The position numbers were made by a program, and so were the translations under genes. A model generated the notes under the pieces. The model ran no database searches. It was not told the DNA's origin and was given only the letters and a program-made list of their open reading frames with translations. Below, piece by piece: positions 1-64,000 of a DNA stretch of 64,000 nucleotides. Positions within the stretch are counted from its first letter, which is position 1, and each line of letters opens with the position of its first letter. The stretch is from Myxococcales bacterium (GTDB lineage Bacteria; Myxococcota_A; UBA9042; JABWCM01; BTVJ01). Location of the stretch: positions 32,001 through 96,000 of the forward strand of contig BTVJ01000004.1 in assembly GCA_045863395.1 (NCBI GenBank), in the 5' to 3' direction.

Positions 1-808
1 CGGCCATGAAGGTGGGCTGCACGACGGCCAGGTTGTCCACGATCTTGTCGAGGCGCCCGTCCACCGCCGTGGGAATGCCGATGGCGATGACGATGGTCTC
101 GAGCATCTTCCCGAAGGAGTGGGACAGGGGCAGCCACAGGAACTGCTTGTCATCCGAGGTGAGGATCTTCACCTCGTCCAGGGCCTCGCCCGTGTAGAGC
201 CAGCAGTCGTGGGTCAGCTCGACGCCCTTCGGCTTGCCGGTGGTGCCCGACGTGTAGATCAGGGTCGCCAGGCGGTCCGGCGTGATGCGGTCGATGATCG
301 CGTCGTACTGCCCGGGGTTGGCAGCGTCCCAGGCCGTGCCGCGCTTCTCCAGCTCGGCCCAGGAGATGGCCCACCCGTCGTCGGTGCCCGCGCCGTCCAT
401 GACGATGACGTTGCGCACCGTCGGGATCGCGCTGCGCACGCCCTGGAGCTTCTTGAGCTGGCCCGCGTCCTCGGCAAAGCAGAGCACGGAGCCGGAGTCC
501 GCGAGGATGTACGCGCTGTCGTCCGGGGTGCTCGACGGGTAGATGGTCGTGGTCGCGCCGCCGGCGCAGTTGATGGCGATGTCCGCATACAGCCAGTCGA
601 CGCGGGTGCCGCACACGATGCCCACCCGGTCGTCGTCCTCGATGCCCAGGGCCCGCAGCCCGCAGGCGACCGTCCGGACCTTGTCGCCGAGCTGCTTCCA
701 GGTCAGCGCCTCCCACCCGTCCCCCTTGGGGTACGAGAAGGACTCCAGGTTGGCGCTGGCGCCCACGCGGTGCCGGAACATGTGTGCGACGCTCTGATGC
801 TTTGCCAT
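1..808 (-). CDS. fadD: Long-chain fatty acid--CoA ligase (AMP-dependent synthetase); 3' part runs off the window
   Basis: Not in the ORF track; translated by hand from ATG at 808 (RBS GAGGGAG): MAKHQSVAHMFRHRVG...LATLIYTSGTTGKPKGVELTHDCW, which contains the AMP-binding signature. Confidence 0.88.
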   Translation of the reverse strand, partial: MAKHQSVAHMFRHRVGASANLESFSYPKGDGWEALTWKQLGDKVRTVACGLRALGIEDDDRVGIVCGTRVDWLYADIAINCAGGATTTIYPSSTPDDSAYILADSGSVLCFAEDAGQLKKLQGVRSAIPTVRNVIVMDGAGTDDGWAISWAELEKRGTAWDAANPGQYDAIIDRITPDRLATLIYTSGTTGKPKGVELTHDCWLYTGEALDEVKILTSDDKQFLWLPLSHSFGKMLETIVIAIGIPTAVDGRLDKIVDNLAVVQPTFMA

Positions 809-999
809 GGCGCTCCCTCGTTTCGGCGCGTCGTCGCGCGCGTCGGATGTGGTCAGGGTCAAGCTCGACGCGACGATTGCTACCCCACAAGTGGAAATCG
901 GGCAAGCGCAATCGACCGGGCGGCCCCTCCGCGGCGTCAATCCGCGCGTCCCCCCAAAGGAGCGGGCTCCCTCCCGTGGGTTGTGGTAAACCGGAGGGC

Positions 1000-2022
1000 A
1001 TGGACACCACCGACCTGTTCCTGGCGCTGACGCCCGAGAGGATCCTCGACGCCGTCGAGGCCGCCGGGCTGCGCTGCAGCCCCGTGGCCTTCCCGCTCAA
1101 CTCCTACGAGAACCGGGTCTACGACGTCCAGCTCGAGGACCGGACGCACATCGTCGCCAAGTTCTACCGGCCCAAGCGGTGGAGCGAGGCGCAGATCCGC
1201 GAGGAGCACCGGTTCCTCGCCGAGCTCCACGAGGCCGAGGTGCCGGTGTGCGCCGCGCGCTCCTTCCCGGGTGGAGACACGCTGCGGTGCATCGACGGCA
1301 TCTGGTACGCCATCTACGACCGCCAAGGGGGGCGGGCGCCGGAGGAGGTGGACGAGGAGCTCGCGGAGCGCCTCGGGATGCTCGTCGCGCGCATCCACGC
1401 CGTGGGTGCGGCCGGAGAGGCGCCTTCGCGGGCGACGATGGGCGCCGACGTGTGGATCCGCGACTCGCTGCGCCTCTTGAGAGGTCTCGTTCCCCCCGCG
1501 ATGTGGGGACGATACGAGGCAGCCGCCTCGGCGCTCGCGGCCATGGCCGACGACCGGCTGCGGGGCGTCGCCATGCACCGGGTCCACGGCGACTTCCACC
1601 TGGGCAACCTGCTGCTGCGGGGCGGTGTGCTGCACGTGCTCGACTTCGACGACCTGGTGACGGGGCCCGCCGCCCAGGACCTGTGGATGGCGCTGTCCGG
1701 CGCGGGCACCTACGTGGTCGAGGCGTTCATCGAGGGCTACGAGCGGTTCCGGGCCTTCGACCGGCGGCAGCTCGCGCTCTTCACGCCGCTGCGGGCCATG
1801 CGCCGCGTGTCCTATGCCGCGTGGCTGGCCCGGCGGTGGCACGACCCCATCTTCCCCGCGACCTGGCCCCACTTCGGCACCCAGGCCTACTGGGAGGCGG
1901 AGACCGCCGACCTGGAGGACCTGCTCCGGGAGGAGGACGCACCGAGCGCGGCCGCGGTTGCGGTCCCAGAGGAGCTCACCAACGCGGACCTCTTCTGGGA
2001 CTGGGAGGAACCGAAGGGCTGA
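1000..2022 (+). CDS. srkA: Stress response kinase A (SrkA/RdoA/YihE family, APH-like Ser/Thr kinase)
   Basis: LNSYENRVY, VAKFYRPKRWS..QIREEH, HGDFHLGN, LDFDD and RRWHDPIFP motifs; GGAGG before ATG 1000. Confidence 0.9.
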   Translation: MDTTDLFLALTPERILDAVEAAGLRCSPVAFPLNSYENRVYDVQLEDRTHIVAKFYRPKRWSEAQIREEHRFLAELHEAEVPVCAARSFPGGDTLRCIDGIWYAIYDRQGGRAPEEVDEELAERLGMLVARIHAVGAAGEAPSRATMGADVWIRDSLRLLRGLVPPAMWGRYEAAASALAAMADDRLRGVAMHRVHGDFHLGNLLLRGGVLHVLDFDDLVTGPAAQDLWMALSGAGTYVVEAFIEGYERFRAFDRRQLALFTPLRAMRRVSYAAWLARRWHDPIFPATWPHFGTQAYWEAETADLEDLLREEDAPSAAAVAVPEELTNADLFWDWEEPKG

Positions 2023-2172
2023 CCCCTGCGGGCGCCCCGTGGGAGGAGACCGACATTTTCCCGTTGCCGCACGTGGGGGTTGCGGTCCTGATCCGCCGGC
2101 TCGGGTGCGCCCGGGTTGCCCTGGGGCCGGAGCCGGGATAGACGCAGCTCAGGTCCCTCCGCAGGAGCGCCC

Positions 2173-3510
2173 ATGGACGACCTCGTGCTGCACCGGCTCC
2201 AGTTCGCGTTCACCATCACCTACCACTACCTGTTCCCGCAGCTCACCATGGGGCTCGGGCTGCTGATCGTCATCCTGAAGACCCTGGCGCTGCGGCGCGG
2301 TGACGAGCGCCTGAACGAATCCGCCCGCTTCTGGGCGCGCATCTTCGCCGTCAACTTCGCCATGGGCGTCGTGACCGGCATCCCCATGGAGTTCCAGTTC
2401 GGCACCAACTGGTCGCGCTTCTCCGAGGCGGCGGGCGGCGTCATCGGTCAGACCCTCGCCATGGAGGGCGTGTTCGCGTTCTTCTTGGAGTCGGCGTTCC
2501 TGGGGCTCTTCCTCTTCGGAGAGAGGCGCCTGGGGCCCCGGCTCCACTGGGTGGCCGCCTTTGCCGTGTTCCTCGGGAGCTGGGTCTCGGGCTTCTTCAT
2601 CATCGCGACCAACGCCTGGATGCAGAACCCCGTCGGCCACACCGTGGAGGACGGCGTCATCCAACTGGAGAGCGTCTCCGCGCTGTTCACCAACCCGTGG
2701 CTGCCCATCATGTACGCCCACACGATGATCGGGTCCGTGGTCACGGCCTCCTTCGTCATGGCGGGCACGGGGGCGTACTATCTGCTCTCTGGCGCCCACG
2801 AGCCGTATGGTCGCATCTTCGTGCGCACGGGCGTCATCGCTGGCCTGATCGCGTCGTTCCTCATGGCCATGCCCACGGGGGACCTGCACGCAAAGAAGGT
2901 GGCCGAGGACCACCCCGTGTCCTTCGCCGCCATGGAGGGCCTGTTCGAGACGGAACAGGGCGCAGGGTTGGTGCTCATCGGCCAGCCGGACATGGAGAAG
3001 CGGCGCCTGGACAACCCCATCGAGCTGCCGAACGTCCTGTCCTTCCTGACCTTTCGGAGTTGGGACGCGGAGGTGAAGGGCCTCGCTGAGTTCCCCGAGG
3101 AGGACTGGCCCGACAACATCCCGCTGCTCTACTACAGCTACCACATCATGGTGGGGCTCGGGACGCTGTTCATCGCGCTGATGGCGATGGCCGCCCTCCT
3201 GCTCTGGCGCAAGCGGCTGTTCACCACGAGGGCCGCCCTGTGGGCGCTGATGCTGGCGACGCCGTTCCCGTACGTGGCCAACACCTTCGGGTGGATGACG
3301 ACGGAGCTCGGGCGCCAGCCGTGGCTCATCTGGGGTCTCATGCGCACGTCCGAGGGGACGAGCCCGTCCGTCGCGTCTGGGAGCGTCATGTTCACGCTCC
3401 TCGGGTTCATGGGCATGTACGCGCTCTTGTCGATCCTCTTCTTGTTCCTGGTGGGGCGCGAGATCAGCCACGGCCCTGGCGGATCCCACGGTCACGGACA
3501 GGAGGGCTGA
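2173..3510 (+). CDS. cydA: Cytochrome bd ubiquinol oxidase subunit I (short Q-loop type)
   Basis: HRLQFAFTITYHYLFP, MEFQFGTNW, AAMEG and GWMTTELGRQPW motifs; AGGAG RBS. Confidence 0.95.
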   Translation: MDDLVLHRLQFAFTITYHYLFPQLTMGLGLLIVILKTLALRRGDERLNESARFWARIFAVNFAMGVVTGIPMEFQFGTNWSRFSEAAGGVIGQTLAMEGVFAFFLESAFLGLFLFGERRLGPRLHWVAAFAVFLGSWVSGFFIIATNAWMQNPVGHTVEDGVIQLESVSALFTNPWLPIMYAHTMIGSVVTASFVMAGTGAYYLLSGAHEPYGRIFVRTGVIAGLIASFLMAMPTGDLHAKKVAEDHPVSFAAMEGLFETEQGAGLVLIGQPDMEKRRLDNPIELPNVLSFLTFRSWDAEVKGLAEFPEEDWPDNIPLLYYSYHIMVGLGTLFIALMAMAALLLWRKRLFTTRAALWALMLATPFPYVANTFGWMTTELGRQPWLIWGLMRTSEGTSPSVASGSVMFTLLGFMGMYALLSILFLFLVGREISHGPGGSHGHGQEG

Positions 3511-3513
3511 CCC

Positions 3514-4545
3514 ATGGAGACCGCTTGGTTCTGCCTGCTGGCGTTCATGTTGGTCACCTACGTGGTGCTCGACGGCTTCGACCTCGGGGCCGGGGCCGTG
3601 CACCTGCTGGCGCGGGGCGAGGAGGAGCGCCGCACCGTGCTGCGCACCATCGGGCCCGTCTGGGACGGCAACGAGGTGTGGTTGGTCGCCGCCGGTGGCA
3701 CGCTGTTCTTCGCGTTCCCCAAGCTCTACGCCGTCAGCTTCAGCGGCTTCTACCTGCCGCTCATCCTGGTGCTGTGGCTCATCATGCTGCGGGGGCTGGC
3801 CATCGAGCTGCGGGGGCACGTGGACAGCGCGCTCTGGCGGCGTGCCTGGGACACGACCTTCGCCTTCGCGAGCCTCGCGCTGGCGCTGGTGCTGGGGGTC
3901 GCGCTGGGCAACGTCGTGCGGGGAGTGCCCATCGGGGAGGACGGCACCTTCTTCGCAGCGCTGTGGACGGACTTCTCCGTGGGACCGGAGCCGGGGGTGC
4001 TGGACTGGTACACCCTGCTCGTCGGGGCGCTCGCGCTGGTCACGCTCTCGGTACATGGAGGCCTGTGGGTAGCGCACAAGACGGAGGGGCCGCTCCAAGG
4101 GCGCGCGCGCCGGTTGGCGAGGTTGGGGGCGTGGACGGTAGGGGCGCTGGTCGTCGGAGTGTCCGGCGCCACATTCGCCATCCAGCCGCTGGTTCCCCGG
4201 GCCTTTGCGGAGCGGCCTTGGGGGGTCGTGCTCCCCCTGGGGGCCGCCGTGGCGCTGGGGACGGTGATCCGGAACGTTCGGCGGGGCCAGGATGGACGCG
4301 CGTTCCTGGCCAGCGCGGCCTTCATCGCGCTGCTGCTCGCCAGCGCCGCCTTCGGGCTGTTTCCCGCGGTCCTTCCGGCCCTGGACCCGAGCCGCACCCT
4401 GACCGTGACCAACGCCGCGACCAGCCGGTACGGACTCGGCGTTGGCCTCGCGTGGTGGATCCCGGGCATGGCCCTGGCAGTCGGGTACTTCGCGTTCCTC
4501 TACAGGCGCTTTGCGGGGAAGGTCACGGGGGAGGAGGGGTACTGA
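3514..4545 (+). CDS. cydB: Cytochrome bd ubiquinol oxidase subunit II
   Basis: YVVLDGFDLGAG, IGPVWDGNEVWL and FFAFP..YA motifs; directly follows cydA. Confidence 0.95.
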   Translation: METAWFCLLAFMLVTYVVLDGFDLGAGAVHLLARGEEERRTVLRTIGPVWDGNEVWLVAAGGTLFFAFPKLYAVSFSGFYLPLILVLWLIMLRGLAIELRGHVDSALWRRAWDTTFAFASLALALVLGVALGNVVRGVPIGEDGTFFAALWTDFSVGPEPGVLDWYTLLVGALALVTLSVHGGLWVAHKTEGPLQGRARRLARLGAWTVGALVVGVSGATFAIQPLVPRAFAERPWGVVLPLGAAVALGTVIRNVRRGQDGRAFLASAAFIALLLASAAFGLFPAVLPALDPSRTLTVTNAATSRYGLGVGLAWWIPGMALAVGYFAFLYRRFAGKVTGEEGY

Positions 4546-4548
4546 GGA

Positions 4549-4577
4549 GGCGCCGGCCCCGGGAGGGGACCGGCGCC
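4549..4577. terminator. GC-rich stem-loop between convergent genes, possibly a bidirectional terminator
   Basis: GGCGCCGG-CCCC / GGGG-A-CCGGCGCC inverted repeat just after the cydB stop; no U-tract. Confidence 0.4.
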
Positions 4578-4611
4578 GTGGAAGCCGGGGGGCGCTGGCC
4601 CACGAGTGAGC

Positions 4612-5646
<1,035 letters not shown>

Positions 5647-5937
5647 CGTTGAACCTGCCTGTGTGTTGGCCGGACACGGCGTGTCCGTGTGTTGTTGGGG
5701 AAACGTGGGTCGCCGAAACGGTAGGTAGACCGGACTTGTTCATTCAACGGAACAACCGTTCCGCGCTTTTGGAACCATGGAGACCTGCGCTCCCTTGGGG
5801 GAGTGGGTGCCTCGCCTGCCGCAAAGGCCGCTCCTCGAACCCGTGTCGTTGCATCCACGGCCTCAACCTCTAAGATGACGGGTCCTCAGGGGCTCGACTG
5901 GCCCTCAGAGACGTCACCGCCGCCGAAGGAGCCCCGC

Positions 5938-7359
5938 ATGCGCATCCCCGAGACTGGAGTCGACAAGGACACCCTGCTCACCAGCCTCGGGGAGCTCCGC
6001 GGCGCCGACCTGGACTGGCGCAGCGGCCGGACCTTCGGCTACATCTACGACGCCGGCCGGGAGGTGGAGGCCGTCGGCAAAGCGGCTTACGCGGCCTTCC
6101 TCACCGAGAACGCCCTCGACCCCACGGCCTTCCCGAGCCTTCTGCGCCTGGAGCGCGAGGTCGTCCGCATGGCGGCCACCCACCTGCGCGGCGGCGACGA
6201 GGTGGTCGGGAACTTCACGAGCGGTGGCACGGAGAGCATCATGCTCGCCGTCAAGACCGCTCGGGAGTGGGCGCGAGCGGCGCGTCCCGGCGTCACCGCG
6301 CCCGAGATCGTCGTCCCGGAGACCGCGCACGCCGCCTTTCACAAGGCCGCGCACTACCTGGGCGTCCGCGTGGTGCCCACGCCGGTGGACCCGGTGACCT
6401 TCCGGGCCGACCCGGACGCCGTGCGCGCCGCCATCACCCAGAGCACCATCCAGCTCGTCGGCTCCGCCGCCAGCTACGCCCACGGCGTCGTCGACCCCAT
6501 CGAGGAGCTGGGGGCAGTCGCCCTGGAGCACGGCCTGCTCTTCCACGTGGACGGCTGCATCGGCGGGTTCCTGCTCCCTTACTTGAGGCGTCTCGGTGCG
6601 CCAGTGCCCCGCTTCGAGCTGGACGTCCCCGGCGTCACCAGCATCTCCATGGACCTGCACAAGTACGCCTACGCACCGAAGGGCGCCTCCATCGTCCTGC
6701 ACCGCGACAAGGCGCTGCGACGACACCAGATCTACTCCTGTGCCCGCTGGAGCGGCTACGGCGTGGTGAATCCGACGGTCCAGAGCACCAAATCCGGCGG
6801 CCCCCTCGCCGCCGCCTGGGCCGTGCTCCACCACGTGGGAGACGACGGCTACCTGGCGCTGGCGCGGCGCCTGCGCGACGCCACGGCGCAGATCCTCGAA
6901 GGGGTGCGCTCCATCCCTGGTCTCCGGGTCCTCGGCGAGCCGCTGATGAGCCTCGTGGCGTTCACGTCGGACACGGCGTCCGTGTTCCACGTCGCCGACG
7001 AGATGAAGGAGCGGGGCTTCTACATCCAGGCGCAGCACCGCTTCGGGTGCAGCCCGGCGAACCTGCACCTGACCATCGGCCCCGAGAACGACCGCCACGT
7101 CCCCGCCATGCTCGACGCGCTGCGGGAGTCGGTCGCGGCCGCGGCGAAGCTGCCCAGCGGCCACATCGGGAAGATGGTGGCCGGCGCCTTGCCCTCCCTG
7201 GACCTGAACGGCGACGGCCTCCAGAAGCTCATGGGGATGCTCGGGGTGGGCGCCGAGCTGCCGAAGCGCATGGCGCCGATCAACGAGGTGCTCGACGCGC
7301 TGCCCCCCGAAGCGCGCGAGGCCATGCTCGCGGCCTTCGTCAACGAGATGTTCGTGTAG
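5938..7359 (+). CDS. PLP-dependent group II decarboxylase family protein, sphingosine-1-phosphate lyase-like
   Basis: FTSGGTESI, AHAAFHKAA, HVDGCIGGF and SISMDLHKYAYAPKGAS (PLP lysine); AAGGAG RBS before ATG 5938. Confidence 0.82.
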   Translation: MRIPETGVDKDTLLTSLGELRGADLDWRSGRTFGYIYDAGREVEAVGKAAYAAFLTENALDPTAFPSLLRLEREVVRMAATHLRGGDEVVGNFTSGGTESIMLAVKTAREWARAARPGVTAPEIVVPETAHAAFHKAAHYLGVRVVPTPVDPVTFRADPDAVRAAITQSTIQLVGSAASYAHGVVDPIEELGAVALEHGLLFHVDGCIGGFLLPYLRRLGAPVPRFELDVPGVTSISMDLHKYAYAPKGASIVLHRDKALRRHQIYSCARWSGYGVVNPTVQSTKSGGPLAAAWAVLHHVGDDGYLALARRLRDATAQILEGVRSIPGLRVLGEPLMSLVAFTSDTASVFHVADEMKERGFYIQAQHRFGCSPANLHLTIGPENDRHVPAMLDALRESVAAAAKLPSGHIGKMVAGALPSLDLNGDGLQKLMGMLGVGAELPKRMAPINEVLDALPPEAREAMLAAFVNEMFV

Positions 7360-7377
7360 CGCGGAGGCGCACGGAAT

Positions 7378-7406
7378 TTGCCCCCGAGACCGCGGGCGCC
7401 TATGCT
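7378..7406 (+). promoter_or_regulatory. Candidate sigma70-type promoter for the PG-binding protein and possibly the lipoprotein array
   Basis: TTGCCC (7378-7383), 17-nt spacer, TATGCT (7401-7406). Confidence 0.45.
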
Positions 7407-7439
7407 TGGTGCGGTCGCACCTCCTGCGGAGGCACCCGG

Positions 7440-7817
7440 ATGGTGAGCAAGGAGCGGCGGGGGAAACAGGCGAAGGGCGCCCCGCCGGGCGCCGATACCC
7501 CCGCGACGTCCTCTCCCCTCCGCGGCCTCTCCTACGCTGGCGCCCGCGAGCGCCTCGCTCCCGCAACCGCAGCCTCCGACCCCGAGGCGGAGGCTTCCTG
7601 GGCGGAGGTGCTCGCAGGCAGCCTGGTGCTGGAGCAGGGCCAGAGCGGCCCGGCCGTCCGCCTCCTGCAGCAGAAGCTCGCCACCACCGGCCACGACATC
7701 CGCCCCTCCGGCGTCTTCGGCCCCACCACCGCCGCGCTGATCGCCGCCTTCCAGGGCGCGCACGGCCTGGAGCCGAGCGGGCGCGTGGACGCCGCGACCG
7801 CCATCGCCCTCGGCTGA
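7440..7817 (+). CDS. Small peptidoglycan-binding domain (PG_binding_1) protein
   Basis: LEQGQSGPAVRLLQQKL...SGVFGPTTAALIAAFQGAHGLEPSGRVDAATAIAL; GGAGG RBS. Confidence 0.8.
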   Translation: MVSKERRGKQAKGAPPGADTPATSSPLRGLSYAGARERLAPATAASDPEAEASWAEVLAGSLVLEQGQSGPAVRLLQQKLATTGHDIRPSGVFGPTTAALIAAFQGAHGLEPSGRVDAATAIALG

Positions 7818-7901
7818 CCCCCAGGCTTCTTGCGTATCGCGCTCGCCCTCTGAGCGTACCTGCGGGTGTGTCCAACCTTTGGTGCCCCGGAGGAGCTCCC
7901 C

Positions 7902-10316
7902 ATGAAGCAGTGGTTCGTGGTGTTCGCGGCTTTCGCCCTGCTCGCAGGCTGTGCTGACGACCCCTCGTGCGGAAACGGATCGGCGGAGGGCGATGAGCAG
8001 TGCGACGACGGCAACGCCGAGGACGGCGATGGCTGCACCAGCGCCTGCACGCTGCCGCGGGTCGGCGACGGCGTCGTCCAGGCAGGCGAGGAGTGCGACG
8101 ACGGCAACGCCATCGACTACGACGGGTGCACCAACGCCGGGCGCCTGCCGCGCTGCGGCGACGGGATCCTTCAAGGGGACGAGGGCTGCGACGACGGCAA
8201 CCTGGACCCCTCCGACGGCTGCACGAACGCGTGCGCGCCGGCCACCTGCGGCGACGGGGTGGTCCGGCTCGGCGTCGAGGAGTGCGATGACGGCAACGCC
8301 GAGGACACCGACGGTTGCACCAGCGCCTGTCGGTTCGCGCAGTGCGGGGACGGCTTCGTGCAGCCCGGGGAGGAGTGCGATGACGGCAACGCGAGCAACA
8401 CGGACGCCTGCCTCCTCACGTGCGTGGCCGCGCGCTGCGGCGACGCCTTCGTCCAGGCCGGTGAGGAGTGCGACGATGGCAACGGCAGCGATGACGACGC
8501 CTGCCTGCCCACCTGCAAGGCGGCGCGCTGCGGCGACGGCGCCGTCCGGGCTGGAGTCGAGGCCTGTGACCCCGGCGCCGACACCACCGGGAAGGTCTGC
8601 ACCACCGGCTGCGCCCTGCCCTCCTGCGGCGACGGCGTCGTCCAGGACGGCGAGGCCTGCGACGACGCAAACCTGAGCGACGCCGACGGCTGCCTGAGCA
8701 CCTGCGTGGCGGCCTCCTGCGGCGACGGCCACGCACAGCCCGGCGAGGAGTGCGACGACGGCAACGCCGACGACCACGACGCCTGCCTGTCGTGCAAGAA
8801 GGCGAGGTGCGGCGACGGGGTCGTCCGGCACGGCGTCGAGGCGTGCGACGATGGCAACGACGCGGACACCGACGGCTGCACCACCGCGTGCGCGCTGCCG
8901 ACCTGCGGCGACGGCATCACCCAGCCCGGCGAGGAGTGCGACGACGGCAACGTCAGCGACACCGACGTGTGCACGACGGCGTGCCTGCTGGCCCGCTGCG
9001 GTGACGGCTTCGTGCAGGTGGGGGTCGAGGAGTGCGACGACGGAGACGCCGACGACCACGACGCCTGCCTCTCCACCTGCAAGGCGGCCACCTGCGGGGA
9101 CGGCAAGACGCTGCTCGGCGTGGAGGAGTGCGACGACGGCAACGACGACGACACGGACGGCTGCACCACGTCATGCAGGAGCGCCCGGTGCGGCGACGGC
9201 CTCGTCCAGGCGGGCGAGGCCTGCGACGACGGCAACGGGAGCAACGACGACGCGTGCCTGGTGACCTGCGTGGCGGCCTCCTGCGGCGACGGCTTCACCC
9301 AGACGGGCGCCGAGGAGTGCGACGACGGGAACGACGACGACCACGACGCGTGCCTGGCGTGCACGAAGGCGACCTGCGGCGACGGCGTCGTGCGGGTCAG
9401 CGTCGAGGCGTGCGACGACGGCAACGACGACGACACGGACGCCTGCACGACGTCCTGCGCGCTGGCGACCTGCGGCGACGGCATCGTCCAGGGCGGCGAG
9501 GAGTGCGACGACGGCAACCTGGACGACGGGGACTCCTGCCTGAGCACGTGCGTCGGAGCCCGGTGCGGGGACGGCTTCGTGCTGGTTGGGGTCGAGGAGT
9601 GCGACGACGGAAACACCAACGACAACGACGCGTGTCCGTCCACCTGCGAGGCGGCGCGCTGCGGCGATGGCTTCGTGCGGCTCGGCGTCGAGGGCTGCGA
9701 CGACGGCAACGACGACGACACGGACGCCTGCCTCTCGACGTGCAAGGCGGCCTCGTGCGGGGACAGCCACGTGCAGGCGGGGATCGAGGCCTGCGACGAC
9801 GGCAACGGCAACAACGCGGACGGCTGCCTGAGCTCGTGCGCCCTGGCGAGCTGCGGCGACGGCTTCACCCAGGTGGGGGTGGAGACCTGCGACGACGGGA
9901 ACCTGGCCGGCGGGGACTGGTGCAGCGCGGACTGCCAGCGCGAGTGCCTGGTCGGCGACGACAACGCGTTGATCGGAGACACCTGCTGGTCGCGCTTCGA
10001 CACGCCGGCGGTCTGGGCCGACGCCCGCGCCTTCTGCGAGGTCCTGGGCGCCCACCTGGCGACGGTGGCCGGCGCCTCCGACAACCAGGCAGTCGCGGAC
10101 CTGGCCGGCGCCGCCTGGATCGGCCTGACGGACCAGCTCACCCCGGGGACCTGGCTCTGGGTGGAGGGGCCGGCCAAGCTCACCGTGCCCATCTATGAGA
10201 GCTGGGCGCCCGGTCAGCCGGGCTCGGGGCACTGCGCATCGACGTCCACGGACGGGCTCTGGACGTCCCACGCCTGCTCCGAGGGGCGCCCCTTCGTCTG
10301 CGAGCGGAGCTTCTAG
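7902..10316 (+). CDS. Lipoprotein with ~21 Myxococcus Cys-rich (DUF4215-type) repeats and a C-terminal C-type lectin domain
   Basis: Lipobox LLAGC; repeats CGDGx5-6EECDDGNx4D[AG]CxxxC; CTL motifs [27 protein letters not shown] and PFVCE. Confidence 0.9.
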
Positions 10317-10318
10317 CG

Positions 10319-13300
10319 GTGTGCCACCGAGCCCCCGCCCGCCGGCGTCACTGTGACCGGACGCGGCTCCTGTGGGCGCTCGCGGCCCTGCTCCTCGGGG
10401 CCTGCGGAGACGACCCGGTCTGCGGCAACGGGGCCGTCGAGGCCGGCGAGCAGTGCGACGAGCCGGGCGAGGGCTGCGTGGCCTGCCGGCTCGCCCGCTG
10501 CGGGGACGGCGTCCAGCAGCCGGGCGAGGAGTGCGACGACGGCAACCCCGTGGACCACGACGGCTGCCGCAACGACTGCCGGCTTCCCCGGTGCGGAGAC
10601 GGCGTGCTCCAAGGTGACGAGGAGTGCGACGACGGCAACACCGACCCGACGGACGCATGCACGGCCACTTGCACCGTCGCGCGGTGCGGCGACGGTGTCG
10701 TTCGGGCGGGCCTGGAGGAGTGCGACGACGACTCGGACGCCTGCGTCGCGTGCGCGGCGGCCCGCTGCGGCGACGGCGTGCGGCAGGGCGCCGAGGAGTG
10801 CGACGACGGCAACGCGAGCCCGTGGGACGCATGCACGCCGGACTGTGTGGCGGCGCGCTGCGGCGACGGCTTCGTGCAGCCCGGTGAGGAGTGCGACGAC
10901 GGCAACGGCGACGAAACGGACGGCTGCCGCTCCTGCCAGCGCGCGCGGTGCGGCGACGGCGCGGTCCACGCAGGGGTGGAGGCGTGCGACGGGGGCGACC
11001 GCTGCGGCCCCTCCTGTGCGCTCCTGACCTGCGGCGACGGCGTGGTGGACCCGGGCGAGGAGTGCGACGACGGAGACGCGGATCCCACGGACGCCTGCCT
11101 GCCGACCTGCCTGCTCGCCCGCTGCGGCGATGGCTACAGGGGTCCCGGTGAGGAGTGCGACGACGGCAACGCAGATGACCGCGACGCCTGCACCGGCTGC
11201 GCGGTGGCCCGCTGCGGCGACGGCGTCGTGGGGCCGGGCGAGGCGTGCGACGCGCCCGCCGGCTGCACCTCCGCCTGTGCCCTCCCCACGTGCGGCGACG
11301 GGATCGTGCAGGGCGGCGAGGAGTGCGACGACGGCAACGGGAGCCCCCACGACGCGTGCCTGCCCACGTGCCTGCTCGCGCGGTGCGGCGACGGCTTCGT
11401 CCAGCCCGGCGAGGAGTGCGACGACGGCAACGGCGCCCCCCACGACGCCTGCACACCGGCGTGCACCAAGGCCCGGTGCGGGGACGGCTGGGTGCGCGCC
11501 GGCGTCGAGGCCTGCGACCCGGGCGGGGACGACGACACCTGCACGGGCTGTGCGCTGCCCACCTGCGGCGACGGTGTCACGCAGGGCGCAGAGCAGTGCG
11601 ACGACGGCAACGCCGACCCGACGGACGGCTGCCTCCCCACCTGCGTGCTCCCGTCCTGCGGCGACGGCTTCGTGCAGGCCGAGGAGTGCGACGACGGCAA
11701 TGCAGACGACCACGATGCGTGCGTGGCCTGCGTGAAGGCGCGCTGCGGCGACGGCATCGTCTTCGCGGGGGTCGAGGCGTGCGACGACGGCAACGACGAG
11801 GACGGCGACGGGTGCTCGGCGTGCGTGCCGACCGGGTGCGGTGATGGGCTCGTACAACCCGACGAGGCGTGCGACGACGGGGACCTGGACCCCACCGACG
11901 GCTGCCTGCCGACCTGCGTCCTGGCGCGCTGCGGCGACGGCTTCACCTGGGCCGGCGTCGAGGCCTGCGACGACGGCAACGCCGACTCCATGGACGGCTG
12001 CACCACGGACTGCGCCCTGCCCTCCTGCGGCGACGGCGTCACCCAGGAAGGAGAGGCCTGCGACGACGGCAACGGGAGCAACACGGACGCCTGCACGGCG
12101 GTCTGCCTCCTGCCGGCGTGCGGGGACGGCTTCGTGCAGGCCGGAGAGGAGTGCGACGACGGCAACGCCAACCCGGCGGACGCCTGCGTGGGCTGCAAGA
12201 AGGCGCGGTGCGGAGATGGCCACCTGCAGGTCGGCGTCGAGGGGTGCGACGACGGCAACGACAGCGACGAGGACGGCTGCGTAGGCTGCGCGCTTGCGCA
12301 CTGCGGAGACGGCCACACATGGAGCGGCGTCGAAGCCTGCGACGACGGCAACCTGGAGCCCACGGACGGCTGCCTGCCGAGCTGCGCTGCCTTCGACTTC
12401 TGCGAGGGGACGGCGGTGACCGCCGTCCTCCCGCCCGTGATCTGCGCCGGGCATGAGCCCCCCGAGGCCGTCCTGAGCGCGTCGGGGCGCGGCTTCCTGC
12501 GCGTCGGGGGCGTCGGCCCCGCCGTCACGCTCGACGGCGCCGCCGCGCCCTTCACGCTCGAGGGGTGCGCCCCGATCCACGGCGTGTTCGTGGCCGCCGA
12601 GGGGTGCACGACGCTCCGGCTGACGCTCCCGGGCACCCTCCCGGTGGGGGACCACCCCATCGAGGTCACGCACCCCACCGCCGCGCCGTGCCCGCTGGCG
12701 GCGGTCCTCAGCGTCGGCGAGCCGCCGATCGTAAGCGCGGTGGAGCCACCCCGGGTGTGCGAGGGCCCCGGGATCGTGGCCGTCCTGGGCTCCGGCTTCG
12801 TGGCGGGCTCCCAGGTGGCGGTCGAGGCACACGCGTCCACGTCCGACACCCTCTCGCCCTCGGAGCTCCTGGTGTCGCTCGGAGCGCTCACTCCCGGCAC
12901 CTGGGACGTGACCGTGAGCAACGGCCCCGACTGCGAGGACACGCTGCCCGGCGCCCTGGAGGTGCTCCCGAACCCCATCGTGTTCTTCGTGGACCCGCCC
13001 GTGGTCTACAACGGCATCGACCTTCAGGCCACCATCTACGTGAGCGGTATCAACGACGGGGCGGTGAGCGCCGTGCAGATCCGCCCGACGGGCACCACGC
13101 AGCCCTGGCTGCCCCTGGACTTCGCGCCCGGCGGGGCGCTGACCGTGCGGGCGACCATCCCGGCGGATCTGGTCCCGCCCGGCGAGAGCCAGACGTGGGA
13201 CGTGCTGGTCACGGACGCCGCTGGCTGCAAGGGGACGCTGGCGGGGAGCCTGGTGCTCACGCAGCGCCTGACGCTGGAGCTCGCCAGCGTGACGCCGCCC

Positions 13301-15235
13301 TTCGGGTGGACCGCGAGCCCGACCGCGGTCTCCGTGCGCGCGGTGACGCCCCCGGCGCCAGGCAACGCCGCCTTCGTGCCCCTGCCGCGGGTGTACCTGA
13401 ACCCGGTGAGCGGCGGCGAGGCGACACCCATCCAGGCCGTGGCCCTCGTGGACGCCGGCCGCCTGACGGCGTTGGTGCCCGACGGCCTGACGCCCGGGGA
13501 CTACGACCTCATCGCCGTCAACCCCACCGGGGAGGTCGGCGTCCTGGAGGGGGGCTTCCGCGTGACGGCCGCGCCACCACCCCTGGTGGACGTGGTGGCG
13601 CCAGGCTCCATCCCCACCGGCTCGCCTGCCTCGATTCGGGTGCGCGGATCGTTCTTCTCTGCCCCCGCTGTGACGGCGACCTGCCTGGAGCCCGGTGGAG
13701 TCCTCGCAGGGTACGCCGCAACGTTGGCCACGGTGTCGCCCACGCTCATCGAGGCGACCCTGCCCGGCGCCCAGATGACCCAGGGGTCCGTGTGCGTGAT
13801 CCGTGTGACCAACGGCGACGGGAGCTTCGCCGACTGGTCCGCCGTCGCCGTGACCAACCCGGCCGAGAACATCGGAGACTCGGTGGCGGGGCCGCCGATG
13901 AGTACGGCCCGCCGCGCCCCGGGGCTGGTCATCGGGCGCGCGACCCGCGCGTCCGCCTTCGTGTACGCCATCGGGGGCGACGGTGGGAGCGAGGCCCTCG
14001 CCACCATCGAAGCCGCGCCGCTCGACGAGTTCGGCGTCCTCGGCGCGTTCTCGACGCTCGACCCGCTGCCAGCCCCGAGGACGCTGGCGGGCGCCGCCAC
14101 CGTGGGGCGCTTCCTCTACGTGGTCGGTGGAGACGAAGGGGGCGGCGCAGTGGCCTCGGTGCTGCGCGCCGAGGTGCTGCGGCCCGAGGACGCGCCGCGC
14201 GTGACGGACGTAGCCATCGCCTTGTCGCCGGACGGCCTCGGGCCGGGCCTCTGGTACTACCGCGTGGCGGCCGTCATGGGGGCCGGCGACGCGGACAACC
14301 CGGGCGGCGAGACCCTGCCGTCGGATCCGCTGCCCATCCAGGTGCCCCCCGGCCTGCCGCTGACGCTGCGCCCGACGCTCACGTGGAGCGCCGTCCCTGG
14401 CGCCGCGAGCTACCGGGTCTACCGCAGCGCCGCTCCCGGTGCCTCGGCCAGCGCGCTGGGGCTCCTGGCCGAGACGGGGAGCACGGGCCTGACGGATCCT
14501 GGCGGCCCGACGACCCCCGCCACCATGCGAGCCGTGGGAGACCTCGGGGTCTGGCACTCCGCGCCCTCGCTCCAGACGGCGCGGTCCTCCCACGGGGTCG
14601 CCGTCGCCCGCGACCCGGCCGACGCAGCGACGCTCCACATCTACGCGGTGGGCGGGCTCGGGCCGTCCGGGGCGCTGGCATCGGTCGAGCGCCTGACTGT
14701 AACCATGGACGCGGACGGCGGGCAGACGATGGGCGCATGGGTCCCCAGCCCGTCCCTGACTGCGGCCCGCTCCGCCCTGGCCGCGGCGACCGTGGACGAG
14801 TCGGCCACGGTGCGCGTTACGGAAGAAGAATCATGGATTTACGCGGGAAGTGGCGAGGACGGGGGGGTGGTCTCCACCCTGGAGTCGGCGCAGGTGCTCC
14901 CCGGGGGCGCGCTCACCTCGTGGTCCTCGGCGCTCAAGGGCGGCTCCGGTCCCAAGCGAACCGGTTACGCGCTGATGGCCGCATCCAATCAGGTCTTCCT
15001 CTTCGGCGGGGCGGGCGGGGCCCCTTCCGGTAACAGCGAGTCGGGGCAGCTCTGCGGACCGGGCTACTCCAAGTGCACCGAGTCCGGTACGCTGAGCAAC
15101 CTGAACGCGACGGGCGCATCCATGGCCGTCGCGCGCCGCCTGTTCGGCTCCACGCTGGGGAGCGGGCGGTTCTTCTTCGCTGGCGGCCAGACTCCGGGAG
15201 GGGTGACCGCCGCGGTCGAGAGCACGATCTGGTAG
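10319..15235 (+). CDS. Lipoprotein with ~22 DUF4215-type Cys repeats, several IPT/TIG-like domains and a Kelch beta-propeller with an FN3-like insertion; start uncertain
   Basis: Lipobox LLLGAC; CGDG..ECDDGN repeats; IPT-like segments ([31 protein letters not shown]); Kelch blades (FVYAIGG, FLYVVGG, IYAVGG, VFLFGG, FFFAGG). Confidence 0.87.
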
Positions 15236-15261
15236 TTCAGGTCCACCCCGAGGTCACCATG

Positions 15262-22236
<6,975 letters not shown>

Positions 22237-22368
22237 GGGACGGCGCGCGCTGGGGCGGTCCCCCCTCCGCACCACGGCTCCAGCTCGGCGGCGTTCGGAC
22301 TTGCGAGGCCCCCCCCGGGCGTGGTAGGGCGTGGCCCATCGACGGCGCGGCGCGCCAGGGAGGACCCG

Positions 22369-24123
22369 ATGCGGTGGATGGGTGTGTGGTGCTTCGTAGC
22401 GCTCCTGGCGTGCGAGACCGACAAGGGCGTGGGGGGCGGCTTTGACGGGAGCGAGACCCCCGGGGAGGACGGCAGCCCCGGCGCGAAGGACGACGTGGCC
22501 GAGGGTCTGGACATGCACGGGGGAGGCGACTCCCAGGGCGAGGGCGACTCAGGCGTGTCGCCGGACGTCGGGAGTCCCGGGGACGCGGTGGCAGACGCGG
22601 GTGGGCTCGACAGCGGCGGCGCCGACGCAGTGAGTGACGGAGGGGCCACGGACGCGGGCGCTCCGAGTGACTCCGGGGCGGGAGGCGGGGGTGACCCGGA
22701 CACGGGGGCGCAAGACGCGATCAGCGACGCGGGCGGCCCGCAGGACGCCGGACCCATCGACGCGGGCGGCCCGCAGGACGCCGGCCCCACGGACGCGGGA
22801 GGGCCGCAGGACGCGGGACCCTTCGACGCGGGGGGCCCGGTGGATGCAGGTCCGGCAGACACCGGACCACCACCCGCCGATCCCTGGGGCCTGCGCATCA
22901 CCGAGATCATGTACGACCCCGCGGCGGTCAACGACGACGGCGGCGAGTGGTTCGAGGTGCTCAACACGGGCACGAAGGCCGTGGACCTGGTCGGCGTGAC
23001 CATCGGCGACAACGCGACCAAGCACCTGGTTGCAGCACCGTCACCCCTCATGGTGGCGCCGGGAGCCCACGTCGTCATCGGGCGCTCCGCGGACCCTGCG
23101 AAGAACGGGGGCATCAGCCCCCTCTACGTGCAGACGGCGTTCAGCCTGACCAACACGGCGGACAGCGTGGTGCTCTCCTACGGAGGCGTCGAGATCGACC
23201 GCGTGGACTACGACGAGGCGGCCGGGTGGCCCAACGCCGCGGGCTTCAGCGTCCAGCTCGACCCGGACAAGGCGGACACCTGGTGCGGGAGCACCAAGCC
23301 CTTCGGCGCGGGCGATCTCGGGACACCGGGCGCGAAGAACCACGCCTGCGGAGCGCCGCCCGTCACGGGCGACCCCTTCAAGCTCGTCATCACGGAGATC
23401 ATGTACGACCCGGCGGCGGTGGGCGACACCGCCGGCGAGTGGGTGGAGCTCACGAACACGGGCGCGAAGGAGGTGGACCTCCGAGGGCTCACGTTCTCCG
23501 ACGCGGGAGCCTCGGCGCTCATCGACGCCCCGTCGCCGCTGCTGGTGCCGGCAGGCGGCCGCGCCCTGCTCGGCCGCAGCAAGGACCCGGCGGTCAACGG
23601 CGGCGTCACGGTGCTCTGGACCTTCGGCTTCAGCCTCAACAACGACAAGGACAGCGTGGTGCTGGCCAAGGACGGCGTAGAGATCGACCGGGTGGACTAC
23701 GACGAGGGCGCGGGCTGGCCGGCCGCGGTCGGCGCCTCGCTCCAGCTCGACGCCGCGCTGGACCCCGCCACCGCCAACAACGCGCTCCCGGCCGCCTGGT
23801 GCCTCTCGACCGCGGCGGCTCCGTCGGGGGATCTGGGGACGCCGGGCGCCGCCAACACGGCGTGCGGCGCTCCGGGCGGGCCCTGCGTGGGCCACTGCGA
23901 CGGCGAGGTGGCCGCCCTCGGCTGCTGGTGCGACGCCGCGTGCGTCTCGAGCGGCGACTGCTGCGCGGACGCCTGCGAGACCTGCGGGTACTGCGGAGGC
24001 ACCGGCGCTTGCACCGGTTCCTGCGGCGGGCAGTCCCCGCAGGGGTGCTGGTGCGATTCCTTCTGCGTGGCGAATGGAGACTGCTGCGCCGACGCCTGCG
24101 CCACGTGCGGGGTCTGCCCGTAG
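22369..24123 (+). CDS. Lipoprotein: acidic DAG linker, two lamin-tail (LTD) domains and two somatomedin-B-like Cys modules
   Basis: Lipobox ALLAC; two copies of ITEIMYDP...GEWxExxN...GTPGAxN; two copies of CxGxC..GCWCDxxCxxxGDCCADACxTC. Confidence 0.85.
   Translation: MRWMGVWCFVALLACETDKGVGGGFDGSETPGEDGSPGAKDDVAEGLDMHGGGDSQGEGDSGVSPDVGSPGDAVADAGGLDSGGADAVSDGGATDAGAPSDSGAGGGGDPDTGAQDAISDAGGPQDAGPIDAGGPQDAGPTDAGGPQDAGPFDAGGPVDAGPADTGPPPADPWGLRITEIMYDPAAVNDDGGEWFEVLNTGTKAVDLVGVTIGDNATKHLVAAPSPLMVAPGAHVVIGRSADPAKNGGISPLYVQTAFSLTNTADSVVLSYGGVEIDRVDYDEAAGWPNAAGFSVQLDPDKADTWCGSTKPFGAGDLGTPGAKNHACGAPPVTGDPFKLVITEIMYDPAAVGDTAGEWVELTNTGAKEVDLRGLTFSDAGASALIDAPSPLLVPAGGRALLGRSKDPAVNGGVTVLWTFGFSLNNDKDSVVLAKDGVEIDRVDYDEGAGWPAAVGASLQLDAALDPATANNALPAAWCLSTAAAPSGDLGTPGAANTACGAPGGPCVGHCDGEVAALGCWCDAACVSSGDCCADACETCGYCGGTGACTGSCGGQSPQGCWCDSFCVANGDCCADACATCGVCP
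22726..22857 (+). repeat. Four 33-bp coding tandem repeats (DAGGPQDAGPx)
   Basis: gacgcgggcggcccgcaggacgccggacccatc and three variants in tandem. Confidence 0.85.
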
Positions 24124-24316
24124 CGCGTAGGGCCCGGGAGACTCCCGTCCCCCCCGGCTCCTCGGTGGCCGCGGCCCGGCAGCGGCGCTCCGAGAGCCGC
24201 GGACGCCTCTGCTCCCCGGCGGCGCTCGTCACCTCAGCGTCACACTGGCGCTCCCGACACGTCGCTTGCCCTCGCCCGCCCGATGGGGATGATCCACGAG
24301 AACCCCGGAGGCGCGC

Positions 24317-25630
24317 GTGTCCAAGCCCACCCACCCCGTCACGGCGCGCCTCGCCGCCACGAGCCCTGCCCTGTTCGCCGCCTGGGCGGTGCTCGCGGCC
24401 TTCTCCACCTACTTCTGCATGTACGCCTTCCGCAAGCCCTTCGCGGTCGGCACCTTTGCGGGGACCGTGGACCTGCCGCTGCTGCCGCCCATGGACTACA
24501 AGGTGGCGCTGATCATCGCGCAGGTGCTCGGGTACTGCATCTCCAAGTTCATCGGCATCAAGGTGGTCTCCGAGATGTCGCCGGGCCGCCGCGCCGCCGC
24601 CGTCCTGGTGGTCATCGGGGTCGCTTGGGCAGCCCTCCTGCTCTTCGCGATCACGCCGGCTCCCTGGAGCGTCGTGTTCCTCTTCCTCAACGGCATCCCC
24701 CTCGGCATGGTGTGGGGCCTGGTGTTCGGCTTCCTGGAGGGGCGCCGCGTCAGCGACGTGCTGGGCGCCGGGCTCTCCGCCAGCTACATCGTCGCGTCGG
24801 GGGCCGTGAAGTCCGTGGGCAAGCTGCTGCTGGACGCGGGCGTCCCCGAGGCGTGGATGCCCTTCTGCGTGGGCGCCGTCTTCGCGCTGCCCATGGCCGG
24901 CTTCGTCTGGATGCTCGCGCGGCTCCCCCCGCCGAGCCCCGAGGACGAGGCCCGGCGCTGCGTCCGCGCCCCCATGGACGGCCAAGCCCGCAAGTCCTTC
25001 CTGCTGCGGTTCGCCCCGTCGGTCCTGCCCCTGACCCTGCTCTACGTGCTGCTGACCGCCTACCGCGACTTCCGAGACAACTTCTCCCGCGAGCTCTACG
25101 ACGCGCTCGGCGCCGGCAGCAGCGCCGGCATCTTCGCCGTGGCCGAGATCCCCATCGCGCTGGGCGTGCTCGTCGTCCTGGCGCTGCTCACCCTGGTCCA
25201 GGACAACCGCAAGGCGGTGCTGGTCGTACACGCGGTCATGGGGGCAGGGACGGCCCTCATCGGCGTGGCGACGCTCCTCTGGTCCGCGGGCATCCTCGGC
25301 TCCGTCCCGTGGATGATCGCCGTGGGCCTCGGGCTCTACATCGCCTACGTCCCCTACGGCTGCGTCCTCTTCGACCGCCTGCTGGCCGCCGTCGGCTCCG
25401 TGGGAACCGCCGCGTTCCTCATCTACCTCACCGACGCCTTCGGCTACCTGGGCAGCGTGCTGCTCCTGCTGGTCAAGACCTTCTGGAGCCCGGACCTGTC
25501 CTGGCTCGACTTCTTCGTCGCCTTCAGCCACGTCACCGCCGTCGCGTGTACGGCGCTGTTCGCCGTGTCCTTCGTATGGCTGGCGACGTGGGGGCGGCGA
25601 GAGCGCACGGCGGGAGCGGCCCAGGCGTAG
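24317..25630 (+). CDS. DUF5690 family multi-pass membrane protein (MFS-like)
   Basis: YFCMYAFRKPF, DYKVALIIAQVLGY..SKFIGIKVVSE, LNGIPLGMVWGLVF..LEGRR and RDFRDNF; many TM segments. Confidence 0.8.
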   Translation: MSKPTHPVTARLAATSPALFAAWAVLAAFSTYFCMYAFRKPFAVGTFAGTVDLPLLPPMDYKVALIIAQVLGYCISKFIGIKVVSEMSPGRRAAAVLVVIGVAWAALLLFAITPAPWSVVFLFLNGIPLGMVWGLVFGFLEGRRVSDVLGAGLSASYIVASGAVKSVGKLLLDAGVPEAWMPFCVGAVFALPMAGFVWMLARLPPPSPEDEARRCVRAPMDGQARKSFLLRFAPSVLPLTLLYVLLTAYRDFRDNFSRELYDALGAGSSAGIFAVAEIPIALGVLVVLALLTLVQDNRKAVLVVHAVMGAGTALIGVATLLWSAGILGSVPWMIAVGLGLYIAYVPYGCVLFDRLLAAVGSVGTAAFLIYLTDAFGYLGSVLLLLVKTFWSPDLSWLDFFVAFSHVTAVACTALFAVSFVWLATWGRRERTAGAAQA

Positions 25631-25642
25631 CGGATCGCGGTG

Positions 25643-25744
25643 TCAGTCCTTGTAGGGGTCGTAGCTCCCCACGGGGAAGTAGCACCAACGGAGGGAGAGC
25701 CCGCTGTCGTCGATCACGACCCGAGGATCCTCGTACCGTGTCAT
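25643..25744 (-). pseudogene. 33-aa ORF, probably a truncated gene remnant or a small protein
   Basis: MTRYEDPRVVIDDSGLSLRWCYFPVGSYDPYKD*, preceded by GGAGG; same orientation as, and downstream of, the DUF6855 gene. Confidence 0.4.
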
Positions 25745-25813
25745 GGCCGTTCAACCTCCGGGTCCCGGCCGTCCTTTGACGAAGGCGTGCGTCGAGGCTG
25801 GGCTGGGGCGCGC

Positions 25814-26221
25814 CTATCGGGCGCGCATCCGGTTGCCCTTGGGGTTGTGCTCCAGCTCGACCAGGCCCAGCGCCTCCATCAGCGGGGGCACGTAGACGCC
25901 GAAGCGGCCCCGAAGCCCCTTCTTCAGCCCGTACCAGCCACCGATGGGGTTGTCGGGCGACCGACCCCATGCCTCCACGGTGCCCTCCTTCGCGGGCTTC
26001 TGCTCGTCCGCCCCCCCGAGCTCCATCCAGTCCCCGTGGGCCCTCAGCATGGCGTGCAGGTCGTCGATGCAGCGCGCGTCATAGTGCAGCACGGTCTTGC
26101 CGACGGTGCAGACCAGGACCGTCGTCCCGTCCTTGTCGGCGACGTGCATGGTGTAGTCCGACGTGCCCGGCGGCGTCTTCAGCGCCCAGGGGTCGTCCTT
26201 CGTGCGGTCCAGCGTGGCCAT
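25814..26221 (-). CDS. DUF6855 family protein
   Basis: DPWALKTPPGTSDYTM...GDWMELGGADEQKPAKEGTVEAWGRSPDNPIGGWYGLKKGLRGRFG; AAGGAG RBS. Confidence 0.78.
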   Translation of the reverse strand: MATLDRTKDDPWALKTPPGTSDYTMHVADKDGTTVLVCTVGKTVLHYDARCIDDLHAMLRAHGDWMELGGADEQKPAKEGTVEAWGRSPDNPIGGWYGLKKGLRGRFGVYVPPLMEALGLVELEHNPKGNRMRAR

Positions 26222-26460
26222 GGGTCTCCTTGGGCGGGCCGCAGCCCGCGTGCGGTGGTATCGAGGAATGAGCGGCGAGCATGCCACAGCCGGCGCGGCC
26301 GGGCCAGATGCGTTGCGCGCACAGTCGCCTTCGGAGGCCCACGTGGCCCGCATCACCGTGCGGCGACCGCGACGGCGACCAGACCCGGAAGGCCCTGCCC
26401 GGCACACCGTAGTGGACGCCTGGGCAGAGCCCGGGGGCTGATGGTTTCGGGGGAGGAGAC

Positions 26461-26492
26461 TGCTTGAGTAGCAAGTCGGCACAACCTACCAT
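26461..26492 (+). promoter_or_regulatory. Candidate sigma70 promoter of the TA operon (leaderless) with an inverted repeat over the -35
   Basis: TTGAGT (26464-26469), 17-nt spacer, TACCAT (26487-26492), 6 nt before ATG 26499; nested IRs TGCT-N5-AGCA and CTTG-N5-CAAG. Confidence 0.55.
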
Positions 26493-26498
26493 GCGCTC

Positions 26499-26741
26499 AT
26501 GGACGCGCTCACGGTCAGCAGCAAGGGACAGATCACGGTGCCCAAGCACCTGCGGGAGCTGCTGAAGCTCTACCCGGGCGCCCGACTCCAGGCCACCGTC
26601 GACCCGGACGGGCGCCTCGTCCTCACGCCGGCGCTGCACACGGCCGAGGCGCTGTTCGGGACACGGCCCCGCATCGAGCGCTCCTTGACGGTCGAGCAGT
26701 TGGACGAGGTGATCCGCGCCCACCATGGAGACCGCGGGTGA
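26499..26741 (+). CDS. AbrB/MazE/SpoVT-family antitoxin (VapB-like)
   Basis: TVSSKGQITVPKHLRELLKLYPG swapped-hairpin motif; GTGA overlap with the PIN gene. Confidence 0.88.
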   Translation: MDALTVSSKGQITVPKHLRELLKLYPGARLQATVDPDGRLVLTPALHTAEALFGTRPRIERSLTVEQLDEVIRAHHGDRG

Positions 26742-26938
26742 TCGCGTTCGACACCAACGTCCTCGTGCGCACCCTGCTGGGCGATGACCCCGCCCAGACG
26801 CCCATCGCGGAGCGCCACTTCCTCGACTGCACACGGGGCCGCGGCGTCCTGGTGGGTCATGTCGTCCAGGGAGAGCTGGCGTGGGTCATGGAGCGCGCTC
26901 GGCACAGCGGCGGGCGTGCGGTCCACCCACCTCCGTGA
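26738..26938 (+). pseudogene. vapC: Truncated or internally deleted VapC (PIN domain) toxin
   Basis: N-terminus MIAFDTNVLVR..DD..Q and GELAWV are typical of VapC, but the ORF is only 66 aa, about half a PIN domain. Confidence 0.75.
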
Positions 26939-27065
26939 CCTGCGCCCTCCCCGGGTGACGCCCCCTTGGGCGCCCTATGGATCCAGCCAGCGCGCCGATT
27001 GACGCCGCGCCACGTCCGGGGTAGACCAACGGCCGGTGGCGCGGAGCCGCCCGCGAGGAGGCCGC

Positions 27066-28085
27066 ATGGAGAGGCGCACCCGGATCATGGCGACCAGCGG
27101 ACCGGCCTCGGGGAGCGCCGATGTCCTGCGGGCCTTGATCGACGCTGGCGTCGACTCCTTCCGGGTCAACGTGGCCGCTGCCGCTCCCGCCGATCACCTG
27201 GGGCGCATCCGGGCCATCCGCGAGGCGGAGCAGGCCGCGGGGCGACGGGTGGAGATCCTCGTCGATCTGGGTGGCCGGAAGGTGCGGCTCGTGGGGGTGC
27301 CGCCCGAGGGGCTGACCCTCACGACGGGCACCGAGCTGCTCCTCGGCGCCGAAGCCCCATGCACCCCGGGCCGCCTCGCCGTGGACGCGCCAGAGCTGCT
27401 CGCCGCCGCCCGCCCTGGCGCGACCATCCTGCTCGCCGACGGGGCCGTCGCCTTGACCGTGCTGCCTGGCAGACTCCACGCCACCGTCACCCGGGGAGGC
27501 ACGCTGCGCCCCAGGGCCGGCGTGGCCATCCCTGGCGCCGATCTGGACCTGCCGGCGCTGTCCGAGGACGACCTGGCGGCGCTGGACGCCCTGGATCTCG
27601 CGCTGGTGGACGAGGTCGCCCTCTCCTACGTGGGGTCGGCGGCGGACGTGGAGTCCCTGCGCGCCGCCCTGCGAGCCCGCGGCGCCGCGTGCCGCGTGGT
27701 GGCCAAGATCGAGCGCGCCCAGGCCCTGCGGGACCTGCCCGCCATCTGCGCCGCCGCCGACGCGGTGCTCGTGGCGCGGGGGGACCTGGGGGTCGAGCTC
27801 GGGCCGTGGGCGGTGCCGGCAGCCCAGAAAGACATCACGGCGGCCGCGAGGGAGGCCGGGCGGCCGGTCATCCTGGCGACGCACATCCTCGAGTCCATGG
27901 TCCGCGGGTCCCACCCCACCCGCGCCGAGGTCAACGACATCGCCAACGCCGTGTGGGAGGGGGTGACCACCCTCTGCGTCACGGCGGAGACCGCCATCGG
28001 GCACGCCCCCGTGGACGTGGTGCGCGCCCTGGACGCCGCCATCCGCGGGGCAGAGGCCCGCGCCACACCAGAGGGGAGACCATGA
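27066..28085 (+). CDS. pyk: Divergent pyruvate kinase lacking the C-terminal regulatory domain
   Basis: RTRIMATSGPAS, DLGGRKVR, AKIE, VARGDLGVE, PTRAEVNDIANAV and ETAIG; 339 aa; ATGA overlap with the next gene. Confidence 0.82.
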   Translation: MERRTRIMATSGPASGSADVLRALIDAGVDSFRVNVAAAAPADHLGRIRAIREAEQAAGRRVEILVDLGGRKVRLVGVPPEGLTLTTGTELLLGAEAPCTPGRLAVDAPELLAAARPGATILLADGAVALTVLPGRLHATVTRGGTLRPRAGVAIPGADLDLPALSEDDLAALDALDLALVDEVALSYVGSAADVESLRAALRARGAACRVVAKIERAQALRDLPAICAAADAVLVARGDLGVELGPWAVPAAQKDITAAAREAGRPVILATHILESMVRGSHPTRAEVNDIANAVWEGVTTLCVTAETAIGHAPVDVVRALDAAIRGAEARATPEGRP

Positions 28086-29635
28086 CGACCCGGGAGCGCA
28101 TCGAGGAGCTGCGGGCGCGGCGCACGGCGGCCTGGCAGGGGGGCGGACCCAAGCGCCTCGAGCGCCAGCACGCCGCGGGCAAGCTGTCGGCGCGGGAGCG
28201 CCTCGGGCTGCTGGTCGACGCGGACACGTTCCAGGAGTCCCACCTCTTCGTGGAGCACCGGTGCCACCACTTCGGCATGGAGACGCAGCACCTGCCAGGA
28301 GACGGCGTCGTGACGGGGGCGGGGCTCGTGGACGGGCGGCCGGTCTACGTGGCGAGCCAGGACTTCACGGTGGCGGGCGGCTCCGTCGGCGAGGGCACGG
28401 CACAGAAGATCGTCGGCGTCATGGCCGACGCCCTCAAGACCGGCGACCCCTTCGTGTTCATCAACGACGGCGGCGGCGCCCGCATCCAGGAGGGGGTCGA
28501 CGCCCTGGCCGGCTACGGGCGCATCTTCCACCACAACATCCTGCTGTCGGGCGTCGTGCCCCAGATCAGCGTCATCGCGGGCCCCTGCGCCGGCGGGGCG
28601 GCCTACTCCCCGGCGCTCACGGACTTCATCATCCAGGTGCGCAACGTCGGGCAGCTCTACGTCACTGGCCCCCGCGTCATCCAGCAGGTGACGGGAGAGA
28701 CGGTCACCGCGGAGCAGCTCGGCGGCGTCGAGAGCCACGCCCACTACTCGGGCGTGGTCCACCTGGTCGCCGAGGACGACGCCCACGCCATGGAGCTGAC
28801 GCGGCGACTCTTGTCCTTCCTGCCGAGCAACAACACGGAGGACCCGCCCCTCGTGCCGTCTCTGCGCGCAGACACCGTGGCGCCCGACGAGACTCTCAAC
28901 GCCGTCGTGCCCGACGACTCGTCGGACCCCTACGATATGCACGCGATCATCGCCGCTGTCGTGGATCGCGCAGACTTCCTGGAGATTCAGCCGGAGTATG
29001 CGGCGAGCATCCTCATCGGCTTCGGTCGCCTGAACGGCCGCACCATCGGGGTCGTGGCCAACCAGCCGTCGGTGCGGGCGGGCGTGCTCGACATCGACTC
29101 CTCCGACAAGGCCGCGCGGTTCATCCGCTTCTGCAACGCCTTCAACATCCCCCTCGTCACCTTCGTGGACGTGCCGGGCTTCCTGCCCGGGGTCCAGCAG
29201 GAGTATGGCGGGATCATCCGCCACGGCGCGAAGATGCTCTTCGCCTACGGCGCCTCGACGGTGCCCAAGCTGACGGTCATCGTGCGGAAGGCCTATGGAG
29301 GGGCGTATCTGGCCATGTGCGGCCGCGACATGGGCGCAGATCGCGTGTGCGCCTGGCCCACCGCGGAGATCGCCGTCATGGGCGCCGAGGGCGCGGCGAA
29401 CATCCTCTATCGCCAGGAGATCGAGGCGGCCGCCGACCCCGTCGAGACGCGGCGAGAGCTGGTCGCCCGCTACCGAGACACCTTCTCGACCCCGTATGTG
29501 GCGGCGGCGCGCGGACTCATCGACGACGTCATCGAGCCGGCGGAGACCCGGGGCTGGCTGATCGCGGCCCTGGAGATCCTCAAGGCCAAGCGTGAGCTGC
29601 GCCCCCAGAAGAAGCACGGCCTGATCCCCCTGTGA
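28082..29635 (+). CDS. mmdA: Acyl-CoA carboxyltransferase: methylmalonyl-CoA decarboxylase alpha / transcarboxylase 12S-like
   Basis: GKLSARER, QDFTVAGGS, GGARIQEG, GPCAGGAAYSPALTDF, DVPGFLPG..QEYGGIIRHGAK and KKHGLIPL. Confidence 0.88.
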   Translation: MTTRERIEELRARRTAAWQGGGPKRLERQHAAGKLSARERLGLLVDADTFQESHLFVEHRCHHFGMETQHLPGDGVVTGAGLVDGRPVYVASQDFTVAGGSVGEGTAQKIVGVMADALKTGDPFVFINDGGGARIQEGVDALAGYGRIFHHNILLSGVVPQISVIAGPCAGGAAYSPALTDFIIQVRNVGQLYVTGPRVIQQVTGETVTAEQLGGVESHAHYSGVVHLVAEDDAHAMELTRRLLSFLPSNNTEDPPLVPSLRADTVAPDETLNAVVPDDSSDPYDMHAIIAAVVDRADFLEIQPEYAASILIGFGRLNGRTIGVVANQPSVRAGVLDIDSSDKAARFIRFCNAFNIPLVTFVDVPGFLPGVQQEYGGIIRHGAKMLFAYGASTVPKLTVIVRKAYGGAYLAMCGRDMGADRVCAWPTAEIAVMGAEGAANILYRQEIEAAADPVETRRELVARYRDTFSTPYVAAARGLIDDVIEPAETRGWLIAALEILKAKRELRPQKKHGLIPL

Positions 29636-29644
29636 GGACGAGCG

Positions 29645-29968
29645 ATGACCACGAGTGACGCGCTGACCTTCTCGGCCCTTGGGATGCTGATCGTCTTCGC
29701 TGTTCTCGCAGCGCTCGCCGTCTTCATCGGGCTCCTGCGGCGCCTGGACGCCCGCTGGCAGGCGGCGCCCACCGAGCCAACGCAGACCATCGACGACACG
29801 ACCCTCGTGATCATCGCCGCCACCGTCGCCACTCTCCTTGGCGGGAGAGGGCGCGTCCGCAGCATCCGCCGGGTGCTCCCGTCGGACGGGCCGGCCAGCG
29901 TCTGGTCCATGCAGGGGCGCGCCTCCCTCCAGGGCTCCCACGTCATCACCCGCAGAGGCAGAGGATGA
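29645..29968 (+). CDS. OadG/MmdD-like membrane anchor subunit of the Na+-translocating decarboxylase
   Basis: N-terminal TM GMLIVFAVLAAL, IIAATVA and C-terminal W..QGR; position in the operon. Confidence 0.8.
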   Translation: MTTSDALTFSALGMLIVFAVLAALAVFIGLLRRLDARWQAAPTEPTQTIDDTTLVIIAATVATLLGGRGRVRSIRRVLPSDGPASVWSMQGRASLQGSHVITRRGRG

Positions 29969-30366
29969 AGCTCAGAATCACGGTGCACGGTGTGGCCTAC
30001 GACGTGGACGTGGAGATCCTGGACCCGGGGGAGGGATTCCCCGGCGCGACGGGTGTGACGGGGCCCCTCCCCCACCGTGCGGCTCCAGTCGCGCCCAGTC
30101 CCTCTCCCCAGGCTCCCCAGGCTCCCCAGGCTCCGCAGGCACCCGCTCGCCAGACCGGCGGCGTGGCGTCTCCCATCGCGGGCACGGTCCTCGAGATCCG
30201 CTGCAAGGTGGGCGACGAGGTGCCCGGGGGCCAGGTCGTGGCCGTCCTCGAGGCCATGAAGATGAAGACGAACATCACGGCGCCGGCGGGCGGCAAGGTG
30301 AAGGCCATCCCCGTCGCCGTGGGAGACTCGGTGCGAGAGGGGCAGCTCCTCGTCGAGCTGGGCTGA
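29965..30366 (+). CDS. mmdC: Biotin carboxyl carrier subunit of the decarboxylase
   Basis: MKLRITVHGVAYDVDVE, Pro/Ala linker with (PQA)4 9-bp repeats at 30106-30141, EAMKM biotinylation motif. Confidence 0.9.
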   Translation: MKLRITVHGVAYDVDVEILDPGEGFPGATGVTGPLPHRAAPVAPSPSPQAPQAPQAPQAPARQTGGVASPIAGTVLEIRCKVGDEVPGGQVVAVLEAMKMKTNITAPAGGKVKAIPVAVGDSVREGQLLVELG

Positions 30367-30367
30367 G

Positions 30368-31492
30368 ATGGACACCGTCCTCGAGTTTCTGCGTGCCGGC
30401 GCCTTCGGCAACTTCACTCTCGGCAACCTGGCGATGCTGGTCGTCGGGTGCGCGTTCCTGTGGCTGGCCATCAAGAAGGACTACGAGCCCCTGCTGCTCG
30501 TGCCCATCGGCTTCGGGATCCTGGTCGGGAACATCCCCATGAAGGTGGGGATGAACATCGGCATCTACGAGGACGGCAGCGTCCTGTCCTTCCTCTACCA
30601 GGGCGTCACCAAGGGCTGGTATCCGCCGCTCATCTTCTTGGGCATCGGGGCCATGACCGACTTCTCGGCCATGCTGTCCCAGCCGCGGCTCATCCTCCTC
30701 GGCGCCGCGGCACAGATCGGCATCTTCGGGACGTTTCTCGGGGCGCTCGCCCTCGGGTTCGACGCGAAGCACGCCGCGGCCATCGGCATCATCGGTGGGG
30801 CGGACGGGCCCACCGCCATCTTCCTGTCCTCGAAGATGGCCCCAGACTACCTCGGGGCAATCGCCATCGCGGCATACTCGTACATGGCGCTCGTACCGGT
30901 GATTCAGCCGCCGATCATCCGGCTGCTGACTACCCGCAAGGAGCGCCTGATCCGCATGGCGCCATCCCGCCCGGTGAGCAAACGGACCCGCGTGCTGTTC
31001 CCCATCGTCGGCTTCCTGATCACCACGATGGTCGCACCGGGCGCCGTGACCCTGCTCGGCATGCTGTTCTTCGGCAACCTCTTGAAGGAGAGCGGCGTCA
31101 CGGAGCGTCTCGCCGCCACCGCGCGCACCTCCTTCGTCGACGCCATCACCATCCTGCTGGGCCTGACGGTGGGCGCGTCCACGGACGCCTCCCGGTTCCT
31201 CACCCCGGACTCCCTCAAGATCTTCGCGCTCGGAGCGGCGTCCTTCTGCGTGGCGACGGCGGGCGGGGTGCTGTTCGCCAAGGTGATCAACCTGTTCTCC
31301 AAGGACAAGATCAACCCGATCATCGGCGCGGCGGGGGTCTCGGCGGTGCCCGACTCGGCGCGGGTGTGCCAGATGGTGGGCGCCGAGGAGGACCCGAGCA
31401 ACTTCCTGATCATGCACGCCATGGCGCCCAACGTGGCCGGCGTCATCGGCTCGGCGGTGGCGGCGGGCGTGTTCCTGGCGAGCCGGATATAG
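30368..31492 (+). CDS. mmdB: Sodium ion-translocating decarboxylase beta subunit
   Basis: YEPLLLVPIGFG, PPLIFLGIGAMTDF, IGIIGGADGPTAIF, AAYSYMALVP.IQPP and HAMAPNVAGVIGS. Confidence 0.93.
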   Translation: MDTVLEFLRAGAFGNFTLGNLAMLVVGCAFLWLAIKKDYEPLLLVPIGFGILVGNIPMKVGMNIGIYEDGSVLSFLYQGVTKGWYPPLIFLGIGAMTDFSAMLSQPRLILLGAAAQIGIFGTFLGALALGFDAKHAAAIGIIGGADGPTAIFLSSKMAPDYLGAIAIAAYSYMALVPVIQPPIIRLLTTRKERLIRMAPSRPVSKRTRVLFPIVGFLITTMVAPGAVTLLGMLFFGNLLKESGVTERLAATARTSFVDAITILLGLTVGASTDASRFLTPDSLKIFALGAASFCVATAGGVLFAKVINLFSKDKINPIIGAAGVSAVPDSARVCQMVGAEEDPSNFLIMHAMAPNVAGVIGSAVAAGVFLASRI

Positions 31493-31494
31493 CG

Positions 31495-32097
31495 TCAGGG
31501 GGCCGGAGCCTCCAGATCGGGCGTGGGCACGGGGGACAGGGCCGGAGGCTCCGCCTGCTTCGCTCCGCCCCCCGCCCCGAGTCCCGGTGCGGTGCCCGTG
31601 GCGGGAGGCGCGGTCCCCACCCCGTACCCCGGCGCCGCCCCTGCGGGTGGAGGCACGGTCACGATGCGCCGCGGCTTCCCCTCCGGCGGCGCGGCCTTGT
31701 CTCCCTGCGGCATGGCTGCCCTCTTCGCCTTCAGCCGAGCGCGCTCCAGGTCCATGATGCGCTCCGTGCACGCCCGCCAGGCCCGCATGTCCTGCGCCTG
31801 CTCCAGACAGGTCGCGTGCTCCGGCGGCCACCCCTTGCACTGGATCATCAGGTCGGGGAGGTCGAGATCGACCGCGTTCTTGCCCTGCGACGCGTTCAGG
31901 CGCTCTACATTGGCCAGGGCGCGGCCGCACGGGGAGTCGTCGAGCAGCGGCGCCTGGGCGACGCAGCGCCCCGCCTCGCAGCTCTGTCGCGCCGGACAGT
32001 CGGCGCTCTTCACGCACTCGGGCTTGCTCGCGGCCGGCTCCGGGCTCCGCTTGCATCCGACCAACGCCACCAGGACCAACCACGCTGCTCTGTTCAC
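31495..32097 (-). CDS. Hypothetical lipoprotein with Cys motifs and a Pro/Ala-rich tail
   Basis: GTG start with GGAGG; lipobox ALVGC; CxxSADCPxxQSCxxGRC module. Confidence 0.7.
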   Translation of the reverse strand: MNRAAWLVLVALVGCKRSPEPAASKPECVKSADCPARQSCEAGRCVAQAPLLDDSPCGRALANVERLNASQGKNAVDLDLPDLMIQCKGWPPEHATCLEQAQDMRAWRACTERIMDLERARLKAKRAAMPQGDKAAPPEGKPRRIVTVPPPAGAAPGYGVGTAPPATGTAPGLGAGGGAKQAEPPALSPVPTPDLEAPAP

Positions 32098-32205
32098 GCT
32101 CTACCCTCCGTCTGGACAGCGGGAGCCTACCGCCCACGGGGGTCCGCGGCAAGCTGGCGCGCACGTCGCGGTGTGGTAGCCTTGCGCCCCACGAGGAGGC
32201 GCACC

Positions 32206-32700
32206 ATGGGCCAACGACGGCTCCCGATGATCAAGGAGGTCTCCTGGGCGGCCGTCGGCCCCCAGCTCGTGCTGCTCGCCGTGCTGGTCGCCGCCGGCCA
32301 CGCGGTGATCGGCCCCCGCTTCGGCGTCACGGCCGGGGCCCTCGTCTGGCTCGCCTGGCGCATGGGCGGTCACCAGGTCGTCGCGCGCCACCACCGGGCG
32401 GGCATCCGCCTTCTTCGGGCGCGCCGCCCCGAGCAGGCCATCGGCGCCTTCGAGCGGAGCATCGCCTTCTTCGAGCGTCACCCCTGGGTCGACCGCCACC
32501 GGGCCCTGGTGCTGCTGTCCCCGAGCCGCATGTGCTACCGGGAGATGGCCCTGGTCAATATCGCCTTCGCGTGGGGGCAGCTCGGCGACGGGGTCCGCAT
32601 GAAGCAGACCTACGAGCGGGCCCTCGCGGAGTACCCCGACAACCCCATCGCTGCTGCGGCGCTTCAGCAGATCGCCGCCATCGCGGGACGCGCCAGTTGA
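32206..32700 (+). CDS. Membrane-anchored TPR-like protein
   Basis: GAGGAGG RBS; two hydrophobic segments; helical repeats EQAIGAFERS and ALVNIAFAW..YERALAEYPDN. Confidence 0.7.
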   Translation: MGQRRLPMIKEVSWAAVGPQLVLLAVLVAAGHAVIGPRFGVTAGALVWLAWRMGGHQVVARHHRAGIRLLRARRPEQAIGAFERSIAFFERHPWVDRHRALVLLSPSRMCYREMALVNIAFAWGQLGDGVRMKQTYERALAEYPDNPIAAAALQQIAAIAGRAS

Positions 32701-32854
32701 CTGGGGGCCTCGAGGGGCAGAGAGGCGCTGCCTCTTGCCGGCGGCCGGCAAGCAGGGTTAGGGTAGGCGGCGGGGGCGAGAGGGGTTCGTGCTCGAGCGG
32801 TCTCGACGCCAGGTCCACGCAGGAGCCCCGCGCCCCACAGGCAGGAGGTGACGC

Positions 32855-33850
32855 ATGACTCCCACGGTGGCCGCATCGCCGGTCGCGGCTCCCTCCGCGG
32901 GGAGCGACGGCACGGGCGACCCGCCGCAACATGACGGGCCGGGATCACCCGCCGCCTGCCCGGCTCCCAGCCCGCTCAGCGAGCAGCTCGACCAGATGCG
33001 CGCACAGATGGACACCCTGACCCGCGAGCTGCGCAAGGCCCGGCGCCTGGAGGCCATCGGCCGCCTCTCGTCGGGCATCGCCCACGAGATCAACTCGCCG
33101 CTCCAGTACATCACGTCGAACCTGCACTTCGCCCGCACGTCGGTGGAGGACCTCCTCGCCCTCGTCGACACCTACCGCGACGCTGCGCGGGTCGATGGCG
33201 AGGTGCCCGAGGCGCTGCGGCAAGCGGAGGCCGAGCGGGGCCTCGACTTCCTGCTGGAGCAGCTCGGCCCGGCGATCGACCAGACCTTCGACGGGCTGGA
33301 GCGCGTCTCGAAGATCGTGCGCACCATGCGGGAGTTCGGCGTGGAGCGCACCGGCGACCGCAAGGAGCCCGCCGACCTGAACCGGGCGCTGCGGAGCGCG
33401 CTCGTCGTAGCCCACAACGAGCTGAAGTACGTTGCCACGGTCCAGACGGACCTGCAGCCCATCCCGCACGTCACCTGCTTCGAGGGAGACCTGAACCTGG
33501 TCTTCCTGAACCTGCTGACGAACGCAGCCCACGGGGTGGCCGCCGCGGTGGAGGGGACCCATGCGCAGGGCACGATCACCGTCTGCTCTCGCGACGCGGG
33601 CGACGACGTCGTGGAGATCGCGGTATCCGACACGGGGTGCGGGATCCCCCCAGACGATCTCGAGCGCCTGCTCGGGGCTCCGCCTCATGAGACCGGAGCG
33701 AGCCCCTGGGGCGGCCTCGCTGTCGCCCGCGCGGTGATCGTCGACGAGCACGCGGGCACCCTGACCATCGACAGCGAGCAGGGACGAGGCACCACCGTCA
33801 CGATCCGCCTCCCCGTCGAGCCGCCGGGGGACATCGCTGAGACGTGCTGA
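32855..33850 (+). CDS. Soluble NtrB-like histidine kinase with no sensor domain and a degenerate F/G2 box
   Basis: H-box GIAHEINSPLQYI, N-box NLLTNAAH, G1 DTGCGIP, G3 GRGTTVTIRLP. Confidence 0.82.
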   Translation: MTPTVAASPVAAPSAGSDGTGDPPQHDGPGSPAACPAPSPLSEQLDQMRAQMDTLTRELRKARRLEAIGRLSSGIAHEINSPLQYITSNLHFARTSVEDLLALVDTYRDAARVDGEVPEALRQAEAERGLDFLLEQLGPAIDQTFDGLERVSKIVRTMREFGVERTGDRKEPADLNRALRSALVVAHNELKYVATVQTDLQPIPHVTCFEGDLNLVFLNLLTNAAHGVAAAVEGTHAQGTITVCSRDAGDDVVEIAVSDTGCGIPPDDLERLLGAPPHETGASPWGGLAVARAVIVDEHAGTLTIDSEQGRGTTVTIRLPVEPPGDIAETC

Positions 33851-33901
33851 ACCCGCCACGAGCCCTGCGCCGGCAGGCCCGCAGCCCGAGATCCAGGAGG
33901 A

Positions 33902-35041
33902 ATGATGACGCTCCCCCGTGTCCTGTGTGTCGATGACGAACCGAACGTGGTCGCGGGCCTCAGCCTGCACCTGCGCCGGCACTACGAGGTGCTCACGGCC
34001 ACCAGCGGGGCGCAGGGGCTGGAGCTCCTCCGGGAGCAGGGCCCCATCGCCGTCGTGCTCTCCGACATGCGCATGCCGGGCATGGACGGGGCGACCTTCC
34101 TGGGGCTCGTGCGCGAGCGCTCCCCGGCCACGGTGCGCATTCTCTTGACGGGCCACGCGGATCTGAACTCCGCCGTCGCCGCCGTCAACCGCGGGCAGAT
34201 CTTCCGGTTCCTGACCAAGCCGTGCCCACCGGACGAGCTGCTGGGCGCTTTCCGGGCCGCCGCGGAGCAGCACCGCCTCATCGAGGCGGAGCGTGTGCTG
34301 CTGGAGCAGACCCTCATGGGCAGCATCAAGGCGATGGTCGACGTGCTCGCCCTGACCAACCCAGTGGCCTTCGGCCGTGCCAGCCGAATCAAGCGCCACG
34401 CGATGCAGGTCGCCCAGAAGCTCGACGTGCCCGACCCGTGGCAGATCGAGGTGGCCGCCATGCTGTCGCAGATCGGGTGCATCACGCTGCCCCCAGACAC
34501 CTCGGAGAGGCTGTTCCACGGCCACCCGCTGGACCCCGAGGAGCAGGAGATGGTCGCCCGCGTGCCCGCGACCACCCGCCAGCTCCTGGGGAACATCCCG
34601 CGCCTGGAGCCCGTGCTCGAGATCCTGAGCGGTGAGCGGATCGCGTGGCGGAAGGTGAACCCCCAGACCGGCCGCCCGGCGCCTGTCGGCTCCCGCATCC
34701 TGCGGGTCGCCGCCGACTACGACACGCTGACGGCCCGCGGCCACACGCCGGACGTGGTGTTCGGGACGCTGCGGGCCGTGCGCGACACCTACGACCCCGC
34801 CGTGCTGGAGGCCTTCGACGCCCTCCACGAGGAGGCCGGGATCGCGAGCCGGGTGCTCGAGATCCCCATCCGCGCGGTCCAGGTGGGCATGGTCATGATC
34901 GAGGACGTGCTGATGACCAGCGGGACCGTCTTCGCCGCCCGGGGCTACGAGGCGACCGAGAGCTTCGTCATGCGCGCCGGGAACCTCCCCGACGGAGCCG
35001 TGCGGGAGCCCGTGGGGGTCCTCGTCCCTGCGCCCGCCTGA
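33902..35041 (+). CDS. Response regulator: REC domain plus a degenerate HD-GYP/RpfG-like domain
   Basis: VDDEP, SDMRMPGMDG, LTG and FRFLTKP; AAMLSQIG where HD is expected; GSRILRVAADYD. Confidence 0.85.
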   Translation: MMTLPRVLCVDDEPNVVAGLSLHLRRHYEVLTATSGAQGLELLREQGPIAVVLSDMRMPGMDGATFLGLVRERSPATVRILLTGHADLNSAVAAVNRGQIFRFLTKPCPPDELLGAFRAAAEQHRLIEAERVLLEQTLMGSIKAMVDVLALTNPVAFGRASRIKRHAMQVAQKLDVPDPWQIEVAAMLSQIGCITLPPDTSERLFHGHPLDPEEQEMVARVPATTRQLLGNIPRLEPVLEILSGERIAWRKVNPQTGRPAPVGSRILRVAADYDTLTARGHTPDVVFGTLRAVRDTYDPAVLEAFDALHEEAGIASRVLEIPIRAVQVGMVMIEDVLMTSGTVFAARGYEATESFVMRAGNLPDGAVREPVGVLVPAPA

Positions 35042-35193
35042 GCCGCTCCCCTCTTGGTCCCCCTGGCGCCGTCACCCACCTTCTCTCGCAACGCCCTCTC
35101 CCGAAGGCCGAGTCGCGCCGGCCGCGGCGGTTCGCGGCGATGTCCCTTGTAAGTCGGAGGCGGCAGTGATACCAGCCGCCGAGGAGGTGCGCC

Positions 35194-36825
35194 ATGAGGT
35201 GGTTGGTGGCTCTGTTCCTGGTAGGGTGCGCAGGTTCCGTGGAGAAGGGGGCGCCCGCGCTGCCTGCGCTTGGGGCCAAGCAGGACGGCCCGGCGGTCCC
35301 CGTGCTCGGCACGCTGGCCTGGGGAGAGGCGATGAGCGGGACCCTCACGCCGGGGGAGTTCCAGGGGTGGCTCCTCCCGGCGCTCGCTGGCGACCTCGTG
35401 ACGGTGGAGGTGACACAGAAGGGGTCGAGCGCCGGCCTGGACGCGACCCTGTTCGTCTATGCTCCGGACGGCGGGGGCTTCGCGTCGGACCCCGCCGCCA
35501 TGGACGACGACTCCGGGTGGGGTCGCCTGCCCCGCCTGACCCACACCTTCAGCGTCGGAGGCTCGTACCTCGTGGTGGTCGGCGCCTTCGACAAAGTGGG
35601 CAAAGGCGCCTACCGCCTGCTCGCCACCTGCACCGGCGTCTGCGAGGTGGCGAGCTGCGACCCCCGCCTTCTCGCCGGCATGAAGGCGTGTGTCCAGGAT
35701 TGGCGCTACGGCGCGGATCCGGACGCGCAGCGCCCACCGACCACCGGGGAGCTGGTGGAGGGCTGCACCGACGCCGAGCCAGTGGCCCCGGTGCGTGACG
35801 CCATCTGCGCCGAGGACGACTCGCCCTTCTGCGCTCTGGACTACGAGCAGTTCGTCTACCAGGCCATCCCGCCGTGCCGCGCGCCCCTCGAGACGTGGGT
35901 GGAGGAGACGGCCTGCGCCCTCGGCTATACGTGGCAGCCCATCGCCCAGGGGGCGGCCTGGGGCATCCTGGAGCTCGGCCGCACCACGGTGACGACGGCC
36001 GAGGGGCTCAGCGATGTCGAGGCGGAGCGCATCGTGGCGGCGCTCCACGCCTCCGCCCACACGGACGTCACGACCGCCGCGGAGGCCATTCTGCGCACCG
36101 ACGACAAGGCCCTGCTGCGCCTCTCGCTCTGGGACGTCACCAACGGCAGAGCCTATGACGCCTGGACCTTCCACGCAGGTGACAACCTCTTCGGGGCCGT
36201 CTTCGGCGATGGGAGTGGGGGTCCGGTGGCCCACATCAACGACGGAGACATCGTGGAGTGTCAGGTGACACCGGGGCCGGTGCTTCACCCCTGCGCGACG
36301 GACGGAGACTGCGGCGGCCTCACCTGCATCGGCGCCAGCCCGCAGACCTTCGACGGCCGCTGTGTCCCGCCGGGAGCGGCAGGCGCAGAGACGTGCTCGG
36401 CGGAGGCGCAGTGTGCGGCGGGCTTCGTGTGCAACGGTGGAGAGGCGGGCACCTGCGCCCCCGCCTGGACCCGCGCCACCTTCCGCGACGTGGCGTGGGC
36501 GCCCATCCCGGAGGGCGTCGGCGCCCCGCTGGAGCGAACAATCCAGGCGTCGGGCCTGCTCCCGGAGGCGACGGACGCCCGCCTGCGGATCACCGTGGCC
36601 CACCCGGCGCCATCACAGCTCCGCGTGCTGCTCTTGACGCCGGCGGGAGGCGAGCACGTGGTCTACGAGGGCACGCAGCAGGGCCCGGACCTGACGCTGG
36701 ACCTGGCGGTCCCCGTTGACGGCGGCACCCCGGCCAACGGGACGTGGACCCTCCGCGTCACCGACACGCTCAAGGGGAAGGCGGGGACGCTCACCGAGTG
36801 GTCGCTGGGGTTGGGGAGCCGCTGA
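35194..36825 (+). CDS. Lipoprotein with a PPC-like domain, Cys-rich modules and a C-terminal proprotein-convertase P domain
   Basis: Lipobox LVGC; LDATLFVYAPDG..DDDSG..GSYLVVV; ITVAHPAPSQLRVLLLTPAG..ANGTWTLRVTD..GTLTEWSL. Confidence 0.78.
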   Translation: MRWLVALFLVGCAGSVEKGAPALPALGAKQDGPAVPVLGTLAWGEAMSGTLTPGEFQGWLLPALAGDLVTVEVTQKGSSAGLDATLFVYAPDGGGFASDPAAMDDDSGWGRLPRLTHTFSVGGSYLVVVGAFDKVGKGAYRLLATCTGVCEVASCDPRLLAGMKACVQDWRYGADPDAQRPPTTGELVEGCTDAEPVAPVRDAICAEDDSPFCALDYEQFVYQAIPPCRAPLETWVEETACALGYTWQPIAQGAAWGILELGRTTVTTAEGLSDVEAERIVAALHASAHTDVTTAAEAILRTDDKALLRLSLWDVTNGRAYDAWTFHAGDNLFGAVFGDGSGGPVAHINDGDIVECQVTPGPVLHPCATDGDCGGLTCIGASPQTFDGRCVPPGAAGAETCSAEAQCAAGFVCNGGEAGTCAPAWTRATFRDVAWAPIPEGVGAPLERTIQASGLLPEATDARLRITVAHPAPSQLRVLLLTPAGGEHVVYEGTQQGPDLTLDLAVPVDGGTPANGTWTLRVTDTLKGKAGTLTEWSLGLGSR

Positions 36826-37090
36826 GGCGCACCGCGGCCCTGTCGCGACGGGCGTCGTGAACGGTGTACACCGCACTGCGCCAGATCCCCTGAGACCCGC
36901 TCGGTCAGAACGCCTCCACTCGCCAGCACAGGTACGCGAGGAGCGCATCGCTCACGAAGCCGATCACTTCATGCCAGAGGAAAGTCTTGCTCGGATTGTG
37001 CTTGCGGTCTCGCACCCCCGTGAGCTACCCTCGTCCAGTCCGTGACCCGGAGAGGTCGACTCGGCATACTCTCGAGGGGAGTTTGTCGCG

Positions 37091-37339
37091 ATGGGAATTC
37101 GACGATGCAGCTTCTGCAAGAAGCCCCGCGGCGCAGAGCTCGCCAAGATCTGCACATCCTGCGCCCAGGGCCGCACAGCAGACTCCTGGTGTGACTTCTG
37201 TAACAAGACGACCAACGGCGCGCCGGCCTGGATATGCTCCACGTGTGCCAAGGGACGCACCGGCGACAACTGGTGCGACTTCTGCAACAAGACCACGAAT
37301 ACGGTCGTTGCTCGTATTTGCGCTCGCTGCGCCGCATGA
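37091..37339 (+). CDS. 82-aa triple zinc-finger microprotein (6 x CxxC, 28-aa internal repeat)
   Basis: CSFC-11-CTSC-9-CDFC-11-CSTC-9-CDFC-11-CARC; GAGGGG RBS; repeat copies differ mostly at synonymous sites. Confidence 0.8.
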   Translation: MGIRRCSFCKKPRGAELAKICTSCAQGRTADSWCDFCNKTTNGAPAWICSTCAKGRTGDNWCDFCNKTTNTVVARICARCAA

Positions 37340-37365
37340 CCGCGAGTCGAGAGAGGAGATGATCG

Positions 37366-40299
37366 ATGTTGTCTGTCGACCAGCTTCGGCGACTGGAGTC
37401 CACCCGGGCCCTCCTGCCCAATTCGCTCGCAACCAGCCTGACCGGCGCACTCCTCGAGCGGGATCCTCGCTCGAAACTACGTGAAATTCTGCGGTTCTGC
37501 GAGTCATTGGCACGCTACCTGTGCGACCTGCTCAACTCGGCGTACACGATGCGCAAGGACACGGACCCGTCCATCGAAAGGGAGCTGCGCGCCAAGTCGA
37601 AGAAGGAGAAGACAGCGGGTCTGTCCTTCGGGGACCTCGTTGCATCACTGGCGGTGTTCAGAGGACGAATGACGGAGGAGATGGCGCTTCCTCAGATCAA
37701 GGTGATCCTCTCGGAACAGCTTCCTGGCGAGTGTCTCACGGCCATCAGGACCATCGAGATCATCATGGAAGCGACGGGCGATTTCGAGGTCCCCCCACAC
37801 AAGGTAGCCGCCTATGTCAAGAGACGGCTGGCCGAACGTGGGGCCGTCGGAAAGAAGAACATCACGGACCTCCTGTGGATGCTCGCAAGAGTCCGCAATG
37901 CCTTTCACCACCCGTCGGACGCGGGGGCCCGCGCTGCGGACTCGAGAGTCGACGCTCGTCAGGAGGCCGAGGCGCCCTCACCGGCGACCGGGAAACAGTG
38001 GTGGTCGGAGGCCATTGAGTTCTACGTCGCGCTAGTGGAGACGCTGCACCCGGCACTCGTGGATCTGCTCCTCTGGTCGCCCCTCGTCGCGCTGGTAGAG
38101 CAGTACGAGCTCGTCGAGACCTTGTCGCCATCCGTGTCGGTGGACGACGGGTTTCTCTCGACCGTAAGACGTAACAGCCCAAGTGCCGAGCTGCTGCTCG
38201 TGCCAAGCCAGATCCGAACGGACTCGCCGTTGGAATCCGGACAGCTCTGCGTCGCTGCTCGGACGGCCGATCCATCTCGACTCGAGCTTTGTGTCCGCGG
38301 ACTTCGGTATCCTGCGAGCCGGCTGGCGCGCACGGAACACCTCGCCATGTATCGCAAGGCATTCGTACGAGCGATCCTGGGCGACGCGGTCGTCGATGCC
38401 GCCGATGAGTCAGCACTGGAGGAGATTCGGGCTCAGGGCGACCTCACAGACGGTGAGGTAGCGGAGTGTCGTTCATCGGTTCTCCAACGCTGGCTCGCAG
38501 CATGTCCGACCTCGGAGCCGATCCAGAGCCTGGGCACAGACATCACACCGAGACCGAGCGACGCTCTGGAGCATTGGCTCTCAAGGGATACACCGGCAAA
38601 GTCCGAGAGTCCGGCAGCCCCTGGTGACGTAGTTGCGCAGGCAGCATCTCTCATGGGCCACGTCTGTGGTCTGGTATTGCGGTCCCTTCAGGACAACGGC
38701 GCCATGGGGCTCGAGGCTCTCGTTCGGAGCACGTCTGTCGAGGCCCTCGCGTTGGCCCGTGCTCTGCAGTGGCTCGTGGACCGTAAGCGGGTGACGAGCG
38801 CAGGCAGCACGCAACAGGGAAATGCGGCACGCACATACCAGCTCTTGGACCAGGCACACATCGACACATTCCGGTCCGTCCTCGTCGAGGTTGGACACGA
38901 GATTGACTCAGGGAAGGTGATCAGCGGCCAGGTCTGGCGTCTCATCAAGTTGACGGACTCACTCCTGAGAGATCTCGGACACACCGAGGATTTCGCCGAG
39001 CGATGGCGAGAGCTGGAGGAGCGCGCACTGTCTCAAACGGATCTGGAGGTTTCTGACACTACCGATGTAGACGAAGAGGCTGATCGCCTGGACCTCATGA
39101 TCGAGGGTACCGACGTCAGCGCAAAGCGCTTGACACATCTGGTGCGGCGGGCTTGGGAGCTCGTGTGCAACGACGACAGGATGGTAAGACAGGTGACATC
39201 CCCAGGCAGCGCCATACCGTTCAAGGTCGGTCGCAGCCGCTATTTCGCTCACAGTGCACCAGAGCACTCCAACGGCACCGCGTTTGCTTTGCCCGTCGAG
39301 TGTCTCTGCGGCGACACGGCGGTCTACTTCGAGTGCAACTGGAGTCGTCGCGAAGGTGTCTTCCACCTCATCGGATTTCTGGGGAGGTGCGGATTCCGCG
39401 CCGAGTCCGCCTCCGTTGGAGAGCAGGTCGTGCAGGTTGAACAGGCCGCGCCGGAGCCAGGCGACGAGTCCACGCGGTCACGGCCCGGCGGTGTGCAGCA
39501 AGCCCTTGGCGACGGCGATGGTCGGGGAGTTGCGATTCTGCTGACGGACGGTGAGGAGCTCGATATTCGCGGCCGCAACGTTCCGCGCTTTCTGGGCTCG
39601 CTTCTGCGCTGGCTCGTGGACAATGATCTGATTCATGAGCAGGTGCATGGTGAGCCACTGCTTCCGTTTCAAAGCGGCAGAGTGCGAAACTTCGTCGCGC
39701 TTGCGCCGTTTCACCAGGACGAGACGCCATTCCAACGCCCGGTGGAGTACCAGGGACTCTACATGGAGGCGTCTCAATCATGGGAATCGGCGCTGGAGTA
39801 CTCGAAGCGCCTGCTCGACAGACTCAGGCTCGACTGTCGTGTCCTGGTGGATGATTCGCGACTGCCGCTCATGGTCCGTGTGCGCGATGGCGCGCCCATC
39901 GAAGGGGAGAACGTTCGCGATTTGTTCGTTGCGGCATGCCAGTATCTGGTCGAGTCCCAGAATGCATCCCGAGTACCCGTTCCACTTGCGAGCGGCACGA
40001 AGCGGTACATCATGTCCGAAACTCCGGTTCATCCAGCCGGCAACGCATTCAGCAGTCCGGTCCAGATTGATCTCAACGGGCGTCTCGTATACTGCGAAGC
40101 CAACGTAAGCAGAGCGAGCGCGCTGTCCTATGTCGTCAAGCTTTTGGAGTCCACTGGCACCATCATCGTCGATGCCCAGGGCCACAATGCGCTACAGGAA
40201 GCACTGGGCGCTGCGTCCTCGGGCGAGGGGCCCGACGTCCATAGCAGTGCATTGGACAGTCTGGGAGACGCAATCAGCGAGGCTGGAGCGACTCTCTGA
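37366..40299 (+). CDS. 977-aa multidomain hypothetical protein: HEPN-like N-terminus, TerB-like and wHTH-like segments, three C-terminal SeqA-C-like repeats (candidate defence effector)
   Basis: GAGGAG RBS; RNAFHH (RxxxxH) at 37894-37911; three ~100-aa repeats at about 39088-40160. The ORF is clear; the domain calls are inference. Confidence 0.72.
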   Translation: MLSVDQLRRLESTRALLPNSLATSLTGALLERDPRSKLREILRFCESLARYLCDLLNSAYTMRKDTDPSIERELRAKSKKEKTAGLSFGDLVASLAVFRGRMTEEMALPQIKVILSEQLPGECLTAIRTIEIIMEATGDFEVPPHKVAAYVKRRLAERGAVGKKNITDLLWMLARVRNAFHHPSDAGARAADSRVDARQEAEAPSPATGKQWWSEAIEFYVALVETLHPALVDLLLWSPLVALVEQYELVETLSPSVSVDDGFLSTVRRNSPSAELLLVPSQIRTDSPLESGQLCVAARTADPSRLELCVRGLRYPASRLARTEHLAMYRKAFVRAILGDAVVDAADESALEEIRAQGDLTDGEVAECRSSVLQRWLAACPTSEPIQSLGTDITPRPSDALEHWLSRDTPAKSESPAAPGDVVAQAASLMGHVCGLVLRSLQDNGAMGLEALVRSTSVEALALARALQWLVDRKRVTSAGSTQQGNAARTYQLLDQAHIDTFRSVLVEVGHEIDSGKVISGQVWRLIKLTDSLLRDLGHTEDFAERWRELEERALSQTDLEVSDTTDVDEEADRLDLMIEGTDVSAKRLTHLVRRAWELVCNDDRMVRQVTSPGSAIPFKVGRSRYFAHSAPEHSNGTAFALPVECLCGDTAVYFECNWSRREGVFHLIGFLGRCGFRAESASVGEQVVQVEQAAPEPGDESTRSRPGGVQQALGDGDGRGVAILLTDGEELDIRGRNVPRFLGSLLRWLVDNDLIHEQVHGEPLLPFQSGRVRNFVALAPFHQDETPFQRPVEYQGLYMEASQSWESALEYSKRLLDRLRLDCRVLVDDSRLPLMVRVRDGAPIEGENVRDLFVAACQYLVESQNASRVPVPLASGTKRYIMSETPVHPAGNAFSSPVQIDLNGRLVYCEANVSRASALSYVVKLLESTGTIIVDAQGHNALQEALGAASSGEGPDVHSSALDSLGDAISEAGATL

Positions 40300-40458
40300 G
40301 GCGAGCGGGCTCGGACCCGTGCGAGGGTCTCTGTGTTGTGACGTCTCGTCAGGCGAGGAGCGCGCAATCGGTGGCGTAGACGCGCTGTGGCGTTGGGTGC
40401 CCCCTGACCCGCCGCGGTCCTCGTGGGCCGGGATCACGACGCCTTGGCATGCCACGGA

Positions 40459-42141
40459 TCAGAGCGTCTCCTCCCGCCCGAACAGCGGCGCCAGGAGCAC
40501 CACGCCGGCGCAGCCGACCACGTTGTACCAGAGGAAGCCGACGTCGCTCAGGAAGAACATCGCCAGCACGAGGGCCTCGGAGAGGACCGCCGCCCAGAAG
40601 ACGCCGGCGGCGCGGACCCGCTTGAGGAAGAAGGCGGCGAGGAAGATGCCGAGGATGGTGCCGTAGAAGAGGGAGCCGAGGATGTTGACGGCCTGGATGA
40701 GGTTGTCGATGAGCGAGGCGAAGGTCGCAAACGCGATGGCGAGGAGCCCCCACCCCACGATGAAGACCTTGGAGACGCGCAGCGTGTGGGCCTCGTCGGC
40801 GTCTGGCCGGAAGGAGCGCTTGTAGAAGTCGATGGCGGTGGTGGTGCCCAGCGCCGACAGCTCGCTCGCCGTCGACGACATGGCCGCCGACAGGATCACC
40901 GCGACCAGCAGCCCCACCACCCCGATGGGGAGGAACTTCATCACGAAGCTCAGGAAGACGTAGTCCGTGTCCTTGGTCTCGGCCCCGGGCACCGCGCGGG
41001 CGATGATCGCCCTCGCCTTGGCGCGCAGCTCCACGTCCTGCGCGGAGAGCTCCCGCATGGACGCCTTCGCCGTCGCCGCCGCCTCCTCGTCACCCGCCCT
41101 GCGCGCGCCGAGCCAGGTGTCCACCGCCGCGCGCTTGACCTGGAAGATGCGCGCGTGGGCGGCCTCCACCTCCGCCAGCTCCGGCCCATGAGAGGTCGCC
41201 GCCGCCTGGGCCCGCGCGGCCTCGTTGAAGAACACCGGCGGCTCCACGAACTGGTAGAACACGAACACCATGACCCCGATGAACAGGATGAGGAACTGCA
41301 TGGGGATCTTGAGCAGCCCGTTGAACAGGAGCCCGAGGCGCGCCTGGGCGATGGAGCGCCCGGACAGGTAGCGCTGCACCTGGCTCTGGTCGGTCCCGAA
41401 GTAGGCGAGCGCGAGGAAGAGCCCCCCTGTGATCCCCGACCAGAAGGTGTAGCGGCTGTCGAGGTCCAGGCTGAAGTCGATGGCGTTCATGCGGCCGAAG
41501 GCCCCCGCCACCTGGACCGCCTCGCCGAAGGAGACGTGCTCCGGCAGGTGGAGCACCACCATGACCAGCGCCGCCACCATGCCGCCGAGCATCACCACCA
41601 TCTGGTGCTTCTGGGTCTGGCTCACCGCCTTGGTGCCGCCGGTCACCGTGTAGACGACGACCACGAGGCCGATGGCCACGTTGGTCACGTCCAGGGGCCA
41701 GCCGAGGATGGTGGAGAGGATGATCGCCGGCGCGTAGATGGTGATTCCCGCGGCCAGGCCTCGTTGAATCAGGAAGAGAAACGCAGCGAGCTGGCGGGTG
41801 CGCTTGTCGAAGCGGCTCTCCAGGAACTCGTAGGCCGTGTAGACCCGCAGCCGGAAGTAGCGGGGCACCACCACCGCGGACAGGATCACCATGGCGATGG
41901 GCAGCCCGAGGTAGAACTGGACGAAGCGCATGCCGTCGTCGTAGCCCTGCCCCGGGGTGGACAGGAAGGTGATGGCGCTCGCCTGGGTCGCCATGACGCT
42001 CAGGCCGACGGTGTACCAGGGCAGCTCGTTGTCGCCGCGCAGGTAGCCCTGCACCGTCGCCACACGGCGCGTCTTCCAGGCCCCGTAGGCGACGATGCCG
42101 AAGACCGTGCCCAGCATCACCGCCCAGTCGAGGGCGCTCAC
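40459..42141 (-). CDS. Sodium:solute symporter (SSS family)
   Basis: GLSVMATQASAITFLSTPGQ, TAYEFLESRF, YFGTDQSQVQRYL and GLLVAVILSAAMSS. Confidence 0.92.
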   Translation of the reverse strand: MSALDWAVMLGTVFGIVAYGAWKTRRVATVQGYLRGDNELPWYTVGLSVMATQASAITFLSTPGQGYDDGMRFVQFYLGLPIAMVILSAVVVPRYFRLRVYTAYEFLESRFDKRTRQLAAFLFLIQRGLAAGITIYAPAIILSTILGWPLDVTNVAIGLVVVVYTVTGGTKAVSQTQKHQMVVMLGGMVAALVMVVLHLPEHVSFGEAVQVAGAFGRMNAIDFSLDLDSRYTFWSGITGGLFLALAYFGTDQSQVQRYLSGRSIAQARLGLLFNGLLKIPMQFLILFIGVMVFVFYQFVEPPVFFNEAARAQAAATSHGPELAEVEAAHARIFQVKRAAVDTWLGARRAGDEEAAATAKASMRELSAQDVELRAKARAIIARAVPGAETKDTDYVFLSFVMKFLPIGVVGLLVAVILSAAMSSTASELSALGTTTAIDFYKRSFRPDADEAHTLRVSKVFIVGWGLLAIAFATFASLIDNLIQAVNILGSLFYGTILGIFLAAFFLKRVRAAGVFWAAVLSEALVLAMFFLSDVGFLWYNVVGCAGVVLLAPLFGREETL

Positions 42142-42281
42142 CCGAGCACCTCCGTCAGGACGGTGAACGCGACGACGAGCGCGGCGAGGGTGCCCAGCAC
42201 GACGAGGTAGATGGCGCGCCAGCTCCCGAGGACCGGGGGGGCGTCGTCCAGGTCCCGGTCTCCCGTCGGGTCAGTTCGCAT
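42138..42281 (-). CDS. 47-aa single-TM small protein coupled to the symporter
   Basis: Hand translation MRTDPTGDRDLDDAPPVLGSWRAIYLVVLGTLAALVVAFTVLTEVLG*; GTGA overlap with the SSS start and overlap with the upstream gene end. Confidence 0.72.
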   Translation of the reverse strand: MRTDPTGDRDLDDAPPVLGSWRAIYLVVLGTLAALVVAFTVLTEVLG

Positions 42282-44724
42282 GGTCGATCAGGTTGGCCAT
42301 GAGCCGGAAGGCGCCCGGCACCCCCGCGGGGAGCTGGCGGAAGAAGGACAGCCCGGTGTAGACGATGCGGCCCTTGCCATGGGGCATGACCAGCAGGGAG
42401 CCCAGCTGAGGGTCCTCCCCCGGGTCCGCCATGGAGAGGACGGGGGTCCAGGCCGGGTCCCACGAGTCGGCGAAGTAGAGGCCGCGCTCCTGCACCCAGC
42501 CATCGAAGTCGGCGGCGGTGATCGCGTTCGGGCGCGTCAGGATGGGGTGATCACCCAGGAAGGTCACCGCCGCTCCCTCGTCCGTGACGCGGCCGCGCCC
42601 GACGGAGATTGGTTTGGGCCCGATGGGGGCCAGCAGATCACTCAGGTGGTTTCGCGTCGCGTACTGGACTACCAGCGTGCCGCCGCGGCTCGCCCACTCG
42701 TGGAGGCGCGGGGCCCACACCTTGATCCGCGGCGTGCTGCTGAAGGCGCGGACCCCCACCACGATGCTGCGCCACTGGCTCAGGTCGCCGGCCGTGAGCT
42801 GCGCGTCCGTCAGCTCGTCCACGGCGTAGCCCGCGTCCCGCAGCGCGTCGGCCACCTTGTCGCCGGGGCCGGGCACGTAGCCGACGCGGTCCGTGACGCG
42901 TGCCAGCGGAACCGAGACGAGCGGCACCGACGCCTCCCGGTGGATGGTCTGGATGGGGATGTGCGGGTAGTCGATGCGCGCCACCGAGACGGAGACCGGT
43001 CCGTCACCGGCATCGACGACGGCGCGAGCGCGGCCGCTCCCCTCTCCCCGCAGCGTGAACGTGACGGCCGCCTCGTCCCCCACCGCGTCCAGTGAGACGG
43101 CGTGGGACCGCGGCTCCACCGAGAACCCGGCGGGCAGCTCCAGGCGCACGGTGGCGCGCAGGCCGGGCACCGACGCCCGCACCAGGAGCCGGACGAGGCG
43201 GGGCGCGCCACTCGGCACCACCAGGGCCTCCCGGTCGAAGGCGACCGTCGCGGGCGGCGCCACCTCCAAGGCTCGGGTCCGCTCCCCCTCCACCGGATCC
43301 ACCCACGAGTACGCCAGGTCCCGGGTGAAGTGCAGGGTCTGGTCGCCCGCCCGCACGGCGAACACCACCGGCAGGGCGGGCGGCCCCACCGGCAGGCCGA
43401 GGAGCGCCGGAGGGACGCGGAACAGCGCGCCGTCCGGGGGCTCCCGCAGCCAGTAGGGCGCCGTGTAGGGGGCGCCCGGGGGAACGACGGTCTCCTCCAC
43501 CAGGGTCATGGGGAGGTTGTCCGGGAGGGGACGGTCCACCTCCACCACGCGCCCATCTGGCAGCATCGCGGAGAGCAGACGCAGCTCGACGGGCGAGCGG
43601 TTGGTGGCCTCGATGCGAACCGTGAGCGGGGCCCCCGGGACGCCCTCCACCCGGTCGGCCAGCGCCGCCAGGTAGAGGCCGCTCAGGTGGGCGATCAGCG
43701 AATCCAGGCGCGCGAGGGTCCGCTCCTTCCACGGGCCGTCGGGGAGCAGAGTGGCAGCCGCGCGGGCCGCCAGGAGCGCCGGCACCGCCCGGTGGGGCGC
43801 CCGAGGGTCGAAGGCGGCGCGAGCGTCCTCGACGGCCTTGCCCACCGCCGCCCCCCCGGCCAGCCGCCCCCACGTCAGGTCCAGCCCCTCCAGGATGTCT
43901 CCAGTCGGGCGCGTCCCCGCCAGCGGCTCGAAGTACTCGATGATCGCCCCCCGCTGCTGCGCCGCCCCGAAGCCCTGGCTCTTGTGCATGCTGCGGCTCC
44001 GCCCGGCCAGCTCCCCCCACGAGGTCCCGAGCAGGGGGCTGTAGCCGCCCACGTCGACGGAGAGCCACCGGGACTTGTCCGTCTCGGGCGTGATGGTCCA
44101 GTGGGAGACGTTGTACAGGAGCCGGTCCGCCTGCCACGGGGCCACCTGCGAAAGCTGCTCGGGGAAGCGCGCGGGATCGGCCGCCGCCGTGAACGCCTCC
44201 GCGCCCAGGATCGCCGACGCCGTGTGGTGCCCGTGGTTCGGTGACCCACCCGTCGCGAACCGCACGATGATGGCGTCGGGCTGCACGAGGCGCACGGCCC
44301 ACACCACGTCGGCGAGGACCTCCTCGTGCCCCCAGAGCGCCAGGGTCTCCTCCGCGGTCTTCGAGTAGCCGAAGTCCACGGCGCGGGTGAAGAGCTGCTC
44401 GGCGCCGTCCAGGCGGCGCGCGGCCATCAGCTCCTGCGTGCGGATCAGCCCGAACAGCGAGTCCTGCTCCTCGCCGATGAGGTTCTGCCCGCCATCGCCC
44501 CGGGTCAGGGACAGGTAGACGGTCCGCACCTTGCGCTCGTTGGCCAGGTAGGAGAGGAGCCGCGTGTTCTCGTCGTCCGGGTGGGCAGCGATGTAGAGCA
44601 CCGTGCCGACGGTGCCGAGCTTGTCCAGCTCGTGCTGGAGCCGCGCCGCGTCGGGCTGCGCCTGCGCGGCGAGGGCGACGAGGAGGGTTGCGCCGGTGAG
44701 GGCGCCTCGGAGTGCGATCATCAT
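42271..44724 (-). CDS. Exported PIG-L/LmbE-family deacetylase with Ig-like and C-terminal class I GAT-like domains
   Basis: Signal peptide ending AQA-Q; AAHPDDE, LTRGDGGQN, RTQEL..ARRLDG, DFGYSK and HGHH; GWVQERGLYF..YTGLSFFRQLPAGVPGA. Confidence 0.87.
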   Translation of the reverse strand: MMIALRGALTGATLLVALAAQAQPDAARLQHELDKLGTVGTVLYIAAHPDDENTRLLSYLANERKVRTVYLSLTRGDGGQNLIGEEQDSLFGLIRTQELMAARRLDGAEQLFTRAVDFGYSKTAEETLALWGHEEVLADVVWAVRLVQPDAIIVRFATGGSPNHGHHTASAILGAEAFTAAADPARFPEQLSQVAPWQADRLLYNVSHWTITPETDKSRWLSVDVGGYSPLLGTSWGELAGRSRSMHKSQGFGAAQQRGAIIEYFEPLAGTRPTGDILEGLDLTWGRLAGGAAVGKAVEDARAAFDPRAPHRAVPALLAARAAATLLPDGPWKERTLARLDSLIAHLSGLYLAALADRVEGVPGAPLTVRIEATNRSPVELRLLSAMLPDGRVVEVDRPLPDNLPMTLVEETVVPPGAPYTAPYWLREPPDGALFRVPPALLGLPVGPPALPVVFAVRAGDQTLHFTRDLAYSWVDPVEGERTRALEVAPPATVAFDREALVVPSGAPRLVRLLVRASVPGLRATVRLELPAGFSVEPRSHAVSLDAVGDEAAVTFTLRGEGSGRARAVVDAGDGPVSVSVARIDYPHIPIQTIHREASVPLVSVPLARVTDRVGYVPGPGDKVADALRDAGYAVDELTDAQLTAGDLSQWRSIVVGVRAFSSTPRIKVWAPRLHEWASRGGTLVVQYATRNHLSDLLAPIGPKPISVGRGRVTDEGAAVTFLGDHPILTRPNAITAADFDGWVQERGLYFADSWDPAWTPVLSMADPGEDPQLGSLLVMPHGKGRIVYTGLSFFRQLPAGVPGAFRLMANLIDHAN

Positions 44725-44911
44725 CCACCTTTCTGCCGGGAGCATTCCCATGGTCACGCGAGCCCCTCCGAACACACGAGGGACGCTGTAGCATCCCGCC
44801 ATCTGGTGCCCGGAGCGACCTTTTGCCTGGAGTGCGCTTGCGGTATGTTCGCCGTCGAGCGTCCGGTCCCGTTCCGGACGTGGGTCGACTACCTACCCCG
44901 GGAGACCATCG

Positions 44912-45361
44912 ATGAAGCGAACAATCGCGCTCGTCAGCCTGGCCCTCATGCTGACTGCGTGCGACGGGACCGAGGCGAGCGGCCCAGGTGACGCGCTGGG
45001 GGCCGATACCACGGCGGGTGACGCCGACGGGGCCGGCGCGGACACCCCCGACGGGACGCCGCACGATGCCACAGGCGCCATGGCCTGCGGCCCGACCACC
45101 ACCTGTGTACCTCCCCAGGCCTGCGAGGCGCTGGGGCAGGGCACCTGCGGCGGTCCCGCCCCCGGCCCGGACGGCAAGTGCGCACCGGGCTGCTCCCCCA
45201 TGGAGTGCGGCGGGGGCACGCATTGCCTGTGCGGCACCTACAAGTGCATCGACCTGCCCCCCGGGTGCACCGGCTGCGACTGCACGTGGACGGACTGGCA
45301 CCAGTCCTGTATCTGCGACGACTCGACCGGCCTGGTCGTGCTCCAGTGCCCGGGCGCGTGA
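44912..45361 (+). CDS. Small Cys-rich lipoprotein
   Basis: Lipobox MLTAC; Asp/Gly linker; Cys-rich C-terminal half. Confidence 0.72.
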   Translation: MKRTIALVSLALMLTACDGTEASGPGDALGADTTAGDADGAGADTPDGTPHDATGAMACGPTTTCVPPQACEALGQGTCGGPAPGPDGKCAPGCSPMECGGGTHCLCGTYKCIDLPPGCTGCDCTWTDWHQSCICDDSTGLVVLQCPGA

Positions 45362-45458
45362 CTCTGACTCCAGGTCGCGGACGGACCTCCTTCGTCGCCG
45401 TGAAAGCCGCCAACAGGGCTGAGCCGAGGGAAACCTCAGAGAGCCGCGCGGTCGAACC

Positions 45459-45571
45459 TGCCCGATCTGGCGTGCACCCTACGTGCCCCGGGGCACTCGC
45501 GCTTCTGGTTTTCATCAGATAACTGTATTGCAGTGCCCGATCTGGCGTGCACCCTACGTGCCCCGGGGCAC
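45459..45571. repeat. Perfect 38-bp direct repeat pair separated by a 37-bp AT-rich spacer (mini-array or REP-like)
   Basis: TGCCCGATCTGGCGTGCACCCTACGTGCCCCGGGGCAC at 45459-45496 and 45534-45571; contains the palindrome GTGCCCCGGGGCAC; spacer 16/37 GC. Confidence 0.9.
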
Positions 45572-45578
45572 CCCGGGC

Positions 45579-46448
45579 TCATGGCACGAGCCACGCTTCG
45601 AGCTGCTCCCAGGTCCACCCGGTCCCCTGCACGAACATGGCCCGCGCCATGCCCGCATGGACGAAGCGCTCGTCGCCGAGATCGAAGAGATCCTCCAGGA
45701 TCGGCAGGAGGCGCCCCCGCAGCTCGGGGTCCGCCAGGCCCAGCCCCAGCACCTCGTTGAGCTGTGCCAGCTTGCGCTCCACCCGGGCTGCCTTCTCCAG
45801 GCGGGAGGCCACGACGCTCGGCCGGTCCAGGCCGCAGACGCGAATGGTCTCCGCCCCATGCTCGCTGCCCGCCAGCGGGCGGACCGCGCCGCCTCCAAGA
45901 AACTCGAGGTGCTGCGCCGGATCGTGCCGCCCGAACGGGTCGAGGAGCAGCGGGTCCTCCACGGCCTCGTCGCCGGGTGCCGGCCGGGCGGCGCGCCCAC
46001 CCGCCACCGGGAAGAGGGCATTCTTCCACGACTGGTTGCACAGACCGCACGACACCAGGTAGTTGTCCCAGGAGTAGGCGAGCCACCAGTATCCGCTGTC
46101 CCAGGTCCCGACCTTGGGCGGCTTGCCGAACGACCGCCCCGCCGTGTTGTTGAGGCTCTGACGCTCTCTCCCCGGCTTGAGCAGCGTGAAGATGGCGGTC
46201 TTCGGGCGGTAGTGCTCCACGTCCCCGTGGTCCGTCAGGAGCCGCTCGCAGTAGCCGCACTTGCGGTGCTGCCGCTCGGCGAAGTGCTCCTTGACCCCTT
46301 CCCCCCACGCCGCGTTGGCCTTCAGGAAGTCGGCCACGCCCTTCCAGTCCCCGACGGTCCCCAGCGCCTCCGCCGCCTCCCGCAGCGTCTTCACCCGCAG
46401 CTCGAAGTCCGCCCTCCCCCCGGTGGGTCGCGCGCTGAACCGCAGCAT
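45579..46448 (-). CDS. HNH endonuclease, Septu PtuB / retron-effector type
   Basis: KCGYCE, DVEHYRPK, GYWWLAYSWDNYLVSCGLCN..KNALFP and PLLLDP. Confidence 0.85.
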   Translation of the reverse strand: MLRFSARPTGGRADFELRVKTLREAAEALGTVGDWKGVADFLKANAAWGEGVKEHFAERQHRKCGYCERLLTDHGDVEHYRPKTAIFTLLKPGRERQSLNNTAGRSFGKPPKVGTWDSGYWWLAYSWDNYLVSCGLCNQSWKNALFPVAGGRAARPAPGDEAVEDPLLLDPFGRHDPAQHLEFLGGGAVRPLAGSEHGAETIRVCGLDRPSVVASRLEKAARVERKLAQLNEVLGLGLADPELRGRLLPILEDLFDLGDERFVHAGMARAMFVQGTGWTWEQLEAWLVP

Positions 46449-46450
46449 GG

Positions 46451-47734
46451 TCAGGGCTCTCCGAGCAGGGAGCGCATGCGCCGCTTCAGGTCCGCACGGT
46501 CCTCCTTGGCGAGGGGCAGCTCGCTGCTGGTCTCCGCCACGAGGCGCAGGGCCAGCCTCTCCTCCGCCGTGTCACCGAAGCTCCCCAGGCGCTGGCGCAG
46601 CTCGACCTCCACGTCCCGGAGCTCAGCGCGGGTCGCGCCGCCCGCGGCCGCCTTCTGGTACTCCTCCAGACGGCGCACGGTGTCGGCGTCGAGCGTCGAC
46701 GCGAGGCCGAACCAGGGTCCGGTCAGGACCGCGTCGGCCCGGGAGCCAGGCGGAACGTCCTGCTGGCGCGCATGGATGCCGTCCGACTCCCGCGTCAGCA
46801 CATGGATCTCCCGAGGGCGCGCCCCGAGCAGGGTGAGCGGGTTGTGGGTGGTCACGACGAAGGAGAGACACGGAAAGGCCGCGCGCAGATCCTCGATGAC
46901 GCGGACCTGCCACCGGGGGTGCAGATGGAGGTCCAGCTCGTCCACCAGGACGAGCCCGGTCATCTGCTCGCGGAAGTCCCGGTCCAGGTTCACGGCCGAC
47001 TGAGTGGCTTGCGTCCTGGAGCGTGACGGCCCCCGCCTCGCGTGGGCCCAGCGCGCGATGAGGTCGCAGGTCCACCCGATGGTGGTGGCAAAGCCGTCGC
47101 TGAGGCCGTCGAACGTGGTGCGCCCGACGGCCGGCCCCTCGACGTACACGGCGTCCGACTCGGGCTCGATGCGGTCCACCCCCGGCAGGAGTCCGACCAG
47201 GGTGGCGCACACCGACTCGAAGAAGCCCTCGTCCCCCCCGCCCTTGCTTCGCAGGGCACCAAACGCGAGGTTCCGGAGCCATGTCTCGGCGTGAATCAGC
47301 CCCGGCGGCTGGTTGAACAGAGTCCCCACGGCCCCGAGAGGGTGCTCCAGGTCCACGCTGCGGCTCGGCCCCCCGAGGGCGCTCCCCCGTGCGGCCCCGT
47401 AGGCGAAGACGAGGGGAGTGAAGCCGAAGGTGCGGGTGGCGGCGCCCAACTCCAGCTCCAGATCGCCGGCCGAGGTCTGAAGTGCGACCCTCCCCGGTGG
47501 AGCCCCGAGCCGCTGGAGCCGCCCCTCCGGGTAGCGCGTCAGGTCGCTGAGCGGACTCAGCGCCACGGCCAGCGCCTTCAGGATGGTCGACTTGCCCACC
47601 CCGTTGTCGCCGAGCAGCACCGTCCACTGCCCCCGGCTCCGGGGCCGGGAGGCAAAGCGCAGGTCGAGCTGGTCGAAGCAGCGGACATTGTCGAGGTGCA
47701 GGTGCTTGAGAACCACGGGCGGTGATGCTTCCAT
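46451..47734 (-). CDS. ABC/AAA_21-type ATPase, Septu PtuA-like
   Basis: LHLDNVRCF, Walker A GDNGVGKS, LSDG, Walker B VLVDELDLHLHPRWQ and VTTHNP; TATACT -10 (47743-47748) 8 nt before ATG 47734. Confidence 0.87.
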   Translation of the reverse strand: MEASPPVVLKHLHLDNVRCFDQLDLRFASRPRSRGQWTVLLGDNGVGKSTILKALAVALSPLSDLTRYPEGRLQRLGAPPGRVALQTSAGDLELELGAATRTFGFTPLVFAYGAARGSALGGPSRSVDLEHPLGAVGTLFNQPPGLIHAETWLRNLAFGALRSKGGGDEGFFESVCATLVGLLPGVDRIEPESDAVYVEGPAVGRTTFDGLSDGFATTIGWTCDLIARWAHARRGPSRSRTQATQSAVNLDRDFREQMTGLVLVDELDLHLHPRWQVRVIEDLRAAFPCLSFVVTTHNPLTLLGARPREIHVLTRESDGIHARQQDVPPGSRADAVLTGPWFGLASTLDADTVRRLEEYQKAAAGGATRAELRDVEVELRQRLGSFGDTAEERLALRLVAETSSELPLAKEDRADLKRRMRSLLGEP

Positions 47735-47950
47735 GGAGCGGCAGTATAGCGGGCTTGGCGGCACGGGTCACCCGCGCACGGGGACCTCACTCCGTGGGGA
47801 CAGCGGGCCGTGGAGGTCGGCTCCTCGGTCGCCGTGGAGACCTGGCCACGCCCGATGGGTTCCGAGGCCACCGGGCGAAGCCCCCCGCCCCCGGAATGCC
47901 ACCCACCGGGTACCTGTTTGCGCTGCCACGACCCACGGAGGTTCCCCAAA

Positions 47951-49504
47951 GTGAGCTTCGCCCATGCGTTTCTGGCCGGTGACCCCGCGGCCACCGCCCT
48001 GCTGCCCGACGGCTTCCGGCGCCCCGCAGACCGGGCCGCCGCGGTGGTGGCGGCGCGACGGCCTGTCTCTGCGGCCCTCATCCGGGCGCTCGAGGGGCAG
48101 ATGGACGCCTGGGGGGCTCGCCCGGCCCAGCGCAACGCCTTGCGCGCCCTGGAGGGCGGGGCCGTCGCCGTCGTGACCGGGCAGCAGGTGGGGCTCCACC
48201 TCGGGCCCCTCTACACGATTCACAAGGCGGCAGCGGCGGTGGTGACCGCCCGTGCGCTCGCGGAGGAGACAGGACAGCCCTGCGTGGCCGTGTTCTGGCT
48301 CCAGACGGAGGACCACGACCTGGCGGAGATCCGCGGGGTGGGCCTGCCCGGCGCTACACTGAGCGTCGCCGACGACGGGCGGGACGGCGTCTCCGTGTGG
48401 CACCGCGTGCTGGGCCCCGACGTGGAGACCCTCCCGCTCGCCGAGCACCTCGGGCACGCGCCCCACGCCGCCGAGGTCGTCGCCTGGCTCGGGCGCCACT
48501 ACCGTGCCGGAAGGGCCTGGCACACGGCGTTCGCAGGGGCGCTGTGCGAGCTGCTGGGCGACGCGGGGCTCCTGTTGCTCGACCCCCGGGATCCGGCCAT
48601 CGCGGCGCTGAGTGCTCCGATCCTGCGGGCGTCCCTCACCGCGGATCTCGGCGCCCTCGCCGAGCGGGGGGAAGCGCTACGGGCGGCTGGCTTCTCGGAG
48701 CAGGTGCACGTGCGGCAAGGCTCTCCGCTGGCGTTCTTCCACCCCCACGGCGCGGATGGGCCGCGCGCGCGCCTCGCACCGCACGGCGACGGCTGGCGGG
48801 TCGCGGGCACCGGACAGACGGTGTCCACCGCCGCGATCCTGCACGCGGCCGATCGGGATCCCCGCGTGCTGAGCACCTCCGCGCTGCTGCGCCCCCTGGT
48901 GCAGGACACGCTCCTGCCGACCGCCATGACCCTCGGGGGGCCCGGTGAGATCGCGTACATGGCGCAGCTCCCGCCACTCTACGAGCGCCTCGGCCTGCCC
49001 ATGCCGCTGATTGGGCCCCGCGCCAGCCTGCGACTCGTGGATGCGCGGTCCCGGTCGCGCCTCGACGCGCTGGAGCTGTCCATCGCGGACCTGGCGCGCC
49101 CCCGGGAGGCGCTCCTCGCCACCCTCGCCGAGCGCCGGGGGGCGCCGCACATCCCGGACCTGCACGCCGCGCTGCGCACGGACGTCGATGCTCTGCTCAC
49201 GCGCTTCGCCAGCCAGGCGGCGCCCCCAGCCGACGCCCTGGACAAGACCCGCCGCTCGGTGCACCACGCCCTGCTGCGCCTCGTGGAGCGCACCGCCTCG
49301 GCGCTGGCCACCCGCGACGCCGTGACCGCGGGGCGCCTCGACAGGCTGCTTGGGGTGATGCACCCTGGGGGCGCGCCCCAGGAGCGGACCCTCGGCGTGG
49401 CGTGGGCGGCGGCGCGGGTGGGCCTCGCTGCGCTCGCGTCGAAGATCCTGGCCGCCTGCGTCCCCTTCGAGGGCGCCACCCGCGACGTGGAGCTGGAGCG
49501 CTGA
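47951..49504 (+). CDS. bshC: Bacillithiol biosynthesis cysteine-adding enzyme
   Basis: VVTGQQ.GL..GPLYTIHKA, VFWLQTEDHD..EI, LLRPLVQD.LLPT....GGPGEIAY and PQER; GTG start after GGAGG. Confidence 0.9.
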   Translation: MSFAHAFLAGDPAATALLPDGFRRPADRAAAVVAARRPVSAALIRALEGQMDAWGARPAQRNALRALEGGAVAVVTGQQVGLHLGPLYTIHKAAAAVVTARALAEETGQPCVAVFWLQTEDHDLAEIRGVGLPGATLSVADDGRDGVSVWHRVLGPDVETLPLAEHLGHAPHAAEVVAWLGRHYRAGRAWHTAFAGALCELLGDAGLLLLDPRDPAIAALSAPILRASLTADLGALAERGEALRAAGFSEQVHVRQGSPLAFFHPHGADGPRARLAPHGDGWRVAGTGQTVSTAAILHAADRDPRVLSTSALLRPLVQDTLLPTAMTLGGPGEIAYMAQLPPLYERLGLPMPLIGPRASLRLVDARSRSRLDALELSIADLARPREALLATLAERRGAPHIPDLHAALRTDVDALLTRFASQAAPPADALDKTRRSVHHALLRLVERTASALATRDAVTAGRLDRLLGVMHPGGAPQERTLGVAWAAARVGLAALASKILAACVPFEGATRDVELER

Positions 49505-49527
49505 CCCCTGCCGTTGGAGTCCCCCGC

Positions 49528-50682
49528 ATGACCCGCCCCCTGAACATCGGCGTGACCTGCTACCCCACGTTCGGGGGCAGCGGGATCATCGCCACCGAGA
49601 TCGCCGCCGAGCTGGCGCGCCGCGGCCACCGCGTGCACGTGATCAGCTACGACCTGCCCGTCCGCCTGGACCGGACGGCGGACAACGTGTTCTTCCACGA
49701 GGTGGAGGTCCGCGAGTACCCGCTGTTCCAGCACACCCCCTACGTCATCGCGCTGGCGTCGCGCCTCGTGGACGTCACCCGCTGGGAGCGCCTCGACCTG
49801 CTCCACGTCCACTACGCCGTCCCCCACGCGACCAGCGCGTTCCTGGCGCAGCAGGTGCTCGGCGACGAGGCGCCGAAGCTCGTGACCACGCTGCACGGCA
49901 CGGACATCACCCTGGTCGGCGGCGACCCGAGCTACCTGCCCATCACCCGGTTCTCCGTGATGCGGAGCGATCTCGTCACGGCGCCGAGCGAGTTCCTCCG
50001 CGAGGCGTCCTATGAGCGGCTGGAGCTCCCGCGTTCAACCCCCATCGACGTGATCCCCAACTTCGTGGACACGGACCGCTACGCGCCCCCGGTGAGCCGT
50101 GACCCCCACCGCCTCCGCCAGCTCTTCCGGTGCAGCGCCGGCCTGGAGGGGGCCCGCGTGCTGCTGCACGTGTCCAACTTCCGCCCCGTCAAGCGGGTGC
50201 TGGACGTCGTCGCCGTCTTCGCGCAGGTGGCGCGCGCCAGGCCCTGCGTCCTCCTGCTGGTCGGCGACGGCCCGGACCGTGCCGCCGCGGAGGCCCGCGT
50301 GCGGGAGCTCGGCCTCGCGGATCGCGTCTCCTTCGTGGGCAAGCAGGAGAGCTTCGTCGCATGGATGCAGCAGTCCGACGTGTTCCTGCTGCCCAGCGAG
50401 ACCGAGAGCTTCGGGCTGGCGGCCCTGGAGGCCATGTCCTGCGGCGTGCCGGTGGTGGGGAGCCACACGGGCGGCCTCACGGAGGTGGTCACGCCCGACG
50501 TAGGCTTCCTGCACCCGGTCGGGGACGTCGAGGCCATGGCGGCGAGCGTCGTCCGCCTGCTGGACGACGCGGACCTCCATGAGCGCATGGGCGGGGCAGC
50601 CCGGCGCGCCGCCGTAGCGAGGTGGCGCATGGGCCCGATGGTGGATCGCTACGAGGAGGCCTACCGGCGGCTGCTCGGCTGA
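49528..50682 (+). CDS. bshA: N-acetyl-alpha-D-glucosaminyl L-malate synthase
   Basis: CYPTFGGSGIIATE, HVHYAVPHA, TTLHGTDITLVG, HVSNFRPVKR and ESFGLAALEAM. Confidence 0.93.
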   Translation: MTRPLNIGVTCYPTFGGSGIIATEIAAELARRGHRVHVISYDLPVRLDRTADNVFFHEVEVREYPLFQHTPYVIALASRLVDVTRWERLDLLHVHYAVPHATSAFLAQQVLGDEAPKLVTTLHGTDITLVGGDPSYLPITRFSVMRSDLVTAPSEFLREASYERLELPRSTPIDVIPNFVDTDRYAPPVSRDPHRLRQLFRCSAGLEGARVLLHVSNFRPVKRVLDVVAVFAQVARARPCVLLLVGDGPDRAAAEARVRELGLADRVSFVGKQESFVAWMQQSDVFLLPSETESFGLAALEAMSCGVPVVGSHTGGLTEVVTPDVGFLHPVGDVEAMAASVVRLLDDADLHERMGGAARRAAVARWRMGPMVDRYEEAYRRLLG

Positions 50683-51516
50683 CTACTTCCACTCCTCCAG
50701 GGCCTTCTTCACCTGGTCCTCCCAGAAGAAGTACTCCGCCTTCTTGCCCAGGTCATAGGCCCGCTGGGCCGCAGCGAGGGCCTCCTTCTTCTGGCCCTTC
50801 TTCGCCAGGATCTGCGCGTGGATCCAGAGGCCGTACCAAGTGGGATCGACGGCGACCGACGCCGTCGAGAGCTCCAGCGCGCGGTCGAGCTCCTTGCCCC
50901 CGTCGAGGAGCCACCGGGCCGCGTTGGCCTGCGTGCGGGCCGCGTCCTTGGTCGCGGTCGCCACGCTGGCCGCGGCGTGGGCCGCGGTGTCCGCGGTGAT
51001 CGGCAGGGTGACCCGCAGCGTGTCCCACTCCAGGTCGAGCGAGGTGGCGTCGTCGGTCGTGTCCGCGAAGACGAAGCTCATGCGCTCCCGCTTGGGGATC
51101 TGCGCCGTCTTGCCCGGGACCCGCGCCTGGTCCTGCGCCTTGTCGTAGCCCTGGGTGCCGCCGAGACCGACCTGCTTGCTGAGCACCCAGGTCCAGTCGG
51201 CCTTCGTCGGGACCGCGAACAGGCTGTAGCTGCCCGCTGGGACCGCCTGGCCGCCCACCTTCACGTCCTTGGAGAACGTGATCTTGGTGGCCGCGTTGGC
51301 GCCGAGGCGCCACAGCTCGTCGTAGGGGACCAGCTCCCCCCAGATGGTGCGCCCCTTCACGCCAGGGCTGCTGTACTCGACGGTGACGTCGGTGAGCCCC
51401 ACCCGCTGGGTGACGCTGGCGGTAGGGCTCGGGCGGGGCAGGTCGGGCGACTGGGCGTGGGCCGTCGCGGTCCACAGCAGGGTCACCAGGGCGAGCGCAC
51501 GGTGCGCGGTCTTCAT
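50683..51516 (-). CDS. DUF2911 domain exported protein with a C-terminal TPR-like region
   Basis: Signal peptide ending AHA-Q; PRPSP..SVTQ.VGLT.VTVEYS.P.VKGR.IWG.LVPY..LWRLGAN.AT; GAGGAG RBS. Confidence 0.87.
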   Translation of the reverse strand: MKTAHRALALVTLLWTATAHAQSPDLPRPSPTASVTQRVGLTDVTVEYSSPGVKGRTIWGELVPYDELWRLGANAATKITFSKDVKVGGQAVPAGSYSLFAVPTKADWTWVLSKQVGLGGTQGYDKAQDQARVPGKTAQIPKRERMSFVFADTTDDATSLDLEWDTLRVTLPITADTAAHAAASVATATKDAARTQANAARWLLDGGKELDRALELSTASVAVDPTWYGLWIHAQILAKKGQKKEALAAAQRAYDLGKKAEYFFWEDQVKKALEEWK

Positions 51517-51660
51517 CGGCAGTCTCCTCATGGGTGAGGCCACGGTCGTGGCGGTGGTGTCGGGCATACCCCAACACCCCCTTCGAAGGCAACATTCCTG
51601 GACCTCGGTGGCGCCTGGCGCCCCTGGACCTCGCCGCGCGGTTCTTCTAAAGTCCGGCCC

Positions 51661-54624
51661 ATGCGTGACCCCGACGAGACTCCGCCCGACGGGGAGACGG
51701 CGCCCCCCGCGGGCCCCGCAGGGGAGCCGGGGGCACTCCCCGCGCGCATCGGGCGCTACCGCATCGACGGGCTGCTCGGGCGCGGCGGCATGGGGGAGGT
51801 CTTCGCCGCGTGGGACGAGCGCCTGGAGCGTCCGGTGGCGCTGAAGCGCATCCACGGGCTGCACCGGGAGAGCGCGGACGCCCGCGCCCGCTTCTGGCGG
51901 GAGGCGCGGGCCCTGGCGGCGCTCGAGCACCCCGGCGTGGTCACGGTCTACGAGCTGGGCGAGACCCCGGACGGCGACCTGTTCATGGCCATGGAGCTGG
52001 TCAAGGGGACCCCGGTCTCCGAGGCGCTCGGGGCGCGGTGGCCCATCGGCGCGGCGTGCCGCCTGGCCCGGGAGGTGGCCTCGGCCCTCGGCGCCGCCCA
52101 CGCGGCGGGCATCGTCCACCGGGACATCAAGCCGTCCAACCTGATCGTCGAGGGCGACGGGAGCGTCCGCGTGCTGGACTTCGGCCTGGCGCGGCGCACC
52201 GCGGAGGGGACCGACGAGCTGACCCGCTCGGGGCTCGTCATCGGGACCCCCGCCTGGATGTCCCCCGAGCAGGTGCGCGCCCAGGCCGTCGGTCCGCAGA
52301 CGGACGTCTTCGCGGTCGGCATCCTGCTGTATCGCACGCTGACCGGGACCCACCCCTTCCTGCGGGACTCGTCGCTGGCCACCGCCGTCGCCGTCGCCGA
52401 GGCGAAGTTCCGCCCCCTCGGCGAGCTGCGCCCCGACGCGCCGCGACGCCTGAGCGCCCTCGTCGAGCGGTGCCTCGCCTCCGATCCGGCGGCCCGCCCC
52501 GCCGACGGGCGCGCGCTCGCCCTGGAGCTGGACGGGGTGGAAGCCGCACCCATCGAGGCCCTCGCCCGCCTCGTCCACGACGGCCGCGGCGAGGTCGACC
52601 CGACGTCGGACACTCAGGCGGCGGCGTCCCCACCGCGGCGCCGGGTGTGGGCCCTGGGCGCGGGTACGCTGGCCCTGGCCGCCATCGCCCTCCTATGGCC
52701 GGGCGGGCAGTCTCCGCCGAACGGGCCGCCCGCCGCGCCGACCGGCAACCCCGAGCCGGGCGCCACCGAACCCGCCGCCACCGAACCGGGCGCCACAGGG
52801 CGCGGCTCCACCGAACCCGGCGCCGGCTGGGCGAGGCGCCCCCCACGCCCGGTGGTGGCGGTGCTCGGGCTCCGGCGCGCCGACACCGAGGCGGAGCGGC
52901 TCCGCGCCGAGGTGGCCGCCGACGCGCTGCGGGAGGCCCTCGACGACGCCCCCCACGAGGCGCTGGTCATGCCGTGGTCCACGCTGCTCTCCCTGGGACG
53001 CGGGGGCGCCCTGCCCCCTCTGGACACACCGCCGACGCGCCTGCTCCGGCCCGGCCGCGGCCTGGGGAGCATCGACGCGGTGGTCACCGGCGTCTTGGGA
53101 GACGACGACGCGAGGGCGCACCTCGTGGACACGTCCACGGGCACCGTCGTCGCGGAGGCCCACGCCACGGGCAGGGACCCGGTGGCGCTGGGCCGAGCCC
53201 TGGCCGTTCAGCTCCGCCCCCTGCTTGGGCTGCCGGGAGACCCGCCCCCCACTCCAACCACGTCCGCCGACGCGTGGGCGGCCTACGTGGAGGGCCGTGA
53301 GGCGGCCCACTCCGCTGACGACGGGCGCGCCCGGGAGCGGCTGACGTGGGCGCTTCAGCTCGACCCGGCGTTCTCGCTGGCCCGCGCGGGCACCCTCCAG
53401 ATGCTGCGGGGGGAGCGCCGCTATGACGAGCTGGTCGCCCAGGCCGACGCCCTCCTGAACAGCGGCGCCCCACCCCGCCACCGGGCCACCGCCCTGGCGC
53501 TGCGGTCTCTGGCCCGGGGCGAGCCCCGCGCGGCGGTCCGGCAGCTCCACGATCTGTTGCGGACATGGGTCTACGACGGAGACGCCCAGCTCGACCTGCT
53601 GGTGCTTCGCTTCAACGACCCGGAGACGGCAGACCTGCGGGAGGCGGAGCGCATCGCCCGCGACACCCTCACCATCGGCCCCGGCAGCGAGGTGGCCGCG
53701 TCCCGGCTCGTCCGGGCGCTCGCCTTCCGCGGCCGCGCCGAGGAGGCGGCGGCGGCCCTGGAGCAGCTCGGCGTCCCGCGCGAGGGCAACGGCTTCAACA
53801 TCGACCCCTGGGCGGAGGTGGACCTGCACCTCGGACGCACCGACGCGGCCATCGCGAGCTTCGACGCGGCTGCGAGCGCCGCGGAGCGCAGCATCTACGC
53901 GGAACATATGGGAGTCGCTGCCCGGATCCTCGCCGGCCGCTGCGAGGAGGCGGCGAGCCGCGCCCTCGACCGCATCGACGCCGCGCGTGTGGGCGGCAAC
54001 CCGCAGAACCTGGACTGGACCTGGTCGCTGGCCATCCAGGCCCTGCTGTGCCAGGGGCGCTGGGAGCCGGCGCTCCAGGCCATCGAGCGCTGGGCGACGT
54101 CCAGCCCGGGTGGCGCCGCCCAGGGCCCCGTCCTCGCGCTCCGGGCACGTGCCGCCAGGGGCGACGCGGACGTAGCCGACGCGGCGCTGAAATTGCTCGA
54201 CGCCCCCCGGAGTGACGCCTCCGCGCTGTGGCGCCTGATCGCTCGCGTGGGCGCGGACCCATCCTCCCTGGAGCGCCTCGCTGCCAGCGCTGGCGCCTGC
54301 GCCGTGGACATCGACCGCCCGCGCCTGGAGCAGCTCGGCTGCGCCCAGGCCGAGCGGCAGCTCAGGGCGCGGGCGCTGGAGGCGAGTGGCAGGCTGGACG
54401 AGGCCTTGGTGCAGCTCGATGCGGCCATCGGCACCTGGGACGACATCCGCTCCGAGGGCGAGCTCGCCGCCCGCGTCGAGGCCATGGCCCAGCGAGCGGA
54501 GACCCTGGAGCGGGCCGGAGACCCCAGGGCCGGCGACGCCTGGCGCCGCGTCGTCGACCTCGGCTACCCCCGCCTCTGGGCGACGGACCTCTGGGCAGTG
54601 GCCCGGCGGTCCCTGGACCGGTGA
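51661..54624 (+). CDS. Hanks-type Ser/Thr protein kinase with a TM segment and an extracytoplasmic TPR-like region
   Basis: LGRGGMGEVF, VALKRI, HRDIKPSN, DFG and GTPAWMSPE; TM WALGAGTLALAAIALLW; EPGAT-like 15-bp repeats at 52753-52827; TAAAGT -10 7 nt before the ATG. Confidence 0.9.
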   Translation: MRDPDETPPDGETAPPAGPAGEPGALPARIGRYRIDGLLGRGGMGEVFAAWDERLERPVALKRIHGLHRESADARARFWREARALAALEHPGVVTVYELGETPDGDLFMAMELVKGTPVSEALGARWPIGAACRLAREVASALGAAHAAGIVHRDIKPSNLIVEGDGSVRVLDFGLARRTAEGTDELTRSGLVIGTPAWMSPEQVRAQAVGPQTDVFAVGILLYRTLTGTHPFLRDSSLATAVAVAEAKFRPLGELRPDAPRRLSALVERCLASDPAARPADGRALALELDGVEAAPIEALARLVHDGRGEVDPTSDTQAAASPPRRRVWALGAGTLALAAIALLWPGGQSPPNGPPAAPTGNPEPGATEPAATEPGATGRGSTEPGAGWARRPPRPVVAVLGLRRADTEAERLRAEVAADALREALDDAPHEALVMPWSTLLSLGRGGALPPLDTPPTRLLRPGRGLGSIDAVVTGVLGDDDARAHLVDTSTGTVVAEAHATGRDPVALGRALAVQLRPLLGLPGDPPPTPTTSADAWAAYVEGREAAHSADDGRARERLTWALQLDPAFSLARAGTLQMLRGERRYDELVAQADALLNSGAPPRHRATALALRSLARGEPRAAVRQLHDLLRTWVYDGDAQLDLLVLRFNDPETADLREAERIARDTLTIGPGSEVAASRLVRALAFRGRAEEAAAALEQLGVPREGNGFNIDPWAEVDLHLGRTDAAIASFDAAASAAERSIYAEHMGVAARILAGRCEEAASRALDRIDAARVGGNPQNLDWTWSLAIQALLCQGRWEPALQAIERWATSSPGGAAQGPVLALRARAARGDADVADAALKLLDAPRSDASALWRLIARVGADPSSLERLAASAGACAVDIDRPRLEQLGCAQAERQLRARALEASGRLDEALVQLDAAIGTWDDIRSEGELAARVEAMAQRAETLERAGDPRAGDAWRRVVDLGYPRLWATDLWAVARRSLDR

Positions 54625-54747
54625 CGGCGGCACAGGGGCGACGGGTCGCGCGCATCGGCGTGGCGGCCACGGACGCACGGAGCATCGCGGTGTATGCTCC
54701 ACCCCGGAGGCCCGCGGTGCGGACCACGCCGCCTGGAGGAGCGGGGC

Positions 54748-55416
54748 ATGCGCATCCTGGTCATCGAGGACGACCCGAAGATCGCGGGGTTCCTGGCCCG
54801 AGGGCTGCGGGAGGAGGGGCACCGGGTCGACGTGACGAGCGACCTTGCGGCGGCGCGACGCACCGTCGCCGAGGGCTACGACCTGCTGCTCGTCGACCGG
54901 ATGCTCCCCGACGGGGACGGGCTCTCGCTGGTCCGGGAGCTGCGCCGGGGGAACGACCGCACGCCGGCGATCTGCCTGACCGCGCGCGACCGGGTCGAGG
55001 AGCGCGTCGAGGGCCTCCACGGCGGCGCCGACGACTACCTGGTCAAGCCCTTCGCCTTCGAGGAGCTGCTGGCGCGCATCGACGCCGTCACCCGGCGCCT
55101 GCCGGTCGACGAGCGCATCGAGGTCGCCGACCTGGTGATCGACGTGGCGGCGCACCGCGTCACGCGGGCCGGCGTCGAGATCCGCCTGACCGCGCAGGAG
55201 CTGACGCTGCTGCGCCTCCTCGCCGAGAACGCCGGGCGGGTGCTCTCTCGAACTCGCATCCTGGAGGCCGTGTGGGGCGTCTCCCACGACCCCCGCACCA
55301 ACGTCGTCGACGTCTACGTCAGCTACCTGCGGGCCAAGGTGGACAAGGGCTTCGATCACCCGCTCATCCACACGGTCCGCGGCGCGGGCTACGTCCTCGA
55401 GGAGCGCCCGCGTTGA
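54748..55416 (+). CDS. OmpR/CusR-family DNA-binding response regulator
   Basis: MRILVIEDD, DRMLPDGDG, GADDYLVKPF and TNVVDVYVSYLRAKVD..LIHTVRGAGY. Confidence 0.93.
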   Translation: MRILVIEDDPKIAGFLARGLREEGHRVDVTSDLAAARRTVAEGYDLLLVDRMLPDGDGLSLVRELRRGNDRTPAICLTARDRVEERVEGLHGGADDYLVKPFAFEELLARIDAVTRRLPVDERIEVADLVIDVAAHRVTRAGVEIRLTAQELTLLRLLAENAGRVLSRTRILEAVWGVSHDPRTNVVDVYVSYLRAKVDKGFDHPLIHTVRGAGYVLEERPR

Positions 55417-56750
55417 GCGTCTCGGTCGCGCGGCGCGTCGCCACCCGCGGGGCGGCCATCCTCGTCGTGACGCTCGTGGTCGTCGGCGCCGGGACCGCCG
55501 CCCTGCTGCACCGGCGCGAGGTGATGGCCCTCGACCGGGTCCTGCTGGCGGCCGCCCACGGGCGTGCCCACCCGGACGTCGCGGCCTCCGTCGAGGTGGA
55601 GCACAGCCGCTCGCCAGTGGACGCATGGCTGGTCGAGCCCGGGGACCCGCGGGTGCCGACGGACCTCGCGAAGCAGGCCCTCGGCCGGGAGCGCCCGCTG
55701 TACGTCGACACGGGGGACGAGCGGATCGTCCTCCTGCCGTTCGAGGTCGACGACGGGAGCCACGACCAGCTCGCCGCCGCGGCGGCGCCCCGGGTGACCA
55801 TCTCTCGAAGCGTGGGACCATTCCTGGCCATCTATGCTGGCACTGGCGCCTTTGCGGCGATCTTCGCCATGTTCGTACAGGGAAGGGTCGTGCGTCGCTC
55901 GTTTGCTCCGTTGGACGCCGCCCGGGCGGAGGCGGAGCGGGTCGTCGGCCTCGGCCACGGGCACCGCCTGACGGTCGCCGGCCCCGAGGAGGTGCGAACA
56001 CTGCTCGCGGCGATCAACGACCTCCTCGAGCGGCTCGACGCCGCCTACCACGCGCAGGCGCGCTTCACCGCGGAGGCCGCCCACGAGCTGCGGACCCCAG
56101 TGACGTCGATGCTCGGCGAGGTCGAGGTGGCTCTGCGCGCACCCCGGACGGCCGAGGAGTACCGAGCCACACTGACGTCCGTCCGCGAGGACGTGGAGCG
56201 CCTCCGCCGCCTCGTCGGCGCCCTCCTCGCCCTGGCCCGACTCGACGCGGGGCTGCTCGATGGGGAGCGCGAGCCGACGCGCGCCGCGGAGCTCGCCGGC
56301 GCGGCCCTGGCGGCCGAGGCGCCCCTGCTGACCGCGGCAGGGTGCCAGGCGCGCATGGACGTCGCCGCAGACCCGGAGCTGGAGGTCCACCGCACGCTGG
56401 TGGAGGTGGCGCTCGGCAACCTGCTCCGCAACGTGGCGCGCCACGCGCCGGGCGCCCCCGTGGTCCTGCGCGTCGGGCGCGAGGGGGCGATGGCGGTCTT
56501 CGACGTGGACGATGGGGGTCCCGGCATCCCTGCGGAGCGCGACGGCCTGTTCGACCGGTTCGCTCGCGGCGCCGAGGCGCGGCGCAACGACCGCGAGGGC
56601 CTCGGCCTCGGTCTCCCCCTCGCCAGGGAGGTCGCGCGCCGTCACGGAGGGGACTGCGTCCTGCTCCCGTCGCCCCTCGGTGGGCTGCGCGCGCGCCTCC
56701 TGCTGCGGTGCGAGCCCGAGGGTCCAGGGGACGTTCTACCGGACTTCTAA
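55413..56750 (+). CDS. Membrane sensor histidine kinase (CusS/QseC-like)
   Basis: TTG start overlapping the regulator stop; two TM segments, HAMP, AAHELRTP, NLLRN, DDGGPG, FDRFARG and GLGLGL. Confidence 0.88.
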   Translation: MSVSVARRVATRGAAILVVTLVVVGAGTAALLHRREVMALDRVLLAAAHGRAHPDVAASVEVEHSRSPVDAWLVEPGDPRVPTDLAKQALGRERPLYVDTGDERIVLLPFEVDDGSHDQLAAAAAPRVTISRSVGPFLAIYAGTGAFAAIFAMFVQGRVVRRSFAPLDAARAEAERVVGLGHGHRLTVAGPEEVRTLLAAINDLLERLDAAYHAQARFTAEAAHELRTPVTSMLGEVEVALRAPRTAEEYRATLTSVREDVERLRRLVGALLALARLDAGLLDGEREPTRAAELAGAALAAEAPLLTAAGCQARMDVAADPELEVHRTLVEVALGNLLRNVARHAPGAPVVLRVGREGAMAVFDVDDGGPGIPAERDGLFDRFARGAEARRNDREGLGLGLPLAREVARRHGGDCVLLPSPLGGLRARLLLRCEPEGPGDVLPDF

Positions 56751-56859
56751 TCTGCCTCTCATCTCCTTCCAATGTGTCGCAGGCATGATTCGGCGAGACC
56801 TGCCGGGAGCGGGGCAACCCGGGACCCGTGCATGGACCCTTTCACCACGCGAGGGAGTC

Positions 56860-57603
56860 ATGACGCGCATCCTGATCTGGGACATCCCCACCCGCCTCTT
56901 CCACTGGCTGCTCGCCGGCTCGTTCGTCGGCGCGTTCGCCATCGCCAACCTCGTGGACGACGACAGCCGGGCCTTCCGGGTCCACATGCTGCTCGGGCTG
57001 GTCATGGCCTTCATGGTGCTGCTGCGGGTGCTGTGGGGGCTCGTCGGTACGCGTTGGGCCCGCTTCGGGGCGGCGATCTTCGGGCCCCGCGCTCTGCTCG
57101 CGTTCCTTCGGGGCGCCCTCACAGGGGGCGGCCCGCGCTACGCCGGACACAACCCGGGGGCGGCGTTCGCCCTGTTCGGCGTACTGGCGCTCGTCCTCGG
57201 CCTCGCCGTCACGGGGCTCATGATGGGCGGCGACGAGTCCGTGGAGGACCTGCACGAGGTGCTCGCCTGGTCACTGCTCGCGGTCGTCGGCGTACACCTC
57301 GCGGGCGTCGCCTGGCACAGCGTCCAGCACCGCGAGAACCTCGCCCTGAGCATGGTCGACGGGCGCAAGGAGGCCGAGCCGTCCGCCGCGATCCCGTCGT
57401 CGCGCCCGCTGGTGGGGCTCTTGTTCCTCGCGCTGACGGGGACGTGGGCGGCGGGCCTCCTGTCCGGCTACGACCCCGCGACCAGCCGCCTGACCTTGCC
57501 GCTCGTCGGCACCACCCTGCAGCTCGGCGAGGACGAGGACGAGCACGAGGGCAATCGAGACGGCGGGCGCGAACACGGGGGGGAGGACGAGGACGACGAC
57601 TGA
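56860..57603 (+). CDS. Cytochrome b/b6-domain membrane protein (Ni_hydr_CYTB family) with an acidic/His-containing tail
   Basis: WDIPTRLFHW, H..LG....LLRVLWGLVGTRWARF, GHNP and LHE...VHLAGV...RENL..SMVDGRK. Confidence 0.88.
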   Translation: MTRILIWDIPTRLFHWLLAGSFVGAFAIANLVDDDSRAFRVHMLLGLVMAFMVLLRVLWGLVGTRWARFGAAIFGPRALLAFLRGALTGGGPRYAGHNPGAAFALFGVLALVLGLAVTGLMMGGDESVEDLHEVLAWSLLAVVGVHLAGVAWHSVQHRENLALSMVDGRKEAEPSAAIPSSRPLVGLLFLALTGTWAAGLLSGYDPATSRLTLPLVGTTLQLGEDEDEHEGNRDGGREHGGEDEDDD

Positions 57604-57797
57604 GGGTGCCCCGCCTGCACGCGACCGCCTTGTCGCCACCCCGTCCAGCGTAGTAGGGTTCGGCCCACCGTGGTCCCCGACAACTGAGAGGCTCGTCGCC
57701 GCGCGCGCCGAGTGGCCACCGGACGCGCCAGTGGAGGGCGCCCACGTCTGCATCAACGGCAACCCGCCGCAACGACCGGCAGCCCAGGAGCACGATC

Positions 57798-58277
57798 ATG
57801 ACGAGCAAAGCCACCATCTGCTTGTGGTTCGACAAGGACGCCGAGGACGCCGCGCGGTTCTACGCCGCGACCTTCCCCGACAGCTCGGTGGGCGCCATCC
57901 TCCGGGCGCCGTGCGACTATCCGGGCGGCAAAGCGGGCGATCTGCTGACGGTGGAGTTCACGGTCTGCGGCCTGCCCTTCATCGGCGTCAACGGCGGCCC
58001 CGCGTTCACGCCGAACGAGAGCTTCTCGCTGCAGATCCACACAGAGGACCAGGCCGAGACCGACCGGCTGTGGGATGCAATCATCGGGAATGGCGGTCAG
58101 GAGAGCCAGTGCGGCTGGTGCAAGGACCGCTGGGGCTACTCCTGGCAGATCACACCCCGCGCCCTGTCCGAGGCCCTCGCCGATCCCGACCCAGCCGCGG
58201 CGCGACGCGCGATGGAGGCGATGATGCACATGAAGAAGCTCGACATCGCCACGGTCGAGGCGGCGCGCAGGGGCTGA
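57798..58277 (+). CDS. VOC/PhnB-family protein (3-demethylubiquinone-9 3-methyltransferase domain)
   Basis: CLWFDKDAEDAARFY, NGGPAF..NESFS, CGWCKDRWG.SWQI.P and MKKLDIA. Confidence 0.9.
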   Translation: MTSKATICLWFDKDAEDAARFYAATFPDSSVGAILRAPCDYPGGKAGDLLTVEFTVCGLPFIGVNGGPAFTPNESFSLQIHTEDQAETDRLWDAIIGNGGQESQCGWCKDRWGYSWQITPRALSEALADPDPAAARRAMEAMMHMKKLDIATVEAARRG

Positions 58278-58346
58278 GGGGAGCGAAGGCCACGCTCGTG
58301 ATCATCCGCGACCCCGCTGGGGGTGAGGGCCCCGTGGAGGTGCCTC

Positions 58347-58685
58347 ATGCGGGTGGCGTTGGTTGTTCTCCTGGGGTTGGTGGAGTGCGCTGGGGAGCGC
58401 TCCGACTCGAGCGTCGAGGACATGGTCGCCGGCATGGACGCTGCCGTCGACGTCGCAGACATTGCCGCGGACGAGGGCGCTCCCCGCGCCCGGGCGGACG
58501 GCGCGCTGTGCAGCAAGATGTGGAGCCGCTTGGTCGACTGCGGTCATTACTACACGTTCCCGGAGTTCGAGGACCGGTGCGGCGATTGGGACGCGGGTGG
58601 CCCGGAGCGGGCGACGCTGGATGGCTGCAAGCTGAAGCCGTGCGCTACGCTCGTCTCCTGCGTGAAGAGCCTCCTCGACGGCTGA
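58347..58685 (+). CDS. Hypothetical exported Cys-containing protein
   Basis: GGAGG RBS; hydrophobic N-terminus ending in C; Asp-rich linker; 6-Cys C-terminal module. Confidence 0.55.
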   Translation: MRVALVVLLGLVECAGERSDSSVEDMVAGMDAAVDVADIAADEGAPRARADGALCSKMWSRLVDCGHYYTFPEFEDRCGDWDAGGPERATLDGCKLKPCATLVSCVKSLLDG

Positions 58686-58699
58686 CTGACCAAGGCGGG

Positions 58700-58880
58700 C
58701 GCGGTGCCGCAGCGACCCCGGTGTTGCTCGACGCCCCTCTCGAGGTGGCCGCTCGGGCGGGAGGGGGCCGGACGACTCCATGAGACGTGGCAGGGAGCCC
58801 AACGGCCCCGACACGGCTGGCGCCGCATCCCCGACCTGGGCTACCCTCGCCTCTGGGCGATGGATTCGTGGGCGCCGGCC
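58700..58880 (+). pseudogene. Decayed duplicate of the 3' end of the Ser/Thr kinase gene
   Basis: 58818-58880 matches 54541-54603 at 50/63 nt (WRRIPDLGYPRLWAMDSW versus WRRVVDLGYPRLWATDLW); 58724-58737 is identical to 54193-54206. Confidence 0.75.
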
Positions 58881-58921
58881 CCCCGGATCCGCCGCCCGGT
58901 GAGAGCGAGGACCCGGCGCAG

Positions 58922-60352
58922 ATGACGCACGACGAGATCACCGAGCTGCCGAAGCGGGAGCACCCCCGCGCCGCGACGCCCGACCGCCCTCGGCCGACCC
59001 TCGTGGTCGCCTGGTCACGGGAGGAGCCCGAGCGGGTGGGCGAGGTGGCCCCCGTTCCTGCTGCCGGGACGTGGACCCTGGGGCGCGGGGGCGACGGTGA
59101 CGCCGGGCGGCTGGAGCTCCAGCGGCAGCGGCCCGGCGAGGCGAGCACGACCGGCGGCCTGCGCGCGCCGGCCATCTCGCGCCAGCAGCTCCGGGTCTCC
59201 GCCATGGACGACCGGCTCCTGGTCGAAGGAGTCGGGCGCCTCCCGCTCCTGCGTGCAGGGGTGCCCGTCACGCAGGCGATCATCCGGCACGGGGACGTGC
59301 TCGAGGTACAAGGGCAGCTCGTGCTGCTGTGCGTCGAGCGTGGGCCGCTGCCTCCCGCACGGTATGTGCCCCGAGACCAGTGGCCCCCCTTCGGTCGCGC
59401 CGACCGCCACGGCGTCGTGGGCGAGAGCCCCGTAGCCTGGGAGCTGCGCGACCGCATCGCCTTCGTCGCCGCGCGCAAGGGCCACGTCCTGATCCTGGGG
59501 CCGAGCGGCGCTGGGAAGGAGCTGGCCGCCCGCGCCATCCACCGCCTCTCGGAGCGCTCCGCGCGCCCGCTCGTGGCGCGCAACGCGGCGACCTTCCCGG
59601 CGGGGCTCATCGACGCGGAGCTCTTCGGCAACGTCCGCGACTTCCCGAACCCGGGCATGCGGGAGCGCCCGGGCCTGGTCGGTGAGGCGGACGGCTCGAC
59701 GCTCTTCCTGGACGAGATTGGGGAGCTGCCGGCGGACCTCCAGGCCCACCTGCTTCGCGTGCTCGACGCGGACGGGGAGTACCAGCGCCTGGGCGAGCCG
59801 CGCCGCCGGACAGCGGACCTGCGGCTGGTGGCCGCGACGAATCGACCCGCGGAGACCCTGAAGGGAGACCTCGCGGCGCGCCTCCGCCACGTGATCGAGG
59901 TGCCGTCGCTGGCGCGGCGCCGCGAGGACCTCCCGCTGCTCGCCCGGGCGCTGCTGGAGCGGGCGGCGGAGGACGACCCGCACGTGGCGGAGCGCTTCTT
60001 CGACGGCGCCGTGCCGCGGGTGACCCCGGAGCTCCTGACCCTGCTGCTCAGCCAGCCCCTGGAGCTGAACCTGCGGGAGCTCGACGGCCTCCTCTGGCGC
60101 TCCATGGCCGAGAGCCGGGGCGACCGCCTGGAGGCCCCGACATTGCCCGACCGCCCGGACACCGACGGCGAGGACGCCCAGGCCGCCTCGGACGGCTTCA
60201 CCGACCCCGCCTCCGTCACGCCCGAGCAGCTCCAGGAGTGCCTCGACCGGCACGGCGGCGTCCAGGGGCCCGTGTGGCGGGAGCTGGGCTTCCGCAACCG
60301 CTACGTCCTGCAGCGGCTCATCCGCAAATACGACCTGCGCACGGTGGAGTGA
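58922..60352 (+). CDS. FHA-like + AAA+ sigma54-interaction-domain regulator lacking GAFTGA
   Basis: WTLGRG..ISRQQL (FHA-like); GPSGAGKE, AELFGNVRDFPNPG, LFLDEIGE, LVAATNR and NLREL; C-terminal HTH. Confidence 0.85.
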   Translation: MTHDEITELPKREHPRAATPDRPRPTLVVAWSREEPERVGEVAPVPAAGTWTLGRGGDGDAGRLELQRQRPGEASTTGGLRAPAISRQQLRVSAMDDRLLVEGVGRLPLLRAGVPVTQAIIRHGDVLEVQGQLVLLCVERGPLPPARYVPRDQWPPFGRADRHGVVGESPVAWELRDRIAFVAARKGHVLILGPSGAGKELAARAIHRLSERSARPLVARNAATFPAGLIDAELFGNVRDFPNPGMRERPGLVGEADGSTLFLDEIGELPADLQAHLLRVLDADGEYQRLGEPRRRTADLRLVAATNRPAETLKGDLAARLRHVIEVPSLARRREDLPLLARALLERAAEDDPHVAERFFDGAVPRVTPELLTLLLSQPLELNLRELDGLLWRSMAESRGDRLEAPTLPDRPDTDGEDAQAASDGFTDPASVTPEQLQECLDRHGGVQGPVWRELGFRNRYVLQRLIRKYDLRTVE

Positions 60353-60358
60353 GCCCCG

Positions 60359-61585
60359 CTACATCGGGTGGGCGATGAAGAACTCCATGAGCGCCTCGCC
60401 CCACGTGAAGGCGTTGGTCCCCAGGCAACCGTAGCCGAAGAGCTGGCCCGGGAGCCCGCCGTTGAGGTCGGCGCTGCCCGGGTAGCAGTGGCCGCCGAGG
60501 ATCGGGGAGCCGGCCTTGTAGTCGTGCTGCACGAACTCGAACAGCGCCCCCTCGCCCTCCCAGCGGGTCCAGAGGTGGTTCGGGTCCTGGGACACGACGG
60601 CCGTCTCGGTGAGCCCCCACGCGGCGACCACCGCGTCCCGCTGCTTCTTGGCGCAGTTGAAGGCGACCAGCGCGTCCTTGGTGCCGTGCATGAACAGGGT
60701 GGGGACGCGCCGCGAGGGGACGTCGCCGCCGGTGAAGGAGCACGCGCCGAAGCCCCCGCCCGCGCAGGCGGCGGCCGGCGCCACCGAGGCGAACAGGTCG
60801 GCGTGCTTGCAGAGGAAGCGCCAGGTCATGAACCCGCCCTGGGAGAAGCCGGTCATGTGGACGCGGGCCGGGTCGATCTTGAGCGCCACGATCACGTCGA
60901 GGAGGAAGCCATGGACCAGCGGGTCGTCGGCCTCGGACCAGCTCGACGCGGGCGGGTCCGGGGTGGCGTTGGGCTGAACCACGACGTAGCCGTGCTTCTC
61001 GCCGAGGGCCCGCAGCCCGGTGTTGGCGTCCTCCTGATCTCCGCTCATGGTCATGCCGTGGACGTCGAGGACCACGCCGCAGCCGCCGGAGACGCAGGCA
61101 GTGGGGATGTGCAGCTCGTAGGAGAGCCCCGCGCAGGGGAGGTGGTGGTGGCCGGCGGACGTGGTGGTGACGCAGCCTGCGGGCGTCGCGCCGTCGGGGC
61201 CGGTGCCTGACCCCGCGTCTGCGGGAGCGGCGACATCAGCGGAGTCTGAGGCGTCCGCGGGGAGGGCCGCGCCACCGGTGTCCGCATTGGCGTCTGCCGG
61301 AGCGTGGGGCCCGGCGTCTGCCGGTCCACCGCCAGAGTCCAAGGCCACCGCGTCTCCGACGGCGTCCTTGGGCAGAGCGCTCCCGCCCGCGTCCCCCGGG
61401 GCCACGTCGGCCAGAGCGCCGCCGCCCACGTCAGCACCGGCGTGAGGAGCGGCATCGCCCGCGGTCGCCACGTCTGTCGCCACGTCCGCCACGTCCGCCG
61501 CGTGCGCCGCATCCGTCGCAGCGTCGCTCCCCTCCGCCCCGCCACCACACGCCGCCACGAGGCCGAGCACCCACCACCGTCCCAT
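60359..61585 (-). CDS. Lipoprotein alpha/beta-hydrolase (PHB depolymerase/LpqC-like esterase)
   Basis: Lipobox VAAC; acidic linker; VVLDVHG, IDPARVHMTGFSQGG (GxSxG), MHGTKD and GGHC. Confidence 0.85.
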   Translation of the reverse strand: MGRWWVLGLVAACGGGAEGSDAATDAAHAADVADVATDVATAGDAAPHAGADVGGGALADVAPGDAGGSALPKDAVGDAVALDSGGGPADAGPHAPADANADTGGAALPADASDSADVAAPADAGSGTGPDGATPAGCVTTTSAGHHHLPCAGLSYELHIPTACVSGGCGVVLDVHGMTMSGDQEDANTGLRALGEKHGYVVVQPNATPDPPASSWSEADDPLVHGFLLDVIVALKIDPARVHMTGFSQGGFMTWRFLCKHADLFASVAPAAACAGGGFGACSFTGGDVPSRRVPTLFMHGTKDALVAFNCAKKQRDAVVAAWGLTETAVVSQDPNHLWTRWEGEGALFEFVQHDYKAGSPILGGHCYPGSADLNGGLPGQLFGYGCLGTNAFTWGEALMEFFIAHPM

Positions 61586-61678
61586 GAGCACCTCCCGATG
61601 CGGGTCATGATACTCCTGTGACCCCGCCGCGCCCAACCCTCCGCGATCTGCTATCCTCCGGCTGCCACGGAGGCGCGG

Positions 61679-62272
61679 TTGCCCACTCTCCGCATCGAGG
61701 ACGTCCGGTATGGGAGCTTCGGCCCGGTGACCCTCACCGTCGGGCCGGCCGAGTGCGTGTGCCTCCGAGGTGCGTCGGGCAGCGGCAAGTCGCGCCTGCT
61801 GCGCGCGCTGGCGGATCTGGACCCCCACGAGGGGGCAGTGTCCCTCGACGGCGCCCTCGCCTCCGCCATGCCGCCCCCGCTCTGGCGCCGCCAGGTGGGG
61901 CTCCTCCCGGCGGACAGCCACTGGTGGAACGACACGGTGGGGGAGCACCTCCCGGACACCGCCCTGCTGCTCCAGGTGGGCTTCGGCGACGACGTGCTCT
62001 CCTGGCGCGTCGACCGCCTCTCGTCGGGCGAGAGGCAGCGCCTCGCCCTGGTCCGCCTGCTGGCCGGCCAGCCTCGCGCGCTGCTCCTCGACGAGCCGAC
62101 GGCCAACCTGGACCCGGCGAGCGCCCGAGACGTGGAGGCGCTCATCGCCAGGTGGCGCCTCCAGCACGAGGCGCCTGTGCTCTGGGTCACCCACGACGAC
62201 GCGCAGGCCGCTCGCGTCGCCGACCGGCGCTTCGTCTTGGAGGGTGGAGTGCTCGTGCCGGACTCCTCGTGA
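61679..62272 (+). CDS. fetA: ABC transporter ATP-binding protein (FetA/YbbL-like)
   Basis: GASGSGKS, WRRQVG, LSSGERQR, LLLDEPT and WVTHD; TTG start. Confidence 0.82.
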   Translation: MPTLRIEDVRYGSFGPVTLTVGPAECVCLRGASGSGKSRLLRALADLDPHEGAVSLDGALASAMPPPLWRRQVGLLPADSHWWNDTVGEHLPDTALLLQVGFGDDVLSWRVDRLSSGERQRLALVRLLAGQPRALLLDEPTANLDPASARDVEALIARWRLQHEAPVLWVTHDDAQAARVADRRFVLEGGVLVPDSS

Positions 62273-62330
62273 CGGTGAGGACCCACCCAAAGCCTGCGTC
62301 CAGAGGCGCCATACGTCCAAGGAGCCGTGA

Positions 62331-63122
62331 TTGATCACCCTCTCCACCCTCGATCTCTCCATCGCGGCCTCCCTCGTCGTCGCGCTCGCCCTCCTTGCGT
62401 CGCAGGTCCAGCGCAGCCTCGGGGTGCAGCTCGCGGTGGCCGCCGTGCGGACGACGGTGCAGCTCAGCCTCATCGGGCTGGTGCTCAAGGCGCTCTTCGC
62501 CCACGTCCATGTCGGGTGGGTGTCCCTGATGGCGCTGGTCATGCTCCTCGCGGCGGGCCGGGAGGTGTGGGCGCGGCAGCGCCGGCGCCTCGCGGGCGCC
62601 TGGGGCTACGGCGTCGGCACGGTGAGCATGTTCCTGTCGTCGTTCACGGTGACCGTGTTCGCGCTCGTGGCCGTCGTGGGGACCGACCCCTGGTACGAGC
62701 CCCAGTACGCGATCCCCCTGCTCGGCATGTTGCTCGGCAACACGATGAACGGCATCGCCATCGCCCAGGACCGGCTCAACGAGGGCGCCTGGAGGCGCCG
62801 CGGCGAGATCGAGGCGCGCCTCGTGCTCGGACACACCGCCCACGAGGCCATCGGCGACCTCCGCCGTGAGAGCGTCCGTGCGGGTCTCATCCCCATCATC
62901 AACGGCATGGCCGCGGCGGGGCTCGTCAGCCTGCCGGGCATGATGACGGGCCAGATCCTGTCCGGCTCCCCGCCCGACGAGGCCGTCAAGTACCAGATCC
63001 TCATCATGTTCCTCATCGCCGTGGGCACGGGCCTCGGCACGCTGGCCGCCGTCTCCGCGACGACCCGCCGCCTCTTCGACGAGCGCCAGCGGCTGCGCCT
63101 GGACCGCCTCGCGCCCGTGTGA
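62331..63122 (+). CDS. fetB: ABC transporter permease (FetB/YbbM, UPF0014)
   Basis: RTTVQL.LIG.VL, YAIPLLGMLLGNTM and GLVSLPGMMTGQILSG..P..AVKYQI. Confidence 0.88.
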   Translation: MITLSTLDLSIAASLVVALALLASQVQRSLGVQLAVAAVRTTVQLSLIGLVLKALFAHVHVGWVSLMALVMLLAAGREVWARQRRRLAGAWGYGVGTVSMFLSSFTVTVFALVAVVGTDPWYEPQYAIPLLGMLLGNTMNGIAIAQDRLNEGAWRRRGEIEARLVLGHTAHEAIGDLRRESVRAGLIPIINGMAAAGLVSLPGMMTGQILSGSPPDEAVKYQILIMFLIAVGTGLGTLAAVSATTRRLFDERQRLRLDRLAPV

Positions 63123-63184
63123 CTGTTGCTCCGCGCGCCGGCTGTGGCACACTGGTCCCGTCCTGCCCGCCAGGAGGAGACCGC

Positions 63185-63835
63185 ATGAAGCTCACTACAT
63201 CCATCGCCTGCCTCGCACTGCTCGCCGGGTGCCTCGATGATGCCGTGGAGCCGTCCCCCGGCGTCGCCCTGAAGAGGACCACCGCGCTTCCGGCTGCCCC
63301 GGCGGCAGCGGAGGCCCCACCGAGCGAGGAGCCCATGGAGCCCGCCCCGACAGCCCCGGCGCCCCAGCCTCCCCCCGGCTTCTCGTGGGTCGAAGACGGC
63401 GTGATCGCAGGCCTCGCCCACCCGGGCGCCGGCCCCCTCGGCGAGGCGCGCCTCGCCTGGCTCTCCGCTCAGGGCGTCGATGTGCTGGTGTCGCTCACCG
63501 AGACTCCGGTGCCCCCTACGTCAGTGTCCGCCCACGGCATGACCCCGGCGCACATCCCCGTCGTGGACTTCACGGCGCCGACCCAGGAGCAGCTCGACCA
63601 GTTCGTCGCCCTCGCCCAGACGGCGCGGGACGCCGACCGGCCCGTCGCGGTCCACTGCGCGGGAGGCATGGGCCGCACGGGCACGTTCCTGGCCACCTGG
63701 CTCGTCGCCCAAGGCATGACCGCGGAGCAGGCCATCGTCAAGATCCGCGAGCTGCGCCCCGGCTCCATCGAGACCGCCTCCCAGGAGGCCGCCGTCGCCA
63801 CGTGGGCCCAGCGCCACCCAACGAACGCCCCCTGA
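63185..63835 (+). CDS. Lipoprotein dual-specificity phosphatase (DUSP23/Cdc14-like)
   Basis: AGGAG RBS; lipobox LLAGC; HIPVVDFTAP, VHCAGGMGRTGT and IRELRPGSIET. Confidence 0.87.
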   Translation: MKLTTSIACLALLAGCLDDAVEPSPGVALKRTTALPAAPAAAEAPPSEEPMEPAPTAPAPQPPPGFSWVEDGVIAGLAHPGAGPLGEARLAWLSAQGVDVLVSLTETPVPPTSVSAHGMTPAHIPVVDFTAPTQEQLDQFVALAQTARDADRPVAVHCAGGMGRTGTFLATWLVAQGMTAEQAIVKIRELRPGSIETASQEAAVATWAQRHPTNAP

Positions 63836-63944
63836 TCCCGGAACCCGCTGCAATCTTGCGCCCTTTCCCGCCGCGCCCTTGACCCGCCCGGGCCCGACCC
63901 CACAATGAATCAGTGGGGCCGCCGCCTCCTCAACGGGAAATGCC

Positions 63945-64000
63945 ATGAAGATCGCCGTCATCAGCGACCTGCACATCGGGGCCGGGGGCCGGGTCGACCG
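63945..64000 (+). CDS. Metallophosphoesterase (calcineurin-like), N-terminal fragment at the window edge
   Basis: MKIAVISDLHIG (DxH motif I); candidate promoter TTGACC-16-CACAAT at 63879-63906. Confidence 0.7.
   Translation, partial: MKIAVISDLHIGAGGRVD

Follow-up and report, generated by a model that had tools for sequence, protein, structure and literature searches.

The window, i.e. the whole 64,000-nt stretch of DNA analysed here, contains a low-GC islet that carries the gene for a zinc-finger microprotein (P0002), followed by the gene for a large multidomain protein (P0001), and that lies between two convergent host genes. The genes and boundaries are as follows:

35194-36825, + strand: proprotein-convertase-P-domain gene, the left flank, convergent with the right flank
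36905..40458, no strand: inserted low-GC islet of ~3.55 kb, delimited by the GC drop and the list of open reading frames
36905..36982, - strand: symporter 3' end (78 nt with the stop codon) in a decayed copy, at the left islet boundary
37091..37339, + strand: P0002, 82-aa zinc-finger microprotein with 12 Cys in six CxxC pairs
37366..40299, + strand: P0001, 977-aa multidomain protein with 42 homologues and AlphaFold2 models
40459..40536, - strand: intact symporter 3' end, the right copy of the 78-nt bracketing repeat
42141-40459, - strand: sodium:solute symporter gene, the right flank (PF00474, E 2e-41)

The two genes lie 26 nt apart on the + strand, and each is preceded by a ribosome-binding site (GGGGAG 9 nt before the P0002 ATG, GAGGAG 7 nt before the P0001 ATG). 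This arrangement had been described in the initial annotation together with the foreign character of the islet between convergent genes, and both descriptions hold. The GC content of the islet is 62.0% versus 70.9% for the genome, with equally low values in 3 of 2575 tiles of 3.3 kb, and GC3 of its genes is 0.71-0.75 versus 0.90-0.98 in six measured host genes. The GC content drops from 0.73 to 0.59 at ~36900, at the left 78-nt copy, and recovers beyond 40300. The two 78-nt copies (36905-36982 and 40459-40536) form an ungapped direct repeat of 72% identity that brackets the islet; this pairing is the top non-self blastn match of the intergenic stretch genome-wide (E 2.8e-4), and its score of 69 compares with a maximum of 50 among 1500 random tiles. 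The left copy is likely a displaced copy of the insertion site. Because this copy brackets the islet and the GC drop starts there, the islet is likely an old insertion at the symporter 3' end with its mobility gene now absent, and the ORF list of the islet contains no integrase or transposase. The islet DNA has no match in any relative among 30 genomes, and therefore no empty site can be aligned; neither did any of eight sequencing runs contain a joint that skips the islet. Contigs from RNA libraries (4 runs from 2 studies) overlap both genes in part, and one of them spans 37046-37798, but since the flanks are covered as well and these contigs could be of DNA origin, we do not claim expression or co-transcription. 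A search for a sigma-70 promoter gave no match, and terminator matches occur at chance level (4 vs 2.0 +/- 1.4). The 78-nt direct repeat had escaped the initial annotation, as had the beta-rich domain of P0001 (aa 247-312).

P0001 consists of a HEPN-like domain, a beta-rich domain, half of a TerB-like unit, a winged helix-turn-helix (wHTH), a helical part and three SeqA-like repeats, in this order. AlphaFold2 models of its two halves have a pLDDT of 90, with a pTM of 0.83 for aa 1-560. All of the following features are on the + strand:

37366..38106: all-helical HEPN-like domain, aa 1-247, helical in the model, with a conserved insert at aa 100-160
37771..37824: predicted homodimer interface, aa 136-153, with the motif R-x2-F-x-I-P-P-x5-Y, from complex prediction
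37894..37911: R177-N178-A-F-H-H182, predicted HEPN RNase active-site motif, from alignment and model
38104..38301: beta-rich domain, aa 247-312, modelled with six strands
38329..38502: half-TerB-like helical hairpin, aa 322-379 (hhalign 82%, E 1e-5, against 14 TerB domains)
38647..38850: wHTH, aa 428-495, assigned on the fold criterion
39085..39405: SeqA-like repeat 1, aa 574-680 (repeat HMM E 2e-28)
39532..39840: SeqA-like repeat 2, aa 723-825 (repeat HMM E 6e-28)
39865..40158: SeqA-like repeat 3, aa 834-931

The P0001 family is rare and unnamed. With aa 1-570 as the query, a full HMMER search yielded 42 homologues, 30 of which have at least 850 aa. Of 401 genomes in the phylum, 4 contain the full HEPN gene; the counts are 1/107 in the class and 3/154 and 4/201 in two other orders. 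Searches of Pfam, PADLOC and NCBIfam with P0001 gave no family at E<=1, and PADLOC 2.0 returned none at this threshold for either gene, in line with the earlier remark that the architecture was not recognised as a named system. In word-indexed searches P0001 matched only itself and its repeats matched nothing; sequence searches of the PDB gave no HEPN or SeqA match, and plasmids gave no match at all. In the Atlas no feature matched the whole protein, and aa 1-325 gave only unnamed clusters under 0.9.

An important question is whether the N-terminal domain is an RNase. HEPN domains are defined in the accessible part of PMC3710099 by an Rx4-6H motif that ends helix 3, a polar residue following the R and an upstream acidic residue. 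P0001 has an Rx4-6H motif with a polar residue after the R, located at a helix end, and an upstream acidic residue, E46. The helical N-terminus with RNAFHH, which had been noted before, is confirmed at aa 177-182 in an all-helical model; the motif ends helix 166-181 and a loop comes next (AlphaFold2 model of aa 1-560, local pLDDT 96-97). Conservation of the motif is complete: in 43 aligned sequences, counting rows with a residue at the position (the others are fragments), R177 is present in 39/39, N178 in 40/40 and H182 in 39/39. E46 is kept in 33/39 rows, and the full Ex3[KR] is present in P0001 but in only 13/39 rows of the alignment. The motif is also found in 9/9 homologues read from genomes or contigs, two of which equal homologues from the sequence search. 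Pfam HEPN families match neither P0001 nor its 42 homologues. Membership in HEPN_Swt1 (PF18731) is unsupported, with hhalign values of 16-33% against five Swt1-type domains; the score of 27 (40 shuffles reach 18 at most) comes essentially from the motif helix.

Two copies of aa 1-320 are predicted to form a homodimer with an ipSAE of 0.42 (best control 0.00), which passes just at the mark. Among solved homodimers, 20 of 30 get that far, as does 1 of 23 single chains. The runs share at least 94% of contacts at a pLDDT of at least 85, and the interface is conserved (P143 in 35/40 rows, R at 137 in 29/40). These models support dimerisation of the N-terminal part of P0001; the confident contacts are those of aa 136-153, away from the catalytic face, and give no support to a canonical active-site dimer. 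P0001 could also be a DNA-binding regulator or chromosome organiser devoid of RNase activity, with a helical N-terminus that serves to dimerise only. Such a role would agree with an interface that avoids the motif, with a wHTH that matches MarR, ArsR and Z-alpha types, and with the HEPN fold of aa 1-247 being a prediction from motif and helices, the result lists of three fold searches having been filled by the wHTH without reaching the beta-rich domain. Yet R, N and H that are invariant in a divergent family would point to catalysis, and a patchy, mobile occurrence along with repeats fused to restriction-type proteins is unlike a housekeeping regulator, so that we consider a purely regulatory P0001 very improbable.

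Further downstream, the wHTH-like segment read earlier from the sequence does correspond to a wHTH, at aa 428-495. The TerB-like stretch could be confirmed as a half-repeat, with an hhalign score of 28.7 over 27 columns only (60 column shuffles reach 13.6 at most); a full two-repeat TerB domain (~118 aa) is rejected since the match is limited to these 27 columns. PF05099 (TerB) has no match in the genome at E<=1e-5. The three C-terminal repeats had been likened to SeqA, and the SeqA C-terminal domain (PDB 3fmt, 3sk7, 1iu3) is indeed the top fold match of the repeat, at 9-14% identity. The Pfam SeqA family matches neither P0001 nor its homologues, and Pfam RAMA gave no match. The repeats share a conserved predicted reader motif, G-R-x-R..H..E, and the same type of repeat is also present on HsdR-N and McrB-like proteins, i.e. 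as an unannotated module of type I and McrB-like restriction proteins that is missed by Pfam. In structure rows of the Atlas, the repeats overlap with HsdR-N, TIR and MTaX1 proteins at a TM under 0.5, which is a lead only. The ratio of observed to expected GATC in this genome, 0.935, is uninformative on a SeqA-like binding of hemimethylated GATC.

From the observed genes, islet, family, motif, architecture and neighbourhoods, together with the predicted folds and homodimer, we infer a switch and a cleavage of RNA. Our preferred reading, held with moderate confidence, is that P0001 is a self-contained one-chain sensor-effector for abortive anti-phage defence, with the zinc-finger protein as a non-obligate companion. 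The three repeats of predicted SeqA fold and the wHTH would bind abnormal DNA, likely DNA in an unusual methylation state, and densely marked DNA alone, i.e. modified phage DNA or host DNA with disturbed methylation, would trigger the switch. Since each chain of the dimer would contribute three readers, binding would be multivalent and might rearrange the pre-formed dimer (aa 136-153) such that the two R-N-x3-H motifs meet. The predicted HEPN RNase would then cut cell RNA, whereupon the infected cell would arrest and phage growth stop; the zinc-finger companion likely modulates P0001.

HEPN RNases that back up DNA-targeting defence, such as PrrC, RloC, HEPN-DUF499 (Type-1 BR) and giant HEPN-helicase-Vsr-wHTH proteins, are described in the accessible parts of PMC3710099 and PMC12839542. 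As far as these parts go, they have in common with P0001 an N-terminal Rx4H domain, an upstream Glu and joined DNA-contacting modules, as well as a proposed suicide output and, in some loci, R-M or BREX neighbours. In contrast to them, P0001 is a chain without ATPase, helicase or DNase, whose sensor would consist of three repeats of predicted SeqA fold and a wHTH. Modified-base readers fused to restriction enzymes, i.e. RAMA, HARE-HTH and ASCH, are also known (PMC4738411, accessible part); P0001 differs from these and from the SeqA C-terminal domain by its three tandem copies and by a predicted output of the RNase rather than the DNase type. Full-text literature searches gave no description of the P0001 architecture; the supplements of PMC3710099 and PMC4738411 enumerate many architectures, and this one could be among them. 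If true, our preferred reading would mean that a sensor of DNA modification controls an RNase, not a DNase, within one chain and with a swappable reader cassette. P0001 would then be open to direct tests through its three invariant predicted catalytic residues, its reader motif and natural reader swaps.

The neighbourhoods of the HEPN gene were compared at ten independent loci, i.e. the window, L029, L030, L031, L043/L044, L052, L055, L057, L058 and L059, with L052 and L055 being 3-kb contigs. The context of a defence island that had been suggested is seen in relatives, namely at L058 with a methyltransferase, a HATPase and AbiEii and at L059 with BREX, McrB-like and YhcG genes. The initial annotation had also regarded the two genes of the islet as a system in which the zinc-finger protein is the regulator or antitoxin. 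As an obligate toxin-antitoxin or defence pair, with the zinc finger acting as a binding inhibitor of the HEPN protein, they would be expected to show the 26-nt spacing, the common strand and the common foreign composition seen here. Linkage is found in 3 of the 10 loci (window, L031 and L043), and both genes occur together in 2 of 401 genomes, each being present in 4, which is above chance (Fisher p 0.0004, or 0.02 without this genome, in a set where kin genomes are not independent). Against such a pair, the zinc-finger gene was undetected in seven of nine HEPN-gene genomes, i.e. in 7/7 of the others, which are 82-99% complete; four genomes have it without a full HEPN gene; and at L031 and L043 a gene of 2.2-2.3 kb separates the two. 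Moreover, among 13 independent loci of the P0002 family, 3 have the HEPN gene and 4 abut a KAP NTPase (L035, L037, L038, L050). The link between HEPN and zinc-finger genes is thus above chance and not obligate, and the lack of co-occurrence that the initial annotation had named as refuting its reading largely holds. A dedicated antitoxin is unlikely, because the zinc finger is missing from seven of nine genomes and KAP abutment is as frequent as HEPN company, and we regard the obligate pair as a whole as quite improbable.

In five of the ten loci (L030, L031, L043, L052, L057), the HEPN gene is adjoined by another gene, which by its motifs would encode a DHH-like phosphoesterase and which in most cases continues into a CorA-like end (E 1e-5 to 1e-3). 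This raises the alternative of a three-gene module, composed of the HEPN-SeqA sensor, the DHH-type phosphoesterase/CorA-like fusion and the zinc finger, of which the islet in the window would be a reduced form that uses a DHH-CorA gene elsewhere in the genome; nucleotide products would connect the RNase with a membrane pore. All three genes cluster at L031 and L043, in differing orders, and this genome does have a DHH-CorA gene, on contig C32, followed by an NYN gene. The DHH-like gene is present in 11 of 401 genomes, i.e. in 3 of the 4 HEPN-gene genomes versus 8 of 397 others (Fisher p 6e-5, or 0.002 without this genome, with a profile that was itself built from HEPN-gene loci), and in G206 its neighbour is an NTPase fusion with a distant HEPN-like domain. 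By the same count, however, 8 of the 11 genomes lack a full HEPN gene, and the DHH-like gene was not found in the HEPN genomes G173, G600, G585 and G629 by a single-protein query run without a positive control. Furthermore, the CorA match is weak, Pfam DHH does not match the neighbour, so that its label depends on motifs, and a nucleotide synthase was seen in none of the loci. According to the accessible part of 10.1101/270033, type III-B CRISPR loci combine CorA with a DHH nuclease and NYN, and the relatives of the HEPN locus share the DHH-like/CorA-like fusion; the islet in the window differs from such loci in having no DHH-CorA gene, and no cas genes were seen in the loci of the DHH/CorA-bearing HEPN relatives. 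Overall, the three-gene module seems unlikely.

Returning to P0001 as a one-chain system with a companion, the companion belongs to a tight family, with 11 homologues of 81-83 aa and 12 Cys invariant in 13/13 rows. The six CxxC of P0002 form a three-fold repeat with gaps of 12/10/12/10/12, and a single query of viral contigs gave no relatives. Twelve zinc-type Cys are also found in PHF5A/Rds3, the trefoil-knot zinc finger of the U2 snRNP (PMC5458519, PMC4506424, accessible parts). PHF5A has five CxxC, paired 1+4 and 2+5, while two terminal Cys complete the third, the whole forming a trefoil knot, and no fold relative besides Rds3 is given in the accessible part of PMC5458519. Inter-motif gaps are 12-13, 10, 12, 10 and 12 in the P0002 family and 12, 4, 13, 9 and 11 in PHF5A; thus, four of five lie within one residue of each other, whereas the remaining gap is 10 in P0002 versus 4 in PHF5A, and all six CxxC are intact in P0002, where PHF5A has five plus two terminal Cys. 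At E<=0.05, PF03660 (PHF5A/Rds3) matches 12 of the 13 members, with 0.0004 as the best value and all scores below the cut-off: P0002-type genes score 14.6-16.8 bits versus a cut-off of 26.7 and 13.3-21.9 for unrelated Cys-rich stretches. Among the five genomes that carry a P0002-type gene, this model places it at the top in three, with controls scoring alike, and in the PDB the scores are equalled or exceeded by PRDM9 and eL43. PHF5A membership by sequence score is rejected, since the scores are below the cut-off and Cys-rich controls score as well.

By its gap pattern, P0002 would have the look of an unpermuted three-fold version of PHF5A, which remains a lead; full-text literature searches gave no description of a bacterial PHF5A. 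Combined with the above, this could describe a myxobacterial methylation-reading suicide system with three SeqA-fold readers that set off a HEPN RNase, whose zinc finger is a three-fold unpermuted relative of PHF5A/Rds3 and a regulator shared by several defence effectors (the HEPN protein, the KAP NTPase), a reading that we consider rather improbable. If true, it would suggest an origin in bacterial conflict for a core fold of the U2 snRNP, and because no fold relative of PHF5A besides Rds3 is reported, a symmetric bacterial version would bear on where PHF5A came from. Among the other loci of the P0002 family, one faces a Card1-like nuclease and five are near contig ends or beside unknown genes.

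The zinc-finger microprotein gene that accompanies the HEPN gene, as a non-obligate companion, also adjoins a KAP NTPase subfamily (34-56% identical) in four loci; in three of the four, NTPase and zinc-finger genes overlap by stop and start:

L035, 1096-3854, KAP NTPase adjoining zinc-finger gene
L037, 5854-8246, KAP NTPase adjoining zinc-finger gene
L038, 5809-8246, KAP NTPase adjoining zinc-finger gene
L050, 1060-3402, KAP NTPase adjoining zinc-finger gene

KAP NTPase and zinc finger are a candidate second system with the same microprotein. A long same-strand cluster on contig C369 of genome G662 (L062 1545-17000 and L038 400-8246) comprises GrpE-like, HSP70 and TPR proteins, a protein with a single SeqA-like repeat, a Tiamat TmtA-like protein, a kinase, ClpB-like AAA, vWA and FHA proteins, a KAP NTPase and a zinc finger.

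In L096 (40-2865, minus strand), a distant relative of the large protein's N-terminal HEPN-like domain (E 9e-6), with an R-N-x3-H motif, shares one chain with a Zn ribbon and a P-loop NTPase, and the gene is divergent from a DHH-CorA gene; the HEPN-like domain may occur on many NTPases. One or two SeqA-like repeats occur in six proteins (L019, L020, L021, L022, L023 and L025), all six with zero Pfam matches.

In the DHH-like proteins, whose gene is a frequent neighbour of the HEPN gene in relatives, a D-x-H motif lies N-terminal to an H-x2-PDxD motif:

L051, 9745-11955, DHH-like gene
L043, 5686-7917, DHH-like gene
L057, 7603-9936, DHH-like gene
L031, 7013-9316, DHH-like gene

Canonical DHH enzymes have the opposite order; the DHH-like proteins are possibly a permuted subfamily. 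Their fusion partners are CorA-like, kinase or TPR parts. L051 (G000:C32:56000-75999) belongs to this genome and holds a conflict-type cluster (1440-15779) of host-like GC, in which a DHH-like/CorA-like gene overlaps an NYN gene, alongside a double-AAA M41 protease, a Ser/Thr kinase, PP2C, PspA-like and double-GTPase-like genes; no cas genes were seen across its 20 kb.

Near the islet, 5 kb away, lies a Septu system (window 45579-47764, minus strand; PtuA E 9e-57, PtuB E 1e-45) with a host-like GC3 of 0.90-0.92. In a second strain, compared from contigs only and at low depth, the upstream host gene shows 24 differences in 1.9 kb (window 35083-36980), whereas the HEPN gene shows 1 difference in 1.3 kb (window 37501-38782).

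Follow-up and report, generated by a model that had tools for sequence, protein, structure and literature searches.

A threefold-repeated 12-cysteine protein from a Myxococcales bacterium as a predicted circular permutant of the PHF5A/Rds3 zinc fold

If a bacterial gene encodes three similar copies of a paired CxxC unit with a spacing like that of the spliceosomal protein PHF5A/Rds3, then it may be a relative of that protein, an unrelated analogue, or simply a string of small zinc fingers. Such a gene lies in the window, which is the whole 64,000-nucleotide stretch of Myxococcales DNA analysed here, and its product is called P0001 below. To our knowledge, bacteria have no spliceosome. The question is both what P0001 is and what it could do in its present setting. 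The explanation favoured here, with a probability of about 0.68, is that the gene encodes a cytoplasmic three-zinc triquetra protein homologous to PHF5A, which would most likely act as an optional accessory of conflict cassettes.

The cysteines of P0001 are at positions 6, 9, 21, 24, 34, 37, 49, 52, 62, 65, 77, and 80, giving the arrangement CxxC-11-CxxC-9-CxxC-11-CxxC-9-CxxC-11-CxxC with a period of 28 residues (Table 1). A preliminary description of this DNA read the gene as CxxC-11-CxxC-9 repeated three times, and this spacing holds except that the third repeat stops two residues past the last cysteine and has no 9-residue linker. It also compared the 19 codons from 37160 with those from 37244. 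Recounting gave exactly its figures, with 8 codons differing synonymously and 3 non-synonymously, the other 8 being identical; this is the best-matching part of the inter-repeat comparison. Between codons 21–52 and 49–80 there are 11 synonymous and 11 non-synonymous differences (pN 0.21, pS 0.91), and identity at an 84-nt offset is 36/55, 37/55, and 23/55 for codon positions 1, 2, and 3. The proposal that selection acts on this frame is also borne out by 10 homologous genes, against which pN is 0.24–0.32 and pS is 0.54–0.73. Synonymous divergence between the repeats is at least as great as that between genomes, which indicates that the gene is under purifying selection and that its repeats are old. 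The gene is single-copy in the source genome, and a search for a sigma-70-type promoter in front of it found none. Contigs from four RNA runs were considered as proof of its transcription and rejected, because the whole 6.2-kb stretch is covered alike.

Table 1. Features of the island and of the P0001 gene in the window.
Feature	Position	Strand	Remarks
Left boundary of the island	36905..36982	-	Degenerate 78-nt in-frame copy of the symporter gene 3' end, including the stop codon
Low-GC two-gene island	36983..40458	.	GC 0.623, against 0.716 and 0.713 in the flanks
Putative ribosome-binding site	37074..37081	+	Purine-rich, 9 nt 5' of the ATG; role inferred
P0001 gene	37091..37339	+	82 aa, 12 Cys, threefold repeat, family I (ABABAB), no signal peptide
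Repeat 1, codons 6-33	37106..37189	+	Knuckle A1 (C6,C9), strand, helix-type B1 (C21,C24), linker
Repeat 2, codons 34-61	37190..37273	+	A2 (C34,C37), strand, B2 (C49,C52), linker
Repeat 3, codons 62-82	37274..37336	+	A3 (C62,C65), strand, B3 (C77,C80)
977-aa partner gene	37366..40299	+	26 nt downstream of the P0001 gene
R177-N178-x3-H182 motif of the 977-aa protein	37894..37911	+	Invariant in 4/4 homologs
Right boundary of the island	40459..40536	-	3' end of the sodium:solute symporter gene
Sodium:solute symporter gene	40459-42141	-	Pfam SSF E 2.4e-41

P0001 belongs to a small family (family I), of which 28 sequences were analysed. Exactly 12 domain cysteines are present in 27 of them, and all 12 are invariant in a 21-row alignment. 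The spacing 12-9-11-9-11 is found in 23 of the 28, and the 11-9-11-9-11 of P0001 amounts to a one-residue deletion relative to it. Twenty-six of the proteins begin 3–5 residues ahead of the first cysteine and carry no leader; the exceptions are P0036, with a probable over-long start call, and P0017 (110 aa), which has a signal-peptide-like leader and separately homogenised repeats. Net charge ranges from +3 to +11. The spread is patchy, with family I present in 2/107 genomes of the class (locus L006 belongs to genome G053 of this class) and in 4/401 of the phylum, to which loci L004 and L005 also belong (genomes G119 and G303, DNA of 68–70% GC). No viral carriers of family I were found in IMG/VR or among BFVD structures (best E 2.3), and neither NCBIfam nor PADLOC has a match for P0001.

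The structural comparison proposed in the preliminary description came out in favour of PHF5A/Rds3, which are the top matches of the P0001 model, albeit weak ones. The AlphaFold2 model, built on the 21-row alignment, has a pLDDT of 83.9 and a pTM of 0.65. In Foldseek searches with this model, PHF5A takes ranks 1–4 and 7 (E 1.2–5.3, TM 0.47–0.50) and every non-PHF5A chain has a TM of at most 0.27, the direct match itself being weak (E 1.2, probability 0.21). Similarly, only two of 48,161 PDB chains reach Z ≥ 2 in VIA-align, and both matches are weak: Rds3 (Z 3.0, rmsd 4.0, 66 aligned, model residues 9–82 on 11–78) and PHF5A (Z 2.3). When the comparison with PHF5A/Rds3 was repeated, Z was 2.2–2.9; over both comparisons, 65–67 residues were aligned at Z 2.2–3.0 and rmsd 3.6–4.0, and the model is collinear with PHF5A/Rds3 across model residues 8–82. 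AlphaFold2 training data included PHF5A/Rds3. The matches of P0001 itself to PHF5A are a lead, not proof.

In the other comparisons suggested at the outset, with the PHF5 family and the ClpX zinc domain, P0001 fell short. On the PHF5 profile (PF03660) it scores 16.8 bits, under the gathering cut-off of 26.7, and unrelated CxxC proteins of other genomes score 18.6–24.1 bits, above P0001. Fourteen of 21 family I members match PF03660 at E ≤ 0.1, the best at 6.6e-5. A likeness to the ClpX zinc finger was not sustained, since the match extends over 12 residues (E 0.039), scores 14.3 bits on the ClpX C4 profile (under the Pfam cut-off of 27), and is absent from the fold searches. C2H2 arrays rank above PHF5A in sequence searches of the PDB; PRDM9 and other such arrays were rejected as relatives, being period-28 artefacts in which the second cysteine pair is absent. 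P0001 has six intact CxxC motifs rather than the five CxxC and two single cysteines of PHF5, and it is not an SF3b subunit, its gene lying on a bacterial contig amid bacterial genes. What it does have of the triquetra is a full set of twelve conserved ligands, carried by knuckle and helix-type CxxC motifs in alternation, together with a sequence link, beyond cysteine spacing, to a second bacterial family.

This second family (family II) is represented by the one protein above the PF03660 cut-off in a scan of 401 genomes, P0040, which has a twin-arginine-like leader and three repeats starting with the helix-type CxxC. P0040 corresponds to an ESM Atlas cluster (87 aa, 111 members) that is the top match of P0001 by features (0.88) and by structure (TM 0.59), with 0.95 for P0041. 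The archaeal label of the Atlas members is Atlas annotation alone, and the phylum is known for two of them. Family II comprises 197 proteins (clusters) out of 221 candidates, with source labels that include Myxococcales, Bacteroidia, Planctomycetia, and Pseudomonadota; its alignment holds 118 of the 120 proteins listed, two 60-aa fragments having been dropped. In the phylum of the window its spread is patchy (5/401 genomes for the family II query). Pfam PHF5 is matched at E ≤ 1e-5 by 97/118 of the aligned proteins, and P0040 (32 bits), P0042 (33.3), and P0106 (28.6) are above the PF03660 cut-off. Most members have signal peptides, either Tat-like or Sec-like (one of the 197 is encoded at locus L026:1222-1584 in genome G043), and a twin-arginine motif is present in 59/118. 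Eleven of 95 regular family II proteins have Gly at the first Cys position of the third helix-type site (e.g. L029–L033), and a GxCC pattern there, which represents a shifted ligand, occurs in 17/118. The family II gene follows an unnamed gene of 424–431 aa at L030, L031, and L033, for which the L030 copy has no Pfam match, and at L030 it is followed by a Sir2-family gene. No defence context was seen for exported family II in the six loci read, no viral carriers were found in IMG/VR, and NCBIfam and PADLOC gave no match for P0040.

The structural match of family II to PHF5A/Rds3 is clear. Its model has a domain pLDDT of about 90, and PHF5A/Rds3 occupy Foldseek ranks 1–17 (E 3.9e-4, probability 1.00, rmsd 2.6 Å over 82) and are again the sole two of 48,161 chains matched in VIA-align (Z 6.9 and 6.1). 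In a profile search, family II hits Rds3 at E 0.002 and the two agree at non-Cys residues as well, but Rds3 is outscored by a C2H2 array. These non-Cys marks of Rds3 are common to family II and not to family I. The hhalign comparison of family I with family II in turn gives 87.5%, with an E of 3.6e-6 and 65 columns aligned. Family II thus bridges P0001 and PHF5A in both sequence and structure. The preliminary description had allowed for a relative or an analogue of the triquetra fold; this bridge and the top rank of PHF5A/Rds3 among the structural matches favour 'relative', with the refinement that P0001 is a circular permutant and a cousin of PHF5A, whose closest prokaryotic form is family II.

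In PMC5458519, PHF5A is described as having five CXXC motifs and two single cysteines, with zinc sites formed by motifs 1+4, 2+5, and 3 plus the two single cysteines. A site made of a knuckle and a helix is the building block of Rds3, and the knuckle of finger 3 in Rds3/PHF5A is interrupted by the termini, according to PMC7614390 (for the latter, see also PMC4506424). The favoured structure for P0001 follows the same plan. A shared unit of ~28 residues would consist of a knuckle A, a strand, a helix-type CxxC B, and a linker, and three such units would close a triangle through their strands, each zinc being held between one repeat, through its knuckle, and a different repeat, through its helix. 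CxxC pairs i and i+3 would thus share a site, which is also the rule in PHF5A. With the motif pairing of PHF5A carried over, the predicted sites are C6,C9+C49,C52; C21,C24+C62,C65; and C34,C37+C77,C80. Judged from the model, it is very probable that P0001 has the PHF5A/Rds3 fold; homology with PHF5A is quite probable, and the predicted zinc pairing and knot are probable. P0001 would most likely be a compact, basic, non-catalytic module that binds nucleic acid or a partner protein; PHF5A in SF3b contacts protein repeats and RNA backbone, as described in PMC5458519.

A possible function is suggested by the setting of the gene. It shares an island of ~3.5 kb with a single other gene, which encodes a 977-aa protein. 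The boundary repeats of the island are direct and identical at 56/78 positions, the best match genome-wide (next best 46/78), and the island appears to be an old insertion at the 3' end of a protein-coding gene. Just upstream of it, at 35194-36825, is a gene whose 543-aa product is probably a lipoprotein and has three kinds of domain (PPC-like, Cys-rich, and proprotein-convertase P). The N-terminal R-N-x3-H (R-x4-H) motif of the 977-aa protein is one that we take to be HEPN-like. A homolog has a weak DUF4145 match (E 0.013), the window's own segment having none, and a weak match of the profile points to a probable winged helix at about 406–470. The C-terminus has three repeats of about 105 aa (hhalign 72–97%, controls < 1%), which have no match in Pfam, PADLOC, or PDB sequences and may resemble SeqA-C/RAMA DNA-binding domains. 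Homologs of the 977-aa protein are present in 2/300 other genomes of the phylum, both of which lack a P0001-type small gene, as well as at loci L005 and L007. The protein is of no known family and is a candidate anti-phage effector.

At 9/11 distinct family I loci (raw count), the gene adjoins a KAP NTPase, a DHH-like/CorA-like fusion, or the 977-aa protein; loci L041–L044 repeat L004 and L005 and were left out as independent tests. The KAP NTPase adjoins the family I gene at L002, L003, L004, and L013, and the start of a KAP-like ORF was seen by eye next to it at L011. The DHH-like/CorA-like fusion is present at L005, L007, and L010 (CorA at E 1e-4 to 9e-6, DHH only at E 0.19), and homologs of the 977-aa protein are in the family I cluster at L005 and L007. 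At L006, a weak Card1-like nuclease is upstream on the opposite strand. The fusion proteins, DHH-like at the N-terminus and CorA-like at the C-terminus, are about 740 aa long (L005:6257-8554, L007:3686-5920, and L034:9742-11955, the last on contig C32 of the source genome, G000). No CRISPR context was seen for them, and the copy on contig C32 is near a ClpB-like gene, by eye, with no small gene beside it. The neighbours match the profiles of KAP-NTPase defence proteins (PifA, QatA) and of CorA-associated systems, but only in the NTPase or CorA part, at 89–109 bits against the QatA cut-off of 600, and PADLOC holds no known defence system with a P0001-type protein.

On this evidence, the P0001 module may be an optional accessory that moves with anti-phage or conflict cassettes and is expressed along with them, in the window with the HEPN-motif protein. 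Family I would most plausibly supply a defence effector with an optional sensor or adaptor. An accessory role in defence is put forward tentatively, at somewhat less than even odds. The alternative that survives best is that fold and homology stand but P0001 has no part in defence, and is instead a zinc store, a stress protein, or a passenger of variable islands. Its partners do vary between loci, with no defence-type partner at L012, they also occur without the small gene (for instance, the DHH-CorA homolog on contig C32), and family II is exported and found beside Sir2-family and unnamed genes. However, the family I start overlaps the stop codon of the KAP NTPase in three loci, the same three partner types recur in differing orders, and the island in the window holds nothing besides the P0001 gene and the HEPN-motif gene. 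A role outside defence is considered fairly unlikely, though it is the main rival to the accessory role.

The families also differ in where the ring of repeats is opened. With A for the knuckle CxxC and B for the helix-type CxxC, and with classes assigned by pattern and checked by eye, family I is ABABAB and 102/118 family II proteins are BABABA. Five of the 118 (P0042, P0128, P0132, P0136, and P0139) have seven CxxC motifs in the order ABABABA, or 3.5 repeats, and three (P0098, P0106, and P0126) have a split knuckle, in which one lone Cys precedes B1 and another follows B3, which is PHF5A's own arrangement; the remaining eight are truncated or irregular. By these patterns, families I and II together show four apparent cuts of one ring of three A+B units. 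The ring would be opened before A in family I, before B in family II, and inside the knuckle in PHF5A and some family II proteins. The 3.5-repeat form may be an intermediate, from which trimming of either end would yield the other forms.

Identity between different repeats at non-Cys core positions is 0.37 in family I and 0.64 in family II, and that between the two families is 0.15–0.22 (shuffled background 0.08, maximum 0.29). In a rough tree of 116 repeat units (24 columns, 20 family II proteins), the families separate on a branch of 2.26 with support of 100/100. This separation and the low cross-family identity suggest that the two families go back to a related unit, which each of them amplified or homogenised on its own. 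The repeats of some single proteins (P0017, P0104, and P0153) cluster together in the tree. Symmetry can thus be re-made, and by itself it gives no direction of descent. It is conceivable that bacteria acquired PHF5A from a eukaryote, either whole or as a single repeat, and that repeat homogenisation restored its symmetry, so that both families are descendants of the spliceosomal protein. This would fit with the patchy spread of both families in the phylum, with the clustering of repeats within single proteins, and with the many carriers labelled Myxococcales. Myxococcales prey on other cells. What speaks against this direction is the bacterial diversity, with a deep split between the two families, four permutations, and source labels as varied as Myxococcales and Pseudomonadota, whereas the spliceosome has one highly conserved, degenerate form; descent from PHF5A is accordingly judged improbable. 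A wider proposal in the opposite direction is that bacteria hold the whole triquetra permutation series and that every family in it grew by amplification of one ~28-residue zinc unit. PHF5A would then have entered SF3b from the bacterial branch with the split knuckle, and the branch of P0001 would serve as a sensor or adaptor in undescribed anti-phage cassettes with an HEPN-motif protein, a KAP NTPase, and a DHH-CorA fusion. Taken as a whole, this proposal is speculative, with odds of about one in three.

The favoured reading of P0001 as a homolog of PHF5A must also be weighed against the same fold having a separate origin, in which triplication of some unrelated CxxC-CxxC unit would have led by convergence to a triquetra-like triangle, with no common ancestry with PHF5A or family II. 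The distance between the units of the two families in the tree (based on 24 columns only), their low non-Cys identity, and the weak direct scores with PHF5A would all be expected in that case. In contrast, the non-Cys likeness of P0001 to family II stands above that of shuffled and natural controls. The family II HMM places the P0001 ORF first of 2,315 genome frames with at least two CxxC, ahead of 2,314 natural decoys (15.9 versus 11.0 bits). Its score was not reached by any of 100 shuffles with the cysteines fixed, and 297 of 300 repeat-preserving shuffles fell below it, with 3 reaching it. When all 28 family I proteins were treated in this way, 15 scored higher than every one of their 100 shuffles; for the weakest protein, 16 shuffles scored as high. 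Additionally, the two families share the order of half-units, a similar period (28 versus 29), and the strand motif, and the triquetra fold is unique in the PDB. Convergence from a separate origin is therefore rather improbable.

It is less probable again that P0001 forms three sequential, independent fingers of the double-zinc-ribbon or B-box kind, with A and B of each repeat binding one zinc. Trim66 B-box gives P0001 its highest Pfam score (25.5 bits), and DZR_2 (21.2 bits) matches 21/21 family I members at E ≤ 0.1; both exceed the PHF5 score of P0001, and one of its five models is poor (pLDDT 63.6). However, both Pfam matches are under the cut-off of 27 for P0001, and among the 48,161 chains all those with a zinc ribbon, B-box, or treble clef stay below Z 2. 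The model has strands (DSSP) only at 16–21, 44–48, and 71–76. Every repeat thus has a single strand segment, broken into two pieces, and this argues for pairing between repeats in a closed triangle; the family II model is clearly a triquetra. Finally, the cysteines are very unlikely to hold iron-sulfur clusters or form disulfides. Three Fe sites of the rubredoxin type could likewise be built from 12 Cys, disulfides are common where the exported family II resides, and one family II member matches a ferredoxin at E 0.81. However, ligand 6 of family II is exchanged among Cys (54), His (40), and Asp (1 of 95), which fits zinc and not disulfides, no ferredoxin or heme motif was seen by eye, P0001 has no signal peptide, and its structural relatives bind zinc.

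PMC5458519 describes PHF5A/Rds3 as a core splicing factor that is universal, forms part of a drug-binding site, and has a fold found nowhere else in the PDB. A 2023 survey of the spliceosome lists it without a prokaryotic homolog (PMC9887622), and PMC5709842 makes no mention of it. No report of prokaryotic PHF5 homologs was found in the open-licence literature, although closed supplements or subscription papers could hold one, and family II is already in databases, as an automatic PF03660 label only. PHF5A was thought to be a eukaryotic invention, and symmetric bacterial relatives make its origin testable. Similarly, natural circular permutants open to test the way in which duplication and the swapping of segments give rise to a zinc fold with a trefoil knot. 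A predicted knot of 82 residues with internal symmetry also offers a simple model for knot folding, and the two-gene cassette points to undescribed defence-type genes.

Among known systems, GATA-like treble clefs, including the ClpX C4 finger (PF06689), are single sequential fingers and thus unlike P0001. Family II resembles P0001 in its three A+B units of 28–29 residues, its strand motif before B, and its basic charge, but it differs from family I in its N-terminal leaders, its own repeat consensus, and its closer agreement with Rds3 in non-Cys residues. PHF5A/Rds3, the SF3b subunit (PF03660; PDB 5SYB, 2K0A, and 5GM6 chain J), has, like P0001, 12 Cys ligands in three sites and alternating knuckle and helix-type CxxC motifs. 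Unlike PHF5A, P0001 has repeats that are still visibly alike and are always joined by 9-residue linkers; it lacks both a terminal stem and a basic C-terminal helix, and it is a rare bacterial protein encoded on an island. Overall, P0001 is strictly outside PF03660, and the most fitting label for it is that of a new circular permutant within the PHF5A/Rds3 fold.
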